From the UHGV virus genome UHGV-1407433: 25,186 bases of DNA; one strand, written 5' to 3'. Source of the stretch: a virus. The position numbers were made by a program, and so were the translations under genes. This document shows positions 1 to 25,186 of this stretch, one piece after another (positions within the stretch are counted from its first letter, which is position 1; the number at the start of each line of letters is the position of its first letter). The notes beneath the pieces were generated by a model that was not told where the DNA came from, ran no database searches, and saw nothing but the letters and a program-made list of their open reading frames with translations.

Positions 1-530
1 GTAGAGCCGGTCACACACACCGCTGCGCCTAATTTTGCTCCCTCTCCCAAACCAAGTTTTGTGCGAGCGTCTGCGGCATTCGTTGCCCCGGTCCCGCCGT
101 CAGCGATTGCAAGCGCACCATTGCTCCCTTTCTGCGCAAGTTTACCGATGCCTGGGATGGTTACGGCGGTGCCGTTGATGGTAACTGTGATGCTTTGGTT
201 TGCTGAGGTGGTGGCGAACGTCTCCCACGCGCCAATATTCTCGTCGTACTCTTTGATGAGCTGTGACATGGCCTGCGCCAGGCCGTCGACTGAGATATTG
301 TCCGACACAAGGATTCCATACTTCTGGCCGCTCAGCGCCGGGGAAACTGCTGGCGTAACCGTCATTGACGTGGCGCTGTTCACGGATGAAATCTGAAACA
401 GCTGCACCGGGTTAGACATCACGATAATCGTCTGGCCAGCGCGGACCTGGCTGGCGGGAGCTGTCCAGTTTGTGCCGGAGCCGGTTGCGGTATTTCCGTT
501 AATAGAGATAGTTCCGGTGCTATAAATCAT
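1..530 (-). CDS. side tail fibre protein, N-terminal part (3' end lies beyond the left edge of the window)
   Basis: Absent from the ORF track because it has no stop in the window. ATG at 530..528 follows AGGAG (540..536), and the frame stays open to position 1. Translation: MIYSTGTISINGNTATGSGTNWTAPASQVRAGQTIIVMSNPVQLFQ...ALAIADGGTGATNAADARTKLGLGEG. The GGTGAT..A..AR..LGLG motif and the position downstream of J are typical of phage tail fibres. Confidence 0.8.
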   Translation of the reverse strand, partial: MIYSTGTISINGNTATGSGTNWTAPASQVRAGQTIIVMSNPVQLFQISSVNSATSMTVTPAVSPALSGQKYGILVSDNISVDGLAQAMSQLIKEYDENIGAWETFATTSANQSITVTINGTAVTIPGIGKLAQKGSNGALAIADGGTGATNAADARTKLGLGEGAKLGAAVCVTGS

Positions 531-607
531 AACAACTCCTAAATTTAGACAACATGAAGCCCGGAGAGGTATATAACCCTCACCAGAAATAATTTCTGAA
601 TTGGTTT

Positions 608-954
608 TTAATACATGTTGGGCAACGCCAGTGTTGGCATAGCTATAGTTGTATCAAATGCCATTGACCACCCACCCAAATAATAATTGCCGACTACTTT
701 ATTCCTTTCTGCTCTGACATTCCCACCTGTCATTACAATTCCTTTATACCTAATATTTCCGTAACCACCAACGTGTCGACAGTTAGCCCCGGTATAAACA
801 ATCTGGCAAAATTCATCACCAATATTCAGGTTCGCATTGGCGATATTTATTGCCCCATCAAAAATGAATGGCTTCGTGCAAGTAAGAAGACGTTTGCGTT
901 GACGATTGGTTTATTCAATCCATCAACTAAAATACCATGTAAACGAATTGCCAT
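608..954 (-). pseudogene. decayed stf-like (side tail fibre N-terminal domain) fragment, frame broken at a T5 run
   Basis: ATG at 954 follows AGGA. It encodes MAIRLHGILVDGLNKPIVNANVFLLARSHS, which resembles the lambda Stf start MAVKISGVLKDGTGKPVQNCTIQLKA as I recall it. The frame stops at 849..847. The -1 frame stays open from 910 to 608 (FIFDGAINIANANLNIGDEFCQIVYTGANCRHVGGYGN...PNMY) but has no start of its own. The switch point is the homopolymer at 860..864. Confidence 0.45.
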
Positions 955-971
955 AACATTTCCTACTTTAT

Positions 972-999
972 TTGACTTACTCAACACAACAAGTATATT
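972..999 (+). promoter_or_regulatory. sigma70-type promoter for the plus-strand lipoprotein gene
   Basis: TTGACT (972..977), a 16 nt spacer, then TATATT (994..999). Each hexamer matches consensus at 5 of 6 positions. The predicted transcription start is near 1006, about 30 nt upstream of the SD and start position. Confidence 0.6.
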
Positions 1000-1036
1000 A
1001 AAATTGAACCTTGTCAACAACCTAAAAGGAGTCCCG

Positions 1037-1270
1037 ATAAAACGTTCTATTGTAATTTTGACATTAACATTTCTGTTATCTGCTTGCGGTACTGGTTTGG
1101 ACACAGGAAAGCCTAATTCCGGTGTTATTCCAAAACCTTTAGACCGTGACGGTAACGGTTCTTTAATCTATGACACTGAAAAACTGCCTTATACTGGTCA
1201 ATGGTGTCATGAACTCGATCACAATATGCGCCGCATCGGTAGCCCGTCCAACTGTGTAGCTAACTACTAA
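1037..1270 (+). CDS. small secreted lipoprotein; candidate superinfection-exclusion or receptor-masking accessory gene
   Basis: The signal peptide KRSIVILTLTFLLSAC has a lipobox L-S-A-C. AAAGGAG (1025..1031) lies 5 nt before in-frame ATA (1037). The mature part is about 60 aa with two further Cys. The gene is AT-rich, opposes the late operon, and ends at a bidirectional terminator. The start codon is uncertain, because no ATG, GTG or TTG lies downstream of the predicted transcription start. The 773..1003 part of the track ORF is antisense to the stf-like fragment and is rejected. Confidence 0.6.
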   Translation: MKRSIVILTLTFLLSACGTGLDTGKPNSGVIPKPLDRDGNGSLIYDTEKLPYTGQWCHELDHNMRRIGSPSNCVANY

Positions 1271-1271
1271 A

Positions 1272-1304
1272 AAGAAAACCACGCGCGAAGCGGGGTTTTT
1301 GTTT
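1272..1304. terminator. bidirectional intrinsic terminator between J and the lipoprotein gene
   Basis: The stem is AAAACCACGC / GCGGGGTTTT with one mismatch and loop GCGAA. It is flanked by an A run on one side and a T run on the other, so both convergent transcripts end in a U tract. Confidence 0.75.
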
Positions 1305-4300
1305 ATTCAGAGAATGAACCTGAACCGCGCGACACTATGACGGTCGGTGAGTTTATATACGCACCCATACCATTTTGAGCAGATACTCTAATTTTCACTG
1401 TAACCCACCTGCTATATACTGCTGATGAGTGCATCACAAGGCGCTCGGTGCCATCAACGGAAAGATTTTTCTCTGAACCGTTAATGTTTATTGTACACCC
1501 ACCAAAACCTTTTACGTTTGCCATAACGCAGATATGTCTGCTATGTGCTGCGTCAGATGTGTCATTGTATGTGATTGTTTTTTCGAGTACCCCATTATTT
1601 AATCTACTAACGTCAGATCCTGTGTACATGTTTGCAACATCACCGATAAACGAACTTGCTTCCACTGTTCCAGTAAATCTACCGTTGGTTGCATACACTG
1701 TACCTGTGAAAGATCCGTTGCTAGCGTATACAGTACCTCTGACAGTTACGTTGTTGAATTCAGCATCTCCAGCTTTATTCAACTTCCAGCCAGCAGAACC
1801 AGCAACATAATTGTTCGACTGGATAAAATTACCAATCTTTGCGTTGCTGATAGTGCCGTCCTGGATGAAACTGTCCCGGATGAATGTCTGCCCGTTCTGG
1901 ATCACAAACGGTAAAGCCACGCTATTTCCGGCTGCCGTGGTGACGGCGAAGCGATCAGCCAGGAAGATAACCTGCGACTGCATGCCGGATGGCGTATTCT
2001 CCACGCCGATACCCATCCCCGCGGCGTAATACTGCCCGTTGCTGGAGACACCAACCTTGATGTTGTACATCGCGATGAGGTCGCCGTTTACGTTCGCTAT
2101 AGCCTGAGCGTTGGTGGTGATGGCTGAGGTATGCCCGTTCACCGTAGCCGTAATGCCGTTTATCTGCGTGGCCGTTGCCTGCTGATAGTCGGAGAACGTC
2201 TGATTCAGGCTGTTTATGGATGCCTTGTTGCCGTTGACATCCGTCTGCAGGCTCAGCAGAGAGCGCGCCGTTGCCTCCTTCTCGTTAACGATTACCTCAT
2301 CAATACGATCCAGCTGCGCACTGTTACCGGCGACCGTCGCGGAAAGCCTTTTGCGTGTGGCCACCTGCGCCAGCCCGTTCTGGATAATGGCAATGGCTGA
2401 GTTCTTGACCCCGCCCGTCATGCCGTCCATAGACACGCTGATGCTGTCGATTCGCTGGCCCAGCGCGGTATCAGCCGTTGCGACGGTCTGCTCAAGATCT
2501 GATAGAGAGGAAGATACATCACCGACCGTGCTCGAAAGCTCATTAACACTGGTCTGAACCTGCCCAATGTCCTGCGCGTTTTTTGCGATTTCCTGCGCCT
2601 GGAGCTCAAGTTCATCGTTGGCCTGTTTGATGTCGTCAGCCATGCCAGCAATTTTTTCATTGCTGTCCACCGCGTTCTCGATCAGGTCTTTGAACGTATC
2701 GGAGTCTTTAATTTCCTCCAGAATCACATCTGTGATATCGGAAACATCGATGCTGGCCTGTCCTCGCACCCATTCTGTGTACCCTGATTCGTTGCCGCTG
2801 CGGTCCACCAGCTGCGCGCGGTACCAGAAAATCTGCCCAGCCTTAAGGCCCATCTGCTGATATTTGCGCTGCGGGTAAGGCACATCGGCCAGCAGCATGG
2901 CATCGTCTTCAGTACCGGTCAGGCTGTACTGAATTTCCGTCTTCAGCGTGTCGTCGGTATTCGCCTGGAATCCCCAGTTCAGCTCGATACCGAACACCAC
3001 GTTTTCAGAGGCGATAAAGCCAACCGGCTTCGGTGGATTGCCCACTTTACCCGTCAGCGTTTTCTCTTCTGAATAGCCCCATCCGGATGAAATTTCTGCG
3101 GCATTGATTGCGCGCACCCGCACCAGGTAGCGCCCGGCATAAATCCCCGGGACGTCGAATGACGTGGTGGAGGTGCGCGGCACGTTAACCCAGTTCCCGT
3201 CGTTGCGGCGCCATTGCGCTTCATAGGCGATAGCGTTCTGCGCCTGGTCCCAGCTCACGCGCATTGTTTCGACGCTGATATTTTGCTGAACCACGGAAAA
3301 CGAGCTGATCACGATATTCGCAGGCGGCGACTGGTTGCCCGGCGGGATCACGCTCACCGGCCGTTGGTCAATGATGGCTCCGGTATCGATACGGGCATAT
3401 TTATCCGGGTCGTGCCATGCGCCGGTAATCGAGAAAGTGCCATCATTGTTATCGGAAACGCTGACAACACGATACTGCTGCGCGTAAAGCTCGTCAGATT
3501 CAACCACCCAAACAGCTTCGGCCTGTGGCGTCTCACTGTATGCCGTGGTGACTGTGACTGATTCCCCGTTCACGGCCTGAATGGTCCTGCTCTGCGACGC
3601 TCCGGAAGGCAGGTTGAGAATAAGGCGATCACCTGGTGCTGCATCAGCTACGCGGTCAAGTTTGATAACGCGACCGTTAACGGCGCTGATGCGGCCGCCC
3701 ATAACCTTTCCGGAAAGCAGCTCGTCTGCCACGGCGATGATGTAGCCCGGCTGCGGAATGTTTCCGTCCAGCCCGACATCAAACGAAACAACGCGATCCT
3801 TGTTATTGGTGAGAATACCCCAGCGCCCCTTTCGGTTCGCCTCTGACTGCCTGGTGCAGCCGATGGCTGTCATTTCCAGCTGATTGAAGCCGTACCGCGC
3901 CACCAGCGCCTGCTCAAATACCGGCTCCATCGCGTCGGCATAAGCGTTACCCGGGTCTGACCATGAAACCAGCGCTGTGGTGTAGCGGCTTTTGGTGGTG
4001 CTGCCCGAATAGGTAAAGCGCCCATTAACCACGTTTGCACGCGTGTAGCTGTAATCCACATCGCGGGGCATATCCGCCAGCGCAACGATTTGATCGCCAC
4101 CCCAGTACGTCATGCCCCGGAATATCGCCGCAAAATCACGTAACACGGTATAGGCGTCATTCCTCTCCTGCACGTACACGTTACAGGTATAGCGAGGCTC
4201 AGTGCCGCTACCGCCTTTACCATCAGGAACCGGCTGATCGCAATATTGCGCGACCTGATAAAGCGTCCATTTATCAATATTGGCCGCCGTCAGGCGATTG

Positions 4301-5193
4301 CCCAGCCCAAAGCGGTCGCTCACCACCAGATCGTAAAAAATCCAGGCTGGATTATCCGTCCACGCCCACTTAAACGCCCCTGTCCATGTGCCGCTGTAGG
4401 TGCGGGTCTCCGGGTCATACGTATCCGGAACGCGGATTACACGCCCTCGCGGTTCGCAGGATATTTGCGGGATAGAGCCGTTAAACTGGCTTGAGTCGAA
4501 TTCGATGTACAGCAGCGCGGTATTTGGATAACGCAGTTTGGCGTCAATAACCTCTGTGTAGCTCTGCAGCGTCATCGTGTCGCCAATTTTCGCGCTGTTG
4601 GCATCCGCCGTAAGCTTACGCAGGCGCACCGTCCATGTACTGCCTGCCTGTGGTAAATCGATACGATGGCTGCGTTCGTAGCCGGAAGTTGTCTTGCCGG
4701 TTACGCTGGTATTAAGTACCGTCTGCCAGGTGCCGCCATCGGTCTGCAGATCAATAGCGTAGTTAATTGAATAGCCAACCAGATCGCCATCATCCTCCTG
4801 TTTAAAAAGCGATGGCCACTTGAGGCGCAGGCGAACGGCTGACAGTTGCGTGTTGGTAAAGGTATGTGTCCAGCCGGTGGTGCTTGACACTTCGGTGCCC
4901 ACGCTGATTTCATTTTCTGTGCCGGGGATACCCTGAATATATTTTTGTGCCTGAGTCCCCGGACGAAATTCCCACGCCACGCCACTGAAGTTTTGCGATC
5001 CGTCTGCATTCTCCAGTGGCGTGCCATCGAGATAGATATCCTTCGCCGTCAACTGCCCTGCAAATTCGCCCTCTCCCAGTGCAACAAGAATTTTGGCTTT
5101 CGCTACGGACTGGAGATCGTCTGGTTGTTCAGTCGGGGTGCGTGAACTGGAGCTGCCGCCCTTGCGGCCTCTAATCGGAGTAGATGTAGCCAT
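1303..5193 (-). CDS. J: tail tip / host specificity protein J (central tail fibre)
   Basis: 1296 aa. The N-terminal two-thirds are collinear with lambda gpJ as recalled (YPNTALL, KWxLYxxxQYCDQxVPDG, FN3-like region). A long coiled-coil segment follows, then the conserved YYAAGMGIG..QVIFLADRFA block and a divergent C-terminal receptor-binding end. Confidence 0.95.
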   Translation of the reverse strand: MATSTPIRGRKGGSSSSRTPTEQPDDLQSVAKAKILVALGEGEFAGQLTAKDIYLDGTPLENADGSQNFSGVAWEFRPGTQAQKYIQGIPGTENEISVGTEVSSTTGWTHTFTNTQLSAVRLRLKWPSLFKQEDDGDLVGYSINYAIDLQTDGGTWQTVLNTSVTGKTTSGYERSHRIDLPQAGSTWTVRLRKLTADANSAKIGDTMTLQSYTEVIDAKLRYPNTALLYIEFDSSQFNGSIPQISCEPRGRVIRVPDTYDPETRTYSGTWTGAFKWAWTDNPAWIFYDLVVSDRFGLGNRLTAANIDKWTLYQVAQYCDQPVPDGKGGSGTEPRYTCNVYVQERNDAYTVLRDFAAIFRGMTYWGGDQIVALADMPRDVDYSYTRANVVNGRFTYSGSTTKSRYTTALVSWSDPGNAYADAMEPVFEQALVARYGFNQLEMTAIGCTRQSEANRKGRWGILTNNKDRVVSFDVGLDGNIPQPGYIIAVADELLSGKVMGGRISAVNGRVIKLDRVADAAPGDRLILNLPSGASQSRTIQAVNGESVTVTTAYSETPQAEAVWVVESDELYAQQYRVVSVSDNNDGTFSITGAWHDPDKYARIDTGAIIDQRPVSVIPPGNQSPPANIVISSFSVVQQNISVETMRVSWDQAQNAIAYEAQWRRNDGNWVNVPRTSTTSFDVPGIYAGRYLVRVRAINAAEISSGWGYSEEKTLTGKVGNPPKPVGFIASENVVFGIELNWGFQANTDDTLKTEIQYSLTGTEDDAMLLADVPYPQRKYQQMGLKAGQIFWYRAQLVDRSGNESGYTEWVRGQASIDVSDITDVILEEIKDSDTFKDLIENAVDSNEKIAGMADDIKQANDELELQAQEIAKNAQDIGQVQTSVNELSSTVGDVSSSLSDLEQTVATADTALGQRIDSISVSMDGMTGGVKNSAIAIIQNGLAQVATRKRLSATVAGNSAQLDRIDEVIVNEKEATARSLLSLQTDVNGNKASINSLNQTFSDYQQATATQINGITATVNGHTSAITTNAQAIANVNGDLIAMYNIKVGVSSNGQYYAAGMGIGVENTPSGMQSQVIFLADRFAVTTAAGNSVALPFVIQNGQTFIRDSFIQDGTISNAKIGNFIQSNNYVAGSAGWKLNKAGDAEFNNVTVRGTVYASNGSFTGTVYATNGRFTGTVEASSFIGDVANMYTGSDVSRLNNGVLEKTITYNDTSDAAHSRHICVMANVKGFGGCTININGSEKNLSVDGTERLVMHSSAVYSRWVTVKIRVSAQNGMGAYINSPTVIVSRGSGSFSE

Positions 5194-5204
5194 ATTGCGC
5201 CCAT

Positions 5205-5229
5205 AAAAAAGGCCACCCTGAGGTGGCCT
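5205..5229 (-). terminator. intrinsic terminator-like hairpin between I and J
   Basis: On the minus strand, AGGCCACC-TCAG-GGTGGCCT forms an 8 bp perfect stem followed by TTTTTTAT. Confidence 0.6.
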
Positions 5230-5245
5230 GAAAGGAGGTTTTTAT

Positions 5246-5836
5246 TTATTGCTGGTCTTCGACATAAATCCCGGCAGAAATAATCGCACCGCCGATTTGC
5301 CGACGACCATAAAGAAGCGGTACCGGATAGCCCTGCGCGGCGGTGTTGGTGACTCCACCGAACGCGTATGAGGCGCGGTTATCTGAACTCTGTTTGCTGG
5401 CCAGCCCCGCTGGTTGAGGGGAAAGCATCTGAACAACCCCGCCAATCATCATTGCGGCACCGAATTTGTATAAGAATGGTGATGCCGCAGCCCAGGGTGT
5501 GAAATTAAGCACCGCCCCAACGGCAACCAGAACTGCACCAAGTATTGTCTGGAGTAATCCGGCCTTTTTGCTCCCGATAATCACCGGGACAATGCGAATG
5601 ACATCGCCGGTGACCGGGTAACCCAGGTCATCAACACCAATATTCTTTTTCCCTTTGAATACTGAATAAGTGAGACCACGGCGTTGGCTGGAAATCATAA
5701 ACTGCTCAAAGCCCGGTATAGTCTTTGCCAGCGCAACACTCGCTTCGTTCACGCGGGAAATCAGGCGATGGTGAACTTTACCGAATGTTTTCCCGAGCAC
5801 GCCGCCAAGCTCAATGCGGGTCATTACTTCCTGCAT
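5246..5836 (-). CDS. I: tail assembly protein I
   Basis: It follows K with overlapping stop and start codons. It has a ubiquitin-like N-terminus, a Gly/Ala-rich hydrophobic middle and a C-terminal YG..xxGG motif, as in lambda gpI. The start is ATG 5836 or ATG 5824 (TAATG overlap with the K stop). Confidence 0.85.
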   Translation of the reverse strand: MQEVMTRIELGGVLGKTFGKVHHRLISRVNEASVALAKTIPGFEQFMISSQRRGLTYSVFKGKKNIGVDDLGYPVTGDVIRIVPVIIGSKKAGLLQTILGAVLVAVGAVLNFTPWAAASPFLYKFGAAMMIGGVVQMLSPQPAGLASKQSSDNRASYAFGGVTNTAAQGYPVPLLYGRRQIGGAIISAGIYVEDQQ

Positions 5837-6555
5837 GTTTCACCTGCCATTACATCTTTATAGCGAACGATCTTCATTGTGCGCTCCTGCCAGTATCCGC
5901 CATAAGGAACACGTTGACTCAGATGCCCGTAAAGATGGTGCAGCAGCATGTTACCCTCCAGTAAAATCCCGGCATGATTCCACTTATCGGCCTGCACCTG
6001 CATGATGACGAGGTCCCCTTCCTGAGGCGGACCATCAAACTCCCTGAATCCGCACTCGTACCAGCACTCCTGATAGAAATTGTCCGGGTAGTCGTTTTCC
6101 CACCAGGGATAATCCACCCGGTAATCGTGGAGCTCGATACAGTGGGTCTGCCGGAAATAGCTCATTACCAGACCCCAGCAATCGAAGTGGCCAAGCACGA
6201 ACGGACGCTCCAGCAATGGCAGCTCCCCGCGTGGCTGAATGGTACGTAAATCCCCCTCTGGCCAGCTCACAATATGCCAGGGCAGCAGCGTTGCATCACA
6301 CTGCGCCTTATCCAGCTCGCTGGCCTGCGTCGTCGCATCAGGATGGCTGTGAACAATGGCCACCACCGTCCCCCAGTCTTCTGCCGCTGCGTAATCTTCG
6401 GGGGACAGGTGAAAATGTTCAGTCGGCTCTGCTGCGAGATTACGACAGGGAAAATAGCGCTCAACCCGGCTTTTCTGTGCCACCACGCCGCAGCACTCTC
6501 GCGGATATTCCGCTGCAGCGTGTGCCATGATGGCATCAATGGTTTTCTGGCGCAT
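5824..6555 (-). CDS. K: tail assembly protein K (MPN/JAB plus NlpC/P60 domains)
   Basis: The likely start is MRQKTIDAIMAHAAAEYPRECCG at 6555, 1 nt downstream of the L stop codon (6559..6557). It carries the HSHP JAMM-type motif and an FDCWGLV...WNHAGI NlpC/P60-type Cys/His pair. Confidence 0.9.
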   Translation of the reverse strand: MRQKTIDAIMAHAAAEYPRECCGVVAQKSRVERYFPCRNLAAEPTEHFHLSPEDYAAAEDWGTVVAIVHSHPDATTQASELDKAQCDATLLPWHIVSWPEGDLRTIQPRGELPLLERPFVLGHFDCWGLVMSYFRQTHCIELHDYRVDYPWWENDYPDNFYQECWYECGFREFDGPPQEGDLVIMQVQADKWNHAGILLEGNMLLHHLYGHLSQRVPYGGYWQERTMKIVRYKDVMAGETCRK

Positions 6556-6556
6556 A

Positions 6557-7312
6557 TCAGCTCCTGATAAGAGATGTACCGGGGAAACCGCCAAACGGCA
6601 GCTCGTTGCTGTCTCCGTGCCGGAGCTTGCAGGCCGTCAGCGTGCCGTTGCAGACATCCAGCGATGGATCGTCAACCGGATTATTGTTTTTGTCGAAATA
6701 GCGCGTTCCGGCATAGTCGCAGCCGTCGCCGGTCCGGTACTTGTTCCGGATGCACCAGCTGCATAACGAATGCAGCTGCCGCGTGGGTATCATCTGGCCC
6801 TGTAAATCCATCGGACTGGAAAGCGTAAATTCAACAGATTCATCCGTCTCGGTGCTTCTGGCATCGATATAAAAGACCTTCAGCTTTTCCTGTGACGGGT
6901 CTGCAGTGGGATTGCCCTGCGGAAAATTTCTGGCGTCCAGATACTGTGCCAGCGTGTCGTGGATACTCACTTTCGCCTGCAGCAGATCGTCATACGCCAG
7001 ACAGAGCGCTGAGATCGAGCTGTCCAGGTTCGCCACACTCAGTTTTGGCTGTGGACTGGTACCGTCCGTAGTCGCTTCAATACCCTCAACCTGACACGGC
7101 CAGGCTTTATACTCCTCCCCCTGCCACCAGATGGACTTCGCCGGAAGTTTATTCTCATCCCCGCCTGCAGCCTCAATCTCTTCCGGGGTATGCGCGATAT
7201 TATGTGCGTGGAAGCGGAGTACATCTGACATACCGAACGCTGTGCCATCGACAGAAAAAAGCCGGACTTCATTGCCCGGCTCGAGTTTTTGATAATCAGC
7301 ATTAAGACTCAT
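6557..7312 (-). CDS. L: minor tail protein L
   Basis: Its position, size (251 aa) and C-terminal Cys cluster (CSWC...C..C-type, matching the iron-sulfur cluster region of lambda gpL) fit L. Its start overlaps the M stop. Confidence 0.9.
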   Translation of the reverse strand: MSLNADYQKLEPGNEVRLFSVDGTAFGMSDVLRFHAHNIAHTPEEIEAAGGDENKLPAKSIWWQGEEYKAWPCQVEGIEATTDGTSPQPKLSVANLDSSISALCLAYDDLLQAKVSIHDTLAQYLDARNFPQGNPTADPSQEKLKVFYIDARSTETDESVEFTLSSPMDLQGQMIPTRQLHSLCSWCIRNKYRTGDGCDYAGTRYFDKNNNPVDDPSLDVCNGTLTACKLRHGDSNELPFGGFPGTSLIRS

Positions 7313-7656
7313 GGTGCAAATGCCTGTTCAAACGTTGCGGTTACGGTTATCACTTTTACGTTTTTAACCACCTTTTTGAGCGTGTCAGCCTCGACACGCC
7401 ACAGCGCGGTATCGCCGAAAGGCGGTGTGAAAATAAACGACTTCACTTTATGCCGCCGAAGGAAAGCGTGAATTTCATTCGCTGTAGTCGGATCCCCTGA
7501 AAAGGAATATTCATAGGTACGAATCTCATCATTCAGGCCGGAGCCGCTCACCTGTGCGTACCCGTCGCCGAACTGGACCTTCCTGACTGTGTCTTTGCTT
7601 CCCTCGGTGGGCTGGCTGGAAACCTTAATGCCCCAGGGGAATGTTTCTATCGTCAT
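7309..7656 (-). CDS. M: minor tail protein M
   Basis: 115 aa. VRKVQFGDGYAQ matches lambda gpM VRKVRFGDGYSQ as recalled. It lies directly downstream of the tape measure gene. Confidence 0.9.
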   Translation of the reverse strand: MTIETFPWGIKVSSQPTEGSKDTVRKVQFGDGYAQVSGSGLNDEIRTYEYSFSGDPTTANEIHAFLRRHKVKSFIFTPPFGDTALWRVEADTLKKVVKNVKVITVTATFEQAFAP

Positions 7657-7661
7657 AACTG

Positions 7662-9971
7662 TTACCTGCGATTGGTCGCATTCCAGATAAGCCCACCGGG
7701 CTGGATTGCCCTGGCGATACCATCGTTGACAGATTTGTTAATCACCTGCTGATACGCCTTACCCAGCCTGTCTCCGTCGTTTTGCTGCTGTGCGTTACCG
7801 GAAGCATTCTCGACCGTCACCGGGGCATATACACTGACACCGAAAGGTGCTGCAGCCGGGCCTGTACCACCGCCCCCGACATACCCACCCGTGGCATACC
7901 CTTTCATCATCCGGTAAAGATTGCCGACGCCGATCCGGCTGGTAGCCTCTTTGGTGAAAACAAATTCACCACGGTGAACGACACCTGCAGGTTCATATTT
8001 CCCGCCTGAACCGGTATAACCGCCACCTGCAAATCCCAGCGCGGTTGTCGCTGAATCCACCAGGCCTACCATCGCCTGTTTCAGCAGGATCTGTGTCAGC
8101 ATGGAGAGCGTGGAGCGGGTGAAGTCAGCCCAGTCAGCCTTTCCGCGCGTCAGCATGTCAGCCATATTTTGCCCGATGCCATCAAACGCACTGGTGGCAG
8201 CCGACTTCATCTGGCCATAAGCATCTGAAGCAGAATCAACATAATCTGCCCATGCGGATTTGGCTCCGGACTGCCAGTCGTCCCGCAGCTTATCCTGCTC
8301 GGCGTAATACGCCTGCAGCGCCTGCAGCTCATTCTGATAACCAGCATCGTTCTCCGAACCACCACCATTTTTCCAGCCCTGAAGAAGCTGGGCCTCTTCA
8401 TTGCGACGTTGTGCTGCACGACTGCTCATACCAGCACTTTCCGCAAGGGCTCGGGTTTTCTCGCCGATCTGCGTGACGTATTTTTGGGACGTATCCTGCA
8501 GGCGATTAAGCCGCTCCTGCGCCACTATCTGATCGCCGAGCTTCGCATTCAGCTCCGCACGGGAAAGCACCTCACTTTTACTGGCCAGCAGGGATTTTTC
8601 CTCAGCAGAAAGCGTTCGGGTCTTCGCGGCCTCTTCCAGAACCGTAAAGCGGGACTGCTGACGCCACAGCTCCTGACGCTGCTGGCTGATGGTGTCATTG
8701 ATGCTCTTATGCTCCTGCAGGGTGCGCAGCTGTGTCTGTAGCTCCAGCGTCTGGGCACTGGCCGTATCGGTGGCACGGGCACCTGCGGGGGTTCTGATTG
8801 CCGGGGTCTTCTTCGGCTTTTTAAGGGTGTCTTCGTACTCTTTTTTCGCGGCGGCCAGGTTGATGTTGTAGTCAGCCTGGAGGATCCGCCCCTCTTTCAG
8901 AGCCTTATTGAGCTCGCTCTGCCTGGCCGTGTATTTCTCAAGGGCAGTTTGGGTTTTGGCATAGTTGGCCTGAGCCTGCGCGGCATATTTCTGACGATCG
9001 GACTCTGCGACCGCTTCACGGGAAGCATTCTCTTCGTTCGCTTTGGCAATACCAGCCTGCTGCTGCGCCATATCCAGCGCAAGCCTGGCCGTTTCACGAT
9101 CATTCCAGAACCGGGCGCGGGCCTCATCATTCACATAATGATCGCCTTTACGCAGATTCCAGATTTCATCAGCCTTTTTAAACGCGGCCTGGGCTTTTGC
9201 CACCATCTCCTGGGCGGTGTCAGGTCTGCCAATATCAAGTGCAGCATCCCACATCGACTTGAAGGCACGCTTCAGGGAATCCGCTGAAGACTCAATCGTC
9301 CCCATATTGTCGCGGATGGCCTTGGTCTGATCGTTGAATCCGGCAGTAGCAGCCTGATTAGCCGCCTGCAGTGCGCCAGCCTCATCACCGGCACGCTGCA
9401 GCTGTGCCACATGGGCAATCTGTTCGGCCGTAACGTTGTGGAACTGCTGAGCCATCGCGATCAGGCCTGATGTAGGGTCAGTAGTGAGCTTGCCGTATGC
9501 GGCTGCGACTTTTTCCACCGGCACGCCGGAGGCATCAGTAAATCGCGCCACCGCCTGGCTCATTTCATCAAAGCGCGAACTCGCGCCCACCCCCGCGTTG
9601 ATAAGCTCGCTCAGGGCTTCGCTGGTCTGATTGAACGTCAGCCCCGCTGCCTGGCCGTTTCGTGCCAGCGCCAACATACGATCGGCAGTCAATCCGGCCG
9701 TGTTCCCCGACAGTACCAGCGTTTTGTTGAAGTCAGATAGTGTGGATGAGCCCTGGTACCAGGCATAGAACAGCGCACCCGTTGCGGCGGACAGCGCACC
9801 GATGCCGACCATCAACGGTGAGATCGTACCCAGTAAGGCCCGGAATGTTGGTATTATCCCGCCAAAGGAGTCCTTAACCTGACCGCCCTGCTGAAGCAGA
9901 ATCAGCCATGGGTTCTGCCCGCCCGCTAGCTGCGTAGCTATATCGGTAAACTGCGCCGGAAGCATACGCAT
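7662..9971 (-). CDS. H: tail tape measure protein H, 5'-truncated by deletion
   Basis: From [47 protein letters not shown] onward it is collinear with lambda gpH from about residue 60 ([31 protein letters not shown], recalled). The first ~23 codons of the track ORF (10067..9999) are only the G remnant read in another frame. The first ATG within H-homologous sequence is 9971, 7 nt after the G-remnant stop. Confidence 0.85.
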   Translation of the reverse strand: [769 protein letters not shown]

Positions 9972-9978
9972 TGCTGCG

Positions 9979-10089
9979 TTATACTGGCCTATTGAAATAT
10001 TCGAGGTATTCAATACGCTGCAGCGCCGACAGCTGGAACAATGTGACGCTGCTGCCGTTACTTTCAAGCAGCTCGCTCTTTAGAAACAT
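9979..10089 (-). pseudogene. G: remnant of tail assembly chaperone gene G (36 codons)
   Basis: Absent from the ORF track. GGAG precedes ATG 10089. MFLKSELLESNGSSVTLFQLSALQRIEYLEYFNRPV* compares with lambda gpG MFLKTESFEHNGVTVTLSELSALQRIEHL (recalled). The frame then runs into H-derived sequence and stops at 9981..9979. No G body, slippery site or T frame follows. Confidence 0.8.
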
Positions 10090-10125
10090 AATTACTCCGG
10101 GGGAACGGGGCTTTCGCCCCGGTTA

Positions 10126-10863
10126 TCAGGAAACAGTGACTTTGCAGATCGCCACAAAGTTACCGTCATTGCTCATTACGATGATCTCGACGGTGCCTGC
10201 CGCCACGCCGGTAACAGTCAGGGTATTGCCGCTGACGGTGACCGTTGCTTTTGACGGATCAGAACTGGCTACGCGGAAAGACTTATCTGAAGCACTTGCT
10301 GGCAGGACAGAAACAACCAGTTGCGTCGTGGCCGCGACAGCCACAGCCGCCGTGGATTTATCCAGGCTGATCCCCGTAACGGCAATCGGCGCGGTACCAC
10401 TGTCTTCGGCCAGCGATGGTTTGCCATTGTTGGTGATTTTTGCCGTGCGGGTCATGACCTCTTTAGACGAGATGGTCTTGCCGAGACTGCTCACCCAGCC
10501 CTTAAAGACATCGACAACACCATTCGGATATTTGATTTTATACCCCTTCACGGTGCCTTCATCGAACCAGTTCACCAGGTCCTGCTGACCGGAATCCTCC
10601 GGCATCCATGCGAGCGTCAGGTTTGTTTCACCGGCTGATTTCTGCCCCTGCATCGTTGATGTCCAGTCGGCATTCTCATCATCGATGTAGGTGTCATCTT
10701 CCGATTCAGCTGTCAGTTCTCCGGGCTGCAGGTCTTTAATCTTTGCCAGGCGCAGCCAGTCAACGTCTGAAAGCGGATTGGCGTATGGATCACCAGTTCC
10801 GGTGTAAACCCAGAGGGTGGTACCAGCACCTTTTGTTGGTGCCAGCGGGTTTGGTGTGGCCAT
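10126..10863 (-). CDS. V: major tail protein V with C-terminal Ig-like (Big_2) domain
   Basis: [44 protein letters not shown] is near-identical to lambda gpV as recalled. The C-terminal ...[35 protein letters not shown] is a Big_2-type Ig domain. Confidence 0.95.
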
Positions 10864-10870
10864 AGGGTCC

Positions 10871-11269
10871 TCACATGTCGTAAGTAATGGAATATTTCAG
10901 GTCGGCAGAACTCCACAGCGCCATATCGTCATCGCGCTGGTAGTCATAGCCCTGCTGAACCATTGTGGTGATAAGAGATTCAAGCCCCGGAACCTCTGCG
11001 AGAACCGGATACACTCTCGTCTCCATCCAGTCATCCAGATCAGAATCAGGTACCTGAGCCTCAAGAAAGACTTCGATATGCAGAATGGCCTGCCAGCTAT
11101 CGGCGTCCAGTTCTTCCCCTGTGTATTCCGCATCTGTCAGGTAGACGGCAACAGCGGGAAAATCACCCTCTTCGAGCACTGCAGGTCTGCCGTCAAAATA
11201 AATGACATCAGTACCAATCGCGCTTTCCAGCGCGTCAATAATCACCTTGCGAATATCGCTGTGTTTCAT
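10871..11269 (-). CDS. U: tail terminator protein U
   Basis: 132 aa. [31 protein letters not shown] and [15 protein letters not shown] match lambda gpU as recalled. Confidence 0.95.
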
Positions 11270-11820
11270 CGTGTCAGAATTAACCTGAGTTGGTTGGTAA
11301 GGGATGCCCGGAGCTCTTTGGGCATATCTGACTCCATGAGCTTCGGCAGTTCTTCTTTAAATGCCGTAGTTAATGGAGCTGCCAGCGGGATGCTGACCAC
11401 TTCAATGGGGTAACGAGGTTTTGAAGTCCGCCTCATGACATGCCAGCGACCATTTTTAAGTTGCTGGATAAAGCCGCCCGGAAAACGAAATGGCCCTATG
11501 CGCAGAACGCTGTTGGCCCCTTTCTTGTCCCGTTTTCTGCGGGAAAGTCGCACGCTTGCGGTACCGAGTTTAATGGCCGGTAAATTTCCCCGGTTTACCC
11601 GGATAAGTGCACGAGGTCTATTGACCGTCGCACGCTTCACCCTGGCGCGTTGCTTTACCAGTTTTCGCGGTACGCGCGTATCTTTTGATACGACTGCCAC
11701 GCTGCGGCTGACGGCCCGGTTTGCCACGCGGTTAACGGCCTGCGCCGATGCCCGCGGAACAGCCGTTTTGCTGATGCTGTTAAGGTTTTCTATGGCCTGT
11801 TCAAGGCCTTTTATGGACAT
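11266..11820 (-). CDS. Z: tail completion protein Z
   Basis: 184 aa. MSIKGLEQAIENL... and FIQQLKNGRWHVMRR match lambda gpZ as recalled. Confidence 0.9.
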   Translation of the reverse strand: MSIKGLEQAIENLNSISKTAVPRASAQAVNRVANRAVSRSVAVVSKDTRVPRKLVKQRARVKRATVNRPRALIRVNRGNLPAIKLGTASVRLSRRKRDKKGANSVLRIGPFRFPGGFIQQLKNGRWHVMRRTSKPRYPIEVVSIPLAAPLTTAFKEELPKLMESDMPKELRASLTNQLRLILTR

Positions 11821-11829
11821 ATGCGCTCC

Positions 11830-12183
11830 TTAACGGCGACGCGAAGATGCAGGTGGAGAGCCGTTACCCAGACAGATATGACAGGAGCCACAGTCATCCG
11901 GACCAATACGTTCAACCCAGAATTGCCGACCGTTAATCGTCAGCGTGTCCATACGCTGCAGCTGCCTGACAGTGGCGGTTTCCACAAACAGGGTCGGGCT
12001 GGTTCCTTCAACACGAATCCCGGCACCGGCATATCCGATATTTTCTGGATCATCGAATACACCGACCAGGGTGGCACCTGACAAAGCGCCTGACATCACC
12101 TTTGCCTCTGTGCCCATCACACCACGGATAGCGCTATCAGCTCGCGACATGGCCTCGTCAAAGAGATTATCGAAATCAGCCAT
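11830..12183 (-). CDS. FII: head-tail joining protein FII
   Basis: 117 aa. MADFDNLFD...GVFDDPENIGYAG...GSCH is near-identical in pattern to lambda gpFII as recalled. Confidence 0.95.
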   Translation of the reverse strand: MADFDNLFDEAMSRADSAIRGVMGTEAKVMSGALSGATLVGVFDDPENIGYAGAGIRVEGTSPTLFVETATVRQLQRMDTLTINGRQFWVERIGPDDCGSCHICLGNGSPPASSRRR

Positions 12184-12193
12184 GTGGCCCCCT

Positions 12194-12619
12194 TCAGACT
12201 TCGAAAGCCAGCCCCTTTGCGATCAAGTCGTCGGCATCCTGTTCAGATACGCGGATAATCACACCAGGCTCTACGATAGATACCGGCTCGTTACGCGTGG
12301 CATGCAGAGCGTCAATATGCAGGGTGGCCAGCGTTTCTACTGATACCAGGTCACCCGTTGTGGCCGATTCCGTTTTTACTTTTGCCACGTTAGCAACATT
12401 GTTGTCGGTGCTGTCGGTGCTGTCGGTGCTGTCGGTGCTGTCGGAAGCATTCTGCACGCCGTTTTCACCGTCAACTGACCCGGCATTGCCATCCAGTTCC
12501 TCTTCAAGCTCAGCAATACGCATCGTCAGTTCCTGAATGGTGCCGCTGGTACTGACCTCGCGGTTAAGCTGGGTCCCAAGTTCATTCAGGCGGGCGACCA
12601 GCTTTTCTTTTTCTGTCAT
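12194..12619 (-). CDS. FI: DNA packaging accessory protein FI
   Basis: The likely start MTEKEKLVARLNELGTQLNREV is at 12619. The C-terminal LHIDALHATRNEPV matches lambda gpFI LHTDALHATRDEPV (recalled). The central acidic linker contains the (STD)n repeat. Confidence 0.9.
   Translation of the reverse strand: MTEKEKLVARLNELGTQLNREVSTSGTIQELTMRIAELEEELDGNAGSVDGENGVQNASDSTDSTDSTDSTDNNVANVAKVKTESATTGDLVSVETLATLHIDALHATRNEPVSIVEPGVIIRVSEQDADDLIAKGLAFEV
12404..12445. repeat. 9 bp tandem repeat (GTCGGTGCT, about 4.7 copies) inside FI
   Basis: The repeats are read directly as gtcggtgct x4 followed by gtcgga. On the coding strand this encodes SDSTDSTDSTDSTD in the FI inter-domain linker. Confidence 0.95.
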
Positions 12620-12664
12620 GGGAAATACTCCAGAAAGGTGGCCCGACAGGGCCACTGGGGGAAG

Positions 12665-13690
12665 TTATGCCAGTTTGACGGAGACGAATGCGTCAGGGTC
12701 TGGCAGCAGCATCAGCGGAGCTGACTGAATCATGGTGAATTCGCGCGCCGGATCCCCCGACTGCACCCAGTTTTTCGGGTAGCGTGTCGAGGCATTGATA
12801 CCTTCGCGCTGGGCATCAGCATCAAGAATGCAGCCATAGGTACGCAGGCCACGAGCCTGGGTATTCCCCAGCACCATTGTCAGGTCCGGCAGATAATTCT
12901 TTTTGACGTCGTTTTCGACGTACTGGCCGGAGTACACCACGATGGCCACATCGCCAAACATCCCCTTGTATGAAACAGCCATACCCAGGTCTTTCACGGC
13001 AGTTTCCAGCTCAGAGTTAGAACCACGACGCGTATCCAGCTTCTTCTCAACAGCCTTGAAGGAACGGAACAGCGCCCAGCCTTTCGGATCGAACACAATG
13101 ATGTTGACCACACCGCTGGCGTTGAGCGCGTAGGCTTCAATGTCATCGGTCGGGTCATACGTTTCTTTGTCGCGGGTTGACCATGCAGCCGCACCGGCCT
13201 GGACAATGTTGTTACCAGCGCTGCGGCCCATATCGACTTCAACAGGCTCGAACGCTTCCCCGGTCATGGTGTATTTACCGCTGAGCACCGCCGAAACAGC
13301 CTGTTTCTCTTCGACCTGAGCAATCGCCAGCTCTTCATCCTTCATGTTCTGAAGGATAATGCGGCGACGGCGATAGACCGGGTCAGCGAGATTCTGCGGA
13401 TCCTCATCCGGCAGGCGGCGGAGAGTCATCAGTGGGTTAACTTCGTGTTTCGGCTTCACATAACCCGGCGTGAATTCAGACGTGCTGCCGCCACGGGAGC
13501 GGATCACTTTGCCGGAGACAATCGGCGAGACGTAAAGCGCCATATTGACCAGGCCAGGAATTTGCGACAGGTAAACCTTCTCTGTACTGAAGGGATAGGT
13601 TTCGCGGAAAAAGATACGCAGGAAAAGCGGATCGAATTTGAATTTCTTCTCATTGACCGCCAGCAGTTGGGCAGTGGTGTAAACGGACAT
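12665..13690 (-). CDS. E: major capsid protein E
   Basis: 341 aa, collinear and highly similar to lambda gpE throughout as recalled (MSVYTTAQLLAVNEKKFKFDPLFLRIFFRE...TMIQSAPLMLL). Confidence 0.97.
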   Translation of the reverse strand: MSVYTTAQLLAVNEKKFKFDPLFLRIFFRETYPFSTEKVYLSQIPGLVNMALYVSPIVSGKVIRSRGGSTSEFTPGYVKPKHEVNPLMTLRRLPDEDPQNLADPVYRRRRIILQNMKDEELAIAQVEEKQAVSAVLSGKYTMTGEAFEPVEVDMGRSAGNNIVQAGAAAWSTRDKETYDPTDDIEAYALNASGVVNIIVFDPKGWALFRSFKAVEKKLDTRRGSNSELETAVKDLGMAVSYKGMFGDVAIVVYSGQYVENDVKKNYLPDLTMVLGNTQARGLRTYGCILDADAQREGINASTRYPKNWVQSGDPAREFTMIQSAPLMLLPDPDAFVSVKLA

Positions 13691-13703
13691 AGATTTTTCC
13701 CGT

Positions 13704-13728
13704 AAAAAAAGCCGCGCAAGCGGCTTTT
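13704..13728 (-). terminator. intrinsic terminator-like hairpin in the D-E intergenic spacer
   Basis: On the minus strand, GCCGC-TTGC-GCGGC is followed by TTTTTTT and preceded by AAAA. It sits in a 67 bp D-E gap. In lambda, as I recall, D and E are almost contiguous. Confidence 0.55.
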
Positions 13729-13757
13729 ATGAATGATGATGGTTGTAGAAATGCGGA

Positions 13758-14090
13758 TTAAACGATGCTGATTGCAGTACCGGCGAACGCGTTACGTTTA
13801 ATGTTGTCGTCGGTGACGGCAGATGGCCAGAGGACATCTTCAATACGGAAAGAGCCAGATTTGTAATATGCCAGTTCCGCGCTGTTCTGGTCTGCGGTTA
13901 CAGCCAGAACGCCCACAGCCTCGCCAGCATGAGTACCATCCCAGGCGGTCAGCTTGCCAGAGGTAGCATCCAGCATGAGCGGTGTCATGGCTGGGGTGGA
14001 TGCCGTCAGTTCGCCTGGACCATACGCGGTGTGCGCCGGGTCGCTGTTACCAAGCGGCTGGGTATGTGTGAAAACTTCGGTAATTACCAT
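13758..14090 (-). CDS. D: head decoration protein D
   Basis: 110 aa. GNSDPAHTA...TPLMLD...FAGTAISIV matches lambda gpD as recalled. Confidence 0.95.
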
Positions 14091-14099
14091 GATTGCCTC

Positions 14100-14513
14100 T
14101 TAAACGGGAGTATTTAACAAATCATCAACGGAATCAGTCGATGCGTTGCCTGCTGATACTGCACCTGGTGCAGCTTCCATCAGGCGATCCAGTGCCGTAT
14201 CGGTACGCGCCTGGGCACTTTGCGGTGCAGCAGCCAGAATGCGCTGTGCGCTCTCGACCGTCATTCCCGGCGTTTCGGCCAGTACGCGAGCCTGTGACTC
14301 TCGCCCTTTCGCCTCTTCGCAGTTCAGGATCCCCATGATGCGACCGTTCTCTGCTGCTACTGCTGCAGAGACCTGAGCACTCACATCTACTGGAGACATT
14401 GCGGCAGTAGTGGTTGCGTCAACCGTGGTGACCTGCTCAGCCGGTGCAGTAGTCTGAGTAGCTGACTGGTCGGCTGGATTATTGGTCGCTGCAGATGCAG
14501 AAGGTGATGGCAT
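14100..14513 (-). CDS. Nu3: scaffolding protein Nu3, nested in frame in the 3' third of C
   Basis: In-frame ATG at 14513 (MPSPSASAATNN...) follows GGAGG by 4 nt. This parallels the lambda C/Nu3 nested arrangement. The C-terminal NCEEAKGRESQARVLAETPGMTVESAQRILAAAP is conserved with lambda. Confidence 0.6.
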   Translation of the reverse strand: MPSPSASAATNNPADQSATQTTAPAEQVTTVDATTTAAMSPVDVSAQVSAAVAAENGRIMGILNCEEAKGRESQARVLAETPGMTVESAQRILAAAPQSAQARTDTALDRLMEAAPGAVSAGNASTDSVDDLLNTPV

Positions 14514-15443
14514 AGTTCCTCCAAGGGTTGTTTTTTTGCGTCTGTCGAGTGCTTCGCGCATCACGCCGAGCGCATCGGTATTGTTAACAAGTTCATCCGC
14601 CAGCCCGTTATCCACGGACTCCTGGCCGGAAAATACTGCCGCTTCGGTGTTCAGTACGTCCTGAACGGACATACCGGTATAAGCGGAAACTTTTTCGGCA
14701 AACATCTGACGGGTGGCATCGATACGCGTCTGGAAATCAGCACGCACATCTTCAGGGAGCTTTTCGTAAGGGTTGCCGTCGACCTTGTGATCTCCGCTGT
14801 AAATCAGCGTGACCTCAACGCCGTTAGTTTTTAGCGCAGCACCATAGTTGCTGTGCGCCATCATTACCCCGATGGAGCCGGTTCTGGCCGTTTGCGTGAC
14901 CAGCCGTCGCGATGCCGAACTAGCAATAAGCTGACCTGCACTGCAGTTCATGTCATTGGCCAGCGCCCAGATGGGTTTGATATCGCGCATACGGGCAATA
15001 ATGTCAGCGCAGTCAAATGCCCCTGACACCATTCCACCCGGCGTATCCATGTCCAGCAGAATGCCGTCGACGCCGGGGTCACTGATGGCCTGCTGCAGGC
15101 GAGCGATGATCCCGTTGTAACCCGTCATCCCGGAATAAGGCTGCAGCGCACGGGTTTTACTCACCAGAGTGCCGGAAACCGGCAAGACCGCGATACCATT
15201 TGCCACCTGATAGCTGCGCGATGGTCGGGGTTCCATGTCATCATCATCACCAAACAGTGCCAGCGGTTCGGCTATTTGTCCGGCATCAAGCGTGATGCCG
15301 GAGACGGTATCTGTCAGCCGGGTGATGCCCAGCTGGCCAGCCAGTGCGCAAAAGAAAACCCGCGCGTAGGCGGGTTCAAGCATCAGCGGCTCATTAAAGG
15401 CCATACTGGCGATATGCGGAAGATTACGCAGCTCGTGCGCCAT
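14100..15443 (-). CDS. C: head maturation protease C (S49/ClpP-like)
   Basis: 447 aa. [36 protein letters not shown] and the S49 core (ALQPYSGMTGYNGI...DMDTPGGMV...NDMNCSAGQ) match lambda gpC as recalled. Confidence 0.95.
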   Translation of the reverse strand: MAHELRNLPHIASMAFNEPLMLEPAYARVFFCALAGQLGITRLTDTVSGITLDAGQIAEPLALFGDDDDMEPRPSRSYQVANGIAVLPVSGTLVSKTRALQPYSGMTGYNGIIARLQQAISDPGVDGILLDMDTPGGMVSGAFDCADIIARMRDIKPIWALANDMNCSAGQLIASSASRRLVTQTARTGSIGVMMAHSNYGAALKTNGVEVTLIYSGDHKVDGNPYEKLPEDVRADFQTRIDATRQMFAEKVSAYTGMSVQDVLNTEAAVFSGQESVDNGLADELVNNTDALGVMREALDRRKKTTLGGTMPSPSASAATNNPADQSATQTTAPAEQVTTVDATTTAAMSPVDVSAQVSAAVAAENGRIMGILNCEEAKGRESQARVLAETPGMTVESAQRILAAAPQSAQARTDTALDRLMEAAPGAVSAGNASTDSVDDLLNTPV

Positions 15444-17016
15444 CTTGCTCCTCCTCGTTTGATTTTTTCAGTCCAGCCTCAAAAGCGGCAGCGGCCCATC
15501 CCGGTGGTTTCAAACCCGCAGCACGACGCTCCATTGTTTCCCGGACCTGCTGGGCAAAAATCTCCTGATAATCATCACCGCGTTTGGCGCACTCTTTCTC
15601 ATACGTGCTGAGACCAGCCTCAATAAGCATGACGGCTTCCTGCACCTCTTTCAGCCCGTCAATCGCCATCCGGCCAGAGCCAATCCAGCTGGCGTTCCCC
15701 CAGGCTGTTCGAGCCTCCTGGAAACTGAAACGGGCTTTCGAAGGAAGCGTGACCACCCTTCTGGCAATTGCTTCTTCCAGCCAGCAAAGAAACATCTGGC
15801 AGGCCTGTCGGGACGCAACAAACTTGCGACGCCCCATAAAGTACGCCCAGGACTCGTTAGCACTTGCGCGTGCGGTCGAGTAGCTCATCTGCGAATAGTT
15901 TCGCGAAAGCTGCTCATACGACACACCAAGCCCAGCGGCAATATAACGCAGCAGGGACTGTTCAAAAGTCGAGTAGCCGTTATCGGTATCCTGCGCCGAC
16001 TGAAGGTTGAGAGAATCACCCGGCAACAGGTGTGGAACCCTTGCCCCACCCAGGCGAACCGGCGCAGCTGAGTAATAGGACGCCATTTCACCGAGCCAGC
16101 CCGTAAGTTTGCTCTGCTGCTCTTTATTATCCGCGCCGAGAATAAAGTCCATCGCCGATTGGGTATCCAGTTCACTCTCGATGGTAGCGGCATACATAGC
16201 CTTCACTATCGCGCTCTGGAGCTGGGTATTTTGCAGGGTATCGAGCATTTTCATCTGCTCCATCACGCTGTAAAACGCATTAGCCCCACGGGTCTGTCCA
16301 TCCTCCATCGGTTCGAATACATGGATAAACGAGGGGCGGCCACCAGGAAGCTCGCGCGGAATATAGGTCCAGTTCTGTGACATCCAACCGGGATATCCGT
16401 CGTCGCTGACGTAATATCCCAGCGCAGCACCACTATTATTGATTTTTACCCCAGCGCGACAGTTCCGGGTATCACCGATATTGTTTGGATTACTGACGCG
16501 CTTCGGACTGACCATTTTGAACTGAGTACGGAAAAGACGCGTTGAATCGCTGTCCCATGTCGCCTGCATGCATAATTCACCGTTAAACGCATGCATGGCC
16601 ACACCTTCACGGATCATCATCGTAAACGTTCGCTTACGCTCGGCATCAATCCCGCAAAAGTCGTCCTCGGCATACTCATTCCATGCAGCTTCCACATCCC
16701 GCGAGAATGCCCGTGAATCCTCCTCATTTATTCCCAGATAACGCCAGCTTGGTCGATAACTGAGTCTGAAAAATGACCCGACGATGTGGTCCTGGTGGAG
16801 CTGCACGGCGTTTGCCGCGTAGCCATTATTTCGCACCAGATCGTCAGCGCGGGCATTTCCGCGAGAATAGTTGGGTAGGAGTGCGGCATCTGCACTTTCA
16901 CTCGGCGGATTCCAGCCTCGCAGCTGCCCACCAAACCCGCCTCCACCGCCATGATATCCTGCGTATTCCCGAAGGGATGTTTTCCCGTCAGGTCCCACCA
17001 AAGATGGTATTTTCAT
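15424..17016 (-). CDS. B: portal protein B
   Basis: 530 aa, a lambda-type portal at the expected position between W and C, and close in size to lambda gpB. Confidence 0.95.
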
Positions 17017-17219
17017 ACGTAAAACCCTGCTGGCCCCCGGCGTCGTGATGTGGTGCCAACCTGAGATTCAAGGTCAGCAATATATTTTTTGAGATCGCTG
17101 ACTGAAGTGGCTGTAAATTCCACTCTTCGACCGTCTTTCTGTACCGTCGCCACGCGCTTTCCCATCATCAGGTCATGTAACGCAGCGCGCGCGGCATCCA
17201 GTTCAGTCTGTGTTGCCAT
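17013..17219 (-). CDS. W: head completion (head-tail connector) protein W
   Basis: 68 aa. [40 protein letters not shown]...[10 protein letters not shown] is near-identical to lambda gpW as recalled. Confidence 0.95.
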
Positions 17220-19141
17220 TATTCATCTCCAGATAATGCCCGCGCGTAATCCGCCAGGGTCTTGTTATTGTTACGGCTGCCTTCTTCCTCCAGCAGGCTG
17301 GCCAGAAGTGAATCAAGATTTAGCTGCCAGCGGGATATGCTTATACGCAGCGCCGCCAGTGCATAAACAAAGCAATCGAGCGCCTCATTTCGTCGTTTTT
17401 TGCTGTCCCAGACGATCTTTTTCTTTCCGTCTACCCATTTTTCCACCTGCTCTTCAGCTGTTAGTTGTTGGGCCTCTGTTAGATCGTAGATTTCTGGGTT
17501 ATTCGGGAAATGAACCGCTCCCGCCAGCGGCTCGTCTCTTTGCGCCACCAGCGTGAAACGGTTATAAATCTGCTCTTTTGCGGTGTCTGTTCCTACCTCT
17601 GTGAGGTAAACACCATTCTTGTTACGCTTGCGTGGCATGTTCGCCACTGGCTTTCCATAAACCGACGCCCCCTTTATAGGGATCACACGAAACAGACCGT
17701 GTTTTTTTGAGCGGTTGTAGACGATGGTGGGATCAATGCCGCCAATATCCCAGCAAGTGCGGGATATAACCATTTCGAGACCGTTCTGGCGCTTATACGT
17801 CCTGTTGATCGCTTCATCAACTCGAGCGAGAGTCGACTCATCATCATGACGACCCATAATGATAATTTTGTCGATAAGCCAGCTTTCCTCTCCCGGCCCC
17901 CATCCCCAAACACGCATTTCGTAACGGTCAAGCTGGGAGTCAATACCCGCTGTCAGATATGCCACTCGCTCCGGCACAGACGCTTCAAAGTGCTCTTTTC
18001 GTTCCGCTAAAACTTCAGCATCGGGTCGTTCACCTATTTTCGGTTCCCACGTTTCGCCCAGGGTCGTGTTAACGAAAGTTTTTCGCTTACCCGTATCACC
18101 TTTTGTTTTTATCCAGTCCTTGACGATCTGCACCCAGGTTGTGAACGGGCTATATGCGGTCCAGATGTGGAATGTAACGCTGTCAGGAGGTTCAATTTCG
18201 GTACCGGATGAAGAAAACCAGTTAAGGCCGTCTCGTGTCCAGATACCTGTTTCATCACAAATATACCTGGCCTCCAGAAATTCCAGCTCCTGTTGTTTAA
18301 TCACACAGGCATTGTGTTCACAGAGGTAGTAAACGCTGGCAGGTTCTCCCGGAGACCATTTGAAGCCAAATGGTGTCTCTTTATCACCGAATTTCAGATA
18401 CTGCTCTTCCCCACAGTGTGGGCATGGAACATGGAACCGAAGAAAATGTTCAGACTCCTTAGCAGCTCTTTCTATCTGGCACGTACCTTTGACTTTCGGT
18501 GTAGATCCGCGAATGGATTTCGGCCATACAGAACCCTCAATACGCTTATCACCCAGAAAGGTGGGAGAACCTTCTTTCTCGATGTCATCATCGAAAGCGG
18601 CGAGCTCGTCGTAGCCAGCCACATCAACTGATTTTTCACGGTAGTTTTTTGCAGCCTTACCGCCCAGGCACCAGAAACCACGACCATTCGAGAAACGCTT
18701 CATGCTCAGCGTATTGTCCCGGTGTTTTTTACCGTACCAGGGAGCAAGCGCCAGCAACGTCGGAATATCACGAATGGTCGGTTCTACATGAGACTTCATG
18801 AAGTTTTCAGCATCACCGTCGGTTGGTAACCATATTAGGGAGTTACGCTGTTTATGTTGGATGAAATATGCGTAAACGCCGAGCAACATTTTTGAGTAGC
18901 CGACACGAGCCGATTTAACGACATTCACCTCGCGAATATAGTCATTACCCATCGCATTCATAATTGCACGCTGAAATGGCAGTGTTTCCCAGCGCCCTTC
19001 CTGGTAGGCAGACTCTTTCGGGAGATAATAATTCTCATCTGCCCATTCAACTGCTGTTTGCGGTTGCGGCCGGTACAGCGAACGTAACCCCGCCCGCGCA
19101 GAGTGCTGCAGCCCCTTAACCTGACTGTTCGATATATTCAC
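17219..19141 (-). CDS. A: terminase large subunit A
   Basis: 640 aa, lambda gpA-like (641 aa in lambda). Its start overlaps the Nu1 3' end, as in lambda. Confidence 0.97.
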
Positions 19142-19661
19142 TCAGCAACCCCGGTATCATTTCATCCAGCGCAGCTGCCTTGTTCATGGCCTTAATGATG
19201 TCCTTCTTGAGGAAATCAATATGTCGGTTCTCCAGCTCCGGGAAGCGCCGCTGAACCGACAGAGGTATTCCATCGAGAATGCTGGCGATTTCTCCGGCTA
19301 CCCGCGACAGCACGAACGTGCAGAATGCGGTCTCCACCACTTCAGCGGACTCTTTTGCATTTTTTAATTCCTGAGCGTCAGCCTGAGCTCGCGTAAGTCG
19401 GTGTCGCTCATATTCAATCGTGCCAGGTTGAAGATCGGACTCAGAAGCGATACGGAGATCTTCAACTTCCTTCCGCAACTTTTCATTTTCTATAGCTGCA
19501 TCGCGCGCACTGTACCATTCGATTGCAGCAGCAGATTCAAAGAGAACCTCATTACCTTTGCCACCACCGCGGACAACCGGCATACCTTGCTCCTGCCAGT
19601 TCTGAATCGTTCGGACGCTTACCCCGAAAATTTCGGATAAGCGTTTTTTGTTAACCTCCAT
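19116..19661 (-). CDS. Nu1: terminase small subunit Nu1
   Basis: 181 aa. MEVNKKRLSEIFGVSVRTIQNWQEQGMPVVRGGGKGNEVLF is near-identical to lambda gpNu1 (MEVNKKQLADIFGASIRTIQNWQEQGMPVLRGGGKGNEVLY, recalled). Confidence 0.97.
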   Translation of the reverse strand: MEVNKKRLSEIFGVSVRTIQNWQEQGMPVVRGGGKGNEVLFESAAAIEWYSARDAAIENEKLRKEVEDLRIASESDLQPGTIEYERHRLTRAQADAQELKNAKESAEVVETAFCTFVLSRVAGEIASILDGIPLSVQRRFPELENRHIDFLKKDIIKAMNKAAALDEMIPGLLSEYIEQSG

Positions 19662-19680
19662 GGCTTACTCCTGGCAAAAA

Positions 19681-19797
19681 ACAGAGAAAGGAAACAATCA
19701 ACGGTAAACTTCCGTTTTCCTTGCTCAGCATTTCCTTTCTGGAGAGAGGACGTTTTTAACAAAAACAATGAGTAAACAAGAAGAAGAACGGAAATGG
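19681..19797 (-). promoter_or_regulatory. cosB: terminase (Nu1) binding sites R3, R2 and R1 with an AT-rich bend region
   Basis: Minus-strand R3 is CCATTTCCGTTCTTCTTC (19797..19781). R2 is AGAAAGGAAATG (19740..19729, inverted). R1 is TTGTTTCCTTTCTCTGT (19697..19681). Each aligns with the lambda cosB R elements as recalled. An extra R-like GGAAAACGGAAGT lies at 19720..19708. Confidence 0.85.
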
Positions 19798-19836
19798 CAT
19801 AAACCAGAAAATTTTCATAAATAGCGAGAATCTGCG

Positions 19837-19848
19837 CGGACGCCGCCC
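19837..19848 (-). other. cosN: 12 nt cohesive-end sequence GGGCGGCGTCCG
   Basis: The minus strand reads GTTACG|GGGCGGCGTCCG|CGCAGATTCTCGCTATTTATGAAAATTTTCTGGTTT. Lambda reads GTTACG|GGGCGGCGACCT|CGCGGGTTTTCGCTATTTATGAAAATTTTCCGGTTT (recalled). The overhang differs from lambda at positions 9 and 12. Confidence 0.85.
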
Positions 19849-19871
19849 CGTAACAAGGCGGATCGCCGGAA

Positions 19872-19878
19872 AGGACCC
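19872..19878 (-). other. cosQ (GGGTCCT), 30 nt from the right-end nick as in lambda
   Basis: The minus strand reads GGGTCCTTTCCGGCGATCCGCCTTGTTACG immediately before cosN. Lambda ends GGGTCCTTTCCGGTGATCCGACAGGTTACG (recalled). Confidence 0.8.
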
Positions 19879-19903
19879 GCAAATGATAATGATTATCATT
19901 TGC
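19879..19903. promoter_or_regulatory. 25 bp perfect palindrome abutting cosQ, with a Fur-box-like sequence
   Basis: GCAAATGATAAT-G-ATTATCATTTGC has 12 bp arms. The minus strand reads GCAAATGATAATCATTATC, against the Fur consensus GATAATGATAATCATTATC (17 of 19 matches, with the 15-mer ATGATAATCATTATC exact). Confidence 0.5.
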
Positions 19904-19949
19904 TGGAATGCGACTTGATTCGCACCCATTTGGACGTCTAAACGTCCAT

Positions 19950-20417
19950 TCATCGCAACAGCGCTGACCATATCGTGCCACCTGGCCGAAGACTCTTCTT
20001 CAGTTCCTCGGACACAACATCTGAGATCGCTTTTACCATTTCAGGGGATAGCTTCACGCCGGTCTTAATTTCGGGACAGATGCCAACATTGATGGCATAG
20101 CCTTTTCGTGGGTCGTTCTCTATCCGGCCAAACTGAATATTTACAGAGCCACCAATATAACCACCAGCAGGAACACCAAAGCGCGTATTCACCAGGTGCT
20201 TAATGGCGAACTCCTGCCCTTCAGCGGTCAGGAAGGTGTAATAATTTTCCTTTTGATACTCCGTCGCGGTATGGCGTGTTTCAGCGAATCCCAGCTCTAG
20301 AAGCTCAGCAGCACCAGATTTGGCTGGCAGATCACCAGACTGAAGCGCGCCACGGAAAAACAGCGCATACAGAACATCCGTCGCCGCGCCGGACAACGTG
20401 ATAATTTTATGACCCAT
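19950..20417 (-). CDS. hypothetical protein, the last gene before the right cos end
   Basis: 155 aa. ATG 20417 follows AAGGAA. I recognise no family. A short hairpin (GGACGT-TTAG-ACGTCC) follows the stop. Confidence 0.7.
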   Translation of the reverse strand: MGHKIITLSGAATDVLYALFFRGALQSGDLPAKSGAAELLELGFAETRHTATEYQKENYYTFLTAEGQEFAIKHLVNTRFGVPAGGYIGGSVNIQFGRIENDPRKGYAINVGICPEIKTGVKLSPEMVKAISDVVSEELKKSLRPGGTIWSALLR

Positions 20418-20436
20418 GATTTATTTCCTTTTAGGC

Positions 20437-20490
20437 GTGAGCCTGTCGCACGGCAAAGCCGCCGAAAGTTAACGGTTTGCCCAGGCTCAC
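20437..20490 (-). promoter_or_regulatory. structured leader (nested inverted repeats) upstream of the 155 aa gene
   Basis: GTGAGCCTG (20437..20445) pairs with CAGGCTCAC (20482..20490). Inside, GGCAAA pairs with TTTGCC. The structure ends about 19 nt before the ATG, with the SD just downstream of it. Confidence 0.4.
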
Positions 20491-20529
20491 AGCTGAAAGA
20501 CTTTCTACGATGTGCGCGTGCGATGCGCA

Positions 20530-20553
20530 TAAAAAAGCCGCGTGATGGCGGCT
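20530..20553 (-). terminator. intrinsic terminator (minus strand)
   Basis: On the minus strand, AGCCGC-CATCAC-GCGGCT is followed by TTTTTTAT. Confidence 0.7.
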
Positions 20554-20682
20554 ACTGTTTGAATATCAGGGTGTTGTTTCGTCTTAACCCTGGTTAATGT
20601 AGGCATTCAGCCCGTCGGTGGTGGGACACTGGCGCACTTAATAAAGAGTAATGGCTGATTACCTCAGAATAAGGAATCAAAA

Positions 20683-20943
20683 ATGTCAGAAGGTTTTGGT
20701 TTAAAAGAAAAGGTTGAGCAGTTAGAAAAAGAATTAGCCGTACAAAAAATAGCAAATCAGCTTGCTTTTGGAGCACTAATTAAAGCAGTTAATGAGCTGT
20801 ACCCGAACAAAGATTTATATGATGGGTTGACAAAATTTGTCCAGGAAAAACTTGATCCTGAACGTGTTAAAAACATCCCTAATCTTCACGAGGCCTTTCT
20901 AGAAGCTGCGAAAATACTGAGGACTGACGCATCTCCTGAATAA
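20683..20943 (+). CDS. hypothetical helical protein (86 aa), plus-strand accessory gene in an AT-rich island
   Basis: ATG 20683 follows AAGGA by 7 nt. It is the only convincing plus-strand gene in the island. An AAAGGCAGT / ACTGCCTTT inverted repeat (20954..20962 and 20997..21005) plus a T run lies downstream. I recognise no family. Confidence 0.6.
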   Translation: MSEGFGLKEKVEQLEKELAVQKIANQLAFGALIKAVNELYPNKDLYDGLTKFVQEKLDPERVKNIPNLHEAFLEAAKILRTDASPE

Positions 20944-21037
20944 TTTTATCAACAAAGGCAGTTGTGTCCTCTTGCTTTTCATTCACAATGCATGTGACTG
21001 CCTTTTCTAAAGCTGTAATTCGTTCTTCAAGTGTCAT
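20879..21037 (-). CDS. hypothetical small protein (52 aa), convergent with and overlapping the plus-strand gene
   Basis: ATG 21037 (MTLEERITALEKAVTCIVNEKQ...) follows AGGAG by 5 nt. Its 3' end overlaps the 3' end of 20683..20943 by 65 nt. The coding status of the overlapped tail is uncertain. Confidence 0.45.
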   Translation of the reverse strand: MTLEERITALEKAVTCIVNEKQEDTTAFVDKIIQEMRQSSVFSQLLERPRED

Positions 21038-21064
21038 ACCCACTCCTGTCATTGGCTTCAAAAT

Positions 21065-21139
21065 GATAAACCCCGCATTTGCAAGTCCTATTTATACCCC
21101 GCAGGGGATAAAAACCATATTATCCGCTTGCGGGGATAA
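21065..21139. repeat. palindrome cluster A: two TTATCCC..GGGATAA-type hairpins plus one half-site
   Basis: P1 at 21091..21113 is TTTATACCCC-GCA-GGGGATAAAA. P2 at 21120..21139 is TTATCCGCTTGCGGGGATAA. A half-site GATAAACCCCGC lies at 21065..21076. The cluster is related to cluster B at 22948..22997. Confidence 0.8.
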
Positions 21140-21177
21140 CCATTATCAAGCCCACCAGTAGATGGGCTTTGTAATGG

Positions 21178-21435
21178 CTACTTCGCTTTTGCTTCCGCTC
21201 GCTTACGCCGGCGCTCTTCTTTCCTCTCGGCTTTTGCCATGTCCATGAATGCCTGCATGATCGAGTTCCGCATCATGTAGCTAACAAAGTGATGATTGAC
21301 ACAGCCGTTGAGGCGCAGCTGCTCGCCAAACTCATCCACCGAGGCCAATGCTTCCATCATGCCCTTCTCGCCTTTCATGAACTCTGAGAAGTCGCGCCCC
21401 GCTCTGGAGGCGCATTCTATTATTCGGGTGCTCAT
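21178..21435 (-). CDS. hypothetical protein (85 aa) with basic C-terminal tail
   Basis: ATG 21435 lies 2 nt after the upstream gene's TGA (21440..21438). The protein is MSTRIIECASRAGRDFSEF...KAERKEERRRKRAEAKAK. A hairpin AAGCCCA/TGGGCTT (21148..21169) follows the stop. Confidence 0.65.
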   Translation of the reverse strand: MSTRIIECASRAGRDFSEFMKGEKGMMEALASVDEFGEQLRLNGCVNHHFVSYMMRNSIMQAFMDMAKAERKEERRRKRAEAKAK

Positions 21436-21437
21436 GA

Positions 21438-22166
21438 TCAGGCCGCCGCATAGAGCAATTTCATCTGCCCTTTCACCGGGAATGCCGACATGCAACGCGC
21501 TTCGAAATCACGATAATCAGAGCACCCATTGGCAATGCTGGTAACGGCAATGATCTGTCGCTCAACCAATGTCAGCGCGTCAGGTTTAAGGTGCTGATGG
21601 ATTTTGTCTCCCGCAGCCAGCCGTCTTTTAACCTCTGCATATACTTCTGGTGGTAATACCTGGCCATATACCCACTTGGCACTGATCATCCCAAATAGTG
21701 CGGGGCGACGACCTGGTCGATGACGGGGCAGCCCTGACATTTTGAACATCGCAGAATAAAACGGATCGCTAAACCTCTTTTCCCATGGCTGAGATTTATC
21801 CAGAAGGAAAATAGCCTTTATTCTTTCATCGTCGATATGATGAACGGAACCCTGAATGATTGCGTCAATTTGCTCATCACACCAGATCTCAAAATCTACA
21901 GAAAGCCATCGAGCAAATCTGACCGCCAGCTTTGGGTGAAGCCATGTTCCGCCGCCACGGTCTTTGCGAGCGCGGCTGGTTTTTACATATGTGATATTCC
22001 CATATCTACTCTTTAACGCCTCGATGTAACGGACAGTCTCAGGAAGCCTAAGCCACTGAGCCGGCTCCTTGTTGAACTTGTCAGCTGCCGCAGTCGCGTC
22101 AAACCAGCCATCGTCAGAAAAACGCATGGGATGGCCTTCGAAATCAATCGGGATGATATTGGACAT
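21438..22166 (-). CDS. KilA-N domain / P63C domain protein (antirepressor-like DNA-binding protein)
   Basis: The likely start is MSNIIPIDFEG at 22166. The N-terminal ...WFDATAAADKFNKEPAQWLRLPETVRYIEAL...GGGTWLHPKLAVRFARWLSVDFEIWCDEQI fits the KilA-N pattern. The C-terminal half (FSDPFYSAMFKMSGLPRHRPGRRPALFGMISAKWVYGQVLPPEVYAEVKRR) resembles the P63C family as I recall it. Confidence 0.8.
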   Translation of the reverse strand: MSNIIPIDFEGHPMRFSDDGWFDATAAADKFNKEPAQWLRLPETVRYIEALKSRYGNITYVKTSRARKDRGGGTWLHPKLAVRFARWLSVDFEIWCDEQIDAIIQGSVHHIDDERIKAIFLLDKSQPWEKRFSDPFYSAMFKMSGLPRHRPGRRPALFGMISAKWVYGQVLPPEVYAEVKRRLAAGDKIHQHLKPDALTLVERQIIAVTSIANGCSDYRDFEARCMSAFPVKGQMKLLYAAA

Positions 22167-22315
22167 CGTATTTACCTTTTTGGTGATATGAGCCAGTTCT
22201 CGCAGACATGGACAGCCCAAGAGCGGCACGATGTAAGCCACCGTCCTGTCTCTGTCTCATATCCCGAAAAGCTCTTGGTTGATATGCGCACGAGAATGCG
22301 CGGTTTACTGCGGAC

Positions 22316-22342
22316 ATAAAAAAGCCCCGCATAAGCGAGGCT
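22316..22342 (-). terminator. intrinsic terminator after the two-gene module
   Basis: On the minus strand, AGCCTCGC-TTAT-GCGGGGCT forms an 8 bp stem with one G-U pair, followed by TTTTTTAT. Confidence 0.75.
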
Positions 22343-22364
22343 AAATATCGAACAACTTCTTTTG

Positions 22365-22586
22365 TTAACTGCGCGTGAAGTTGTGGTGGATGAAGTCGTC
22401 AGAGCCTAACCGATGTGAGCCATAATGGGCTTCATAGCCCTCACCTAGTGAGGCTGCCTTAGTTTCGGCCACATCTTTGGTGGCGTAAACACCGACTAAA
22501 TGCCACGGGGCATTCCTTACAACCCCCCACCCCATAACCCAACCTATATTATCAAGGTCAGGCTTCAAGCCTTCTGCAACAAACAT
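22365..22586 (-). CDS. hypothetical protein (73 aa)
   Basis: ATG 22586 follows AAGGAG. The protein is MFVAEGLKPDLDNIGWVMGWGVVRNAPWHLVGVYATKDVAE... It is the second gene of a two-gene unit that ends at its own terminator. Confidence 0.65.
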   Translation of the reverse strand: MFVAEGLKPDLDNIGWVMGWGVVRNAPWHLVGVYATKDVAETKAASLGEGYEAHYGSHRLGSDDFIHHNFTRS

Positions 22587-22645
22587 ATTTATCTCCTTTG
22601 GGTACCCGGAGATAATGCTAAGCAATTGAAGCTGCAAAATAAATA

Positions 22646-22891
22646 CTATTCAACAAGCTCTGCTGTAATTGTTAACCAGCTCAAATCAGGCCGATCATGC
22701 ATCACATGTACAGCTGATTCATCAACATCGACAGCGTAAATTTTAGTGAAGGGATGGGAAGCTTTACCGGATAAAGAATCCTTCACTATCACACTTTCAT
22801 TCTGAATAACCTGGAATGTGACGTTTGCGGCTCGAACAATACCCTCGTAGTGCTCTTCAAGGTGAGCAATTGTAACTTTAACTTTTTTCAT
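22646..22891 (-). CDS. hypothetical protein (81 aa)
   Basis: ATG 22891 follows AAGGAG. The protein is MKKVKVTIAHLEEHYEGIVRAANVTFQVIQNESVIV... It is the first gene after palindrome cluster B. Confidence 0.65.
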   Translation of the reverse strand: MKKVKVTIAHLEEHYEGIVRAANVTFQVIQNESVIVKDSLSGKASHPFTKIYAVDVDESAVHVMHDRPDLSWLTITAELVE

Positions 22892-22947
22892 AGGCTGGCT
22901 CCTTGGCTGAATGGCAACAGGCATTAGGTGAGTGTCTGCTGTAACGC

Positions 22948-22997
22948 CTATCCCTTAGCGGGGATAATGGTTGCTTTATCCCTTGCTAGGGATAAAG
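22948..22997. repeat. palindrome cluster B: two TTATCCC..GGGATAA hairpins just after the Rz stop
   Basis: The element at 22974..22997 is CTTTATCCCT-TGCT-AGGGATAAAG, a perfect 10 bp stem. The element at 22948..22967 is CTATCCCTTAGCGGGGATAA. The AACCAT spacer is shared with cluster A in the opposite orientation. Confidence 0.8.
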
Positions 22998-22998
22998 A

Positions 22999-23514
22999 CT
23001 ATTGACGCTCGCTCTCTATTTGACGAATTCCAGCGAAATTGTTATTGCCCTTTTCAATCACGGCCAGCAGCGGCTTAATCCAGAGTACAGCCTGGCAGTA
23101 CGTTATTGAGCCGGCGGCAGCGGTACTATCATCGGCTGCGTCAGGTCCGTCGGTATCGGCGTGCATTGCGCTGGAACGTAAACGGTACGCGTATTCGAGC
23201 AGCCCACCAGCAATGTCAGCAGGAACAGGCAGATCACAGGTTTTTTCACGGCGGAGTATCTCCCGGTATTCAATTACGGTTTCTTCGGTGCTGGTGTCGA
23301 TCAGGGAGTTAAGCCTGTTGGCATGTTCTGCAACCTGATTGAATCGATTGAAGTTGAATGCCTGGGTGGCGATCACCTGCCCCTGCATAGAGTTGTCACT
23401 TCGCAGAACGTCGTTATCGCTCTGTAGGCTACTGGCGTCGGAGCAGCTCTTAACGAGAGCGACGGAAAGGCCAGCAATAACGACAACGCCGATAAGACCC
23501 GGATTAATTTTCAT
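22999..23514 (-). CDS. Rz: i-spanin Rz
   Basis: The start [21 protein letters not shown] at 23514 gives an N-terminal transmembrane domain and overlaps the endolysin stop as ATGA. The periplasmic part is coiled-coil, and the Rz1 frame is embedded. Confidence 0.9.
   Translation of the reverse strand: MKINPGLIGVVVIAGLSVALVKSCSDASSLQSDNDVLRSDNSMQGQVIATQAFNFNRFNQVAEHANRLNSLIDTSTEETVIEYREILRREKTCDLPVPADIAGGLLEYAYRLRSSAMHADTDGPDAADDSTAAAGSITYCQAVLWIKPLLAVIEKGNNNFAGIRQIESERQ
23103..23249 (-). CDS. Rz1: o-spanin Rz1 (lipoprotein) embedded in the +1 frame of Rz
   Basis: Absent from the ORF track (48 aa). The protein is (GTG)KKPVICLFLLTLLVGCSNTRTVYVPAQCTPIPTDLTQPMIVPLPPAQ*, with lipobox LLVGC and a Pro-rich mature part. 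The start is GTG 23249 or an upstream TTG. Confidence 0.8.
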   Translation of the reverse strand: MKKPVICLFLLTLLVGCSNTRTVYVPAQCTPIPTDLTQPMIVPLPPAQ

Positions 23515-24050
23515 TGGTCCAGCCCCCAGCACGCCAGCGCGCTTTCCTGGTCCCGTCGCTCAACCTGGCCATAGCAGCCATTCTTCTGGCCTTTGGTTAG
23601 ACGACAATCACGGCCACCGTCTTTAATCCACCAGCGGATTGCCTCGCATGCACCGATGCGGTCACCTGCGTTGATGCGCTTATAGAAGGTCGATGGGAAG
23701 CATTTACCGGGGCCGATGTTATACGGGCAGAAGGATGCGATACCCACCTTCTGAGGCTCTGTCAGAGGCACTTTGATATTGCGATCAACCCAGGCTAATG
23801 CCTTATCGCGTTCAATAGCGTTAACCTTCCGGCATTGTTCCTCAGTGGCCGTCATGCCTTTAACAACACGCCTGCCATCGATAACGGTCACGCCGTGACA
23901 TAAAGACCAGACCCCACCCGGATCAACAACGGCCACCAGCGCATTGCCTTCTTTCTCGCTGATGAATTGGTCAAAAATGAGTGGAGCAGAAGCCCCTGAC
24001 GCGATTAGCGCCAGCACTGCTACGCTGAGCTTTGCTTTGTTCGACATCAT
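23511..24050 (-). CDS. R: SAR endolysin (T4-lysozyme-like muramidase, phage 21 R type)
   Basis: The N-terminal segment [19 protein letters not shown] is weakly hydrophobic and Gly/Ala-rich. The catalytic spacing is E-x8-D-x5-S in [16 protein letters not shown]. The start overlaps the holin stop. Confidence 0.9.
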
Positions 24051-24262
24051 TCACCTCGCGCAGCTTTGCGGCGATCCGCTTTGATTTGGAAGTACAGACT
24101 CGTTAACCACGTCAGCAAACCAAACATGAGGCTACCGAGCACACCAATGGCCGCCCATTGAGATGGAGAGACTTTATCGAGGAGCTGAAGCAACCAGTAT
24201 CCGGTCCCCCCACCCGATGCGCCGTATGCAATACCCGTCGTGATTTTTTCCATTCGATACAT
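24047..24262 (-). CDS. S: pinholin, phage 21 S type, with dual-start motif
   Basis: [45 protein letters not shown]...DRRKAARGE compares with phage 21 [46 protein letters not shown]...DRRKAARGE (recalled). Met1 (24262) and Met4 (24253) would give antiholin and holin forms. Confidence 0.9.
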
Positions 24263-24301
24263 GCTCTCACCTCGCTACGTTGCGGGTGTCCAGTTGAGGT
24301 A

Positions 24302-24326
24302 ATAAAAAGGGCCGCGATAGCGACCC
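24302..24326 (-). terminator. intrinsic terminator between the methyltransferase gene and the lysis cassette
   Basis: On the minus strand, GGGTCGC-TATC-GCGGCCC forms a 7 bp stem with one G-U pair, followed by TTTTTATT. Confidence 0.65.
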
Positions 24327-24332
24327 AAGCTT

Positions 24333-25186
24333 TTATTCCCCTGCCAGCTGCCTTACCTCACTTACCGTCTGGTTGAAACGTTCCTCTTCCAGTTCTACGC
24401 CGATAGCCTGGCGGCCCAGTTCAATGGCTGCTTTAACAGTTGATCCCGAGCCCATAAAGAAATCAGCTACCACATCGCCGGGCCTGCTGCTGGCGTTGAT
24501 GATTTGCCGCAACATATCAGCGGGCTTTTCGCACGGGTGTTTGCCTGGATAGAACTGGACGGGTTTATGTGTCCAGACGTCTGTATAGGGCACGGCTACT
24601 GTCACAGAGAAATGCCGCCGAAGAGATTTGTACTCTTCCAGCAGATCAAGGTATTTCCGGTTCAACGAATGCCATGTGGCCACCAGCTGGTGATGCGGTG
24701 CTTTGAGTTCAGAGGCGCGGTGCTTCTCAATGGCGATCTGAGTGAACAATTCCTGCAGCTTTTCGTAATCCTGCTCGTTTGGTAGTTGCCACTGACTGGT
24801 ACCGAACCAGTGAGACGCCATATTTTTCTTTCCGGTAGCGTCAGCTATTTGCCTGGACGTGACCCCCAGTTCGGCTCGTGCATCACGAAAGTAGGTGATT
24901 AACGGAGCCATGACGTGCTGTTTGACCTCGTTGCTTTTCTCAGCAAATCCGTCGCTTTTCGGCTTATATGGCCCCTGATAATGCTCAGCGAAAAGGATGC
25001 GTTCCGTCGCGGGGAAGTAAGAGCGCAGGCTTTCTTTATTACAACCGTTCCAACGCCCTGATGGCTTCGCCCAGATAATGTGGTTCATGACGTTGAAGCG
25101 TTCACGCATCATGATCTCAATATCAGATGCCAGGCGATGCCCACAGAACAGGTAAAGGCTTCCGGCAGGTTTCAACACCCGCCAGA
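24333..25186 (-). CDS. DNA methyltransferase (N6-adenine/N4-cytosine family, beta-type motif order), 5' end outside the window
   Basis: The frame is open to the right edge (WRVLKPAGSLYLF...). The C-terminal PGDVVADFFMGSGSTVKAAIELGRQAIGVELEE is the AdoMet-binding FxGxG motif I. The DPPY-type motif IV would lie upstream of the window. The TTG start in the ORF track is not the real start. Confidence 0.85.
   Translation of the reverse strand, partial: WRVLKPAGSLYLFCGHRLASDIEIMMRERFNVMNHIIWAKPSGRWNGCNKESLRSYFPATERILFAEHYQGPYKPKSDGFAEKSNEVKQHVMAPLITYFRDARAELGVTSRQIADATGKKNMASHWFGTSQWQLPNEQDYEKLQELFTQIAIEKHRASELKAPHHQLVATWHSLNRKYLDLLEEYKSLRRHFSVTVAVPYTDVWTHKPVQFYPGKHPCEKPADMLRQIINASSRPGDVVADFFMGSGSTVKAAIELGRQAIGVELEEERFNQTVSEVRQLAGE

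Follow-up and report, generated by a model that had tools for sequence, protein, structure and literature searches.

A widespread prophage allele of the Lpp010-type lipoprotein gene carries ATA at the position of the ATG start codon

Beside the receptor-binding end of the tail-tip gene J in a prophage of Escherichia coli lies a small gene for a predicted lipoprotein, and at the place where a start codon is expected this gene carries ATA. The locus raises the question of whether the gene has been disabled by a change of its start codon, whether it is translated at some useful level from a non-canonical start, or whether translation begins at another codon. The DNA analysed is a stretch of 25,186 nucleotides (UHGV virus genome UHGV-1407433; hereafter ‘the window’), which is a prophage 100% identical to part of the chromosome of E. 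coli O68:H12 strain 97.3. The prophage has lambda-like genes for head, tail and lysis, and these look complete.

The lipoprotein ORF (positions 1037–1270, plus strand) sits between J and a lateral tail-fibre gene, on the strand opposite to both. J (TipJ, 1303–5193, minus strand) encodes a tail-tip protein whose C-terminal domain is of the kind that LamB-dependent phages have, and locus maps place the lipoprotein gene directly beyond the end of J, with the two genes convergent. On the other side, a remnant of the start of the lateral tail-fibre gene (847–954, minus strand) diverges from the lipoprotein promoter region; its first 28 codons are identical to those for the N-terminus of the 9g tail fibre and are followed by a stop. 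In virulent Queuovirinae, annotation of the corresponding gene goes no further than the names ‘lipoprotein’ or ‘apparent moron’.

The preliminary description, made from the letters of the DNA, had named a promoter of the form TTGACT-16-TATATT, and this sequence is indeed present on the plus strand at 972–999 (−35 element at 972–977, 16-nt spacer, −10 element at 994–999), from which a transcript is predicted to start at about 1006–1007. It scores 10 of 12 and is the top sigma-70 match within 500–1500, although matches of this general kind are not rarer in this interval than in shuffled sequence (4 found against 3.0 ± 2.2 expected). Both hexamers and their spacing are retained in virulent Seuratvirus phages and in prophages, and it is this conservation, rather than the consensus score, that makes the predicted promoter credible. 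A Shine-Dalgarno sequence, AAGGAG (1026–1031, plus strand), can be read directly 5 nt upstream of the start position, as had been noted, and is kept in all Seurat/Nissle-type alleles. Downstream, a hairpin with flanking A and T runs (1274–1300; −11.8 kcal/mol, z = −2.2) forms a predicted bidirectional terminator common to the lipoprotein gene and J. The annotation of phage Seurat gives the equivalent hairpin as a bidirectional terminator, and that of the mEp phages gives it as a terminator; in the window the stem carries a C>A mismatch at 1281. The 5′ untranslated region (1006–1075) folds no more stably than its shuffles, and thus a regulatory fold around the start was not seen. The lipoprotein gene is a self-contained, moron-like cassette that adjoins the receptor-binding end of J and comprises a conserved predicted promoter of its own and the terminator that it has in common with J, which agrees with the earlier proposal of a lipoprotein transcribed independently beside the receptor-binding protein.

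The 77-codon ORF reads IKRSIVILTLTFLLSAC..., contains the lipobox LSAC and ends with TAA at 1268–1270, so that the product is (I/M)KRSIVILTLTFLLSAC-GTGLDTGKPNSGVIP.... The signal peptide is encoded at 1037–1084 (plus strand) and comprises K2, R3, a hydrophobic core and the lipobox, all read directly, with a weak match to the LPAM_1 signal motif (E = 0.005). The mature lipoprotein of 61 residues, with the stop codon, occupies 1085–1270 (plus strand). It begins at Cys17, the residue predicted to be lipidated (codon 1085–1087), followed at +2 by glycine, a non-Asp residue (KRSIVILTLTFLLSAC-G), and holds two further cysteines, Cys57 (1205–1207) and Cys73 (1253–1255). The column for Cys17 is invariant in 28 sequences, and those for the other two are nearly so. 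These features bear out what was first noticed, namely a lipoprotein signal opened by the ATA at 1037 and a mature part with two conserved-looking cysteines. An AlphaFold2 model built on the 28-sequence alignment is of low confidence (pLDDT 58, pTM 0.35), too low to lend structural support.

A search of the PHROGs profiles assigns the protein to phrog_12984, annotated ‘lipoprotein’, with E = 7e-44 over positions 1–77 of 77. The same family is matched (E = 1e-26) by Lpp010 (gp116, mEp010_116), the type-C lipoprotein of mEp010 and its mEpimmI relatives, which is 62–64% identical to the window protein overall and identical at all 33 C-terminal residues. The motifs PNSGVIP, DTEKLPxTGQWCxE and RRIGSPSNC are conserved in the family and are all present in the window. 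The window ORF thus belongs to phrog_12984, with Lpp010 of mEp010 as the prototype. Pfam, NCBIfam and PADLOC searches returned nothing beyond lipoprotein signal-peptide motifs, and among the GTDB species-representative genomes no family member was found.

How unusual the start codon is becomes clear from nucleotide alignments of homologous loci. At 1037–1039 (plus strand) the window has ATA where the family has its ATG start, a G>A difference at 1039. The codon that aligns exactly with it is ATG in further prophages of E. coli (ES5, ABWA45 and Nissle 1917) and in the virulent Queuovirinae KurtStettler, Dru_SM1, CSP1, SeppeHuegi, 9g and Seurat. ATG is likewise the start of all other Seurat/Nissle-type and mEp-type alleles examined, with the exception of one separate ATA lineage described below, and all 27 protein clusters recovered in a search of 5.8 billion proteins begin with MK at the start column. 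A canonical ATG behind the Shine-Dalgarno sequence, a feature of the family, is therefore what the window lacks. The comparison with KurtStettler is decisive: around the start it reads CCCGATGAAACGTTCTATTG and the window reads CCCGATAAAACGTTCTATTG, the promoter and Shine-Dalgarno sequence of the two match, and the first 134 coding nucleotides contain two differences, the ATA/ATG codon and one GCA/GTA codon. Comparative alignment of this kind shows ATA replacing an ATG in the window allele. No homologue examined starts at a different upstream codon, and the alignment at 1037–1039 that the preliminary description proposed as a check does return ATG elsewhere.

A sequencing error is not the explanation, because three independent complete genomes have the ATA, as do 26 more loci in public assemblies. 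Among 61 tabulated Seurat/Nissle-type loci, 28 carry ATA, and all 28 have the KRSIV 5′ segment. An index of public assemblies has the allele in more than 100 blocks (88 for the exact 165-aa ORF discussed below and 31 for the exact 77-aa call). The 5,426 complete E. coli genomes contain it in three copies, all with ATA, and a 35-nt pattern allowing R at the start codon, by which an ATG version of the exact allele could be recognized, had no match in IMG/VR or the JGI metagenomes. The first interpretation offered for the locus, a knockout of the start codon from ATG to ATA or else very low expression, thus holds as regards a substitution in an otherwise intact gene, but not as regards a single knockout, since the allele is widespread.

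The gene is a mosaic. Its 5′ part is KurtStettler-like and its 3′ part mEp010-like, with an approximate junction inside the coding sequence at 1168–1170 (plus strand); from codon 45 onwards the window and mEp010 are separated by three synonymous differences in 33 codons (45–77). By this comparison the window allele is a recombinant of what look like two functional parents, and beyond the start codon the sole protein difference from them is one conservative signal-peptide residue, also found in Dru_SM1.

What the lipoprotein may act on is suggested by its neighbour. Over its last ~310–350 residues, the window J is 59% identical to the J of mEp010 and 50% identical to that of KurtStettler, and at 13 loci the J proteins beside the lipoprotein can be aligned as a single family over their C-terminal ~180 residues; the receptor-binding end of lambda J is not similar to the window J. 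All eight receptor-typed carriers of the gene use LamB, namely the BASEL phages Bas21–24 (S5 table, PMC8594841) and mEp010, mEp013, mEp044 and mEp554. The LptD phages Bas20 and Bas25 belong to the same subfamily but are without the lipoprotein gene; in Bas25, J is shorter and a 321-aa gene fills the slot of the lipoprotein. The cassette therefore goes together with a LamB-type tail tip, just as Cor and Llp accompany FhuA-binding proteins. Published assays point in the same direction. Lpp010 produced from a plasmid excludes the LamB-dependent phages mEp010, mEp044 and mEp554 as well as lambda (PMC11893012, section 3.7), and in the same study a type-A lipoprotein excluded only the OmpA-dependent phages mEp021 and mEp515, whereas the type-C lipoprotein excluded LamB-dependent phages (PMC11893012). 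The suggestion that the window gene could be a receptor-linked exclusion factor thus gains support from a tested homologue, and LamB, not FhuA, is the likely target of the window-type lipoprotein. A prophage sRNA that represses lamB, svsR (PMC12803456), has its gene at the 3′ end of cI and no relation to the lipoprotein locus.

Comparison with known systems places the gene more precisely. By descent the gene is closest to the KurtStettler-type lipoprotein in its 5′ part and to Lpp010 in its 3′ part; by mechanism its closest relatives are Llp, Cor and the LptD factor of Rtp. Lpp010 has the same place and orientation beside J and a shared terminator. The window allele differs from it in its ATA start, in a promoter region of another type, in a signal peptide and first ~28 mature residues of the Seuratvirus (KurtStettler) type, and in residing in a prophage whose head, tail and lysis genes resemble those of lambda. 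The genes of virulent Queuovirinae (KurtStettler Bas22 bas22_0021, Dru_SM1, Seurat gp20 and 9g gp69) share the order J, lipoprotein, tail fibre, and the KurtStettler protein is 91% identical to the window lipoprotein, with promoter, Shine-Dalgarno and 5′ coding sequences alike apart from the start codon; unlike the window gene, these have ATG and reside in obligately lytic phages.

The resemblance to T5 Llp is one of design. Llp is a 61-residue mature outer-membrane lipoprotein made from a small precursor, encoded beside the receptor-binding protein and containing an intramolecular disulphide (PMC9586334); the window protein is likewise predicted to have 61 mature residues, occupies the same position and has two conserved cysteines. 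Llp acts on FhuA from the periplasmic face, and a crystal structure of FhuA with Llp has been described (PMC9586334). Its target is a TonB-dependent transporter, engaged through the plug domain, whereas LamB has no plug, and the mechanistic details must therefore differ. Cor of T1, phi80, N15 and HK022 (phrog_1119) is also a lipoprotein with a precursor of ~75 residues and two mature cysteines, encoded near J on the opposite strand, and it excludes phages that share its receptor, but it is linked to FhuA-dependent phages, unlike the LamB-typed carriers of the window gene. Profile searches gave no match of the window protein to phrog_1119 at E ≤ 1, no Llp chain among PDB chain sequences at E ≤ 10 and no PHROGs family other than 12984; hhalign of the window family against T1 Cor aligned 21 columns, confined to the signal peptide. 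The initial judgement that the protein could be assigned to neither the Cor nor the Llp family was sound. A further parallel is the accessory protein of Rtp, which is cited in bioRxiv 10.64898/2026.04.02.716166 as a superinfection-exclusion factor that is encoded downstream of gpJ and binds the periplasmic face of LptD. As with the target proposed here, LptD is an outer-membrane protein that is not TonB-dependent; receptor and protein family differ.

With these comparisons in mind, the following working model can be proposed. The precursor would be exported through Sec and lipidated at Cys17, and the glycine at +2 would direct the product through Lol sorting to the inner leaflet of the outer membrane. 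There, the ~60-residue domain, probably with a Cys57–Cys73 disulphide, may act on the maltoporin LamB from the periplasmic side, in analogy to the action of Llp on FhuA and of the Rtp factor on LptD. LamB-dependent phages, the prophage’s own kind included, would then be unable to infect.

In the window, this chain would be interrupted at its first step. AUA initiates at ~0.02–3% of the AUG level in E. coli in vivo, although it ranks among the best non-canonical starts (bioRxiv 10.1101/063800); by default one would therefore expect the lipoprotein to be knocked down 30- to 1000-fold. In vitro, within an optimized initiation region, AUA can be translated as well as AUG, but nutrient limitation and ppGpp weigh heavily on non-AUG starts (PMC5499595). 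With promoter, Shine-Dalgarno sequence, lipobox and conserved residues otherwise intact, the ATA start and the in vivo rates lead to a severe knock-down and most probably to no effective exclusion. Judging from the DNA, we consider with moderate confidence that the window carries a known exclusion gene in a strongly attenuated allele, which probably protects the lysogen little or not at all. Repeated inactivation in the family speaks for this reading: a second, independent ATG>ATA change occurs in mEpimmI-type alleles (loci L080 and L081), where the conserved last cysteine has also been lost (Cys-to-Arg), and 29 contigs have a third allele type with a frameshift, which together indicate that the gene has been disabled repeatedly in temperate contexts.

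Several observations speak against it, and these form the basis of the strongest alternative, in which the ATA allele is functional. A near-cognate start read by the initiator tRNA behind a strong Shine-Dalgarno sequence and promoter could supply a low but useful dose, favoured in lysogens because, for example, full blockade of LamB costs maltodextrin uptake. All 26 loci that were read combine ATA with an intact ORF, lipobox, Shine-Dalgarno sequence and −10 element, and the 20 of these that matched the exact proteins have an identical coding sequence. Other ATA copies show G20D and an altered −35 element, or L13M, or another 3′ half of the gene; the two missense variants are each singletons. 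The flanks comprise at least three haplotypes, the neighbouring J encodes 1296, 1304 or 1264 residues, and at least four kinds of tail-fibre gene lie beyond; the allele has outlived recombination on both sides and inside the coding sequence (L050, L051/L055). The window differs from PEC389 and EC23HZZ201 by ~9% across J and by ~14% over the last 300 nt of J, and yet between these lineages with divergent flanks there are no differences in 1013–1280 (P ~0.01–0.03 under uniform divergence, with 9–12 differences in the surrounding block of 700–800 nt), which is more persistence than a freshly dead gene needs. ATA has also arisen twice in the family, the AUA data cited above place it among the best non-canonical starts, and some GenBank records annotate the 77-aa product from the ATA start, as ‘membrane lipoprotein lipid attachment site-containing protein’.

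The persistence of the allele argues weakly for some retained value: retrieval went by exact protein identity, which biases the sample towards intact copies, and the loci have on the whole diverged too little for decay to be expected at this stage. In the second ATA lineage, the additional loss of a conserved cysteine looks like decay. LamB is abundant, and 1–3% of the normal output would be unlikely to mask it stoichiometrically. In addition, the prophage-derived contigs L060 and L062 combine the full TTGACT promoter with ATG, from which it follows that full expression is tolerated in lysogens and that attenuation is not obligatory for them. The same two contigs refute a scheme that had been entertained, in which promoter and start codon are alternative routes to attenuation in lysogens (TTTACT with ATG, or TTGACT with ATA) and TTGACT with ATG is confined to lytic phages. 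On balance, we regard a functional ATA allele as a serious but distinctly less probable reading than strong attenuation, and its more specific form, in which ATA is a selected working start that yields ~1% of the normal level and balances protection against LamB phages with the cost to maltodextrin uptake, as somewhat less probable again.

A different kind of objection is that the family may consist of another sort of moron, such as a Bor-like outer-membrane lipoprotein for fitness or virulence, or an o-spanin, with exclusion by Lpp010 an artefact of over-expression. Lpp010 was assayed solely from a Ptac plasmid (PMC11893012), its exclusion mechanism is not established, with receptor masking and a block of injection both possible, and mEp013 escaped exclusion although it depends on LamB (PMC11893012); this last result also counts against the attenuation reading. 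Against this objection, the gene is strictly linked to a J of the LamB-dependent type in virulent as well as temperate phages, and virulent phages have no use for a host-fitness moron, while the published exclusion is specific for the receptor class, as described above. Bor and Cor were not matched in Pfam/NCBIfam, PHROGs or PADLOC searches. The match to a spanin PHROG is weak (E = 0.37) and at the level of the signal peptide, and the window has its own Rz-like spanin at 22999–23532, adjoining the endolysin; an Rz1-like o-spanin was accordingly rejected. We judge this explanation improbable.

Initiation at an upstream in-frame codon, which would yield an N-terminally extended protein, is unlikely, and we give it the least credence of the readings considered here. 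The lipoprotein frame is open back to 668, and the preliminary description was mistaken in giving TTG 1004 as the only alternative start, since GTG 773 and TTG 899 are also in frame; it was correct that TTG 1004 lies at or upstream of the predicted transcript start and is without a Shine-Dalgarno sequence. Such a sequence was looked for at all three codons and found at none, and the other two lie upstream of the predicted promoter. RefSeq calls a 165-aa ‘hypothetical protein’ from GTG 773, and a start at TTG 1004 would lengthen the n-region of the signal peptide by just 11 residues. However, the 88-residue extension from GTG 773 would bury the signal peptide, the region 773–954 overlaps minus-strand gene remnants, and the extension is not conserved, since Nissle/ES5-type alleles have a 1-nt difference that shifts the upstream region out of the lipoprotein frame. 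One pattern could be taken to favour the longer ORF: between the window and EC23HZZ201/PEC389, all six differences in 773–1036 fall at its third codon positions. Nevertheless, this phase coincides with that of the ancestral minus-strand tail-fibre frame, and when Nissle and ES5 are added only 6 of 10 variable sites fit. We attribute the pattern to chance or legacy and reject the 165-aa ORF as a real gene. Its presence in RefSeq instead of the 77-aa lipoprotein is an annotation problem.

Description of the family and of its excluding activity dates from 2025, and the biology seen here is an allele of a known kind of system rather than a new kind. As far as we could find, the start-codon allele, its wide spread and the link from the Queuovirinae and Nissle genes to Lpp010 appear not to have been described before. 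This link ties genes called ‘hypothetical’ or ‘lipoprotein’ in Queuovirinae, Dhillonvirus-like phages and E. coli prophages, including that of Nissle 1917, to an experimentally tested exclusion factor, and with LamB as the likely target it helps to predict receptors and cross-resistance from genome sequence. Lytic phages have the cassette with ATG and many lysogens have it with ATA, which amounts to a natural experiment; the pair offers a test of AUA initiation in vivo and of the cost that receptor-blocking genes impose on lysogens. Should the ATA prove to be a selected start, the locus would represent a natural and widespread AUA-initiated gene in E. coli, and the family would have arrived at the same solution twice.

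Replacement of the ATG start codon by ATA has occurred more than once in this lipoprotein family. Alleles of the mEpimmI/Lpp010 type at two other loci, L080:740-988 (IMGVR_UViG_3300045988_062505) and L081:2483-2731 (IMGVR_UViG_3300045988_064823), also begin with ATA, and in both the conserved last Cys is changed to Arg (SPSNRVANY). This is a second ATG-to-ATA event, independent of the one in the window and accompanied by a second lesion. A third route to disablement of the gene in prophages is a frameshift after PMTG in a Nissle-type allele, which leaves a product of 74 aa (...TGSGVTRLITN...) and is represented by protein record P0026 and by loci L020 and L083 (the latter IMGVR_UViG_3300030125_000004). 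The P0026 form is on record for 29 contigs, one of which is a 5.1-Mb E. coli genome.

Database annotations of the window disagree on where the lipoprotein ORF begins (773-1270, plus strand). RefSeq calls a 165-aa ORF with a GTG start over this whole interval (WP_244574249), and certain GenBank entries, the one for strain 97.3 apparently among them, call the 77-aa lipoprotein with the ATA start (P0030). Downstream, the window haplotype carries a C-to-A mismatch at position 1281 in the terminator stem (AAAACCACGC...GCGGGGTTTT); the perfect stem is kept in the other ATA haplotype and in the mEp phages.

The coding sequence itself is a mosaic, with a recombination junction near position 1168 (codon 44/45) that separates a Seuratvirus-like 5′ part from a mEp010-like 3′ third; the adjoining C-terminus of J is mEp010-like as well. 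Two other ATA copies (L051 and L055) have a different 3′ part that begins at this same point. Upstream, the minus-strand frame from position 954 codes for the N-terminal 28 residues of a lateral tail-fibre protein, each the same as in 9g gp70, and then reaches a stop (847-954). The adjacent ‘DUF6453’ ORF called by PGAP (608-865, minus strand, ATT start) matches phrog_1265 only over the last 85 of its 332 positions. Both look like leftovers of tail-fibre module exchange, and they lie in a block (600-1020) that is approximately 99% identical among prophage lineages that are divergent elsewhere.

The slot that separates J from the lateral tail-fibre gene is filled differently in VogelGryff, an LptD-dependent Seuratvirus with a shorter J, where a 321-aa gene, likewise on the opposite strand, replaces the 77-aa lipoprotein (L029:3828-4793). 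Two relatives with 48% identity, L084 (IMGVR_UViG_2681813235_000002) and L085 (IMGVR_UViG_2703718843_000011), matching at 2501-2716, have a signal peptide that lacks a canonical lipobox (...AILLCTNAFANTNEPNSGVIP...), and their proteins may be soluble periplasmic forms of the lipoprotein’s domain. The mEp013 gene (L010:2855-3103) opens with ATGGGA and its mEp010 counterpart with ATGAAA, giving a K2G difference in the signal peptide; mEp013 is reported to be the sole LamB-dependent phage that escapes exclusion by Lpp010 (PMC11893012).

An intact ATG allele, whose protein is 75% identical to that of the window, resides in a prophage of E. coli Nissle 1917 (L005:1637-1870; NZ_CP022686 430269-430502). 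Bury et al. (2018) reported that lambda binds the LamB of this strain without infecting it, and that DNA entry must be blocked by some prophage factor (PMC5987069). The Nissle lipoprotein gene is a candidate for this factor.

Follow-up and report, generated by a model that had tools for sequence, protein, structure and literature searches.

Is the short reading frame between the major tail protein gene V and the tape measure gene H of this prophage the scar of a genuine loss of tail assembly genes, and, if so, what does the loss do to the element and how did it come about? The window (the whole stretch of DNA that was analysed, 25,186 nucleotides of UHGV virus genome UHGV-1407433) is the late region of a lambdoid prophage with its genes on the minus strand. 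The genes are arranged in the order Nu1, A, W, B, C, D, E, FI, FII, Z, U and V, then the G remnant and H, and then M, L, K, I and J, followed by the beginning of a tail fibre gene; ahead of Nu1 lie lysis genes, a fragment of a DNA methylase gene and several small ORFs. The nearest relatives are phages mEp237, N15 and HK225 together with a set of E. coli prophages, and the element is an mEp237/N15/phi80-type lambdoid prophage of E. coli. The features of the region are as follows.

10871..19661, minus strand: upstream head and head-tail genes Nu1, A, W, B, C, D, E, FI, FII, Z and U, all intact (full-length matches)
10863..10126, minus strand: V, major tail protein, intact, 245 aa (full-length, 100% identity to V of the prophage of E. 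coli O68:H12 strain 97.3, below the 97.3 prophage)
10106..10121, minus strand: GC-rich stem-loop between V and G, CGGGGC GAAA GCCCCG (read from the sequence)
10089..9979, minus strand: G remnant ORF of 36 codons, comprising G codons 1-30, six out-of-frame codons (YFNRPV) and TAA (sequence, ORF list)
9998..9999, minus strand: deletion junction, a TA dinucleotide common to both parents (exact-match extension against mEp237, and the same against the 97.3 prophage)
9997..7662, minus strand: H, tape measure gene, without codons 1-60 (sequence comparison, Pfam)
1303..7656, minus strand: downstream tail genes M, L, K, I and J, all intact (full-length, 99.9-100% identity to the 97.3 prophage proteins)

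A product identical to V carries the Pfam domains Phage_TTP_12 and Big_2, and at least 2040 blocks of the public collection list the exact V protein. The stem-loop behind V sits where N15 and HK225 have an annotated putative terminator or stem_loop; the copy in the window has no T-run, and a terminator scan gives no call for it. The G remnant is preceded by GGAG (10098..10095) upstream of its ATG at 10089 and encodes the product MFLKSELLESNGSSVTLFQLSALQRIEYLEYFNRPV, which is split at the junction into MFLKSELLESNGSSVTLFQLSALQRIEYLEY and FNRPV. The order of V, the G remnant and H is that of the relatives, with the remnant lying between the major tail protein and tape measure genes.

The sequence-only reading had described V as followed by a well-initiated 36-codon ORF with a gpG-like start, and the sequence as becoming H-like in another frame near residue 60. 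Both descriptions hold: the ORF consists of G codons 1-30 and six out-of-frame codons, and H resumes at 9997 in codon 61. The alignment that it had proposed for finding the junction and any microhomology maps the break to the base. The exact match to mEp237 extends on the left side to window position 9998 and on the right side from position 9999, so that G-derived sequence ends at 9998 and the sequence from 9997 onwards is derived from H only. Exact-match extension against both mEp237 and the 97.3 prophage gives 818 bp missing, a 2-bp TA overlap and zero inserted bases. The G body, the frameshift site, T and the H start are indeed absent, while the size of about 0.9 kb assigned to the loss was too large.

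In the intact relatives the break falls after nucleotide 92 of G (codon 31) and within codon 61 of H. The lost segment therefore comprises G codons 31-140, the G-T frameshift region, the entire T, and H codons 1-60 including the start codon. The left break sequence in the intact parent is …CTCGAATA^CCTG, where the caret marks the break, and the junction reads GAATA/TTTC in the deleted allele versus GAATA/CCTG in the intact one. Since 818 leaves a remainder of 2 on division by 3, G and H are out of frame, and the G remnant reads six codons into H before it stops. The TAA stop (9981..9979) and the in-frame H ATG 7 nt past it were placed correctly in the earlier reading, as were its remaining coordinates. 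This first in-frame ATG (9971..9969) corresponds to M70 of the 838-residue H protein and opens a 769-aa ORF; public gene calls on the sister contig begin at it.

The domain content agrees with these limits. In Pfam searches the G remnant covers profile positions 1-34 of the 126 positions of Phage_TAC_2, all of which (1-126) are covered by the intact relative, and no T domain was found. The product starting at ATG 9971 matches TMP_2 from profile position 17, versus position 2 in intact H, and has a complete Tape_meas_lam_C domain. Of the features of a lambda-type tail assembly chaperone, the full-length TAC domain and the T frame, which is reached by a -1 frameshift at the 3' end of G, are absent and the genomic position is kept; the tape measure gene has been deprived of its own initiation codon and N-terminus with the deletion of H codons 1-60. 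The junction itself has the appearance of microhomology-mediated illegitimate recombination, with TA as a 2-bp overlap and neither a repeat nor a mobile element at the joint. No IS element was found at the G break site in any of the 31 finished E. coli genomes with the region.

The reverse-complemented window aligns to the 97.3 prophage as two blocks meeting at the deletion. On the downstream side 1 of 9957 bases differs; on the upstream side there are 198 differences, all between 12000 and 17000, made up of a mosaic patch affecting B, C and D together with an additional 9-bp repeat unit in FI. The 818-bp gap, this mosaic patch (12000-17000) and the 9-bp FI repeat indel are the sole departures from collinearity. 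The other 30 CDSs of the window are full length in comparison with the 97.3 prophage proteins, and the same comparison revealed no G or T homologue elsewhere in the window. As judged from this alignment, the window is an otherwise intact late region with one deletion, which is probably recent because its flanks are 100% identical to those of intact relatives.

The distribution of the two alleles was studied in public collections. The intact V-to-H interval of 1719 bp is present in 31/31 finished E. coli genomes carrying the region and in 7/7 phage records. A scan of genome_contigs, viral_contigs and metagenome_contigs with a left-flank 23-mer found 42 contigs, from IMG/VR and metagenomes, and the version was intact in all 42. 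Among these 80 related records and contigs, the deleted allele stands alone in having no G, T or H start. The junction 24-mer and 21-mer were absent from scans of the same three collections, so the allele can be considered rare. An exact protein look-up placed the 36-aa product on three public contigs, and the product is also recorded from JGI/IMG. ERZ27234110 (ENA) contains a 27.7-kb MEGAHIT contig (k119) with the identical junction, which is the same as the window over 20,098 bases save for one 9-bp FI repeat unit, and ERZ1755190 contains a 777-bp SPAdes contig that agrees with the window base for base over the junction. With the window itself, three independent assemblies have the junction, and its carriers are one and the same element.

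Tail assembly in lambda cannot proceed without two chaperones, gpG and the frameshift product gpGT: the tape measure is bound by G, and the major tail protein is recruited through the T part (PMC4493119, PMC3296357). Knockout of gpG or gpT in TP901-1 gives capsids without tails, and the published chaperone mutants show DNA-filled tail-less capsids and tape measure aggregates (PMC4493119, PMC3296357). The window has lost the same genes, situated between the major tail protein and the tape measure, as the lambda G/T mutants and the TP901-1 mutants gpG::Ter and gpT::BamHI. In contrast to them, the deletion here is natural, it also takes the H start and 60 codons, and its phenotype is predicted.

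Taken together, these data make it very probable that the locus carries a genuine 818-bp deletion in the late operon, which renders the element a defective prophage or a variant needing a helper to supply tails. Illegitimate joining at the 2-bp TA overlap would have formed the deletion. The element would still replicate, lyse its host, build heads and package DNA. It would assemble no tails, because gpG and gpGT, which keep the tape measure soluble and recruit V onto it, are gone. By analogy with lambda and TP901-1, the phenotype should be heads without tails. The early region, and any intact phage residing in the same cell, lie outside the window, so complementation in trans is possible. A truncated H could be made by termination-reinitiation at 9971, which is geometrically possible because the distance from stop to ATG is 7 nt. 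No Shine-Dalgarno sequence was read ahead of this ATG, and with the chaperones absent a reinitiated H product would be of no help.

An assembly or consensus artefact, in which the 1.7-kb interval is intact in the true DNA and was lost by collapse or mis-joining of the contig, would agree with the intact version in every finished genome and phage record and with a junction known solely from short-read assemblies. However, the 2-bp overlap is far shorter than any assembler's k and cannot collapse a de Bruijn graph; MEGAHIT and SPAdes gave the same junction independently from different samples, and the 9-bp repeat unit separates the two long contigs, which hence are not copies of one record. Because the same junction came from different samples and assemblers and so short an overlap cannot mislead an assembler, it is a real, rare allele present in more than one sample, and an artefact is very improbable. 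The assembly collapse that the sequence-only reading had named as a danger can thus be largely dismissed, and its view of a single recent lesion among otherwise intact head and tail genes stands, with 30 full-length CDSs and flanks of 100% identity. The situation that it had named as contradicting a lesion, functional phages sharing this junction with chaperones encoded elsewhere, was not seen: the carriers are the same element, and the window encodes no G or T homologue. A phage that still makes tails, with the truncated H from 9971 assembling either free of G/GT or with a non-homologous chaperone encoded elsewhere, has in its favour the in-frame ATG 7 nt past the G-remnant stop, the choice of this ATG by gene callers and the intact C-terminal tape-measure domain. 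It is the least credible of the readings, given that neither lambda nor TP901-1 can do without gpG and gpGT (PMC4493119), that ATG 9971 has no Shine-Dalgarno sequence and the TMP_2 domain is clipped, and that the unassigned ORFs of the window all occur in relatives retaining G and T and so offer no substitute.

A helper-dependent variant of the defective-interfering type, packaged and spread with tails from a co-resident intact relative, is more credible than these two and nevertheless improbable. The heads, terminase, cos-proximal genes and lysis genes are intact, and the 818-bp loss leaves the genome well inside lambda-type packaging limits. The allele is found in at least three samples, and five other contigs end no more than 4 nt from the break, as expected if both forms coexist in one sample. 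However, clonal spread with the host accounts equally well for the three samples, and the contig ends may have other causes.

Returning to the genuine deletion, the lesion is a first-step case of ordinary prophage decay. Rac, Qin, DLP12 and e14 exemplify the cryptic or defective lambdoid prophages that decay by deletion in E. coli, and the window resembles them in the loss of essential morphogenetic genes by illegitimate recombination. Unlike these heavily eroded classical cryptic prophages, it has one very recent lesion and 30 other genes that are intact. As in a defective prophage, an essential morphogenetic function is lost in comparison with intact close relatives (essentiality according to PMC4493119). 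The lesion offers a clean, datable example of the onset of decay, with one deletion, the rest intact and a predictable phenotype; the allele is useful for annotation and for predicting inducibility, and it is unsurprising in itself. Later stages of such prophage erosion are represented by contigs L006, L066 and L067.

The sole unusual element of the finding is a recurrent breakpoint. Further G fragments were taken from the cluster holding the 36-residue product, with two more found by protein search, and were traced to contigs. The left end …CTCGAATA proved to be joined to five further partners in other public samples, so that the following junctions are represented.

H codon 60/61 (the window allele): TA junction at 9999..9998
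H at about codon 155: Logan SRR14004226
Interior of J: ERZ18707901
Last codons of a Pin-type invertase gene, beside yciI: NCBI assembly GCA_030717265.1
Last 22 codons of K, in frame: Logan SRR18391800
Site downstream of J: Logan ERR3328735

Five more contigs stop at most 4 nt from the G break and carry no foreign bases there; ends of this kind are expected where an assembly branches into alternative continuations. Junction types 4 and 6 were not found in finished E. coli genomes. The look-ups detect only events that keep the G start, which makes the apparent one-sidedness of the breakpoint an effect of ascertainment.

In 6/6 cases TA stands directly before the break in the partner's parental sequence. 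TA occupies 4.4% of positions in the region, which gives a chance of ~7e-9 for all six. There is no doubt that one nucleotide is reused, and TA with it. A G is found at position -4 of the break in all six partners (G-N-T-A). With each end of the deleted segments read inwards, TA-N-C is found at 7/7 ends, one shared left end and six right ends, and TA-N-C-N-G at 5/7. The shared G/C position is suggestive; it was noticed post hoc, at a level of ~1e-3 before correction for the positions inspected.

Deletions with one enzyme-defined end include those promoted by Int from att in lambda and those anchored at the nick site of the M13 and pC194 rolling-circle origins. The G break resembles att- and nick-site-anchored deletions in having one nucleotide-exact endpoint in at least six independent events, with variable partners sharing a very short motif. 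Unlike those systems, it lies at a place, G codon 31, where no recombinase site, origin, mobile element or nick site is known or could be detected.

Several causes were considered for the preference and rejected. A hairpin or cruciform at the left break is not supported, as the DNA folds have z = -0.9 and -0.3. The Pin/Gin/Hin-type invertase of the prophage uses crossover sites TTCTCCCAAACC AA CC… with a central AA, not TA, and the G site shows no half-site resemblance. IS insertion is opposed by the finished genomes, which have none at the site, and by the contig ends, which have no foreign bases. As for elements of the IS630/Tc1-mariner type, TA lies at both segment ends, namely the left end and the six right ends. 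IS630, the TA-specific element of enterobacteria, was represented by the copy of pSS_046, from which its inverted repeats were read; these begin with TA followed by AATAGCTGCGC…, with A at +2, versus TA followed by NC… at the seven ends, and no convincing similarity to IS630 pseudo-ends was found. A distal recognition motif of a type IIS or type III enzyme is not supported either: within ±45 nt no column is conserved except -4, -2 and -1. Pfam searches found no nuclease among the unassigned ORFs of the window, and Rpn nucleases are reported to act with no sequence specificity (PMC5350276).

The seven ends reading TA-N-C lie in inverted symmetry, a geometry pointing to transposase-like excision or a staggered cut at TA with subsequent joining rather than to random illegitimate recombination. 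It is conceivable, and we put it forward tentatively, that this common prophage family has a site-specific deletion hotspot in the TA at G codon 30/31. If such deletions are the work of an enzyme, whether encoded by the host, by a competing element or by the phage itself, tail genes would be cut out of the prophage in a recurrent and directed manner, which could serve domestication or defence. Exact reuse of the endpoint, with the motif at six partners, suggests a specific activity, cleaving DNA or transferring strands, that would act on a very common E. coli prophage. At their other junctions the eroded contigs show the unrelated overlaps TTCC, AA and AAA in place of TA, which argues that the TA rule is specific to the G break site.

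The left break in G at window 9998..9999 (…CTCGAATA^) is not confined to this deletion. It is nucleotide-identical in five other deletions (L006, L007, L011, L066 and L067), the right partners of which all differ: H at about codon 155, the end of K, J, a position downstream of J and the 3′ end of the invertase gene. At all partner sites of this left breakpoint, the break is preceded by G-N-T-A. Five more contigs (L008–L010, L012 and L013) end within 4 nt of the same position.

Three of the contigs sharing this break, L006 (SRR14004226), L066 (ERR3328735) and L067 (SRR18391800), carry the same prophage in a heavily eroded or rearranged form with several more junctions, among them an H–K block in inverted orientation, an E–U fusion and a fusion of an ea22-like gene with the 3′ end of V. 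These contigs may be real cryptic remnants, or else chimeric graph paths.

Natural G alleles were read at 26994..27010 of the intact relative L002 and in loci L014–L055. At a point 6 nt rightward of the hotspot, two forms predominate among them: CCTGAAGCAGCTGGAGG, carried by 21 contigs, and CCTGAAACAACTTGAGG, carried by 17. A mosaic boundary therefore adjoins the recurrent break.

The 3′ end of G lies within the interval deleted from the window and was inspected in L002 (27290..27345). The canonical GGGAAAG heptamer was not found there in this phage family; the sequence instead reads GCGGAAAAGCCC, and the G–T frameshift site is thus unlike that of lambda.

The window differs from the intact E. 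coli 97.3 prophage by 189 substitutions, all located within 12000..17000 (genes B, C and D). The C and D proteins are only 93% identical between the two, while the products of the flanking genes are 100% identical. This comparison marks 12000..17000, with the genes for the portal, the protease and the decoration protein, as a recombinational mosaic block. A tandem repeat was found inside FI:

12403..12444, + strand, perfect 9-bp tandem repeat, unit TGTCGGTGC, 4.7 copies

Both the sister contig L003 and the 97.3 prophage have one unit fewer than the window. Among relatives, FI ranges from 135 to 147 aa, which suggests that in-frame changes in the copy number of this repeat are frequent.

At the tail-fibre end of the window, within 1..60, a Pin/Gin-type crossover site (…AAAACTTGGTTTGGGAGA…) marks the point, about 42 nt short of the end, beyond which the window no longer resembles the 97.3 prophage. 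The sister contig likewise terminates in the tail-fibre region. Both observations are consistent with an invertible tail-fibre segment breaking assemblies.

Follow-up and report, generated by a model that had tools for sequence, protein, structure and literature searches.

A predicted Fur box beside cosQ in a lambda-like phage segment and its conservation across lambdoid cos regions

Introduction

Most lambdoid cos regions carry, a few base pairs from cosQ, a dyad that is predicted to be a binding site for Fur, the iron sensor of the host. It is described here from a window of 25,186 nucleotides, the whole stretch of viral DNA that was analysed, in which it takes the form of a perfect 25-bp palindrome. 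The conservation of this cosQ-adjacent dyad, as read from the cos regions compared, argues for selection. Our best explanation, to which we give an even chance, is that the palindrome would be a high-affinity Fur operator, an accessory part of the conserved lambda-like cos module, which gates transcription. That transcriptional gating is also the role for which the site was selected is proposed with somewhat less confidence.

Two literatures appear to hold one half of this observation each, and appear unjoined where they are accessible. The transcription-factor field has the Fur sites of nohA and nohB, and the packaging field has cosQ. No paper joining Fur with Nu1 and cos, or with cosQ and cosN, was found in the accessible literature, outside of which lie most subscription-journal papers, including the key ones on cosQ. 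Previous work seems to have overlooked the near-universal, apparently selected association of the dyad with cosQ in lambdoid phages.

The palindrome and the cos region of the window

The window represents a lambda-like prophage or phage segment, inverted with respect to the lambda map, and its tail and head genes, large terminase gene and Nu1 all run leftward. The small terminase subunit Nu1 (19116..19661, minus strand) belongs to the Pfam family PF07471, Phage_Nu1 (E=1.6e-95). The large terminase subunit, a gpA homologue, is a 640-aa open reading frame (17219..19141, minus strand), and by tblastn its homologues in related loci are 66-91% identical and lie immediately downstream of Nu1. Between Nu1 and cosN is the putative cosB region (19662..19836, minus strand), which contains R-like inverted repeats, AGAAAGGAAA and TTTCCTTTCT, and is assigned as such from where it lies and from its homology to lambda cosB. 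The cosN cohesive end, GGGCGGCGTCCG, is read as the reverse complement of 19837..19848 (minus strand), with the terminal base of the right end at 19849. It is of the N15 type and, when the ends of lambda and N15 are compared, differs from that of lambda at positions 9 and 12, a difference that has been described (PMC4669245). The packaging-termination subsite cosQ, GGGTCCT, was found by direct reading at 19872..19878 (minus strand), abutting the palindrome, and is identical across all of the retrieved cos regions. The N15-type cohesive end is combined with a cosQ, a spacer and a palindrome that most resemble those of phi80, which makes the cos block itself a mosaic.

The palindrome occupies 19879..19903 and has no strand of its own. 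On the plus strand it reads GCAAATGATAAT-G-ATTATCATTTGC, a 12-1-12 arrangement with no mismatch, and a repeat search extends it to 15-nt arms with 93% complementarity. By our arithmetic (25186/4^12), about 0.0015 palindromes of the 12-1-12 form are expected by chance in 25 kb. Counted from the terminal base of the right end, 19849, it covers bases 31-55 and directly abuts cosQ. Its core, which is likewise without a strand, is the 7-1-7 Fur motif TGATAAT-G-ATTATCA at 19884..19898, with 0 mismatches, and this core dyad lies 5 bp upstream of cosQ. Read on the Nu1-ward strand, the core is TGATAATCATTATCA, and the same 15-mer is found in lambda and at nohA of the Qin prophage. A sequence-only reading of the window had placed a perfect 25-bp palindrome beside cosQ, 31-55 bp from the right-end nick and between the last right-arm gene and Nu1; direct reading confirms the first two of these points, and the coordinates of the open reading frames the third.

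The last right-arm open reading frame (19950..20417, minus strand) lies on the far side of the palindrome from cos. It encodes 155 aa, corresponds to mEp237_062, is phi80-like and co-directional with Nu1, and no Pfam family was found for it. With most other lambdoid phages, homology ends in the interval that separates this frame from the palindrome.

Some further features of this part of the window may be recorded here. A 71-aa frame annotated as a hypothetical protein (19756..19971, minus strand; mEp237_063), whose translation contains QQMIIIIICG, crosses cosN, cosQ and the palindrome and would be severed in virion DNA. It is almost certainly an annotation artefact, and the palindrome is better annotated as a Fur operator than covered by a spurious reading frame. 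Between the lysis genes and cos, the window also encodes a 267-aa protein with KilA-N and P63C domains, which is Bro- or antirepressor-like (21438..22241, minus strand), together with several small open reading frames. The interval from the lysis genes to cos is about 2.6 kb in the window versus about 0.8 kb in mEp237, the closest sequenced phage, where the equivalent interval has no room for the KilA-N protein and the small frames.

Evidence for a probable Fur box

The 19-bp Fur consensus, GATAATGATAATCATTATC, is matched at 17 of 19 positions on the minus strand (19885..19903), just as the sequence-only reading had stated, and no match with three or fewer mismatches occurred in 100 shuffles. 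The 7-1-7 motif TGATAATNATTATCA is matched at 15 of 15 positions (19884..19898, in the form TGATAATnATTATCA), where 0.04 matches with two or fewer mismatches are expected by chance. So that the assessment did not depend on a consensus, a position weight matrix was built from individual sites. Its source was 14 strong, unrelated chromosomal Fur sites with coordinates from Table 4 of Chen et al. 2007 (PMC2189734), which were converted from U00096.2 to NC_000913.3, with all 14 in register at offset 0. The matrix was symmetrised and has 25 columns.

Centred at 19891, the window site scores 33.8 bits with this matrix, above every one of the 14 training sites, whose leave-one-out scores range from 15.3 to 29.4. 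The background in the window is -31 +/- 9.7, and the next-best position reaches 9.8. Such scoring was one of the checks proposed together with the earlier suggestion of a near-consensus Fur box, which is strongly supported by the perfect 7-1-7 motif, by the matrix score and by orthology to the published nohA and nohB sites. It is very probable that the window site binds Fur. Sequence identity and conservation are observed directly, and Fur binding is published for the orthologous K-12 sites; Fur occupancy of the window copy itself is inferred.

The canonical chromosomal Fur operators (sufA, yqjH, fhuF, gpmA and entC) have the 7-1-7 core in common with the window site. The sufA operator contains an identical TGATAATGATTATCA, and the likeness extends into the flanks, with a yqjH half-site that is identical to that of the window (GCAAATGATAAT) and a matching fhuF flank, GCAAATGATAAA. 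However, the canonical operators overlap the promoters of iron-related genes, whereas this site is found in the packaging region of a phage; no promoter is evident there in the window, and iron-related genes are absent from its surroundings.

Two other protein sites were considered and rejected. The IHF consensus, WATCAANNNNTTR, has no match anywhere in the window. A Zur box, judged by eye, shares the outer AAATG...CATTT with the palindrome but differs at three of seven core bases per half-site, where the match to Fur is perfect.

Orthologous sites in Escherichia coli K-12

The cryptic prophages DLP12 and Qin of K-12 both carry lambda-type cos sites, in which the dyad precedes GGGTCCT by 6 bp and the start codon of nohD or nohA, respectively, by 233 bp. 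The DLP12 dyad, TGATAATtATTATCA, is centred at NC_000913.3 580601 (U00096.2 579824), and the Qin dyad, TGATAATcATTATCA, at NC_000913.3 1636600 (U00096.2 1634624). These centres coincide exactly with the published coordinates of the nohB and nohA Fur sites. The Qin sequence is identical to the right end of lambda and has the 15-bp core in common with the window. The lambda sequence that the initial reading had given for the equivalent position, GATGATAATCATTATCAC, proved correct, as J02459 ends in GTAGATGATAATCATTATCACTTTACGGGTCCTTTCCGGTGATCCGACAGGTTACG.

The nohB and nohA Fur sites were scored at 25.3 and 22.3 bits and rank 3rd and 10th among genomic Fur clusters (PMC2189734). The former originated from the Fur titration assay, FURTA (Stojiljkovic 1994, cited in PMC2189734), and the latter from an in-vivo selection (Vassinova & Kozyrev 2000, cited in PMC2189734); the nohA site also gave a positive gel shift with 150 nM Fur (PMC2189734). 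In addition, the nohA dyad coincides with the summit, at 1634625, of an FNR ChIP-seq peak, the authors of which class nohA as Fur-repressed (Myers et al.). Fur binding to the nohA/nohB class of site is already established in the literature, and the window copy would, by its sequence, be a member of this class.

The window and K-12 sites represent the same element, TGATAAT-N-ATTATCA upstream of cosQ and about 230 bp before a Nu1 homologue, with several differences around it. The flanks GCAAA...TTTGC complete the perfect 25-bp palindrome in the window, whereas the flanks of the K-12 noh sites differ, and the window scores 33.8 with our matrix against 25.0 and 26.6 for the two K-12 sites. The DNA upstream is unrelated, being a co-directional 155-aa frame in the window and the divergent ynfO/ylcI with an FNR site in K-12, and the overlapping promoter of the DLP12 type is absent from the window. 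The K-12 literature treats the element as a site of the 'nohA promoter' and does not discuss cos.

The FNR site itself, TTGATGCAGATCAA, is found about 89 bp upstream of the Fur dyad in lambda, Qin and DLP12. Among the retrieved loci it occurs in the lambda right end (L003, about 2064-2077), in L001 (about 1509-1522) and in L002. It is absent from the window because homology to lambda, Qin and DLP12 starts only at the dyad. The FNR site probably serves the divergent DUF3950 gene, ynfO/ylcI, which is also encoded by lambda. The FNR site is supported by ChIP-chip and EMSA (Grainger 2007).

A host Fur box on a lambdoid phage has a known precedent in the Stx1-converting phages, where the stx1 box gives an iron input. 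Calderwood and Mekalanos are said to have found in 1987 that the stx1 promoter of these phages is Fur-regulated. The stx1 box differs from that of the window in its locus and context, since it lies in the promoter of a toxin moron in the late region, and its regulatory output has been demonstrated.

Conservation across cos regions

BLAST with the cos-proximal segment finds it in 4705 of the 5426 complete E. coli genomes, which together hold 10,324 cos places, as well as in 110 phage records. Most alignments begin at window positions 19903-19899, the outer edge of the palindrome, and the dyad therefore belongs to the cos block rather than to the right-arm gene. For a wider comparison, cos regions were retrieved independently of the dyad, with a search pattern that relied on cosQ alone, and the 96 distinct regions that also had cosN were kept. 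The dyad was scored as the best 7-1-7 match within 45 bp upstream of cosQ. It is present with three or fewer mismatches in 80 of the 96, perfectly so in 58, and the other 16 have at least six mismatches, which is the background level, giving a bimodal distribution. Only 0.6% of random 45-mers have three or fewer mismatches. An alignment of this kind had been proposed at the outset, and it shows the motif in lambda and its relatives.

Clustering of the DNA from -200 to -41 relative to cosQ yielded 20 unrelated upstream contexts, of which 17 have dyad-bearing members (one of these being mixed) and three have none. Among the 17 lineages, the distance from the dyad to GGGTCC is 4-8 bp. The dyad is also present in phi80 (GCAATTGATAATtATTATCATTTGC, 32.2 bits), in N15 (23.7 bits), and in Kosakonia and Pluralibacter prophages. 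The gp59 gene of N15 ends within the dyad: its TAA stop codon (L244, 718-720) is part of the left arm, CGATAAC, so that the Fur site and the end of the coding sequence overlap there.

In representatives of the 17 lineages, seven of the 14 dyad positions are invariant (2.0 bits), and the dyad averages about 1.6 bits. The flanks of the dyad remain A-rich and T-rich, and past -14 the information content drops to about zero. In the same lineages, the cosQ-cosN spacer reaches only 0.3-1.2 bits at its unconstrained positions. The centre base is T in 10 lineages and C in seven, as expected for the 'n' of a 7-1-7 site. The claim that the core is conserved and the flanks differ thus holds across 17 unrelated upstream contexts.

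These data bear on whether the dyad has simply been inherited, or marks a recombination junction only, so that Fur binding would be incidental and without a selected function for the phage. All copies do lie within a single inherited cos block, the dyad has disappeared from several lineages with no obvious loss of terminase genes, and a centre base limited to C and T could reflect neutral transitions from one ancestor. However, the spacer positions have been scrambled while half of the dyad positions have not changed, and the deviations that do occur stay within the Fur consensus, with the A/T flanks typical of chromosomal Fur sites retained. The dyad also persists in other genera and next to 17 upstream contexts that are unrelated to one another. 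Descent or recombination as the whole explanation is consequently considered unlikely.

The same alignment addresses whether the palindrome acts as a DNA cruciform or an RNA hairpin, as a structural element or terminator, instead of as a protein site. A window transcript would form an 11-bp hairpin, and the 101-nt region folds with z=-3.9 versus shuffles. Against this, each of the 22 departures of the arms from the half-site consensus breaks the palindrome and 0 of the 22 are compensatory, which points to a site for a dimeric protein and not to a hairpin in DNA or RNA. The palindrome is also imperfect in most lineages, and its A/U-rich stem is followed by GGGUCC with no U-tract, where a terminator scan makes no call. 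An intrinsic terminator or structured RNA was rejected on the stem composition, the missing U-tract and scan call, and the lack of compensatory changes, and a purely structural element of either kind is extremely unlikely. As a separate observation, the Nu1-ward RNA of 19860..19960 (minus strand) comprises three consecutive hairpins, namely GGACGU/ACGUCC, GGGUGCGA/UCGCAUUCC and the palindrome, with z=-3.9 and no U-tracts.

A scan of contigs with an 18-mer (17 specified bases) returned mostly chance matches in GC-rich genomes and lambda contaminants, with 14 true cos loci. Exact lambda right ends were seen in assemblies of unrelated organisms, among them Oceanobacillus, Leeuwenhoekiella, Neobacillus, Shewanella canadensis (on a contig of 48,542 bp), Raphidiopsis and Aeromicrobium (L135, L192, L197, L213, L227 and L235), and a phi80-type cos in one of Archangium (L237). 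These look like contamination of public genomes with laboratory phage DNA.

cos regions without the dyad and the relation to cosQ

The 16 cos regions that lack the dyad have an identical cosQ and cosN, and they include loci with a full Nu1 and TerL, both about 87% identical to those of the window. No relocated Fur site was found within -600..+400 of these regions. The dyad is therefore an accessory element and does not belong to the packaging signal. In one of the upstream contexts (cluster 1, e.g. L010, L026, L053 and L091), about 75 bp of unrelated DNA stands in place of the dyad. Within this replacement DNA, about 60 bp upstream of cosQ, is another palindrome, TGCGACCgtGGTCGCA, which is GC-rich and may take the place of the dyad as a protein site. 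Other dyad-less loci (L016, L056, L060 and L093; also L027, L071, L063 and L074) have lambda-type cosQ and cosN, in some cases with a cohesive end of variant sequence, GGGCGTCAGGCG; a large terminase gene is missing, and a Nu1 homologue is absent or divergent. These L016-type loci look like phage satellites, of the PICI-like kind.

The relation to cosQ, or the 'R4 region', of lambda is close. The dyad is immediately adjacent and co-inherited, and both elements are present in lambda, phi80 and N15. However, lambda cosQ, as reportedly defined by mutagenesis, is the 7-bp GGGTCCT, and the dyad is not a required part of cos, being absent from 16 of 96 cos variants with an identical cosQ and cosN. 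As a cos subsite, it would have to occur in every cos region and at a fixed spacing; it occurs in 80 of 96, at 4-8 bp. The 4-bp range of this spacing amounts to about half a helical turn, which excludes any fixed stereospecific contact.

A role in packaging has to be weighed nonetheless, with Fur or another dimer near cosQ forming a speed bump or architectural element. Such a complex would slow or position the terminase-prohead just before cosQ and cosN, aid termination and couple it to iron status. It is consistent with a dyad that keeps to within 4-8 bp upstream of cosQ whichever gene lies beyond, and with a mosaic homology boundary at the outer edge of the dyad, so that the dyad moves together with cos rather than with the gene of the right arm. 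One phi80 GenBank record annotates a whole 55 bp, the dyad included, as 'cosQ; aka R4 region'. Furthermore, Cue and Feiss are said to have found that recognition of cosQ depends on the extent of head filling, and thus plausibly on the rate of translocation. The dyad-less cos regions, including the satellite-like loci, speak against such a role, as does the variable spacing, and short spacing could arise from common descent alone. According to Wieczorek and Feiss in 2001, saturation mutagenesis reportedly limits cosQ to 7 bp only, which also counts against a larger site. An accessory packaging site is thus distinctly unlikely. The related suggestion, made from the letters of the window, that a packaging protein binds here and the likeness to a Fur box is incidental, is disfavoured by the same 16 regions, which include the loci with about 87% identical Nu1 and TerL.

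Transcription at the dyad and a proposed iron-dependent gate

The favoured role of the Fur operator would be exerted on transcription. When iron is plentiful, TGATAAT-N-ATTATCA and its AAA/TTT flanks would be covered by one or two Fe2+-Fur dimers, at a point that every right-arm RNA polymerase would cross en route to Nu1-A. The most likely outcome would be an iron-dependent gate on transcription entering Nu1-A. With a promoter overlapping the dyad, as in the DLP12/nohD type, Fur would occlude that promoter; with no overlapping promoter, as in the window, it would act as a roadblock or silencer. A roadblock, or an iron input on late read-through into the packaging genes, had been suggested in the sequence-only reading. 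Terminase transcription in a lysogen would then be low unless Fur were inactive or were overridden by Q-modified late transcription. We infer that such a gate would restrain untimely production of terminase in lysogens, in which the enzyme could cleave the cos of the prophage. The window site itself may affect transcription.

The promoters differ among lineages. The DLP12 type, which is the most abundant, has a sigma-70 promoter matching at 10 of 12 positions, GTGACA-16-TATCAT, that reads toward cos and nohD, and the dyad lies between its -35 and -10 elements, a classical Fur-repressed architecture. For nohA, a transcription start lies 85.5 bp from the FNR site centre at 1634713.5 (Grainger et al.), which places it at about 1634628, inside the dyad. 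A promoter scan found no consensus promoter at the dyad in the window, and lambda has none there. A Nu1-ward promoter conserved in all lineages is not supported, because 23% of shuffled flanks reach the mean promoter likeness observed over 17 lineages; none is seen in the window or lambda, and such a promoter is real only for the DLP12 type.

Several points count against gating. The activity of nohA/B promoter::lacZ fusions was reported as low, with no comparison of fur+ and fur- strains, no microarray support is cited for nohA or nohB by Chen et al. (PMC2189734), and the same authors state that Fur sites downstream of promoters repress only weakly. The dyad is a full 233 bp upstream of the nohA or nohD start codon. 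A gate that opens on iron starvation offers no obvious benefit to the phage, and a purely transcriptional role would not need the tight 4-8 bp spacing from cosQ.

The lack of a conserved promoter, together with the dispensability of the element, would also suit a Fur decoy. Phage genomes amplified in lytic growth would titrate Fur and de-repress the host Fur regulon (iron uptake, RyhB and alternative ribonucleotide reductase) to the benefit of the phage, with no need for a promoter or coupling to cos. The homologous nohB site was indeed discovered through multicopy Fur titration, and a window site that outscores all 14 chromosomal operators is what a competitor should be. However, there is a single site per genome, and copy number is high only late in infection, leaving little time for a transcriptional response. 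Fur is abundant, with thousands of molecules per cell, and a decoy leaves the adjacency to cosQ unexplained. The decoy is therefore very unlikely. Taken broadly, an iron-responsive accessory cos subsite that pauses terminase or acts as a Fur decoy to reprogramme host iron metabolism, and is not a transcriptional operator, is unlikely. If it were true, the host iron sensor would take a direct part in lambdoid DNA packaging or in host takeover, a connection that does not appear in the accessible packaging literature.

Conclusions

The cos site of lambda is among the best-studied DNA sites in biology, and in lambda, phi80 and N15, as in the majority of lambdoid prophages, its cosQ has one of the strongest known E. 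coli Fur boxes 5-6 bp away. The dyad explains the recurrent Fur/ChIP peak in prophage DNA. Its conservation argues for selection, and simple lambda genetics could thus put an iron input into terminase expression or packaging to a direct test.

What the first reader, a model, noticed from the sequence alone, without database searches (positions are those of the whole stretch)
20600..21061. Convergent, 3'-overlapping pair of small genes in an AT-rich island opposing the late operon
The 86 aa gene (20683..20943) is the only credible plus-strand gene in this island and has a good SD. A 52 aa minus-strand ORF with an AGGAG SD (21037..20879) converges on it and overlaps it by 65 nt. The nearest minus-strand terminator is at 20553..20530. 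Any minus-strand transcript, whether from the late operon or a local promoter, is therefore fully antisense to the plus gene. The plus gene's putative terminator stem (20954..21005) lies inside the minus ORF. This arrangement would give mutually exclusive expression: the plus gene in the lysogen, silenced by late transcription. Both proteins are predicted helical and soluble and start with similar E-rich heptad-like segments.
Basis: partly seen in the sequence, partly recalled or inferred. Interest (0 to 1): 0.5.

Follow-up and report, generated by a model that had tools for sequence, protein, structure and literature searches.

The report
Reverse-moron gene pair in a prophage
The two small converging, overlapping genes are both real and form a mobile prophage cassette of a known kind (HK97 genes 22/23). 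One gene is probably made in the dormant prophage and its partner only during virus production, as in known phage defence/self-protection pairs; their function is untested.

Summary
Both ORFs are genuine genes. The 86-aa plus gene (A) is under strong purifying selection. The 52-aa minus ORF (B) stays open in all relatives, has an in-frame 5-codon deletion in one, and has recognisable homologues next to A relatives of only about 30% identity.

The pair is a mobile cassette (about 20530-21047). It sits at four or more different junctions of lambdoid late operons. B always runs with the late genes and A against them.

DNA homology of the roughly 150-nt terminator plus leader upstream of A places it with the published "moron / reverse moron" pairs: HK97 gp22/gp23, HK022 gp22/gp23 and ES18 gp24/gp25.

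That leader is better conserved than either protein. It contains a hairpin with compensatory changes and G·U pairs that fit only the plus strand. In 165 cassettes it precedes 19 unrelated small-protein families.

The geometry matches Tab/anti-Tab of Pseudomonas phage JBD26 (83-aa genes, convergent, 47-nt overlap) and the phi80 Tai/Ati noncontiguous operon. No sequence homology to either was found.

Most likely this is a prophage-expressed effector with a late-expressed partner or antagonist. It is a new member of a known kind. Function and transcripts are untested.

The parts
20530..20553 (-). Intrinsic terminator of the minus (late) strand, forming the left end of the cassette. Stem AGCCGC/GCGGCT followed by a T-run. 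In other contexts the T-run is directly followed by the ATG of the next late gene.
   Evidence: Scan and fold. Conserved in nearly all cassettes, with 5 of 6 pairs showing compensatory changes (GCCGC..GCGGC against GCCACC..GGTGGC). Annotated as a putative terminator at the same place in HK97 and ES18.
20554..20606 (+). Upstream part of the conserved leader and presumed promoter region of A. Contains CTG-N9-CAG (20555-20569) and the hairpin CAGGGT/ACCCTG (20567-20572 / 20587-20592), then the conserved CCTGGTTAATGT.
   Evidence: Alignment of 23 leaders and pair counts (helix 2, 79% paired). Absent or replaced in L016 and L043. No confident sigma-70 promoter, so its role is inferred.
20607..20682 (+). 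Core leader RNA of A.
- P1: UCAGCC (20607-20612) pairs with GGCUGA (20653-20658).
- P2 hairpin: 20613-20620 / 20627-20634, loop GUGGGA.
- P3 hairpin: GAGUAAU (20646-20652) / AUUACCUC (20658-20665). Its 3' arm resembles the 16S rRNA 3' end.
- SD AAGGA at 20672-20676.
   Evidence: RNAalifold.
- P2 is 98.9% paired, with 3 compensatory pairs and U·G or G·U pairs that would be C·A mismatches on the minus strand.
- P3 folds in 27 of 29 distinct leaders, with different arm sequences.
- P1 is invariant, so it carries no covariation evidence.
- The motif is unique in the window: 1 match against 0 expected.
- Homologous to HK97, HK022 and ES18 at 74-84% identity.
20683..20943 (+). Gene A (86 aa): an acidic, soluble, all-helical small protein in the reverse-moron cargo position. 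Corresponds to mEp213_072, WP_016063087 and PHROG 21164.
   Evidence: - ORF.
- dN/dS of 0.09-0.25 with pS of 0.4-0.9.
- Eight close clusters and distant relatives.
- AF2 pLDDT 69.
- No Pfam, NCBIfam or PADLOC hit.
20879..20943 (.). The 65-nt 3' overlap of A and B. It is the most conserved coding DNA of the cassette.
   Evidence: Divergence is 3-17% here, against 28-57% at A's third codon positions elsewhere. A's third-position change drops to 5-24% inside the overlap.
20954..21008 (+). Terminator-like hairpin of A plus a U-run (arms 20954-20962 / 20997-21005, then TTTTCT), lying inside B.
   Evidence: Inverted repeat I4. The fold is weak in the window but strong in L008, ES18 and L041. ES18 and HK97 annotate terminators for the reverse gene at the equivalent place.
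20879..21037 (-). Gene B (52 aa): a small three-helix coiled-coil-like protein, co-directional with the late operon. It is the minimal member of a mosaic family that starts with MTLEERxxALE. Corresponds to mEp213_071 and PHROG 28630. PGAP does not call it.
   Evidence: - Open in all 8 close relatives, with an in-frame 15-nt deletion in L008.
- The only stop-free frame in 6 of 6 sequences.
- Homologues sit beside distant A relatives (L016; 33 of 33 viral loci).
- BLASTP network.
- AF2 pLDDT 74.
21038..21047 (-). Shine-Dalgarno AGGAG (21047-21043) of B, forming the right end of the conserved cassette core.
   Evidence: Homology with independently placed cassettes (L008, L014) ends here.

Best explanation
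The island is one allele of a mobile two-gene cassette of lambdoid siphophages. It is the same element as the published "moron / reverse moron" pairs HK97 gp22/gp23, HK022 gp22/gp23 and ES18 gp24/gp25.

**Shown**
- Both genes are real.
- They travel together.
- B always points with the late operon and A against it.
- A conserved minus-strand terminator and a conserved, structured plus-strand leader lie upstream of A.

**Inferred mechanism**
- In the lysogen, A is transcribed from its own promoter in the leader region. The leader RNA (P1/P2/P3 upstream of the ribosome-binding site) sets its stability or translation.
- B has little or no promoter space in most contexts. It is made only when Q-antiterminated late transcription reads through it.
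- That late transcript continues antisense across A and its leader, past the cassette terminator, into the next late gene. In the lysogen the terminator keeps stray minus-strand transcription out of the late genes.

**Most likely function (by analogy only)**
A is a prophage-expressed effector, plausibly an anti-phage or virion-assembly-blocking protein. B is its late-expressed partner or antagonist that prevents self-harm during induction, as in Tab/anti-Tab and Tai/Ati. Antisense interference would be a secondary layer.

The 3' overlap locks the two C-terminal segments into one inheritable unit.
For: **Cassette and mobility**
- The conserved block 20531-21045 has unrelated flanks in L008, L012, L014 and L015.
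- Insertion sites are tape-measure gene|M (L039), M|L (L008, L017, L018, ES18), I|J (L021, L041, L050, HK97, HK022) and lysis|terminase (window, mEp213, HK633, L024).

**A is coding**
- dN/dS is 0.09-0.25.

**B is coding**
- Intact in all relatives, with an in-frame indel, and uniquely stop-free.
- Homologues lie next to A relatives of 26-37% identity.

**Leader and terminator**
- Leader homology to HK97, HK022 and ES18 has E-values of 1e-14 to 1e-34.
- Their annotations read "reverse moron product" and "moron product", with putative terminators at the equivalent positions.
- Leader structure is supported.
- B starts 21-37 nt after the upstream late gene in tail contexts, so it is read from the late operon.

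**Analogues**
- In JBD26, atab is at 13377-13628 (+) and tab at 13582-13833 (-). Both are 83 aa, convergent, with a 47-nt overlap. Tab is constitutive from the prophage and anti-Tab is a late gene that binds Tab (PMC10884400).
- In phi80, Tai/Ati form a noncontiguous operon upstream of the packaging genes, the same site as here (PMC11364771).
- Tha/Ith provide a third example (PMC11087260).
Against: - There are no expression data for this locus or any relative.
- No convincing sigma-70 promoter was found for A.
- A and B show no sequence or fold similarity to Tab, anti-Tab, Tai or Ati, or to any defence family.
- The body of B is mosaic and shuffles independently of A. For example, L040 combines an L039-type A with an L021-type B N-terminal part. 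That is not what a tightly co-evolving binder predicts, unless binding uses the overlap-encoded C-terminus.
- Some leader-bearing cassettes have no clear B (L054, L058).
- The overlap length is not fixed (-38 to +123 nt), so the overlap itself is not essential.
- In this window B has about 140 nt of upstream spacer with a TATAAAT element. It could therefore also have its own promoter and be expressed in the lysogen.
Confidence: 0.5

Rival explanations
1. These are two independent morons that share an insertion hot spot. They have no functional link. The convergent overlap reflects only genome compaction, and each gene's terminator happens to fall inside the other.
For: - The HK97 and HK022 records call both genes moron products and give each its own terminator.
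- B's N-terminal and middle parts recombine independently of A.
- The overlap varies from -38 to +123 nt and is absent in ES18.
- The window has a spacer upstream of B with a -10-like TATAAAT and palindromes.
Against: - A convergent ORF of at least 40 aa accompanies nearly all of 157 cassettes, whatever the cargo family or insertion site.
- In tail contexts B abuts the preceding late gene with no room for a promoter.
- The same geometry in JBD26 is a proven functional pair.
Confidence: 0.25
2. The function is at the RNA level. The plus-strand transcript (conserved leader plus A region) would act as an antisense or regulatory RNA against late mRNA of the same or related incoming phages, in the manner of STnc6030 of BTP1. 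Alternatively the pair would be a type I toxin-antitoxin-like module. The A peptide would be secondary.
For: - The leader is more conserved than either protein and has a covarying structure.
- The plus and late transcripts must be fully complementary across the cassette.
- STnc6030 is a precedent for an antisense RNA within late genes that excludes superinfection (PMC7067206).
Against: - A is under strong purifying selection as a protein (dN/dS 0.09-0.25).
- Cargo ORFs are always present, at 62-99 aa, behind a good ribosome-binding site.
- The RNA would be antisense only to B, which is non-essential and variable.
- Neither protein is hydrophobic like a type I toxin.
- No Rfam family matches. 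The isrK hit scores 17.6 bits against a threshold of 50 and is not seen in relatives.
Confidence: 0.12
3. Only the plus gene is real. The minus ORF would be a chance open frame kept open because the region is conserved as A's terminator and 3' end.
For: - PGAP and the 2025 mEp213 re-annotation call only A, as does the HK633 record.
- pN/pS of B's non-overlapping part is only 0.63, similar to the value for one antisense frame.
Against: - B is open in all relatives, including those 30-33% diverged.
- It has a 15-nt in-frame deletion in L008.
- Its ATG and SD are conserved.
- Clear protein homologues (MNLEQRVEALE...KEKIIDSIL...) lie beside A relatives of about 30% identity.
- The same N-terminal motif occurs next to unrelated cargos (L055, L059, L060).
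Confidence: 0.03

Closest known systems
HK97 gp22 / gp23 ("moron" / "reverse moron"), HK022 gp22 / gp23 (srb) and ES18 gp24 / gp25. From memory these were described by Juhala et al. 2000 (J Mol Biol 299:27) and Casjens et al. 2005 (J Bacteriol 187:1091); neither paper could be read here.
   Same: - The roughly 150-nt terminator plus leader upstream of the reverse gene is homologous at 74-84% identity.
- The layout is the same: a late-direction small gene converging on a reverse small gene, then a late-strand terminator.
- These pairs also sit at junctions between late genes (there I|J and M|L; here lysis|terminase).
- Putative terminators are annotated at the equivalent positions.
   Different: - The protein cargos are unrelated by BLASTP and hhalign.
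- This copy sits between the lysis and terminase genes rather than among the tail genes.
- The overlap is 65 nt here, against 123, 81 and -4 nt.
- None of these pairs has a known function.
Tab / anti-Tab of Pseudomonas aeruginosa phage JBD26 (Patel et al., Nat Commun 2024, PMC10884400)
   Same: - Tab is a small (83 aa) reverse-strand gene with its own promoter inside the late operon.
- Its 83-aa late-operon partner converges on it with a 47-nt 3' overlap.
- The position is at the packaging genes.
- A prophage-expressed effector is neutralised by a late-expressed binder.
   Different: - No detectable sequence similarity for A against Tab or B against anti-Tab.
- The host clade differs, and the phage is Mu-like transposable.
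- No homologous leader was found.
- Tab's activity, blocking tail assembly through the tape measure protein, has not been tested for A.
Tai / Ati noncontiguous operon of phage phi80 (He et al., Nat Commun 2024, PMC11364771)
   Same: - The genomic site is the same: between the lysis genes and the packaging module of a Q-controlled late operon, with the defence gene on the opposite strand.
- The neighbouring gene is even homologous (phi80 gp49 and window 19950-20417).
- Late transcription lowers the defence protein, and a small late gene gives self-immunity.
   Different: - The phi80 gene I take to be Tai (gp52, 204 aa) is unrelated to A.
- Ati lies on the promoter side of tai (divergent), not converging on its 3' end.
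- phi80 lacks the conserved leader.
Tha / Ith of Staphylococcus aureus prophages (Nat Microbiol 2024, PMC11087260)
   Same: A defence gene and a small overlapping antisense inhibitor gene form a noncontiguous operon. That arrangement gives mutually exclusive expression in lysogeny and lysis.
   Different: - The polarity is reversed. The defence gene lies in the cI lysogeny operon and the inhibitor has its own promoter.
- The proteins are unrelated (an HEPN RNase).
- The host is Gram-positive.

Membership tests
HK97 gp22/gp23-type moron / reverse-moron cassette | Extra DNA of lower GC content inserted between late genes that are adjacent in related phages | tested here: met
   GC is 0.42-0.43 against 0.50-0.59. 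mEp213, L004-L012 and phi80-type relatives share the flanks with or without the island. The island is present in only 4 of 5426 E. coli genomes, while the flanks occur in hundreds.
HK97 gp22/gp23-type moron / reverse-moron cassette | DNA homology of the late-strand terminator plus the upstream region of the reverse gene | tested here: met
   blastn of 20528-20685 gives HK97 74% (E 1e-14), HK022 81% (E 7e-31) and ES18 84% (E 1e-34). The matches lie exactly upstream of gp23, gp23 and gp25.
HK97 gp22/gp23-type moron / reverse-moron cassette | A late-direction small gene converging on a reverse small gene, each with a terminator inside or beyond the other | tested here: met
   compared with the annotations.
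HK97 gp22/gp23-type moron / reverse-moron cassette | An own promoter for the reverse gene, active in the lysogen | tested here: inconclusive
   The consensus scan finds no plus-strand promoter in 20555-20682. Only weak candidates (TTGTTT ... TAATGT) were seen by eye. Expression cannot be tested with these tools.
Tab / anti-Tab (JBD26) | A small reverse-strand gene in the late operon with a converging, overlapping late-operon partner | tested here: met
   The window overlap is 65 nt and the JBD26 overlap is 47 nt.
Tab / anti-Tab (JBD26) | Sequence homology to Tab or to anti-Tab | tested here: not met
   hhalign of the A family profile against Tab gives probability 0.1. BLASTP gives no alignment. 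B against anti-Tab gives no hit.
Tab / anti-Tab (JBD26) | The effector blocks tail assembly of invading phage, and the partner binds and neutralises it | not testable with these tools
   This needs plaque assays, electron microscopy and two-hybrid tests.
Tai / Ati (phi80) | A defence gene opposite to the Q late operon, upstream of the packaging module, with a small late gene giving self-immunity | tested here: met
   This is met for position and orientation only. Immunity itself is untested.
Tai / Ati (phi80) | Sequence homology to TaiEcA or AtiEcA | tested here: not met
   BLASTP of A and B against phi80 gp52 (204 aa) and gp51 (76 aa) gives nothing below E = 1. That these two are orf63 and orf64 is my own assignment, from size and position.
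Type I toxin-antitoxin / antisense-regulated small toxin | A small hydrophobic, membrane-active peptide with a cis-antisense RNA | tested here: not met
   GRAVY is -0.41 and -0.50, with no 19-aa window above 1.15. Both proteins are acidic and helical.
isrK Hfq-binding sRNA (Rfam RF01394) | A covariance-model score at or above the gathering threshold (50 bits) | tested here: not met
   The score is 17.6 bits on the minus strand at 20611-20531, driven mostly by the terminator. Eight related loci give no hit.

The most novel reading that the evidence does not exclude
The roughly 130-nt leader and its back-to-back terminator would form a portable, conserved "expression socket". Its RNA, with a P2 hairpin, a P3 hairpin pairing an SD-like arm with an anti-SD-like arm, and an invariant loop-to-5' pairing P1 (a possible pseudoknot), would be a cis-regulatory element controlling translation or stability.

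At least 19 unrelated small-protein genes have been plugged into this socket. That would make it a hypervariable prophage effector (defence) slot embedded antisense in late operons across Enterobacteriaceae lambdoid phages.

Each effector would be paired with a late-expressed antagonist. The antagonist's C-terminus is genetically interlocked with the effector's C-terminus by the 3' overlap.
Probability: 0.3. Interest if true: 0.7.

Novelty: new member of a known kind. Interest (0 to 1): 0.5.

Why it matters
If A and B act like Tab and anti-Tab, this cassette family is a ready-made catalogue of uncharacterised small prophage effectors with cognate late-expressed antagonists. It comprises 19 cargo families and occurs in about 4% of complete E. 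coli genomes and in model phages such as HK97, HK022, ES18, mEp213 and HK633, where genetics is easy.

The conserved leader offers a simple sequence handle for finding such slots. It is also a candidate new cis-regulatory RNA.

The work also corrects annotation. B-type genes are missing from PGAP and from several phage records.

Tried and rejected
- **Family libraries.** Pfam, NCBIfam and PADLOC give nothing for A or B. PHROGs gives only unknown-function families.
- **Structure search.** The A model against BFVD gives no match with E < 1. I ran no further fold searches because the model confidence is only pLDDT 69.
- **Homology to known systems.** None to Tab, anti-Tab, or the phi80 genes I take to be Tai and Ati.
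- **Common origin of cargo families.** hhalign links only Srb~L054~L058, L053~L059 and window~L041. The rest look unrelated, and ES18 gp25 is not significant at P = 0.05.
- **Rfam.** The isrK match is weak, lies on the wrong strand for the covariation, and is absent in relatives. I rejected it.
- **LexA box.** TACTG-N9-CAGG has the wrong spacing compared with CTG-N10-CAG. I rejected it by inspection.
- **Upstream ORF.** The ATG at 20651 opens a uORF, but the ATG is replaced by GGG, GCG or GTG in L039, HK97 and L050, and the frame shifts in L004. It is not conserved.
- **boxA-like CTCTTTAAC.** Present in some leaders and absent in the L041 type. Rejected.
- **CsrA-site idea.** The GGA motif is not conserved, for example in the window's AGUAAUGG. 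Dropped.
- **Sigma-54 promoter.** The spacing is off by one. Rejected.
- **Sigma-70 promoter for A.** Not found with confidence.
- **Single-sequence fold energies.** The leader's values are not unusual (z -0.2 to -2.4). The structural claim therefore rests on covariation alone.
- **Database scans.** A genome-contig scan with the distant A alignment found nothing. The alignment of the whole A family was too diverse for the locus finder.
- **Literature.** Juhala 2000 and Casjens 2005 are not held. Whether they already noted the shared leader is unknown to me.
Full report
**1. The observation**

The window is a lambdoid prophage. It is 100% identical to E. coli O68:H12 strain 97.3, and the island itself is 99.5% identical to phages mEp213 and mEp043. 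The late operon runs on the minus strand in this order:
- holin, lysozyme and further lysis-region genes
- a KilA-N gene (21438-22241)
- an 85-aa gene (21178-21435)
- the island
- a phi80 gp49-like 155-aa gene (19950-20417)
- Nu1 (19116-19661), TerL, then onward to J (1303-5193)

- The 86-aa plus ORF at 20683-20943, with AAGGA upstream.
- The 52-aa minus ORF at 21037-20879, with AGGAG 5 nt upstream.
- The 65-nt overlap.
- The minus-strand terminator at 20553-20530.
- The 9-nt-arm inverted repeat 20954-20962 / 20997-21005 inside the minus ORF.
- The GC dip to 0.42.

The plus-gene terminator is weak in this copy (dG -13.3, z -0.3). Its arms are conserved, and relatives carry strong hairpins there.

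**2. Both ORFs are genes**

A has only eight close clusters in 5.8 billion proteins. I aligned the cassette DNA from Enterobacter and metagenome contigs.

For A outside the overlap, dN/dS is 0.09-0.25 and synonymous sites are near saturation in the most distant pair.

For B:
- It is open in all eight sequences and keeps its ATG and SD.
- It has an in-frame 15-nt deletion in L008.
- It is the only one of six frames without stops in all six diverged sequences.
- Its non-overlapping part gives pN/pS of 0.63, which alone is not decisive.
- That DNA diverges only 10-33%, against 28-57% at A's third positions.
- The 65-nt overlap is the most conserved stretch, at 3-17% divergence.

The decisive evidence came from distant relatives. 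A profile search of 1.8 billion representatives found 80-114-aa relatives of A at 28-51% identity. Beside one of them (L016) lies a converging, 41-nt-overlapping 71-aa ORF reading MNLEQRVEALE...KEKIIDSILAKISSSKEFSRLV. This is a clear homologue of B, which reads MTLEERITALEKA...DKIIQEMRQSSVFSQLL. All 33 viral contigs encoding A relatives also have a converging, 32-53-nt-overlapping ORF. About half of the distinct variants start with the same MTLEERxxxLE motif.

**3. It is a mobile cassette with fixed polarity**

The conserved block runs from the terminator (about 20531) to B's SD (about 21047), and the flanks are unrelated in several loci. The cassette sits at these junctions:
- tape-measure gene|M
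- M|L
- I|J
- lysis|terminase

B is always co-directional with the late genes. In tail contexts it starts 21-37 nt after the preceding gene. A is always opposed. On the late strand, the terminator's T-run is often followed directly by the ATG of the next late gene.

**4. The best-conserved part is non-coding**

The roughly 150 nt upstream of A is more conserved than either protein. It stays about 75-85% identical between cassettes whose A proteins share 26-30% identity.

RNAalifold and pair counting on 23 leaders give these results:
- **Terminator helix.** Compensatory changes occur in 5 of 6 pairs.
- **Hairpin P2** (20613-20620 / 20627-20634). It is 98.9% paired with three compensatory pairs. 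Frequent U·G and G·U pairs would be C·A mismatches on the minus strand, so the structure belongs to the plus-strand RNA, A's leader.
- **P1** (UCAGCC 20607-20612 with GGCUGA 20653-20658). This pairing is invariant, so it gives no covariation evidence.
- **Whole structure.** 89% of cells are paired, against 25-47% when partners are slid.

A third hairpin, P3, pairs an SD-like arm (GGAGG-type) with an anti-SD-like arm. That arm reads GAUUACCUC, compared with the 16S rRNA 3' end GAUCACCUCC (the 16S sequence is quoted from memory). P3 folds in 27 of 29 distinct leaders, with different arm sequences. Its loop holds the P1 partner, so P1 and P3 together would form a pseudoknot.

Single-sequence energies are unremarkable. 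No Rfam family matches. The weak isrK hit lies on the wrong strand and is absent in relatives. I could not identify a confident promoter.

**5. The leader is a socket for unrelated cargos**

I searched collections with the leader core motif. It was found in:
- 10 of 185,579 species genomes, all Enterobacteriaceae
- more than 120 viral contigs

A separate blastn search with the whole 158-nt leader matched 27 cultured-phage records and, at least in part, 203 of 5426 complete E. coli genomes (9 of them near full length).

Pooling 165 cassettes gave these figures:
- 157 have an ORF behind the leader.
- These comprise 75 distinct proteins in 19 BLASTP families, mostly 62-99 aa.
- A converging ORF of at least 40 aa is almost always present.
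- The overlap ranges from -38 to +123 nt.

The overlap itself is therefore not essential. The convergent arrangement is.

**6. Identity with a known element**

The leader hits include HK97, HK022 and ES18. There it lies upstream of genes annotated as follows:
- HK97: Gp23, "reverse moron product", with Gp22, "moron product", converging on it. The pair sits at I|J, overlaps by 123 nt, and has terminators annotated at the equivalent places.
- HK022: gp23, "srb", with gp22.
- ES18: gp25 with gp24.

The window's island is thus a further allele of this published architecture. The cargo proteins differ. I could not read Juhala 2000 or Casjens 2005, so I do not know whether the shared leader was already noted.

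**7. How it probably works**

Three experimentally studied systems share the logic.

*JBD26 Tab/anti-Tab.* The geometry is the same. tab (83 aa) lies on the opposite strand with its own promoter. atab (83 aa) lies in the late operon and converges on it with a 47-nt overlap. Tab is constitutive from the prophage and blocks tail assembly of invaders. Anti-Tab is made late and binds Tab.

*phi80 Tai/Ati.* The pair occupies the very site of this island, upstream of the packaging genes within the Q operon. Tai is present in the lysogen and is reduced when Q is expressed. Ati is a small late gene needed to avoid autoimmunity.

[quoted passage not shown] The inhibitor protein nevertheless does most of the work.

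By analogy, I propose the following:
- A is a prophage-expressed effector.
- B is its late-expressed partner or antagonist.
- Late antisense transcription is a secondary damping layer.
- The terminator insulates downstream late genes in the lysogen.

Only the anatomy and the conservation are shown. Expression timing, binding and any anti-phage activity are inferred.

Points against this model:
- There is no sequence or fold similarity to Tab, anti-Tab, Tai, Ati or PADLOC families.
- B bodies are mosaic and shuffle relative to A.
- A few cassettes lack a clear B.
- In this window B has a spacer with a -10-like element and could have its own promoter.

**8. Verdict**

The pair is a new member of a known kind: the HK97-type moron / reverse-moron cassette, which is architecturally the same as Tab/anti-Tab.

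The added value of this work is threefold: proof that the small minus ORF is a real gene, the conserved structured leader, and the finding that this leader serves many unrelated small cargos. Interest is moderate (0.5). It would be higher if the socket, defence-slot and regulatory-RNA reading holds.

Noticed in passing
window 21054-21152 (minus strand 21138-21090): Two imperfect palindromes of about 20 bp lie upstream of B: TTATCCCCGCAAGCGGATAA and TTATCCCCTGCGGGGTATAA, about 27 bp apart. The second runs into a -10-like TATAAAT. They are shared with mEp213 and mEp043 and partly with L004-L012, but lie outside the universal cassette core. They could be operators or a promoter for B, or hairpin terminators of the upstream 85-aa gene.
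   Followed up: no
window 19950-20417 (-): This 155-aa late gene is homologous at its N-terminus to phi80 gp49 and is in PHROG 16910. It ends in ...LRPGGTIWSALLR. The same ALRPGGxxY motif occurs in the middle of long B variants (L018, L039, L041, L050), and shared weak PHROG hits (13555, 29765, 16910) link them. This suggests a mosaic pool of small late proteins.
   Followed up: partly
L039 4212-4583 and L050 4230-4529 (minus strand; long B variants): Long B variants contain a segment (GGQVFIDDAKINAGEVKAAQVQ) with weak, sub-threshold Pfam PF09327 Phage_Tail_Tip (J-like) hits at E = 0.0015-0.0035. Tai targets the C-terminus of J, so this raises a decoy idea. The 52-aa B of the window lacks this segment.
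   Followed up: no
window 1031-1270 (+), next to J (1303-5193, -): A second reverse-strand small gene lies in an AT-rich patch (GC 0.37-0.45) and converges on the end of J. It encodes a 79-aa lipoprotein (MPIKRSIVILTLTFLLSAC...) in PHROG 12984, annotated "lipoprotein" (E 3e-43). Its position and size recall Cor-type exclusion lipoproteins; that comparison is from memory and untested.
   Followed up: partly
L084 (viral contig IMGVR_UViG_2576861515_000004), ORF behind the leader: One leader-linked cargo is much larger, at 154 aa. It carries an ALIDTGAD motif reminiscent of retropepsin-like aspartic proteases. It has no PHROG hit.
   Followed up: no
L051 (HK633) 1633-1968 (-); window 20879-21037 (-) in NZ_CP061758 and PV340538: B-type genes are missing from several public annotations: HK633, PGAP for the window's genome, and the 2025 mEp213 record. 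The 2012 mEp213 record and PGAP for the L041-type cassette do call them.
   Followed up: yes
window 20651-20704 (+): An ATG at 20651 inside the conserved AUGGCUGAU loop opens a 17-codon upstream ORF that overlaps A's start out of frame. In L041 the equivalent uORF stops at TAA directly before A's ATG. The ATG is not conserved, being GGG, GCG or GTG in L039, HK97 and L050.
   Followed up: partly
window 20531-20611 (-): There is a weak full-length match to Rfam isrK (RF01394), at 17.6 bits against a threshold of 50. It consists of a hairpin, AUAUUCAAAC and the terminator. It was not reproduced in eight related loci and is probably driven by chance or by the terminator.
   Followed up: yes

What the first reader, a model, noticed from the sequence alone, without database searches (positions are those of the whole stretch)
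21065..22997. Two clusters of TTATCCC..GGGATAA palindromes bracket a four-gene insert downstream of Rz
Four hairpin-capable palindromes share the half-site TTATCCC(C/T) / (A/G)GGGATAA and occur as two pairs. One pair starts 1 nt after the Rz stop (22948..22997). The other lies just beyond the hairpin that ends the 85 aa gene (21091..21139, with a half-site at 21065..21076). I saw the paired motif nowhere else in the window. The pairs share an AACCAT spacer in opposite orientation. Between them lie the 81 aa and 73 aa genes, a terminator, the KilA-N/P63C gene and the 85 aa gene. None of the hairpins has a U tract, so they are not simple terminators. Possible roles are module-boundary recombination sequences, operators for a dimeric DNA-binding protein (the KilA-N protein is the obvious candidate), or RNA-stabilising or processing hairpins. 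A speculative fourth idea rests on similarity to the type I-E CRISPR repeat GTGTTCCCCGCGCCAGCGGGGATAAACCG (recalled). GCGGGGATAA occurs at 21130..21139, AGCGGGGATAA at 22957..22967, and GGGGATAAAAACC at 21104..21116. This raises the possibility of solitary repeat-like RNA decoys. However, a 10-11-mer match to a 29-mer in about 50 kb of two-strand sequence is expected by chance roughly 0.2 to 1 times, and the stems here differ from the CRISPR stem.
Basis: partly seen in the sequence, partly recalled or inferred. Interest (0 to 1): 0.65.

Follow-up and report, generated by a model that had tools for sequence, protein, structure and literature searches.

The report
Phage-borne HipB antitoxin operator pairs
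The four palindromes are two copies of the paired DNA site that the E. coli antitoxin HipB binds at its own promoter, here sitting without any hipBA genes in the late region of a lambda-like prophage. The same orphan site pair recurs in many temperate phages, which suggests that phages plug into, or disarm, the host's HipBA dormancy switch.

Summary
There are four 20-nt palindromes (21092-21111, 21120-21139, 22948-22967, 22976-22995) and none elsewhere in the window.

- **Identity.** Each fits TATCC-N8-GGATA, the published operator consensus of the E. coli antitoxin/repressor HipB (3 exact, 1 with one mismatch; 0.02 exact expected). Each pair has the 10-bp gap (28-bp period) of hipBA operators O1-O2 and O3-O4.
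- **Distribution.** In viral contigs, 112 of 113 new pair-bearing loci have no hipBA nearby, and 69 of 75 classifiable ones sit just downstream of the lysis cassette. HK97, mEp237 and mEp213 carry them too.
- **Properties.** There is no promoter and no phage HipB homologue. The half-site profile equals that of hipBA operators, and there is no extra hairpin complementarity.

These are therefore orphan HipB operator pairs, most likely docking sites for host HipB (with HipA). What binding achieves is inferred, not shown: either sequestering and stabilising HipB-HipA, or HipB-gated control of neighbouring genes.

The "four-gene insert" is a mosaic of independent modules. The CRISPR, KilA-N and recombination-boundary readings are unsupported. 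I found no prior report, and the idea is testable in HK97 on E. coli K-12.

The parts
21092..21111 (.). Unit A1, TTATACCCCGCAGGGGATAA. HipB-operator-like 18-mer core at 21093-21110 with one mismatch (TATAC instead of TATCC).
   Evidence: The TATAC variant recurs in phage units (9 of 48) and in hipBA-adjacent units (16 of 356).
21112..21119 (.). 8-nt spacer AAACCATA. This gives a 10-bp gap between the 18-mer cores and a 28-bp period.
   Evidence: Same spacing as E. coli O1-O2 and O3-O4.
21120..21139 (.). Unit A2, TTATCCGCTTGCGGGGATAA. Exact TATCC-N8-GGATA, and 17 of 20 identical to E. coli hipBA operator O1.
22948..22967 (.). Unit B1, CTATCCCTTAGCGGGGATAA. Exact TATCC-N8-GGATA, and 16 of 20 identical to O3 and to O2.
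22968..22975 (.). 8-nt spacer TGGTTGCT.
22976..22995 (.). Unit B2, TTATCCCTTGCTAGGGATAA. Exact TATCC-N8-GGATA. It ends 3 nt before the Rz stop codon (22999-23001).
21137..21180 (-). Long imperfect hairpin (core stem 21148-21154 / 21163-21169) that directly precedes cluster A in the direction of late transcription. The composite of hairpin, GATAATGG and pair recurs in many other phage lineages. The crossover between the HK97-like and mEp213-like blocks lies here (21141-21176).
   Evidence: (I7)
22323..22342 (-). Intrinsic terminator that ends the 81-aa/73-aa gene pair following cluster B. It is a mosaic junction between the mEp237-like and HK97-like blocks. In about 11 other lineages the same terminator type follows the operator pair directly.
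21054..21077 (.). Arm of a 24-nt inverted repeat with 21129-21152. It contains a degenerate copy of the A2 right half-site plus flank. It could be the remnant of a third site, but it is not a TATCC half-site.
   Evidence: I2, D14

Best explanation
Each cluster is an orphan HipB operator pair: two TATCC-N8-GGATA sites 10 bp apart, the same unit as O1-O2 and O3-O4 in the E. coli hipBA promoter. Here it has no hipBA genes and no promoter.

**Proposed mechanism**
1. Dimers of the host antitoxin/repressor HipB bind the two sites. HipA bound to HipB would be carried along.
2. The pair therefore acts as an extra docking platform on phage DNA, not as an RNA hairpin or a recombination site.
3. When the phage genome replicates, the number of platforms rises from 1-2 to hundreds per cell. 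HipB-HipA would then be held in the DNA-bound form, in which HipB is shielded from Lon protease and HipA is inactive.
4. This would keep HipA-driven dormancy from interrupting phage development. In a lysogen it would retune hipBA autoregulation.

**Shown here**
- The sequence, spacing and half-site profile match genuine hipBA operators.
- The signature is specific for hipB loci in bacterial genomes.
- The pair recurs at accessory-gene positions in many temperate phages.
- There is no phage HipB homologue and no promoter.

**Inferred**
- That HipB actually binds these sites in vivo.
- That sequestration is the purpose.

**My estimates**
- HipB-type operator pair: about 0.85.
- Bound by host HipB: about 0.65.
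- Main role is titration or sequestration rather than cis-regulation: about 0.35.
For: **Match to known HipB operators**
- Three units match the HipB consensus exactly and one has a single mismatch, against 0.02 exact expected.
- The consensus TATCCN8GGATA and the O1O2 oligonucleotide TTATCCGCTTAAGGGGATAT-TATAAGTT-TTATCCTTTAGTGAGGATAA (20+8+20) come from PMC3376134.
- The MG1655 hipBA promoter shows two such 20+8+20 pairs. Operator gaps of 10, 21 and 10 bp are stated in PMC4150777.
- Unit A2 is 17 of 20 identical to O1.

**Specificity of the signature**
- A genome-contig scan for the strict pair returned 120 loci. Of these, 83 lie within 185 nt of a hipB homologue (36-95% identity, many Gammaproteobacteria), and 5 more have hipA or hipB nearby.
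- The symmetrised half-site profile of 24 phage pairs equals that of 178 hipBA-adjacent pairs. This includes columns not fixed by any search pattern: col 7 C/G/T, col 8 C/T, col 9 T .67, A .19/.18, G .09, C .05/.06.
- In a scan that fixed only the inner halves, 22 of about 120 loci had complete outer halves as well. The split from chance hits was clean and bimodal.

**Distribution in phages**
- Among 113 new viral loci with the strict pair, only 1 is next to hipA.
- 75 have a recognisable lysis gene. In 69 of these the pair is downstream of the lysis cassette, and in 29 a packaging gene lies further on.
- There are 69 distinct 48-mers, in at least 4 endolysin and 3 terminase backgrounds. P2-like phages carry pairs too.
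- HK97 and mEp237 each have exactly one pair in the whole genome, after the lysis genes.

**Who binds**
- No enterobacterial phage among 50,697 records encodes a HipB homologue at E<1e-3. HK97 has none even at E<=10.
- hipB plus its promoter is present in 5262 of 5426 complete E. coli genomes.
- All 5 prophage-borne pairs found in the genome scan sit in genomes where the same scan also found a hipBA promoter pair.

**Not a promoter.** No sigma-70-like promoter overlaps either cluster.

**Published biochemistry that makes sequestration plausible**
- HipB binds O1O2 with Kd 0.6 nM. Operator DNA raises the half-life of HipB against Lon to more than 200 min.
- HipA is inhibited by HipB and by sequestration to the nucleoid.
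- HipA dimerises with occluded active sites in HipA-HipB-DNA complexes.
- HipA-family kinases are validated anti-phage effectors.
- hipA7 persisters escape lambda prophage induction and suppress lytic gene expression.
Against: - No binding experiment exists for these sites.
- The element is dispensable. Lambda, the K-12 Qin prophage, Salmonella phage Oslo and Enterobacter phage CobraSix lack it, and the last two even retain the conserved upstream flank.
- A1 carries a TATAC mismatch.
- The pairs sit inside the late operon, where a tightly bound protein could hinder transcription.
- E. coli hipBA itself has not been shown to restrict lambdoid phages. These phages do not shut off host transcription, so a need to neutralise HipA is an assumption.
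- In roughly 30 of 69 lineages the pair ends 3-20 nt before a ribosome-binding site. That placement fits cis-regulation as well as or better than a pure decoy.
Counts are therefore samples with ascertainment bias, and the hosts of the IMG/VR contigs are unknown.
Confidence: 0.6

Rival explanations
1. The sites are the same and the binder is the same (host HipB), but the purpose is cis-regulation. HipB bound to the pair would repress or roadblock transcription into the accessory genes just downstream. Examples are the 81-aa/73-aa pair after cluster B, the 52-aa gene after cluster A, and the MSDIYQ small gene or DinI-like gene in other phages. These genes would then be silent in a healthy lysogen. 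They would be released when HipB is degraded under stress, or titrated out by phage replication.
For: - Pairs are always intergenic.
- About 20 of 69 lineages have a Shine-Dalgarno sequence (AGAGG) and an ATG 10-12 nt after the pair, and several others have a start within 3-25 nt.
- In P2-like phages the pair lies upstream of a DinI-like accessory gene.
- A hairpin or terminator often precedes the pair, as expected at the start of a new transcription unit.
- HipB is reported to repress promoters other than its own: relA, eutH and fadH (Lin et al. 2013, as summarised in PMC10305079).
Against: - No sigma-70-like promoter lies at or near either cluster.
- The downstream genes are unrelated from lineage to lineage.
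- In about 11 lineages the pair lies between the Rz stop codon and an intrinsic terminator, with no gene to control.
- Six loci have the pair upstream of the lysis cassette instead.
Confidence: 0.3
2. The palindromes act as RNA hairpins in the late transcript. They would serve as stabilisers, processing sites or occluders of the ribosome-binding site, independent of any DNA-binding protein.
For: - Both clusters are transcribed as part of the late operon.
- Predicted folds are stable: z = -4.3 for cluster B and -6.6 for cluster A with its hairpin.
- In some lineages the right half-site supplies or abuts the Shine-Dalgarno sequence.
Against: - Conservation is of sequence, not of pairing. The outer half-sites are fixed.
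- Inner stem positions are complementary in only 40-46% of phage units, no more than in hipBA operators (43-49%). C-A pairs are as common as U-G pairs.
- Mismatches such as A5-G16 and G7-G14 are conserved.
- The strict 10-bp gap and the identity with a known protein operator are not explained by this reading.
- The hipBA operator DNA gives the same fold z-score, -4.15.
- There is no Rfam match.
Confidence: 0.07
3. The sites are operators for a phage-encoded protein. Candidates are KilA-N/P63C, the 155-aa phi80-like protein, or an unrecognised Xre-type regulator that happens to share HipB's specificity.
For: - A KilA-N gene lies between the clusters in this window.
- Homologues of the 155-aa protein lie about 230 nt downstream of the pair in one group of viral loci.
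- mEp237 has an HTH protein with weak HipB similarity: 35% over 46 aa, E = 0.004 in a small database.
Against: - KilA-N is near the pair in only 2 of 113 loci.
- HK97 has a pair but no homologue of the 155-aa protein and no HipB-like ORF.
- No enterobacterial phage has a HipB homologue at E<1e-3.
- No protein is common to the many lysis and terminase backgrounds that carry the pair.
Confidence: 0.08
4. The two clusters are the ends of a mobile or recombinational cassette: inverted repeats or linker sequences that bracket a four-gene insert.
For: - The clusters flank four accessory genes.
- They lie at a known hot spot for mosaicism.
- The HK97-like block starts 2 nt after unit A2.
Against: - Breakpoints map to the hairpin at 21141-21176 and the terminator at 22315-22342, not to the palindromes. 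Cluster B is internal to the mEp237-like block.
- mEp237, mEp213 and HK97 each have one pair with different or no cargo.
- The exact two-cluster arrangement occurs in 1 of 5426 E. coli genomes.
- Both clusters have the same unit order, so they are not inverted ends.
- Shared identity is at most 8 contiguous bases, too little for homologous exchange.
- There are no target-site duplications.
Confidence: 0.03
5. The units are solitary CRISPR type I-E repeat-like units that act as RNA decoys for Cas6e or Cascade.
For: There are 10-13-nt matches (GCGGGGATAA, AGCGGGGATAA, GGGGATAAAAACC) to the 3' part of the E. coli I-E repeat.
Against: - No CRISPR-DR family or any other Rfam hit falls on the clusters at E<=10.
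- Over the whole 29-mer the clusters are not among the window's best matches, which reach 17/29 at unrelated sites.
- The stems differ.
- The repeat-sense strand is antisense to late transcription.
- The shared GGGGATAA is fully accounted for by the HipB half-site.
Confidence: 0.01

Closest known systems
E. coli hipBA operators O1-O4 (Black et al. 1994; Schumacher et al. 2009, 2015; Hansen et al. 2012, PMC3376134)
   Same: - The same 18-bp palindrome, TATCC-N8-GGATA.
- The same extended half-site preferences (T/A before TATCC, then C, C/T, T after it).
- The same pairwise arrangement with a 10-bp gap (28-bp period).
- Up to 17 of 20 identity per unit.
   Different: - One pair per site instead of two pairs.
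- No -35/-10 promoter.
- No hipB or hipA downstream.
- Located in the late region of temperate phages.
Extra-operon HipB sites in the E. coli chromosome (relA, eutH, fadH; Lin et al. 2013, known to me only through reviews)
   Same: HipB palindromes away from hipBA, so there is precedent for HipB acting at other loci.
   Different: - As summarised, those are palindromes upstream of host genes with reported repression; pairing is not mentioned there.
- The phage elements are full two-operator units without a recognisable promoter, carried on mobile DNA.
Phage countermeasures against toxin-antitoxin systems and nucleic-acid decoys: T4 Dmd, the T7 Gp4.5 Lon inhibitor, pseudo-ToxI RNA, RNA anti-CRISPRs (from my own knowledge, not checked here)
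   Same: If the sequestration reading is right, the logic is the same: keep the antitoxin present or the effector occupied, so that infection does not trigger the toxin.
   Different: Those are proteins or RNAs. Here the agent would be a protein-free stretch of double-stranded DNA that borrows the host's own antitoxin. None of this has been tested.
Morons of lambdoid phages (Juhala et al. 2000; PMC3594210)
   Same: - The same genomic niches: after Rz, between Q and S, and at P2 accessory-gene sites.
- Presence/absence polymorphism between close relatives.
- Frequent flanking terminators.
   Different: A moron is a promoter, a gene and a terminator. This element is only a protein-binding site.

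Membership tests
HipB operator (hipBA O1-O4 type) | 18-bp palindrome TATCC-N8-GGATA | tested here: met
   A2, B1 and B2 are exact; A1 has one mismatch (TATAC). About 0.02 exact matches are expected in the window. Consensus from PMC3376134.
HipB operator (hipBA O1-O4 type) | Operators arranged in pairs 10 bp apart (28-bp period), as in O1-O2 and O3-O4 | tested here: met
   Unit starts are 28 nt apart: 21092/21120 and 22948/22976. The MG1655 promoter and the literature give the same spacing.
HipB operator (hipBA O1-O4 type) | Extended half-site preferences outside the fixed pentamers | tested here: met
   The column-by-column profile of 24 phage pairs matches that of 178 hipBA-adjacent pairs.
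HipB operator (hipBA O1-O4 type) | Lies upstream of hipB and overlaps the hipBA promoter (autoregulation) | tested here: not met
   There is no hipB or hipA in the window or next to 112 of 113 viral pairs. No promoter-like site overlaps the clusters. Hence 'orphan' operator pairs.
HipB operator (hipBA O1-O4 type) | Bound by HipB dimers, with HipA as co-repressor | not testable with these tools
   Needs EMSA, fluorescence polarisation or ChIP. Indirect support: hipB is in 97% of E. coli genomes, and hipBA co-occurs in 5 of 5 genomes with a prophage-borne pair.
CRISPR type I-E repeat / solitary repeat unit (RNA anti-CRISPR) | Similarity over the whole 28-29-nt repeat, including the Cas6e stem-loop | tested here: not met
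   No Rfam CRISPR-DR hit at E<=10. The clusters are not among the best matches to the 29-mer, which reach 17/29 elsewhere.
Intrinsic (Rho-independent) terminator | GC-rich stem followed by a T/U tract | tested here: not met
   The terminator scan finds sites at 22342-22323, 20553-20536 and 21085-21072, but none at the palindromes. No T tract follows any unit.
Transposon or MITE-like element with terminal inverted repeats | Inverted ends bounding a unit that moves as a whole, with target-site duplication and empty sites | tested here: not met
   Both clusters have the same unit order. The cargo is a mosaic of mEp237-like and HK97-like modules with breakpoints outside the palindromes. Relatives carry single pairs.
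Operator of the adjacent KilA-N/P63C protein | Co-occurrence of the site with the gene of its binding protein | tested here: not met
   A KilA-N homologue lies near the pair in 2 of 113 viral loci. mEp237 and mEp213 show a pair in this region with no KilA-N hit nearby.
Small-terminase recognition site (cosB-like) | Lies at the terminase binding position next to cos | tested here: not met
   The HK97 small terminase binds +15 to +29 from the cos cut (PMC11331095). The HK97 pair is about 790-835 bp before the right genome end (record 38898-38943 of 39732). In the window the pairs lie 1.4 and 3.3 kb from the Nu1 gene.

The most novel reading that the evidence does not exclude
Temperate phages of enterobacteria carry a protein-free, DNA-only counter-measure against a toxin-antitoxin system. 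Promoter-less copies of the host's own HipB operator pair would, once amplified by phage replication, capture HipB-HipA. In the DNA-bound form HipB is shielded from Lon and HipA's active sites are occluded. HipA-triggered dormancy or abortive infection would then be unable to stall prophage induction or lytic growth. A corollary is that hipBA has an anti-phage role that phages have evolved to neutralise.
Probability: 0.3. Interest if true: 0.9.

Novelty: new variant of a known kind. Interest (0 to 1): 0.75.

Why it matters
hipBA was the first persistence locus discovered, yet its natural role is still debated. Finding its operator pair without the genes, conserved at accessory positions in many temperate phages, links the HipBA switch directly to phage biology. 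The carriers span several lambdoid lysis and terminase types, the model phage HK97, and P2-like phages.

- **Concrete experiments.** The finding can be tested with standard strains (HK97 or mEp phages on K-12, with delta-hipBA and hipA7 hosts).
- **If the sites sequester HipB-HipA.** They would be the first example I know of a DNA decoy used by a phage against a toxin-antitoxin system.
- **If the sites gate phage genes.** They would show prophages reading the host's antitoxin level as a stress signal.
- **Beyond phages.** About 27 orphan pairs in bacterial chromosomes suggest a HipB regulon, or a set of HipA parking sites, wider than currently described.

Tried and rejected
- **Literal sequence search of papers** (GGGGATAA, TTATCCCC and similar): only irrelevant hits.
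- **Rfam**, E-value mode on 20500-23500 and gathering mode on the window plus four loci: nothing on the clusters. The weak sRNA hits at 22312-22463 are just the terminator.
- **CRISPR I-E repeat**: rejected.
- **KilA-N as binder**: rejected on co-occurrence.
- **155-aa phi80-like protein as binder**: no Pfam family, absent from HK97.
- **Small-terminase site**: rejected for HK97.
- **DnaA box, Fur box, REP/BIME, IS200/IS605 ends**: considered from memory and dropped once the HipB match was found. Not formally tested.
- **Promoter scan**: no promoter at the clusters.
- **Conserved -10 register in hipB-proximal pairs**: I looked for one to contrast with the phage spacers, but the register is not conserved even among hipBA loci, so the test was uninformative.
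- **Shewanella-type HipB operators** (GTGTA-N6-TACAC, about 34-bp gaps) in viral contigs, as a test of co-variation with host HipB specificity: 20 hits, mostly coding repeats. Inconclusive.
- **Lambda and the K-12 Qin prophage**: no pair.
- **BLAST of the clusters against phages and E. coli genomes**: finds only near-identical copies, because only the half-sites are conserved. Pattern scans were needed instead.
- **Literature check**: searches for HipB together with HK97, HK022, lambdoid, prophage, or 'HipB operator / regulon / binding sites' found no report of phage-borne HipB sites in the held library.

Full report
**1.
Region 20700-23300 contains four 20-nt imperfect palindromes:
- A1 21092-21111 TTATACCCCGCAGGGGATAA
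- A2 21120-21139 TTATCCGCTTGCGGGGATAA
- B1 22948-22967 CTATCCCTTAGCGGGGATAA
- B2 22976-22995 TTATCCCTTGCTAGGGATAA

A scan for this kind of unit finds them only there in the 25-kb window, apart from one weak look-alike at 16127. GGGATAA/TTATCCC occurs 7 times in the window, 5 of them in the clusters. Shuffles give a mean of 2.4, and 1 of 100 reaches 7.

**2. Gene context.**
The window is the late region of a lambdoid prophage, read on the minus strand. The order is:
- methylase, holin, lysozyme, Rz (stop codon 22999-23001)
- cluster B
- an 81-aa gene and a 73-aa gene, then a terminator (22323-22342)
- KilA-N/P63C, then an 85-aa gene, then a hairpin (21148-21169)
- cluster A
- a 52-aa gene, a 155-aa phi80-like gene, Nu1 and the large terminase

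The window is 100% identical to a prophage of E. coli O68:H12 strain 97.3 (NZ_CP061758.1).

**3. The "four-gene insert" is a mosaic, not a unit.**
- 22315-23600 matches mEp237.
- 21141-22342 matches HK97, mEp234 and HK022 (KilA-N plus the 85-aa gene).
- 20600-21176 matches mEp213 and mEp043.

The overlaps, and therefore the crossovers, lie in the terminator and in the hairpin, not in the palindromes. Cluster B is internal to the mEp237-like block. Cluster A belongs to the mEp213-like block.

Each relative has a single pair:
- mEp237 directly after Rz, followed by the same two small genes.
- mEp213 about 190 nt after Rz, with no cargo between.
- HK97 further downstream, after KilA-N and the next gene.

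Whole-genome scans of HK97 and mEp237 find exactly one pair each. The two-cluster arrangement occurs in 1 of 5426 complete E. coli genomes. Both clusters have the same unit order (a TATAC- or CTATCC-type unit, then a TATCC-type unit on the plus strand), so they are not inverted ends.

**4. Identification.**
Every unit fits T-TATCC-N8-GGATA-A. TATCCN8GGATA is the published consensus of the operators bound by the antitoxin/repressor HipB in the E. coli hipBA promoter. The O1O2 oligonucleotide used for binding studies is TTATCCGCTTAAGGGGATAT-TATAAGTT-TTATCCTTTAGTGAGGATAA, which is again 20 + 8 + 20 (PMC3376134).

I read the MG1655 promoter directly. It contains:
- O4 TTATCCGCGATCGCGGATAT, 8 nt, O3 TTATCCCGTAGAGCGGATAA
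- 19 nt
- O2 TTATCCTCACTAAAGGATAA, 8 nt, O1 ATATCCCCTTAAGCGGATAA

PMC4150777 states the operator gaps as 10, 21 and 10 bp. In the window, three units match the consensus exactly and A1 has one mismatch, against 0.02 exact matches expected. A2 is 17 of 20 identical to O1, and B1 is 16 of 20 identical to O3 and to O2. Each cluster is therefore, in both sequence and geometry, an O1-O2-type operator pair.

**5. How specific is this signature?**
- 83 lie within 185 nt of a hipB homologue (36-95% identity to E. coli HipB), usually with hipA following. They come from Escherichia, Klebsiella, Enterobacter, Pantoea, Serratia, Vibrio, Halomonas, Psychromonas and others.
- 5 more have hipA or hipB nearby.
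- Of the remaining 32, five are prophage late regions (L153, L193, L205, L220, L225).
- About 27 are "orphan" intergenic pairs.

The pair is thus a good marker for HipB-family operators.

**6. Phages carry it widely.**
- A first viral scan fixed only the inner halves (GGGGATAA-N8-TTATCC). Its hits split cleanly into about 22 loci with complete outer halves as well and about 100 chance hits.
Of 113 new loci, only one is next to hipA, and that one looks like host DNA.
- 75 loci have a recognisable lysis gene. The pair is downstream of the lysis cassette in 69 of them, with a packaging gene further on in 29. It is upstream of the cassette in 6.
- There are 69 distinct 48-mers. N8, spacer and flanks all vary. 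The backgrounds include at least four endolysin types and lambda-like, HK97-like and other terminases.
- P2-like phages have pairs between the replication gene and a DinI-like gene, or next to ogr/int.
- Lambda, the K-12 Qin prophage, Salmonella phage Oslo and Enterobacter phage CobraSix have none. The last two keep the conserved upstream flank, so they are natural "empty sites".

The pair therefore behaves like an accessory, moron-like element made only of a binding site.

**7. A DNA site rather than an RNA hairpin.**
- The symmetrised half-site profile of 24 phage pairs matches that of 178 hipBA-adjacent pairs column by column. This includes positions no search pattern fixed. Column 9, for example, is T .67, A .19/.18, G .09, C .05/.06.
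- Inner stem positions are complementary in only 40-46% of phage units, against 43-49% in hipBA operators. C-A is as frequent as U-G, and some mismatches are conserved.
- Predicted RNA folds are stable (z = -4.3 and -6.6), but the hipBA operator DNA gives z = -4.15. Stability is therefore a by-product of palindromic operators.
- Rfam finds nothing.

**8. Who binds?**
- No enterobacterial phage among 50,697 records encodes a HipB homologue at E<1e-3. HK97 has none even at E<=10, and it has no homologue of the 155-aa protein.
- KilA-N accompanies the pair in only 2 of 113 loci.
- The HK97 small terminase binds elsewhere.
- hipB with its promoter is present in 5262 of 5426 E. coli genomes.
- All five genomes with a prophage-borne pair in the genome scan also gave a hipBA promoter pair in the same scan.

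Host HipB is the economical candidate. This is inference, since no binding was measured.

**9. What would binding achieve?**
There is no promoter at the clusters. In about 11 lineages the pair sits between Rz and a terminator with nothing to control. The downstream genes also differ between lineages. These points favour a context-independent docking platform.

Published biochemistry makes sequestration plausible:
- HipB binds O1O2 with Kd 0.6 nM, and operator DNA protects HipB from Lon, raising its half-life above 200 min.
- HipA's active sites are occluded in HipA-HipB-DNA assemblies.
- HipA-family kinases are validated anti-phage effectors.
- hipA7 persisters escape lambda prophage induction and suppress lytic gene expression.

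On the other side, in about 30 lineages the pair ends 3-20 nt before a ribosome-binding site. It is often preceded by a hairpin or terminator. HipB is also reported to repress other promoters. HipB-gated control of neighbouring accessory genes therefore remains a serious alternative.

My estimates are:
- HipB-type operator pair: about 0.85.
- Bound by host HipB: about 0.65.
- Sequestration as the main role: about 0.35.
- Cis-regulation as the main role: about 0.3.

**10.
The CRISPR I-E resemblance is explained by the half-site GGGGATAA. Over the whole 29-mer the clusters are not among the window's best matches, and no CRISPR-DR model hits. The AACCAT/ATGGTT spacer coincidence is real but short. 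AACCAT occurs 5 times in the window.

**11. Novelty and limits.**
Searches of the held literature found nothing on HipB sites in phages. The library is incomplete. In particular, I know Lin et al. 2013 and Black et al. 1994 only through citing papers.

Both collection scans were capped at 120 rows and used strict patterns, so all counts are samples with ascertainment bias. IMG/VR hosts are unknown. I did not verify hipBA in strain 97.3 itself.

Noticed in passing
Loci L149, L150, L239 (Pantoea; 'Pseudomonas silvicola' plasmid); L203, L232 (Serratia); L234, L237 (Alteromonas); L151, L161, L162, L238 (Aliivibrio); L167, L198, L211 and others: About 27 strict HipB-type operator pairs lie in bacterial chromosomes far from any detectable hipBA and outside recognisable prophages. 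Some sit at the same intergenic position in related species, for example next to accB/accC-like genes. In several cases the same genome also has hipBA (L238 with L148, L194 with L195). This suggests a wider set of orphan HipB sites than the literature describes.
   Followed up: partly
L260, L271, L291, L292, L306, L309, L338, L360 (pair positions as); L313 7786-7831: P2-like phage contigs carry the same operator pair. It lies between the 813-aa replication gene and a DinI-like small gene (MRVEIMIDKEQ...), and in L313 between an Ogr-like zinc-finger gene and the integrase. The element is therefore not restricted to lambdoid phages.
   Followed up: partly
window 20418-20600 (minus strand), with terminator 20536-20553; same sequence in L001 757-900, L023, L027, L032, L006, L074: A conserved non-coding leader follows a terminator and precedes different genes in different phages: the 155-aa phi80-like gene, a 273-aa gene, an HNH gene. 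ORF lists show it as a spurious 'MRIARAH...' reading frame. Rfam gives only a weak isrK-like hit at 20531-20611 (17.6 bits against a gathering score of 50).
   Followed up: partly
window 19950-20417 (minus strand): The 155-aa protein has no Pfam family. Its N-terminal ~80 residues recur in several PHROGs (16910, 17079, 4365) joined to different C-terminal parts. Homologues sit about 230 nt downstream of the operator pair in one group of viral loci. Function unknown.
   Followed up: partly
window 20683-20943 (+) and 20879-21037 (-): Two overlapping antisense ORFs (86 aa and 52 aa) are both annotated in mEp213 (gp72, gp71), and each has its own PHROG. Only one is likely to be real, or they form a sense/antisense pair.
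   Followed up: no
window 21137-21180; viral loci L252, L262, L265, L268, L273, L279, L290, L310, L312, L316, L328, L351, L359: A long imperfect hairpin ending in GATAATGG directly precedes the operator pair in many otherwise different lineages. A second recurrent upstream motif is ATCACCATGGGCAGnCTCATCGTAATGGC. The role of these partners is unknown.
   Followed up: partly
L220 306-524; L307 376-561; L352 3118-3315; about 20 of 69 viral lineages: A small conserved gene (MSDIYQITLTT..., 61-72 aa) starts 10-12 nt after the operator pair in about 20 of the 69 distinct lineages. It is the most frequent immediate downstream neighbour. Function unknown.
   Followed up: no
L006 4643-4846 (minus strand): Phage SaltyDalty has a full-length match to the Rfam sRNA family STnc100 (59.3 bits, gathering score 47) upstream of its lysis genes. 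The window has only the terminator part (22312-22381, 18.8 bits).
   Followed up: no
L023 5101-6558; L027 4113-5573; L006 133-1590 and many viral loci: A 485-aa GT2-like 'glycosyltransferase' gene sits between the lysis and packaging modules in many of these phages, often just after the operator pair and an HNH or 155-aa-like gene. This is an unexpected place for such an enzyme.
   Followed up: no
H62-H64 (E. coli strains ECCRA-119, YZMc10-2, ES6): Variants of this prophage region carry an 'SDH family Clp fold serine proteinase' gene inserted between the KilA-N module and the mEp237-like module. This is further evidence that the site is a cargo hot spot.
   Followed up: no

Follow-up and report, generated by a model that had tools for sequence, protein, structure and literature searches.

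A predicted structured leader RNA precedes a mobile KilA-N/P63C gene pair of lambda-like temperate phages

Introduction

Phage HK97 carries gene 73 (Gp73) together with an adjacent small ORF, HK97p61, after Rz and before the packaging genes. Related arrangements are found in HK620 (hkbK/hkbL) and in the Stx2 phages 2851, 1717, Stx2a_WGPS6/8 and Ss-VASD, in which a gene named 'kilA' is followed by a downstream ORF. Other phage genes are known to be silenced at the RNA level. The free-standing homing-endonuclease genes of T4-like phages (I-TevI, mobE) have ribosome-binding sites that are sequestered by hairpins. The IsrK-orf45-anrP locus of Salmonella Gifsy-1, which lies in a lambdoid prophage region near the Q-like gene antQ, combines a terminator with a structured leader that is made on read-through, is translationally silent and precedes an antirepressor-like gene (PMC4825925).

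Here we describe a gene pair that occupies the same position as the HK97 pair. It is located in the UHGV virus genome UHGV-1407433, of which a stretch of 25,186 nt was analysed (referred to as the window). The flanks differ from those of HK97: two small genes lie between Rz and the pair, and a lambda Nu1/A-type terminase region follows.

Results

The Gene Pair and Its Products

The first gene (22166..21438, minus strand) is of the HK97 gp73 type, starts with ATG and encodes a protein of 242 aa that ends at a TGA codon (21440..21438). An earlier note on this DNA had proposed a KilA-N N-terminus and a P63C-like C-terminus for the product, and the Pfam profile check that we ran confirmed both domains. 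KilA-N (PF04383) matched aa 8-105 with 80.2 bits (cut-off 23.8, E 1.2e-22), and P63C (PF10546) matched aa 117-192 with 43.9 bits (cut-off 26.1, E 3.7e-11). These were the sole Pfam matches at E <= 0.1; there was no ANT/KilAC, AntA, P22_AR_N, Bro-N or Rha domain. The protein is also a full-length match to phrog_1136, and the two-domain architecture was retained in the best 120 of 1133 homologues, which came from gamma- and beta-proteobacteria. The protein has an APSES/KilA-N alpha/beta DNA-binding-type fold, followed by the helical P63C domain.

The second gene (21435..21178, minus strand) encodes 85 aa, and its ATG follows the upstream TGA after 2 nt, the spacing given in the note. The note had also placed the pair correctly between lysis and packaging genes of the late operon: on the strand of the pair, it is preceded by holin, lysozyme and an Rz-like gene and followed by terS and terL. 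RefSeq annotates both coding sequences likewise in the identical prophage of E. coli O68:H12 strain 97.3.

Neither protein gave a meaningful match in a sequence search of solved structures or any match in NCBIfam. The sole PADLOC match was to the candidate system PDC-S22 and was weak (E 9e-5, 30 residues over the KilA-N core). A toxin-antitoxin pair was considered and rejected, since Pfam, NCBIfam and PADLOC revealed no toxin or antitoxin domain and the order and sizes of the genes are unsuitable. In the literature, 'KilA-N' and 'P63C' were found together in no paper, and the papers naming 'HK97' and 'gp73' do not concern HK97 gp73, as far as their titles or abstracts indicate. A study of Chi hotspots in lambdoid phages that names mEp234 makes no mention of the gene (PMC12315714). 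The gp73-type pair is a common and already known, functionally uncharacterised accessory module of lambda-like phages and is not new as a pair.

A Terminator Precedes the Pair

The intrinsic terminator that the note had reported upstream of the pair was recovered by the terminator scan at 22317..22342 (minus strand). It consists of the stem-loop AGCCTCGCTTATGCGGGGCT at 22342..22323, followed by a T-run. No sigma-70-like site was found on the minus strand between this terminator and the ATG (22166..22322), and no match to the LexA box (CTGT-N8-ACAG, at most one mismatch) was present within 22166..22364. Both scans agree with the statement in the note that no convincing promoter or LexA box lies upstream.

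A Conserved Leader Fold Pairs the Shine-Dalgarno Sequence

The note had left the control of expression open. While the missing promoter and LexA box still hold, the region between the terminator and the start codon, just beyond the segment that the note covered, contains a covarying leader that pairs the Shine-Dalgarno sequence. This structured 5' leader RNA of about 140 nt (22303..22164, minus strand) is conserved and was matched by the covariance model R1 with 70.2 bits (E 4e-14). On the minus strand, it begins with the P0 hairpin (22301..22286), which follows the pattern GCGCA-N7-TGCGC. Segment a (22278..22271) comes next and directly abuts the anti-Shine-Dalgarno strand of a long hairpin, whose 5' strand starts from 22270. 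This hairpin has an internal loop and an apical region (22241..22223), with which segment a pairs through segment a' (22224..22217). The 3' strand of the hairpin (22213..22175) includes the Shine-Dalgarno sequence AAGG (22178..22175), and the ATG lies at 22166.

Single-sequence folding returned the long Shine-Dalgarno-proximal hairpin for 31 out of 31 diverse leaders, nearly all with the same architecture. RNAalifold reported compensatory changes at 18 of 29 pairs. Among 33 distinct sequences, the nested helices were paired in 95.8% of the cells, compared to 35-48% in slid controls. Changes on both sides were seen at 23 of 26 pairs, and none of 500 shuffles attained the observed values; the alignment behind these counts had been adjusted to the model, towards which it hence leans. 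The AAAGG sequence (alignment columns 174-179) pairs with a CCUUU strand, and helices 2-3 were 82-91% paired and showed double-sided changes. The pseudoknot pairing a:a' (6-8 bp) was kept in 57 of 59 distinct leaders in 23 sequence versions, while cross-pair controls reached 17%. This comparison of own pairs with cross pairs was alignment-free, since plain MAFFT put a and a' out of register. Some unpaired nucleotides are invariant as well, namely GAG opposite GUGxGAC in the internal loop and GGGC beside a'.

For the leader in the window, the single-sequence minimum free energy structure (-49.2 kcal/mol) is a slightly different fold, in which most of the Shine-Dalgarno sequence is unpaired. The family fold lies 2.4 kcal/mol above it, with the pseudoknot not yet counted.

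At gathering score, no Rfam 15 family matched anywhere in the window; none matched the leader at E <= 5, and three other variants of the leader had no match at E <= 0.5. By comparison of sequences, the leader is a conserved RNA fold with a base-paired Shine-Dalgarno sequence and without an Rfam family. The sequestration predicted from this structure probably sets the amount of protein that is made.

The Leader Is a Reusable Module

Leaders of the R1 family also precede Rha, ANT, P22_AR_N, HNH-AP2 and T5orf172-type genes. Conservation of the element extends across genera, from Escherichia to Gilliamella, Xenorhabdus and Providencia, with unrelated genes behind it, and its end invariably coincides with a Shine-Dalgarno sequence and a start codon. 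The only link of the locus to antirepressors is an indirect one, by way of the same RNA leader in front of genes with P22_AR_N, ANT or Rha domains. Among 83 distinct leaders, 64 had a strict terminator that ended 4-23 nt upstream (48 nt in four of them), and several more had an imperfect one. The sequences of these terminators are not conserved.

A second copy of the leader is present in the window itself (20530..20415, minus strand; R1 67.1 bits, E 2e-13), and the scan called a terminator before it at 20553..20536 (minus strand). This copy precedes a gene of 155 aa (20417..19950) that matches phrog_16910 and no Pfam family. According to the minimum free energy fold, its apical loop is short and without a', and the hairpin is retained. 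The second copy lies outside the KilA-N cassette and marks the leader as a module that can be reused.

Conservation upstream of the gene could also be a feature of the DNA, either a recombination 'linker' at module boundaries or a set of operator palindromes. Clark et al. in 2001 and Juhala et al. in 2000 reportedly described short conserved boundary sequences at lambdoid module junctions; P0 resembles an operator palindrome, and the junctions of the cassette coincide with hairpins. We consider this explanation highly improbable. The helices survive many double-sided substitutions as the primary sequence diverges. Only one of the strands tolerates G-U pairs, and this together with the scores fixes the strand of the RNA: the reverse orientation reached at most 32 bits and the forward orientation up to 135 bits, a difference of about 100 bits. 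A constant end at the start codon, across genera and before unrelated genes, also argues against a role at the DNA level.

The conserved box, P0 and the A/T-rich linker were also inspected for a sigma-70 promoter, but the '-10-like' hexamers vary and are without the final T, and this candidate was set aside as weak. The conserved final T of the A/T-rich hexamer after P0 is missing in most members of the family. In favour of read-through, the nearest upstream ORF was co-directional in 47 of the 61 loci that could be scored, and most of the 14 exceptions resemble shadow ORFs. Two Xenorhabdus loci have a divergent gene upstream, and therefore a local promoter must exist there. The region of the conserved box and P0 (22313..22286) may contain a weak or non-sigma-70 promoter.

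We also considered that the leader is a responsive switch, in which a:a' and the lower stem with the Shine-Dalgarno sequence are alternative states that are set by a factor acting in trans. Candidates for such a factor are cleavage by RNase III, an IsrK-like small RNA that ends at the terminator, autoregulation by the KilA-N or the basic-tailed protein, and a small ligand. The invariant unpaired nucleotides in the internal loop and the GGGC beside a' would fit a switch, as would the direct contact of segment a with the anti-Shine-Dalgarno strand. Even at loci with a divergent upstream gene, leader and terminator remain together, and IsrK provides a precedent. However, the two arms are nearly equal in length (about 17 bp for c:c' plus a:a', about 18 bp for b:b' plus L:L'), and all helices could form at once as a compact pseudoknot, so that no switching would be needed. 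The second copy in the window keeps the hairpin without a', and the unconserved terminator sequences argue against a common trans-acting RNA. A switch is thus conceivable but unlikely.

The note had hinted at an antirepressor or cross-talk regulator, a KilA-N/P63C protein that, perhaps together with the 85-aa protein, binds and inactivates the repressors of its own or of co-resident lambdoid prophages. Genes with bona fide P22_AR_N, ANT/KilAC or Rha domains stand behind the same leader, and such genes are common at this lambdoid position, rha of P22 and phi80 being examples. According to transcriptome work, regulation of the antirepressor genes in Salmonella prophages may be post-transcriptional (PMC7067206). 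None of our tests supported the hint: domains of the ANT, AntA, P22_AR_N and Rha types are missing from the 242-aa protein, a LexA (SOS) box is absent, and Rfam showed no match of the C4, sar or IsrK type. Moreover, with a terminator before it and a place in the late operon, the cassette would yield its product after the decision between lysis and lysogeny, when an antirepressor against the phage's own repressor would be pointless. The search of Gifsy-2, which encodes the LexA-repressed antirepressor gftA (PMC7067206), with the R1 model found nothing, and therefore the leader is not linked to the Gifsy antirepressors under LexA control. Experiments on this architecture were not found in the literature, judged for HK97 gp73 by title or abstract. 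We regard an antirepressor as quite improbable.

The 85-aa Partner Is Shared with Another KilA-N Protein

The 85-aa protein is a member of a genuine, conserved family (phrog_875, E 1e-53; 137 homologues). It forms a bundle of three helices and carries a basic C-terminal tail that is rich in K and R (KAERKEERRRKRAEAKAK). The gene has no strong Shine-Dalgarno sequence of its own.

The note had treated the small gene as a specific partner of the KilA-N/P63C gene. This did not hold, because the small gene is more often coupled to a KilA-N-ORF11CD3 protein: in most of the 86 loci that carry the partner, the upstream gene encodes this protein of 165 aa, and stop and start codons overlap. The pairs of HK620 and the Stx2 phages are of this kind. 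Their partner is 97% identical to the one in the window, and it is likewise coupled to a KilA-N protein, after the lysis genes and behind a leader of the same family. The upstream protein, in contrast, has an unrelated KilA-N sequence, ORF11CD3 and no P63C. The homology junction between the KilA-N-ORF11CD3 and P63C contexts is located some 15 nt into the partner gene. Conversely, the KilA-N-P63C gene of other genera has either unrelated small genes or no small gene after it. As far as these loci tell, the partner is not specific for P63C, and the coupling has been retained though the upstream gene was swapped. The coupling suggests that the 85-aa and KilA-N proteins may interact. Distant relatives of the 85-aa protein are fused to T5orf172, which places it in the same domain-shuffling network and narrows the hypotheses on its role.

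Tight coupling to downstream small genes that differ between genera resembles effector-plus-modulator pairs, and the PADLOC match over the KilA-N core (E 9e-5) also points to defence. The pair might thus be a defence or exclusion factor expressed from the prophage, for example by BstA-like abortive infection built on KilA-N, with the small protein as modulator or immunity factor. This seems very unlikely to us. The PADLOC match spans only 30 residues, and the partner is frameshifted in the HK97 reference. The bstA genes adjoin the repressor gene and presumably share its promoter, whereas the cassette sits between lysis and packaging genes. Insulation by a terminator, the lack of a detectable promoter and a paired Shine-Dalgarno sequence do not fit constitutive expression in the lysogen.

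Boundaries and Spread of the Cassette

The terminator, the leader and both genes together (21141..22342) are 98.7% identical to HK97 at the DNA level. This cassette of about 1.2 kb is 96-99% identical in HK97, HK022, mEp234, mEp235, mEp506, mEpX1, mEpX2 and HK446. Homology with HK97 and related phages begins at 22342, and hence the upstream terminator falls within the 5' boundary. The 3' edge is marked by a boundary hairpin (21148..21169, minus strand), AAGCCCA-TCTACTGG-TGGGCTT, which directly follows the stop codon of the partner, lacks a T-run and was not among the terminators of the scan. The segment 21141..21176 is common to the HK97-type cassette matches and to the flank matches of the mEp213/mEp043 type, and in the KilA-N-ORF11CD3 context, the partner is followed by the same hairpin.

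Like a moron, the cassette is a discrete block of 1.2 kb, present or absent between flanks that vary from phage to phage. Morons, defined as autonomous extra transcription units in a late operon (Juhala et al. 2000), also have their own promoter upstream and a terminator downstream. The promoter was not found here; the downstream end has the boundary hairpin without a T-run, and the clear terminator is the one upstream of the cassette. Out of 5426 complete E. coli genomes, 795 matched a 2-kb query consisting of cassette and flanks, and the count for the cassette alone is lower. A Klebsiella contig carries the cassette with 79% identity amid unannotated genes adjoining murein-transglycosylase-like genes. 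A role in packaging, considered because the pair adjoins terS, was set aside on account of this different neighbourhood of unrelated genes. We concluded that the cassette is a mobile, dispensable and mosaic accessory module of temperate enterobacterial phages.

Discussion

On balance, we favour as the probable explanation that the locus is a mobile and tightly insulated DNA-binding accessory module with late read-through transcription and gated translation. It would be built, in this order, of the intrinsic terminator, the leader RNA, the KilA-N/P63C gene, the coupled 85-aa gene and the boundary hairpin. Since there is no own promoter and a terminator lies upstream, transcription would depend mainly on read-through by Q-modified polymerase that started at the late promoter, and would thus fall in late lytic growth. 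Translation of the KilA-N protein would be held low, or gated, by the leader. Only ribosomes that finish the KilA-N gene would make the partner, so that both proteins would be made together and would probably act together. The product may be a non-essential DNA-binding factor of the Bro/KilA/Ant/Rha class. Overproduction of such proteins is harmful, and its dose would therefore have to stay small; toxicity of the 242-aa protein is assumed here by analogy with P1 KilA, P22 Ant and Rha. Its targets would be DNA transactions of the phage, a co-resident prophage or the host rather than virion assembly.

The gene pair itself is ordinary, and the leader RNA is the most informative feature of the locus. 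It allows expression control to be stated and tested in model phages that are easily manipulated. Domain-shuffled, regulator-like phage genes are hard to study, as they would be silent unless they are read through and unmasked, and the leader provides a concrete handle. One reporter assay would serve all genes that are preceded by the leader, whether of the KilA-N, Rha, Ant, HNH-AP2 or T5orf172 type.

A bolder and rather doubtful proposal is that the leader represents a new class of pseudoknotted riboregulator, common to the Bro/KilA/Ant/Rha/HNH accessory genes of enterobacterial temperate phages. If this were true, the leader and its attached terminator would put unrelated and often toxic genes under one common signal, for which RNase III, a phage or host protein, a small RNA ended by the terminator, or a ligand are candidates. 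Such a riboregulator would be the missing expression control of a class of genes that has defied functional analysis since 2002.

The likeness of the locus to IsrK-orf45-anrP is one of working principle, since the Rfam scans of both leaders in the window gave no family match. IsrK has features of its own: its own promoter, an upstream small ORF and activation in trans by a short RNA. Compared by description, BstA likewise consists of two domains, with a KilA-N-like DNA-binding domain at the N-terminus, and is encoded by prophages of Gram-negative bacteria. It differs in that it adjoins the repressor, with which it presumably shares a promoter, and in having a probably different C-terminal domain, the DNA immunity element aba and no coupled small gene. 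The int-alpA RNA motif (RF02996), a candidate structured RNA, was matched near threshold (32.5-33.4 bits, gathering score 35.8) in Acinetobacter and Paenalcaligenes, immediately before KilA-N-P63C genes, and therefore distant orthologues probably also carry a structured leader. This motif has a different fold and sequence and matches neither leader of the window. With the T4-like homing endonucleases, the locus shares the insulation of inserted selfish or accessory genes by terminators and by hairpins at the ribosome-binding site, and the leader family of the window also precedes HNH-AP2 genes. The T4 hairpin contains a late promoter that frees the site; none is visible here, and the fold is larger and pseudoknotted.

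The KilA-N/P63C gene pair and its mobile block

The window is a lambdoid prophage, and the region tested was identical to a prophage in E. coli O68:H12 strain 97.3. All late genes are on the minus strand. A DNA methyltransferase gene comes first, then holin, lysozyme and an Rz-like gene. Two small genes and a terminator separate these from the KilA-N/P63C gene (22166..21438), which is followed by the 85 aa gene (21435..21178), a stretch with small ORFs, a 155 aa gene and finally terS and terL. The pair lies between lysis and packaging genes, as claimed in the earlier note. The 242 aa protein scored above the Pfam cut-offs for the two proposed domains, KilA-N at the N-terminus (80.2 bits, aa 8–105) and P63C at the C-terminus (43.9 bits, aa 117–192), and the 85 aa ORF begins 2 nt past the TGA, as described. 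The upstream intrinsic terminator was also called by the terminator scan (22342..22323 plus T-run). Neither a sigma-70-like site nor a LexA-like box was found between this terminator and the KilA-N ATG, in agreement with the reported absence of a promoter or LexA box. Since domains, coupling, terminator and promoter/LexA results hold, the earlier observation was right in all checkable details. The KilA-N-P63C architecture is common in gamma- and beta-proteobacteria (1133 homologues); our literature search found no paper on it.

The sequence 21141..22342, comprising terminator, leader, both genes and a boundary hairpin, is 96–99% identical to a block in HK97, HK022, mEp234, mEp235, mEp506, mEpX1, mEpX2 and HK446. 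In HK97 the block is annotated as Gp73 plus a GeneMark ORF. At the two loci inspected, HK97 and mEp234, it is located after Rz and before the packaging region, with different flanks. A 79% identical copy is present among unannotated genes of a Klebsiella phage contig, adjoining murein-transglycosylase-like genes. A 2 kb query of block plus flanks found matches in 795 of 5426 complete E. coli genomes. The block is known, mobile and dispensable; the pair is a real finding, ordinary as a gene pair and already present in model phages.

Some further features of the region were observed. The DNA methyltransferase gene (24333-25186) is part of the late transcription unit, placed between the Q region and holin, and extends past the window end in the parent genome. 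Two ORFs on opposite strands, 20683-20943 (+) and 20879-21061 (-), overlap by 65 nt and both have strong PHROG matches (phrog_21164, E 6e-46, and phrog_28630, E 1e-40); RefSeq annotates only the plus-strand ORF. Immediately 3' of the cassette, the transcribed strand carries a cluster of GATAA/TTATC repeats (21061-21150) in which two small G+C hairpins, CCCCGCAGGGG and CCGCTTGCGG, are interspersed. The cluster may serve in protein binding or in processing. The HK620-type context (L082) has a comparable GATAA-rich stretch 3' of its partner gene.

A structured leader RNA precedes the KilA-N/P63C gene

The approximately 155 nt between terminator and ATG were conserved when diverged copies were aligned, with apparent compensatory changes. 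We gathered KilA-N gene leaders at about 60 loci, and all 31 diverse leaders folded singly into a long, Shine-Dalgarno-proximal hairpin. Nearly all share one architecture. A small hairpin, P0 (GCGCA-N7-UGCGC), is joined by an A/U-rich linker to the long hairpin, which has a lower (L), a middle (b) and an upper (c) stem. Between b and c is a conserved asymmetric internal loop (GAG opposite GUGxGAC), and the hairpin ends in a large apical loop. The Shine-Dalgarno sequence lies in the 3' strand of L, where its pairing partner is CCUUU or CUUUU.

With 15 sequences, RNAalifold supported 18 of 29 pairs by double-sided changes. The covariance model built for the leader, R1, gave 37 matches in genome loci (33 distinct sequences), in which 95.8% of the cells were paired compared to 35–48% with slid partners, and 23 of 26 pairs showed double-sided changes; because the alignment is model-fitted, these counts lean towards structure, though the margin is large. 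None of 500 shuffles of the 33 sequences reached any observed pairing measure. G-U pairs and far lower scores of the reverse strand identify the sense strand as the RNA. For the window leader, the single-sequence MFE structure is 2.4 kcal/mol more stable than the family fold, the pseudoknot described below not being counted. No family of Rfam 15 matched the leader.

The pseudoknot would be formed by two complementary segments, segment a, 6–8 nt directly 5' of the anti-Shine-Dalgarno strand (CCAAGAGC, 22278..22271 in the window), and segment a', the final nucleotides of the apical loop right before an invariant GGGC (GCUCUUGG, 22224..22217). At least 6 contiguous pairs between a and a' were found in 57 of 59 distinct leaders, in 23 sequence versions, compared to 17% when both segments were taken from different leaders. 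In a smaller leader set the pairing occurred in 29 of 31 versus 9.5% in controls. The duplex alone amounts to about -15 kcal/mol for the window copy. With these arm lengths (about 17 bp for c plus a:a', about 18 bp for b plus L), all helices could form together, side by side; a:a' and L could instead be alternative states.

The leader is not restricted to this gene. R1 detected a second copy in the window (20530..20415 (-), 67.1 bits) directly behind a terminator. This copy (region 20415-20553) has a short apical loop without segment a' and heads the 155 aa gene (19950-20417, phrog_16910), which has no Pfam domain. The exact core pattern matched at least 120 IMG/VR contigs, and the genes behind the leader encode two KilA-N types, Phage_pRha, ANT/KilAC, P22_AR_N-ORF11CD3, HNH_3-AP2 and partner-like-T5orf172 proteins. 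A strict terminator ending 4–23 nt upstream (four at 48 nt) was present in 64 of 83 distinct leaders, with imperfect ones in several others. Of 61 scorable cases, 47 had a co-directional nearest upstream ORF, and most of the others resemble shadow ORFs. At two Xenorhabdus loci (L013 1553-1858, L014 1157-1482) the upstream gene is truly divergent and a terminator-like hairpin, about 120 nt from the start of that gene, is retained before the leader. This suggests an arrangement of promoter, short RNA, terminator and leader as in IsrK.

A different leader, close to int-alpA (RF02996), precedes KilA-N-P63C genes of Acinetobacter and Paenalcaligenes (L022 7901-7984, L030 7909-7986; 32.5–33.4 bits, just under the gathering threshold of 35.8). 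Similar GGCUAGG...CGAAAG leaders were spotted by eye in further Acinetobacter, Burkholderiales and Neisseriales loci.

The 85 aa partner

The partner belongs to a conserved (phrog_875, E 1e-53) and very small family; a set of 1.84 billion proteins contains 22 cluster representatives of it. It is predicted to form a three-helix bundle (pLDDT 90.6) with the basic tail on the last helix, a fold whose structural matches are generic. The sequence is highly conserved, with invariant E7, C8, GRDFS motif, C45, N47 and H49.

At about 70 of 86 partner-carrying loci the partner comes after a different protein of 165 aa (KilA-N + ORF11CD3), whose stop codon overlaps the partner's start codon. This is the case for hkbK/hkbL of HK620 and at the 'kilA' loci of Stx2 phages, among others. 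In this context homology to the window starts some 15 nt into the partner gene. KilA-N-P63C genes of other genera have unrelated small ORFs tightly coupled behind them, or terS or tail genes as their immediate neighbours. In proteins of the T5orf172/MUG113 type, distant relatives of the partner make up the N-terminal domain. Coupling to a KilA-N protein is thus conserved. The partner is not specific for P63C and shares a domain-shuffling network with KilA-N, Bro, Ant and Rha. It may act in a direct complex with the KilA-N protein.

Individual loci showed further variants. P0252, P0254 and L180 226-714 are proteins of 160–180 aa with a partner-related N-terminus and a T5orf172/MUG113 (GIY-YIG-like) C-terminus, one of them encoded behind the same leader family. 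In Scandinavium (L029 7308-9022) a single leader is followed by an HNH_3-AP2 endonuclease-like gene and, directly after it, by a KilA-N-P63C gene of 45% identity and an almost identical copy of the 85 aa partner. In the HK97 reference (L001 1072-1390) a frameshift divides the 85 aa gene, so that the first 54 aa are identical and the C-terminal remainder is read in a different frame. Either the original record contains a sequencing error or this is a natural knockout; if it is not an error, it suggests that the partner is dispensable.

Proposed expression of the cassette

The added value of this analysis is an uncatalogued, strongly covarying leader RNA, which answers in outline the question of expression control raised in the earlier note and makes leader-based control directly testable. 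Alongside the observed domains, coupling geometry, mobility, terminator and RNA fold with paired Shine-Dalgarno sequence, we infer that the cassette is transcribed mainly through Q-antiterminated late read-through. The leader would keep translation of the KilA-N protein low, or gate it, and the partner would be made via coupled reinitiation. The product would be a non-essential DNA-binding factor whose dose needs to be limited. That the KilA-N/P63C protein acts as an antirepressor found no direct support and appears unlikely. A role of the cassette in BstA-like defence fits poorly with its position and insulation, and we regard it as slightly less likely still.

Homing-endonuclease genes, which are insulated in T4-like phages, represent a second analogue. 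The closest working analogue of the terminator-leader arrangement is IsrK-orf45-anrP of Gifsy-1, where terminator read-through produces a leader that is translationally silent and precedes an antirepressor-like gene (PMC4825925).
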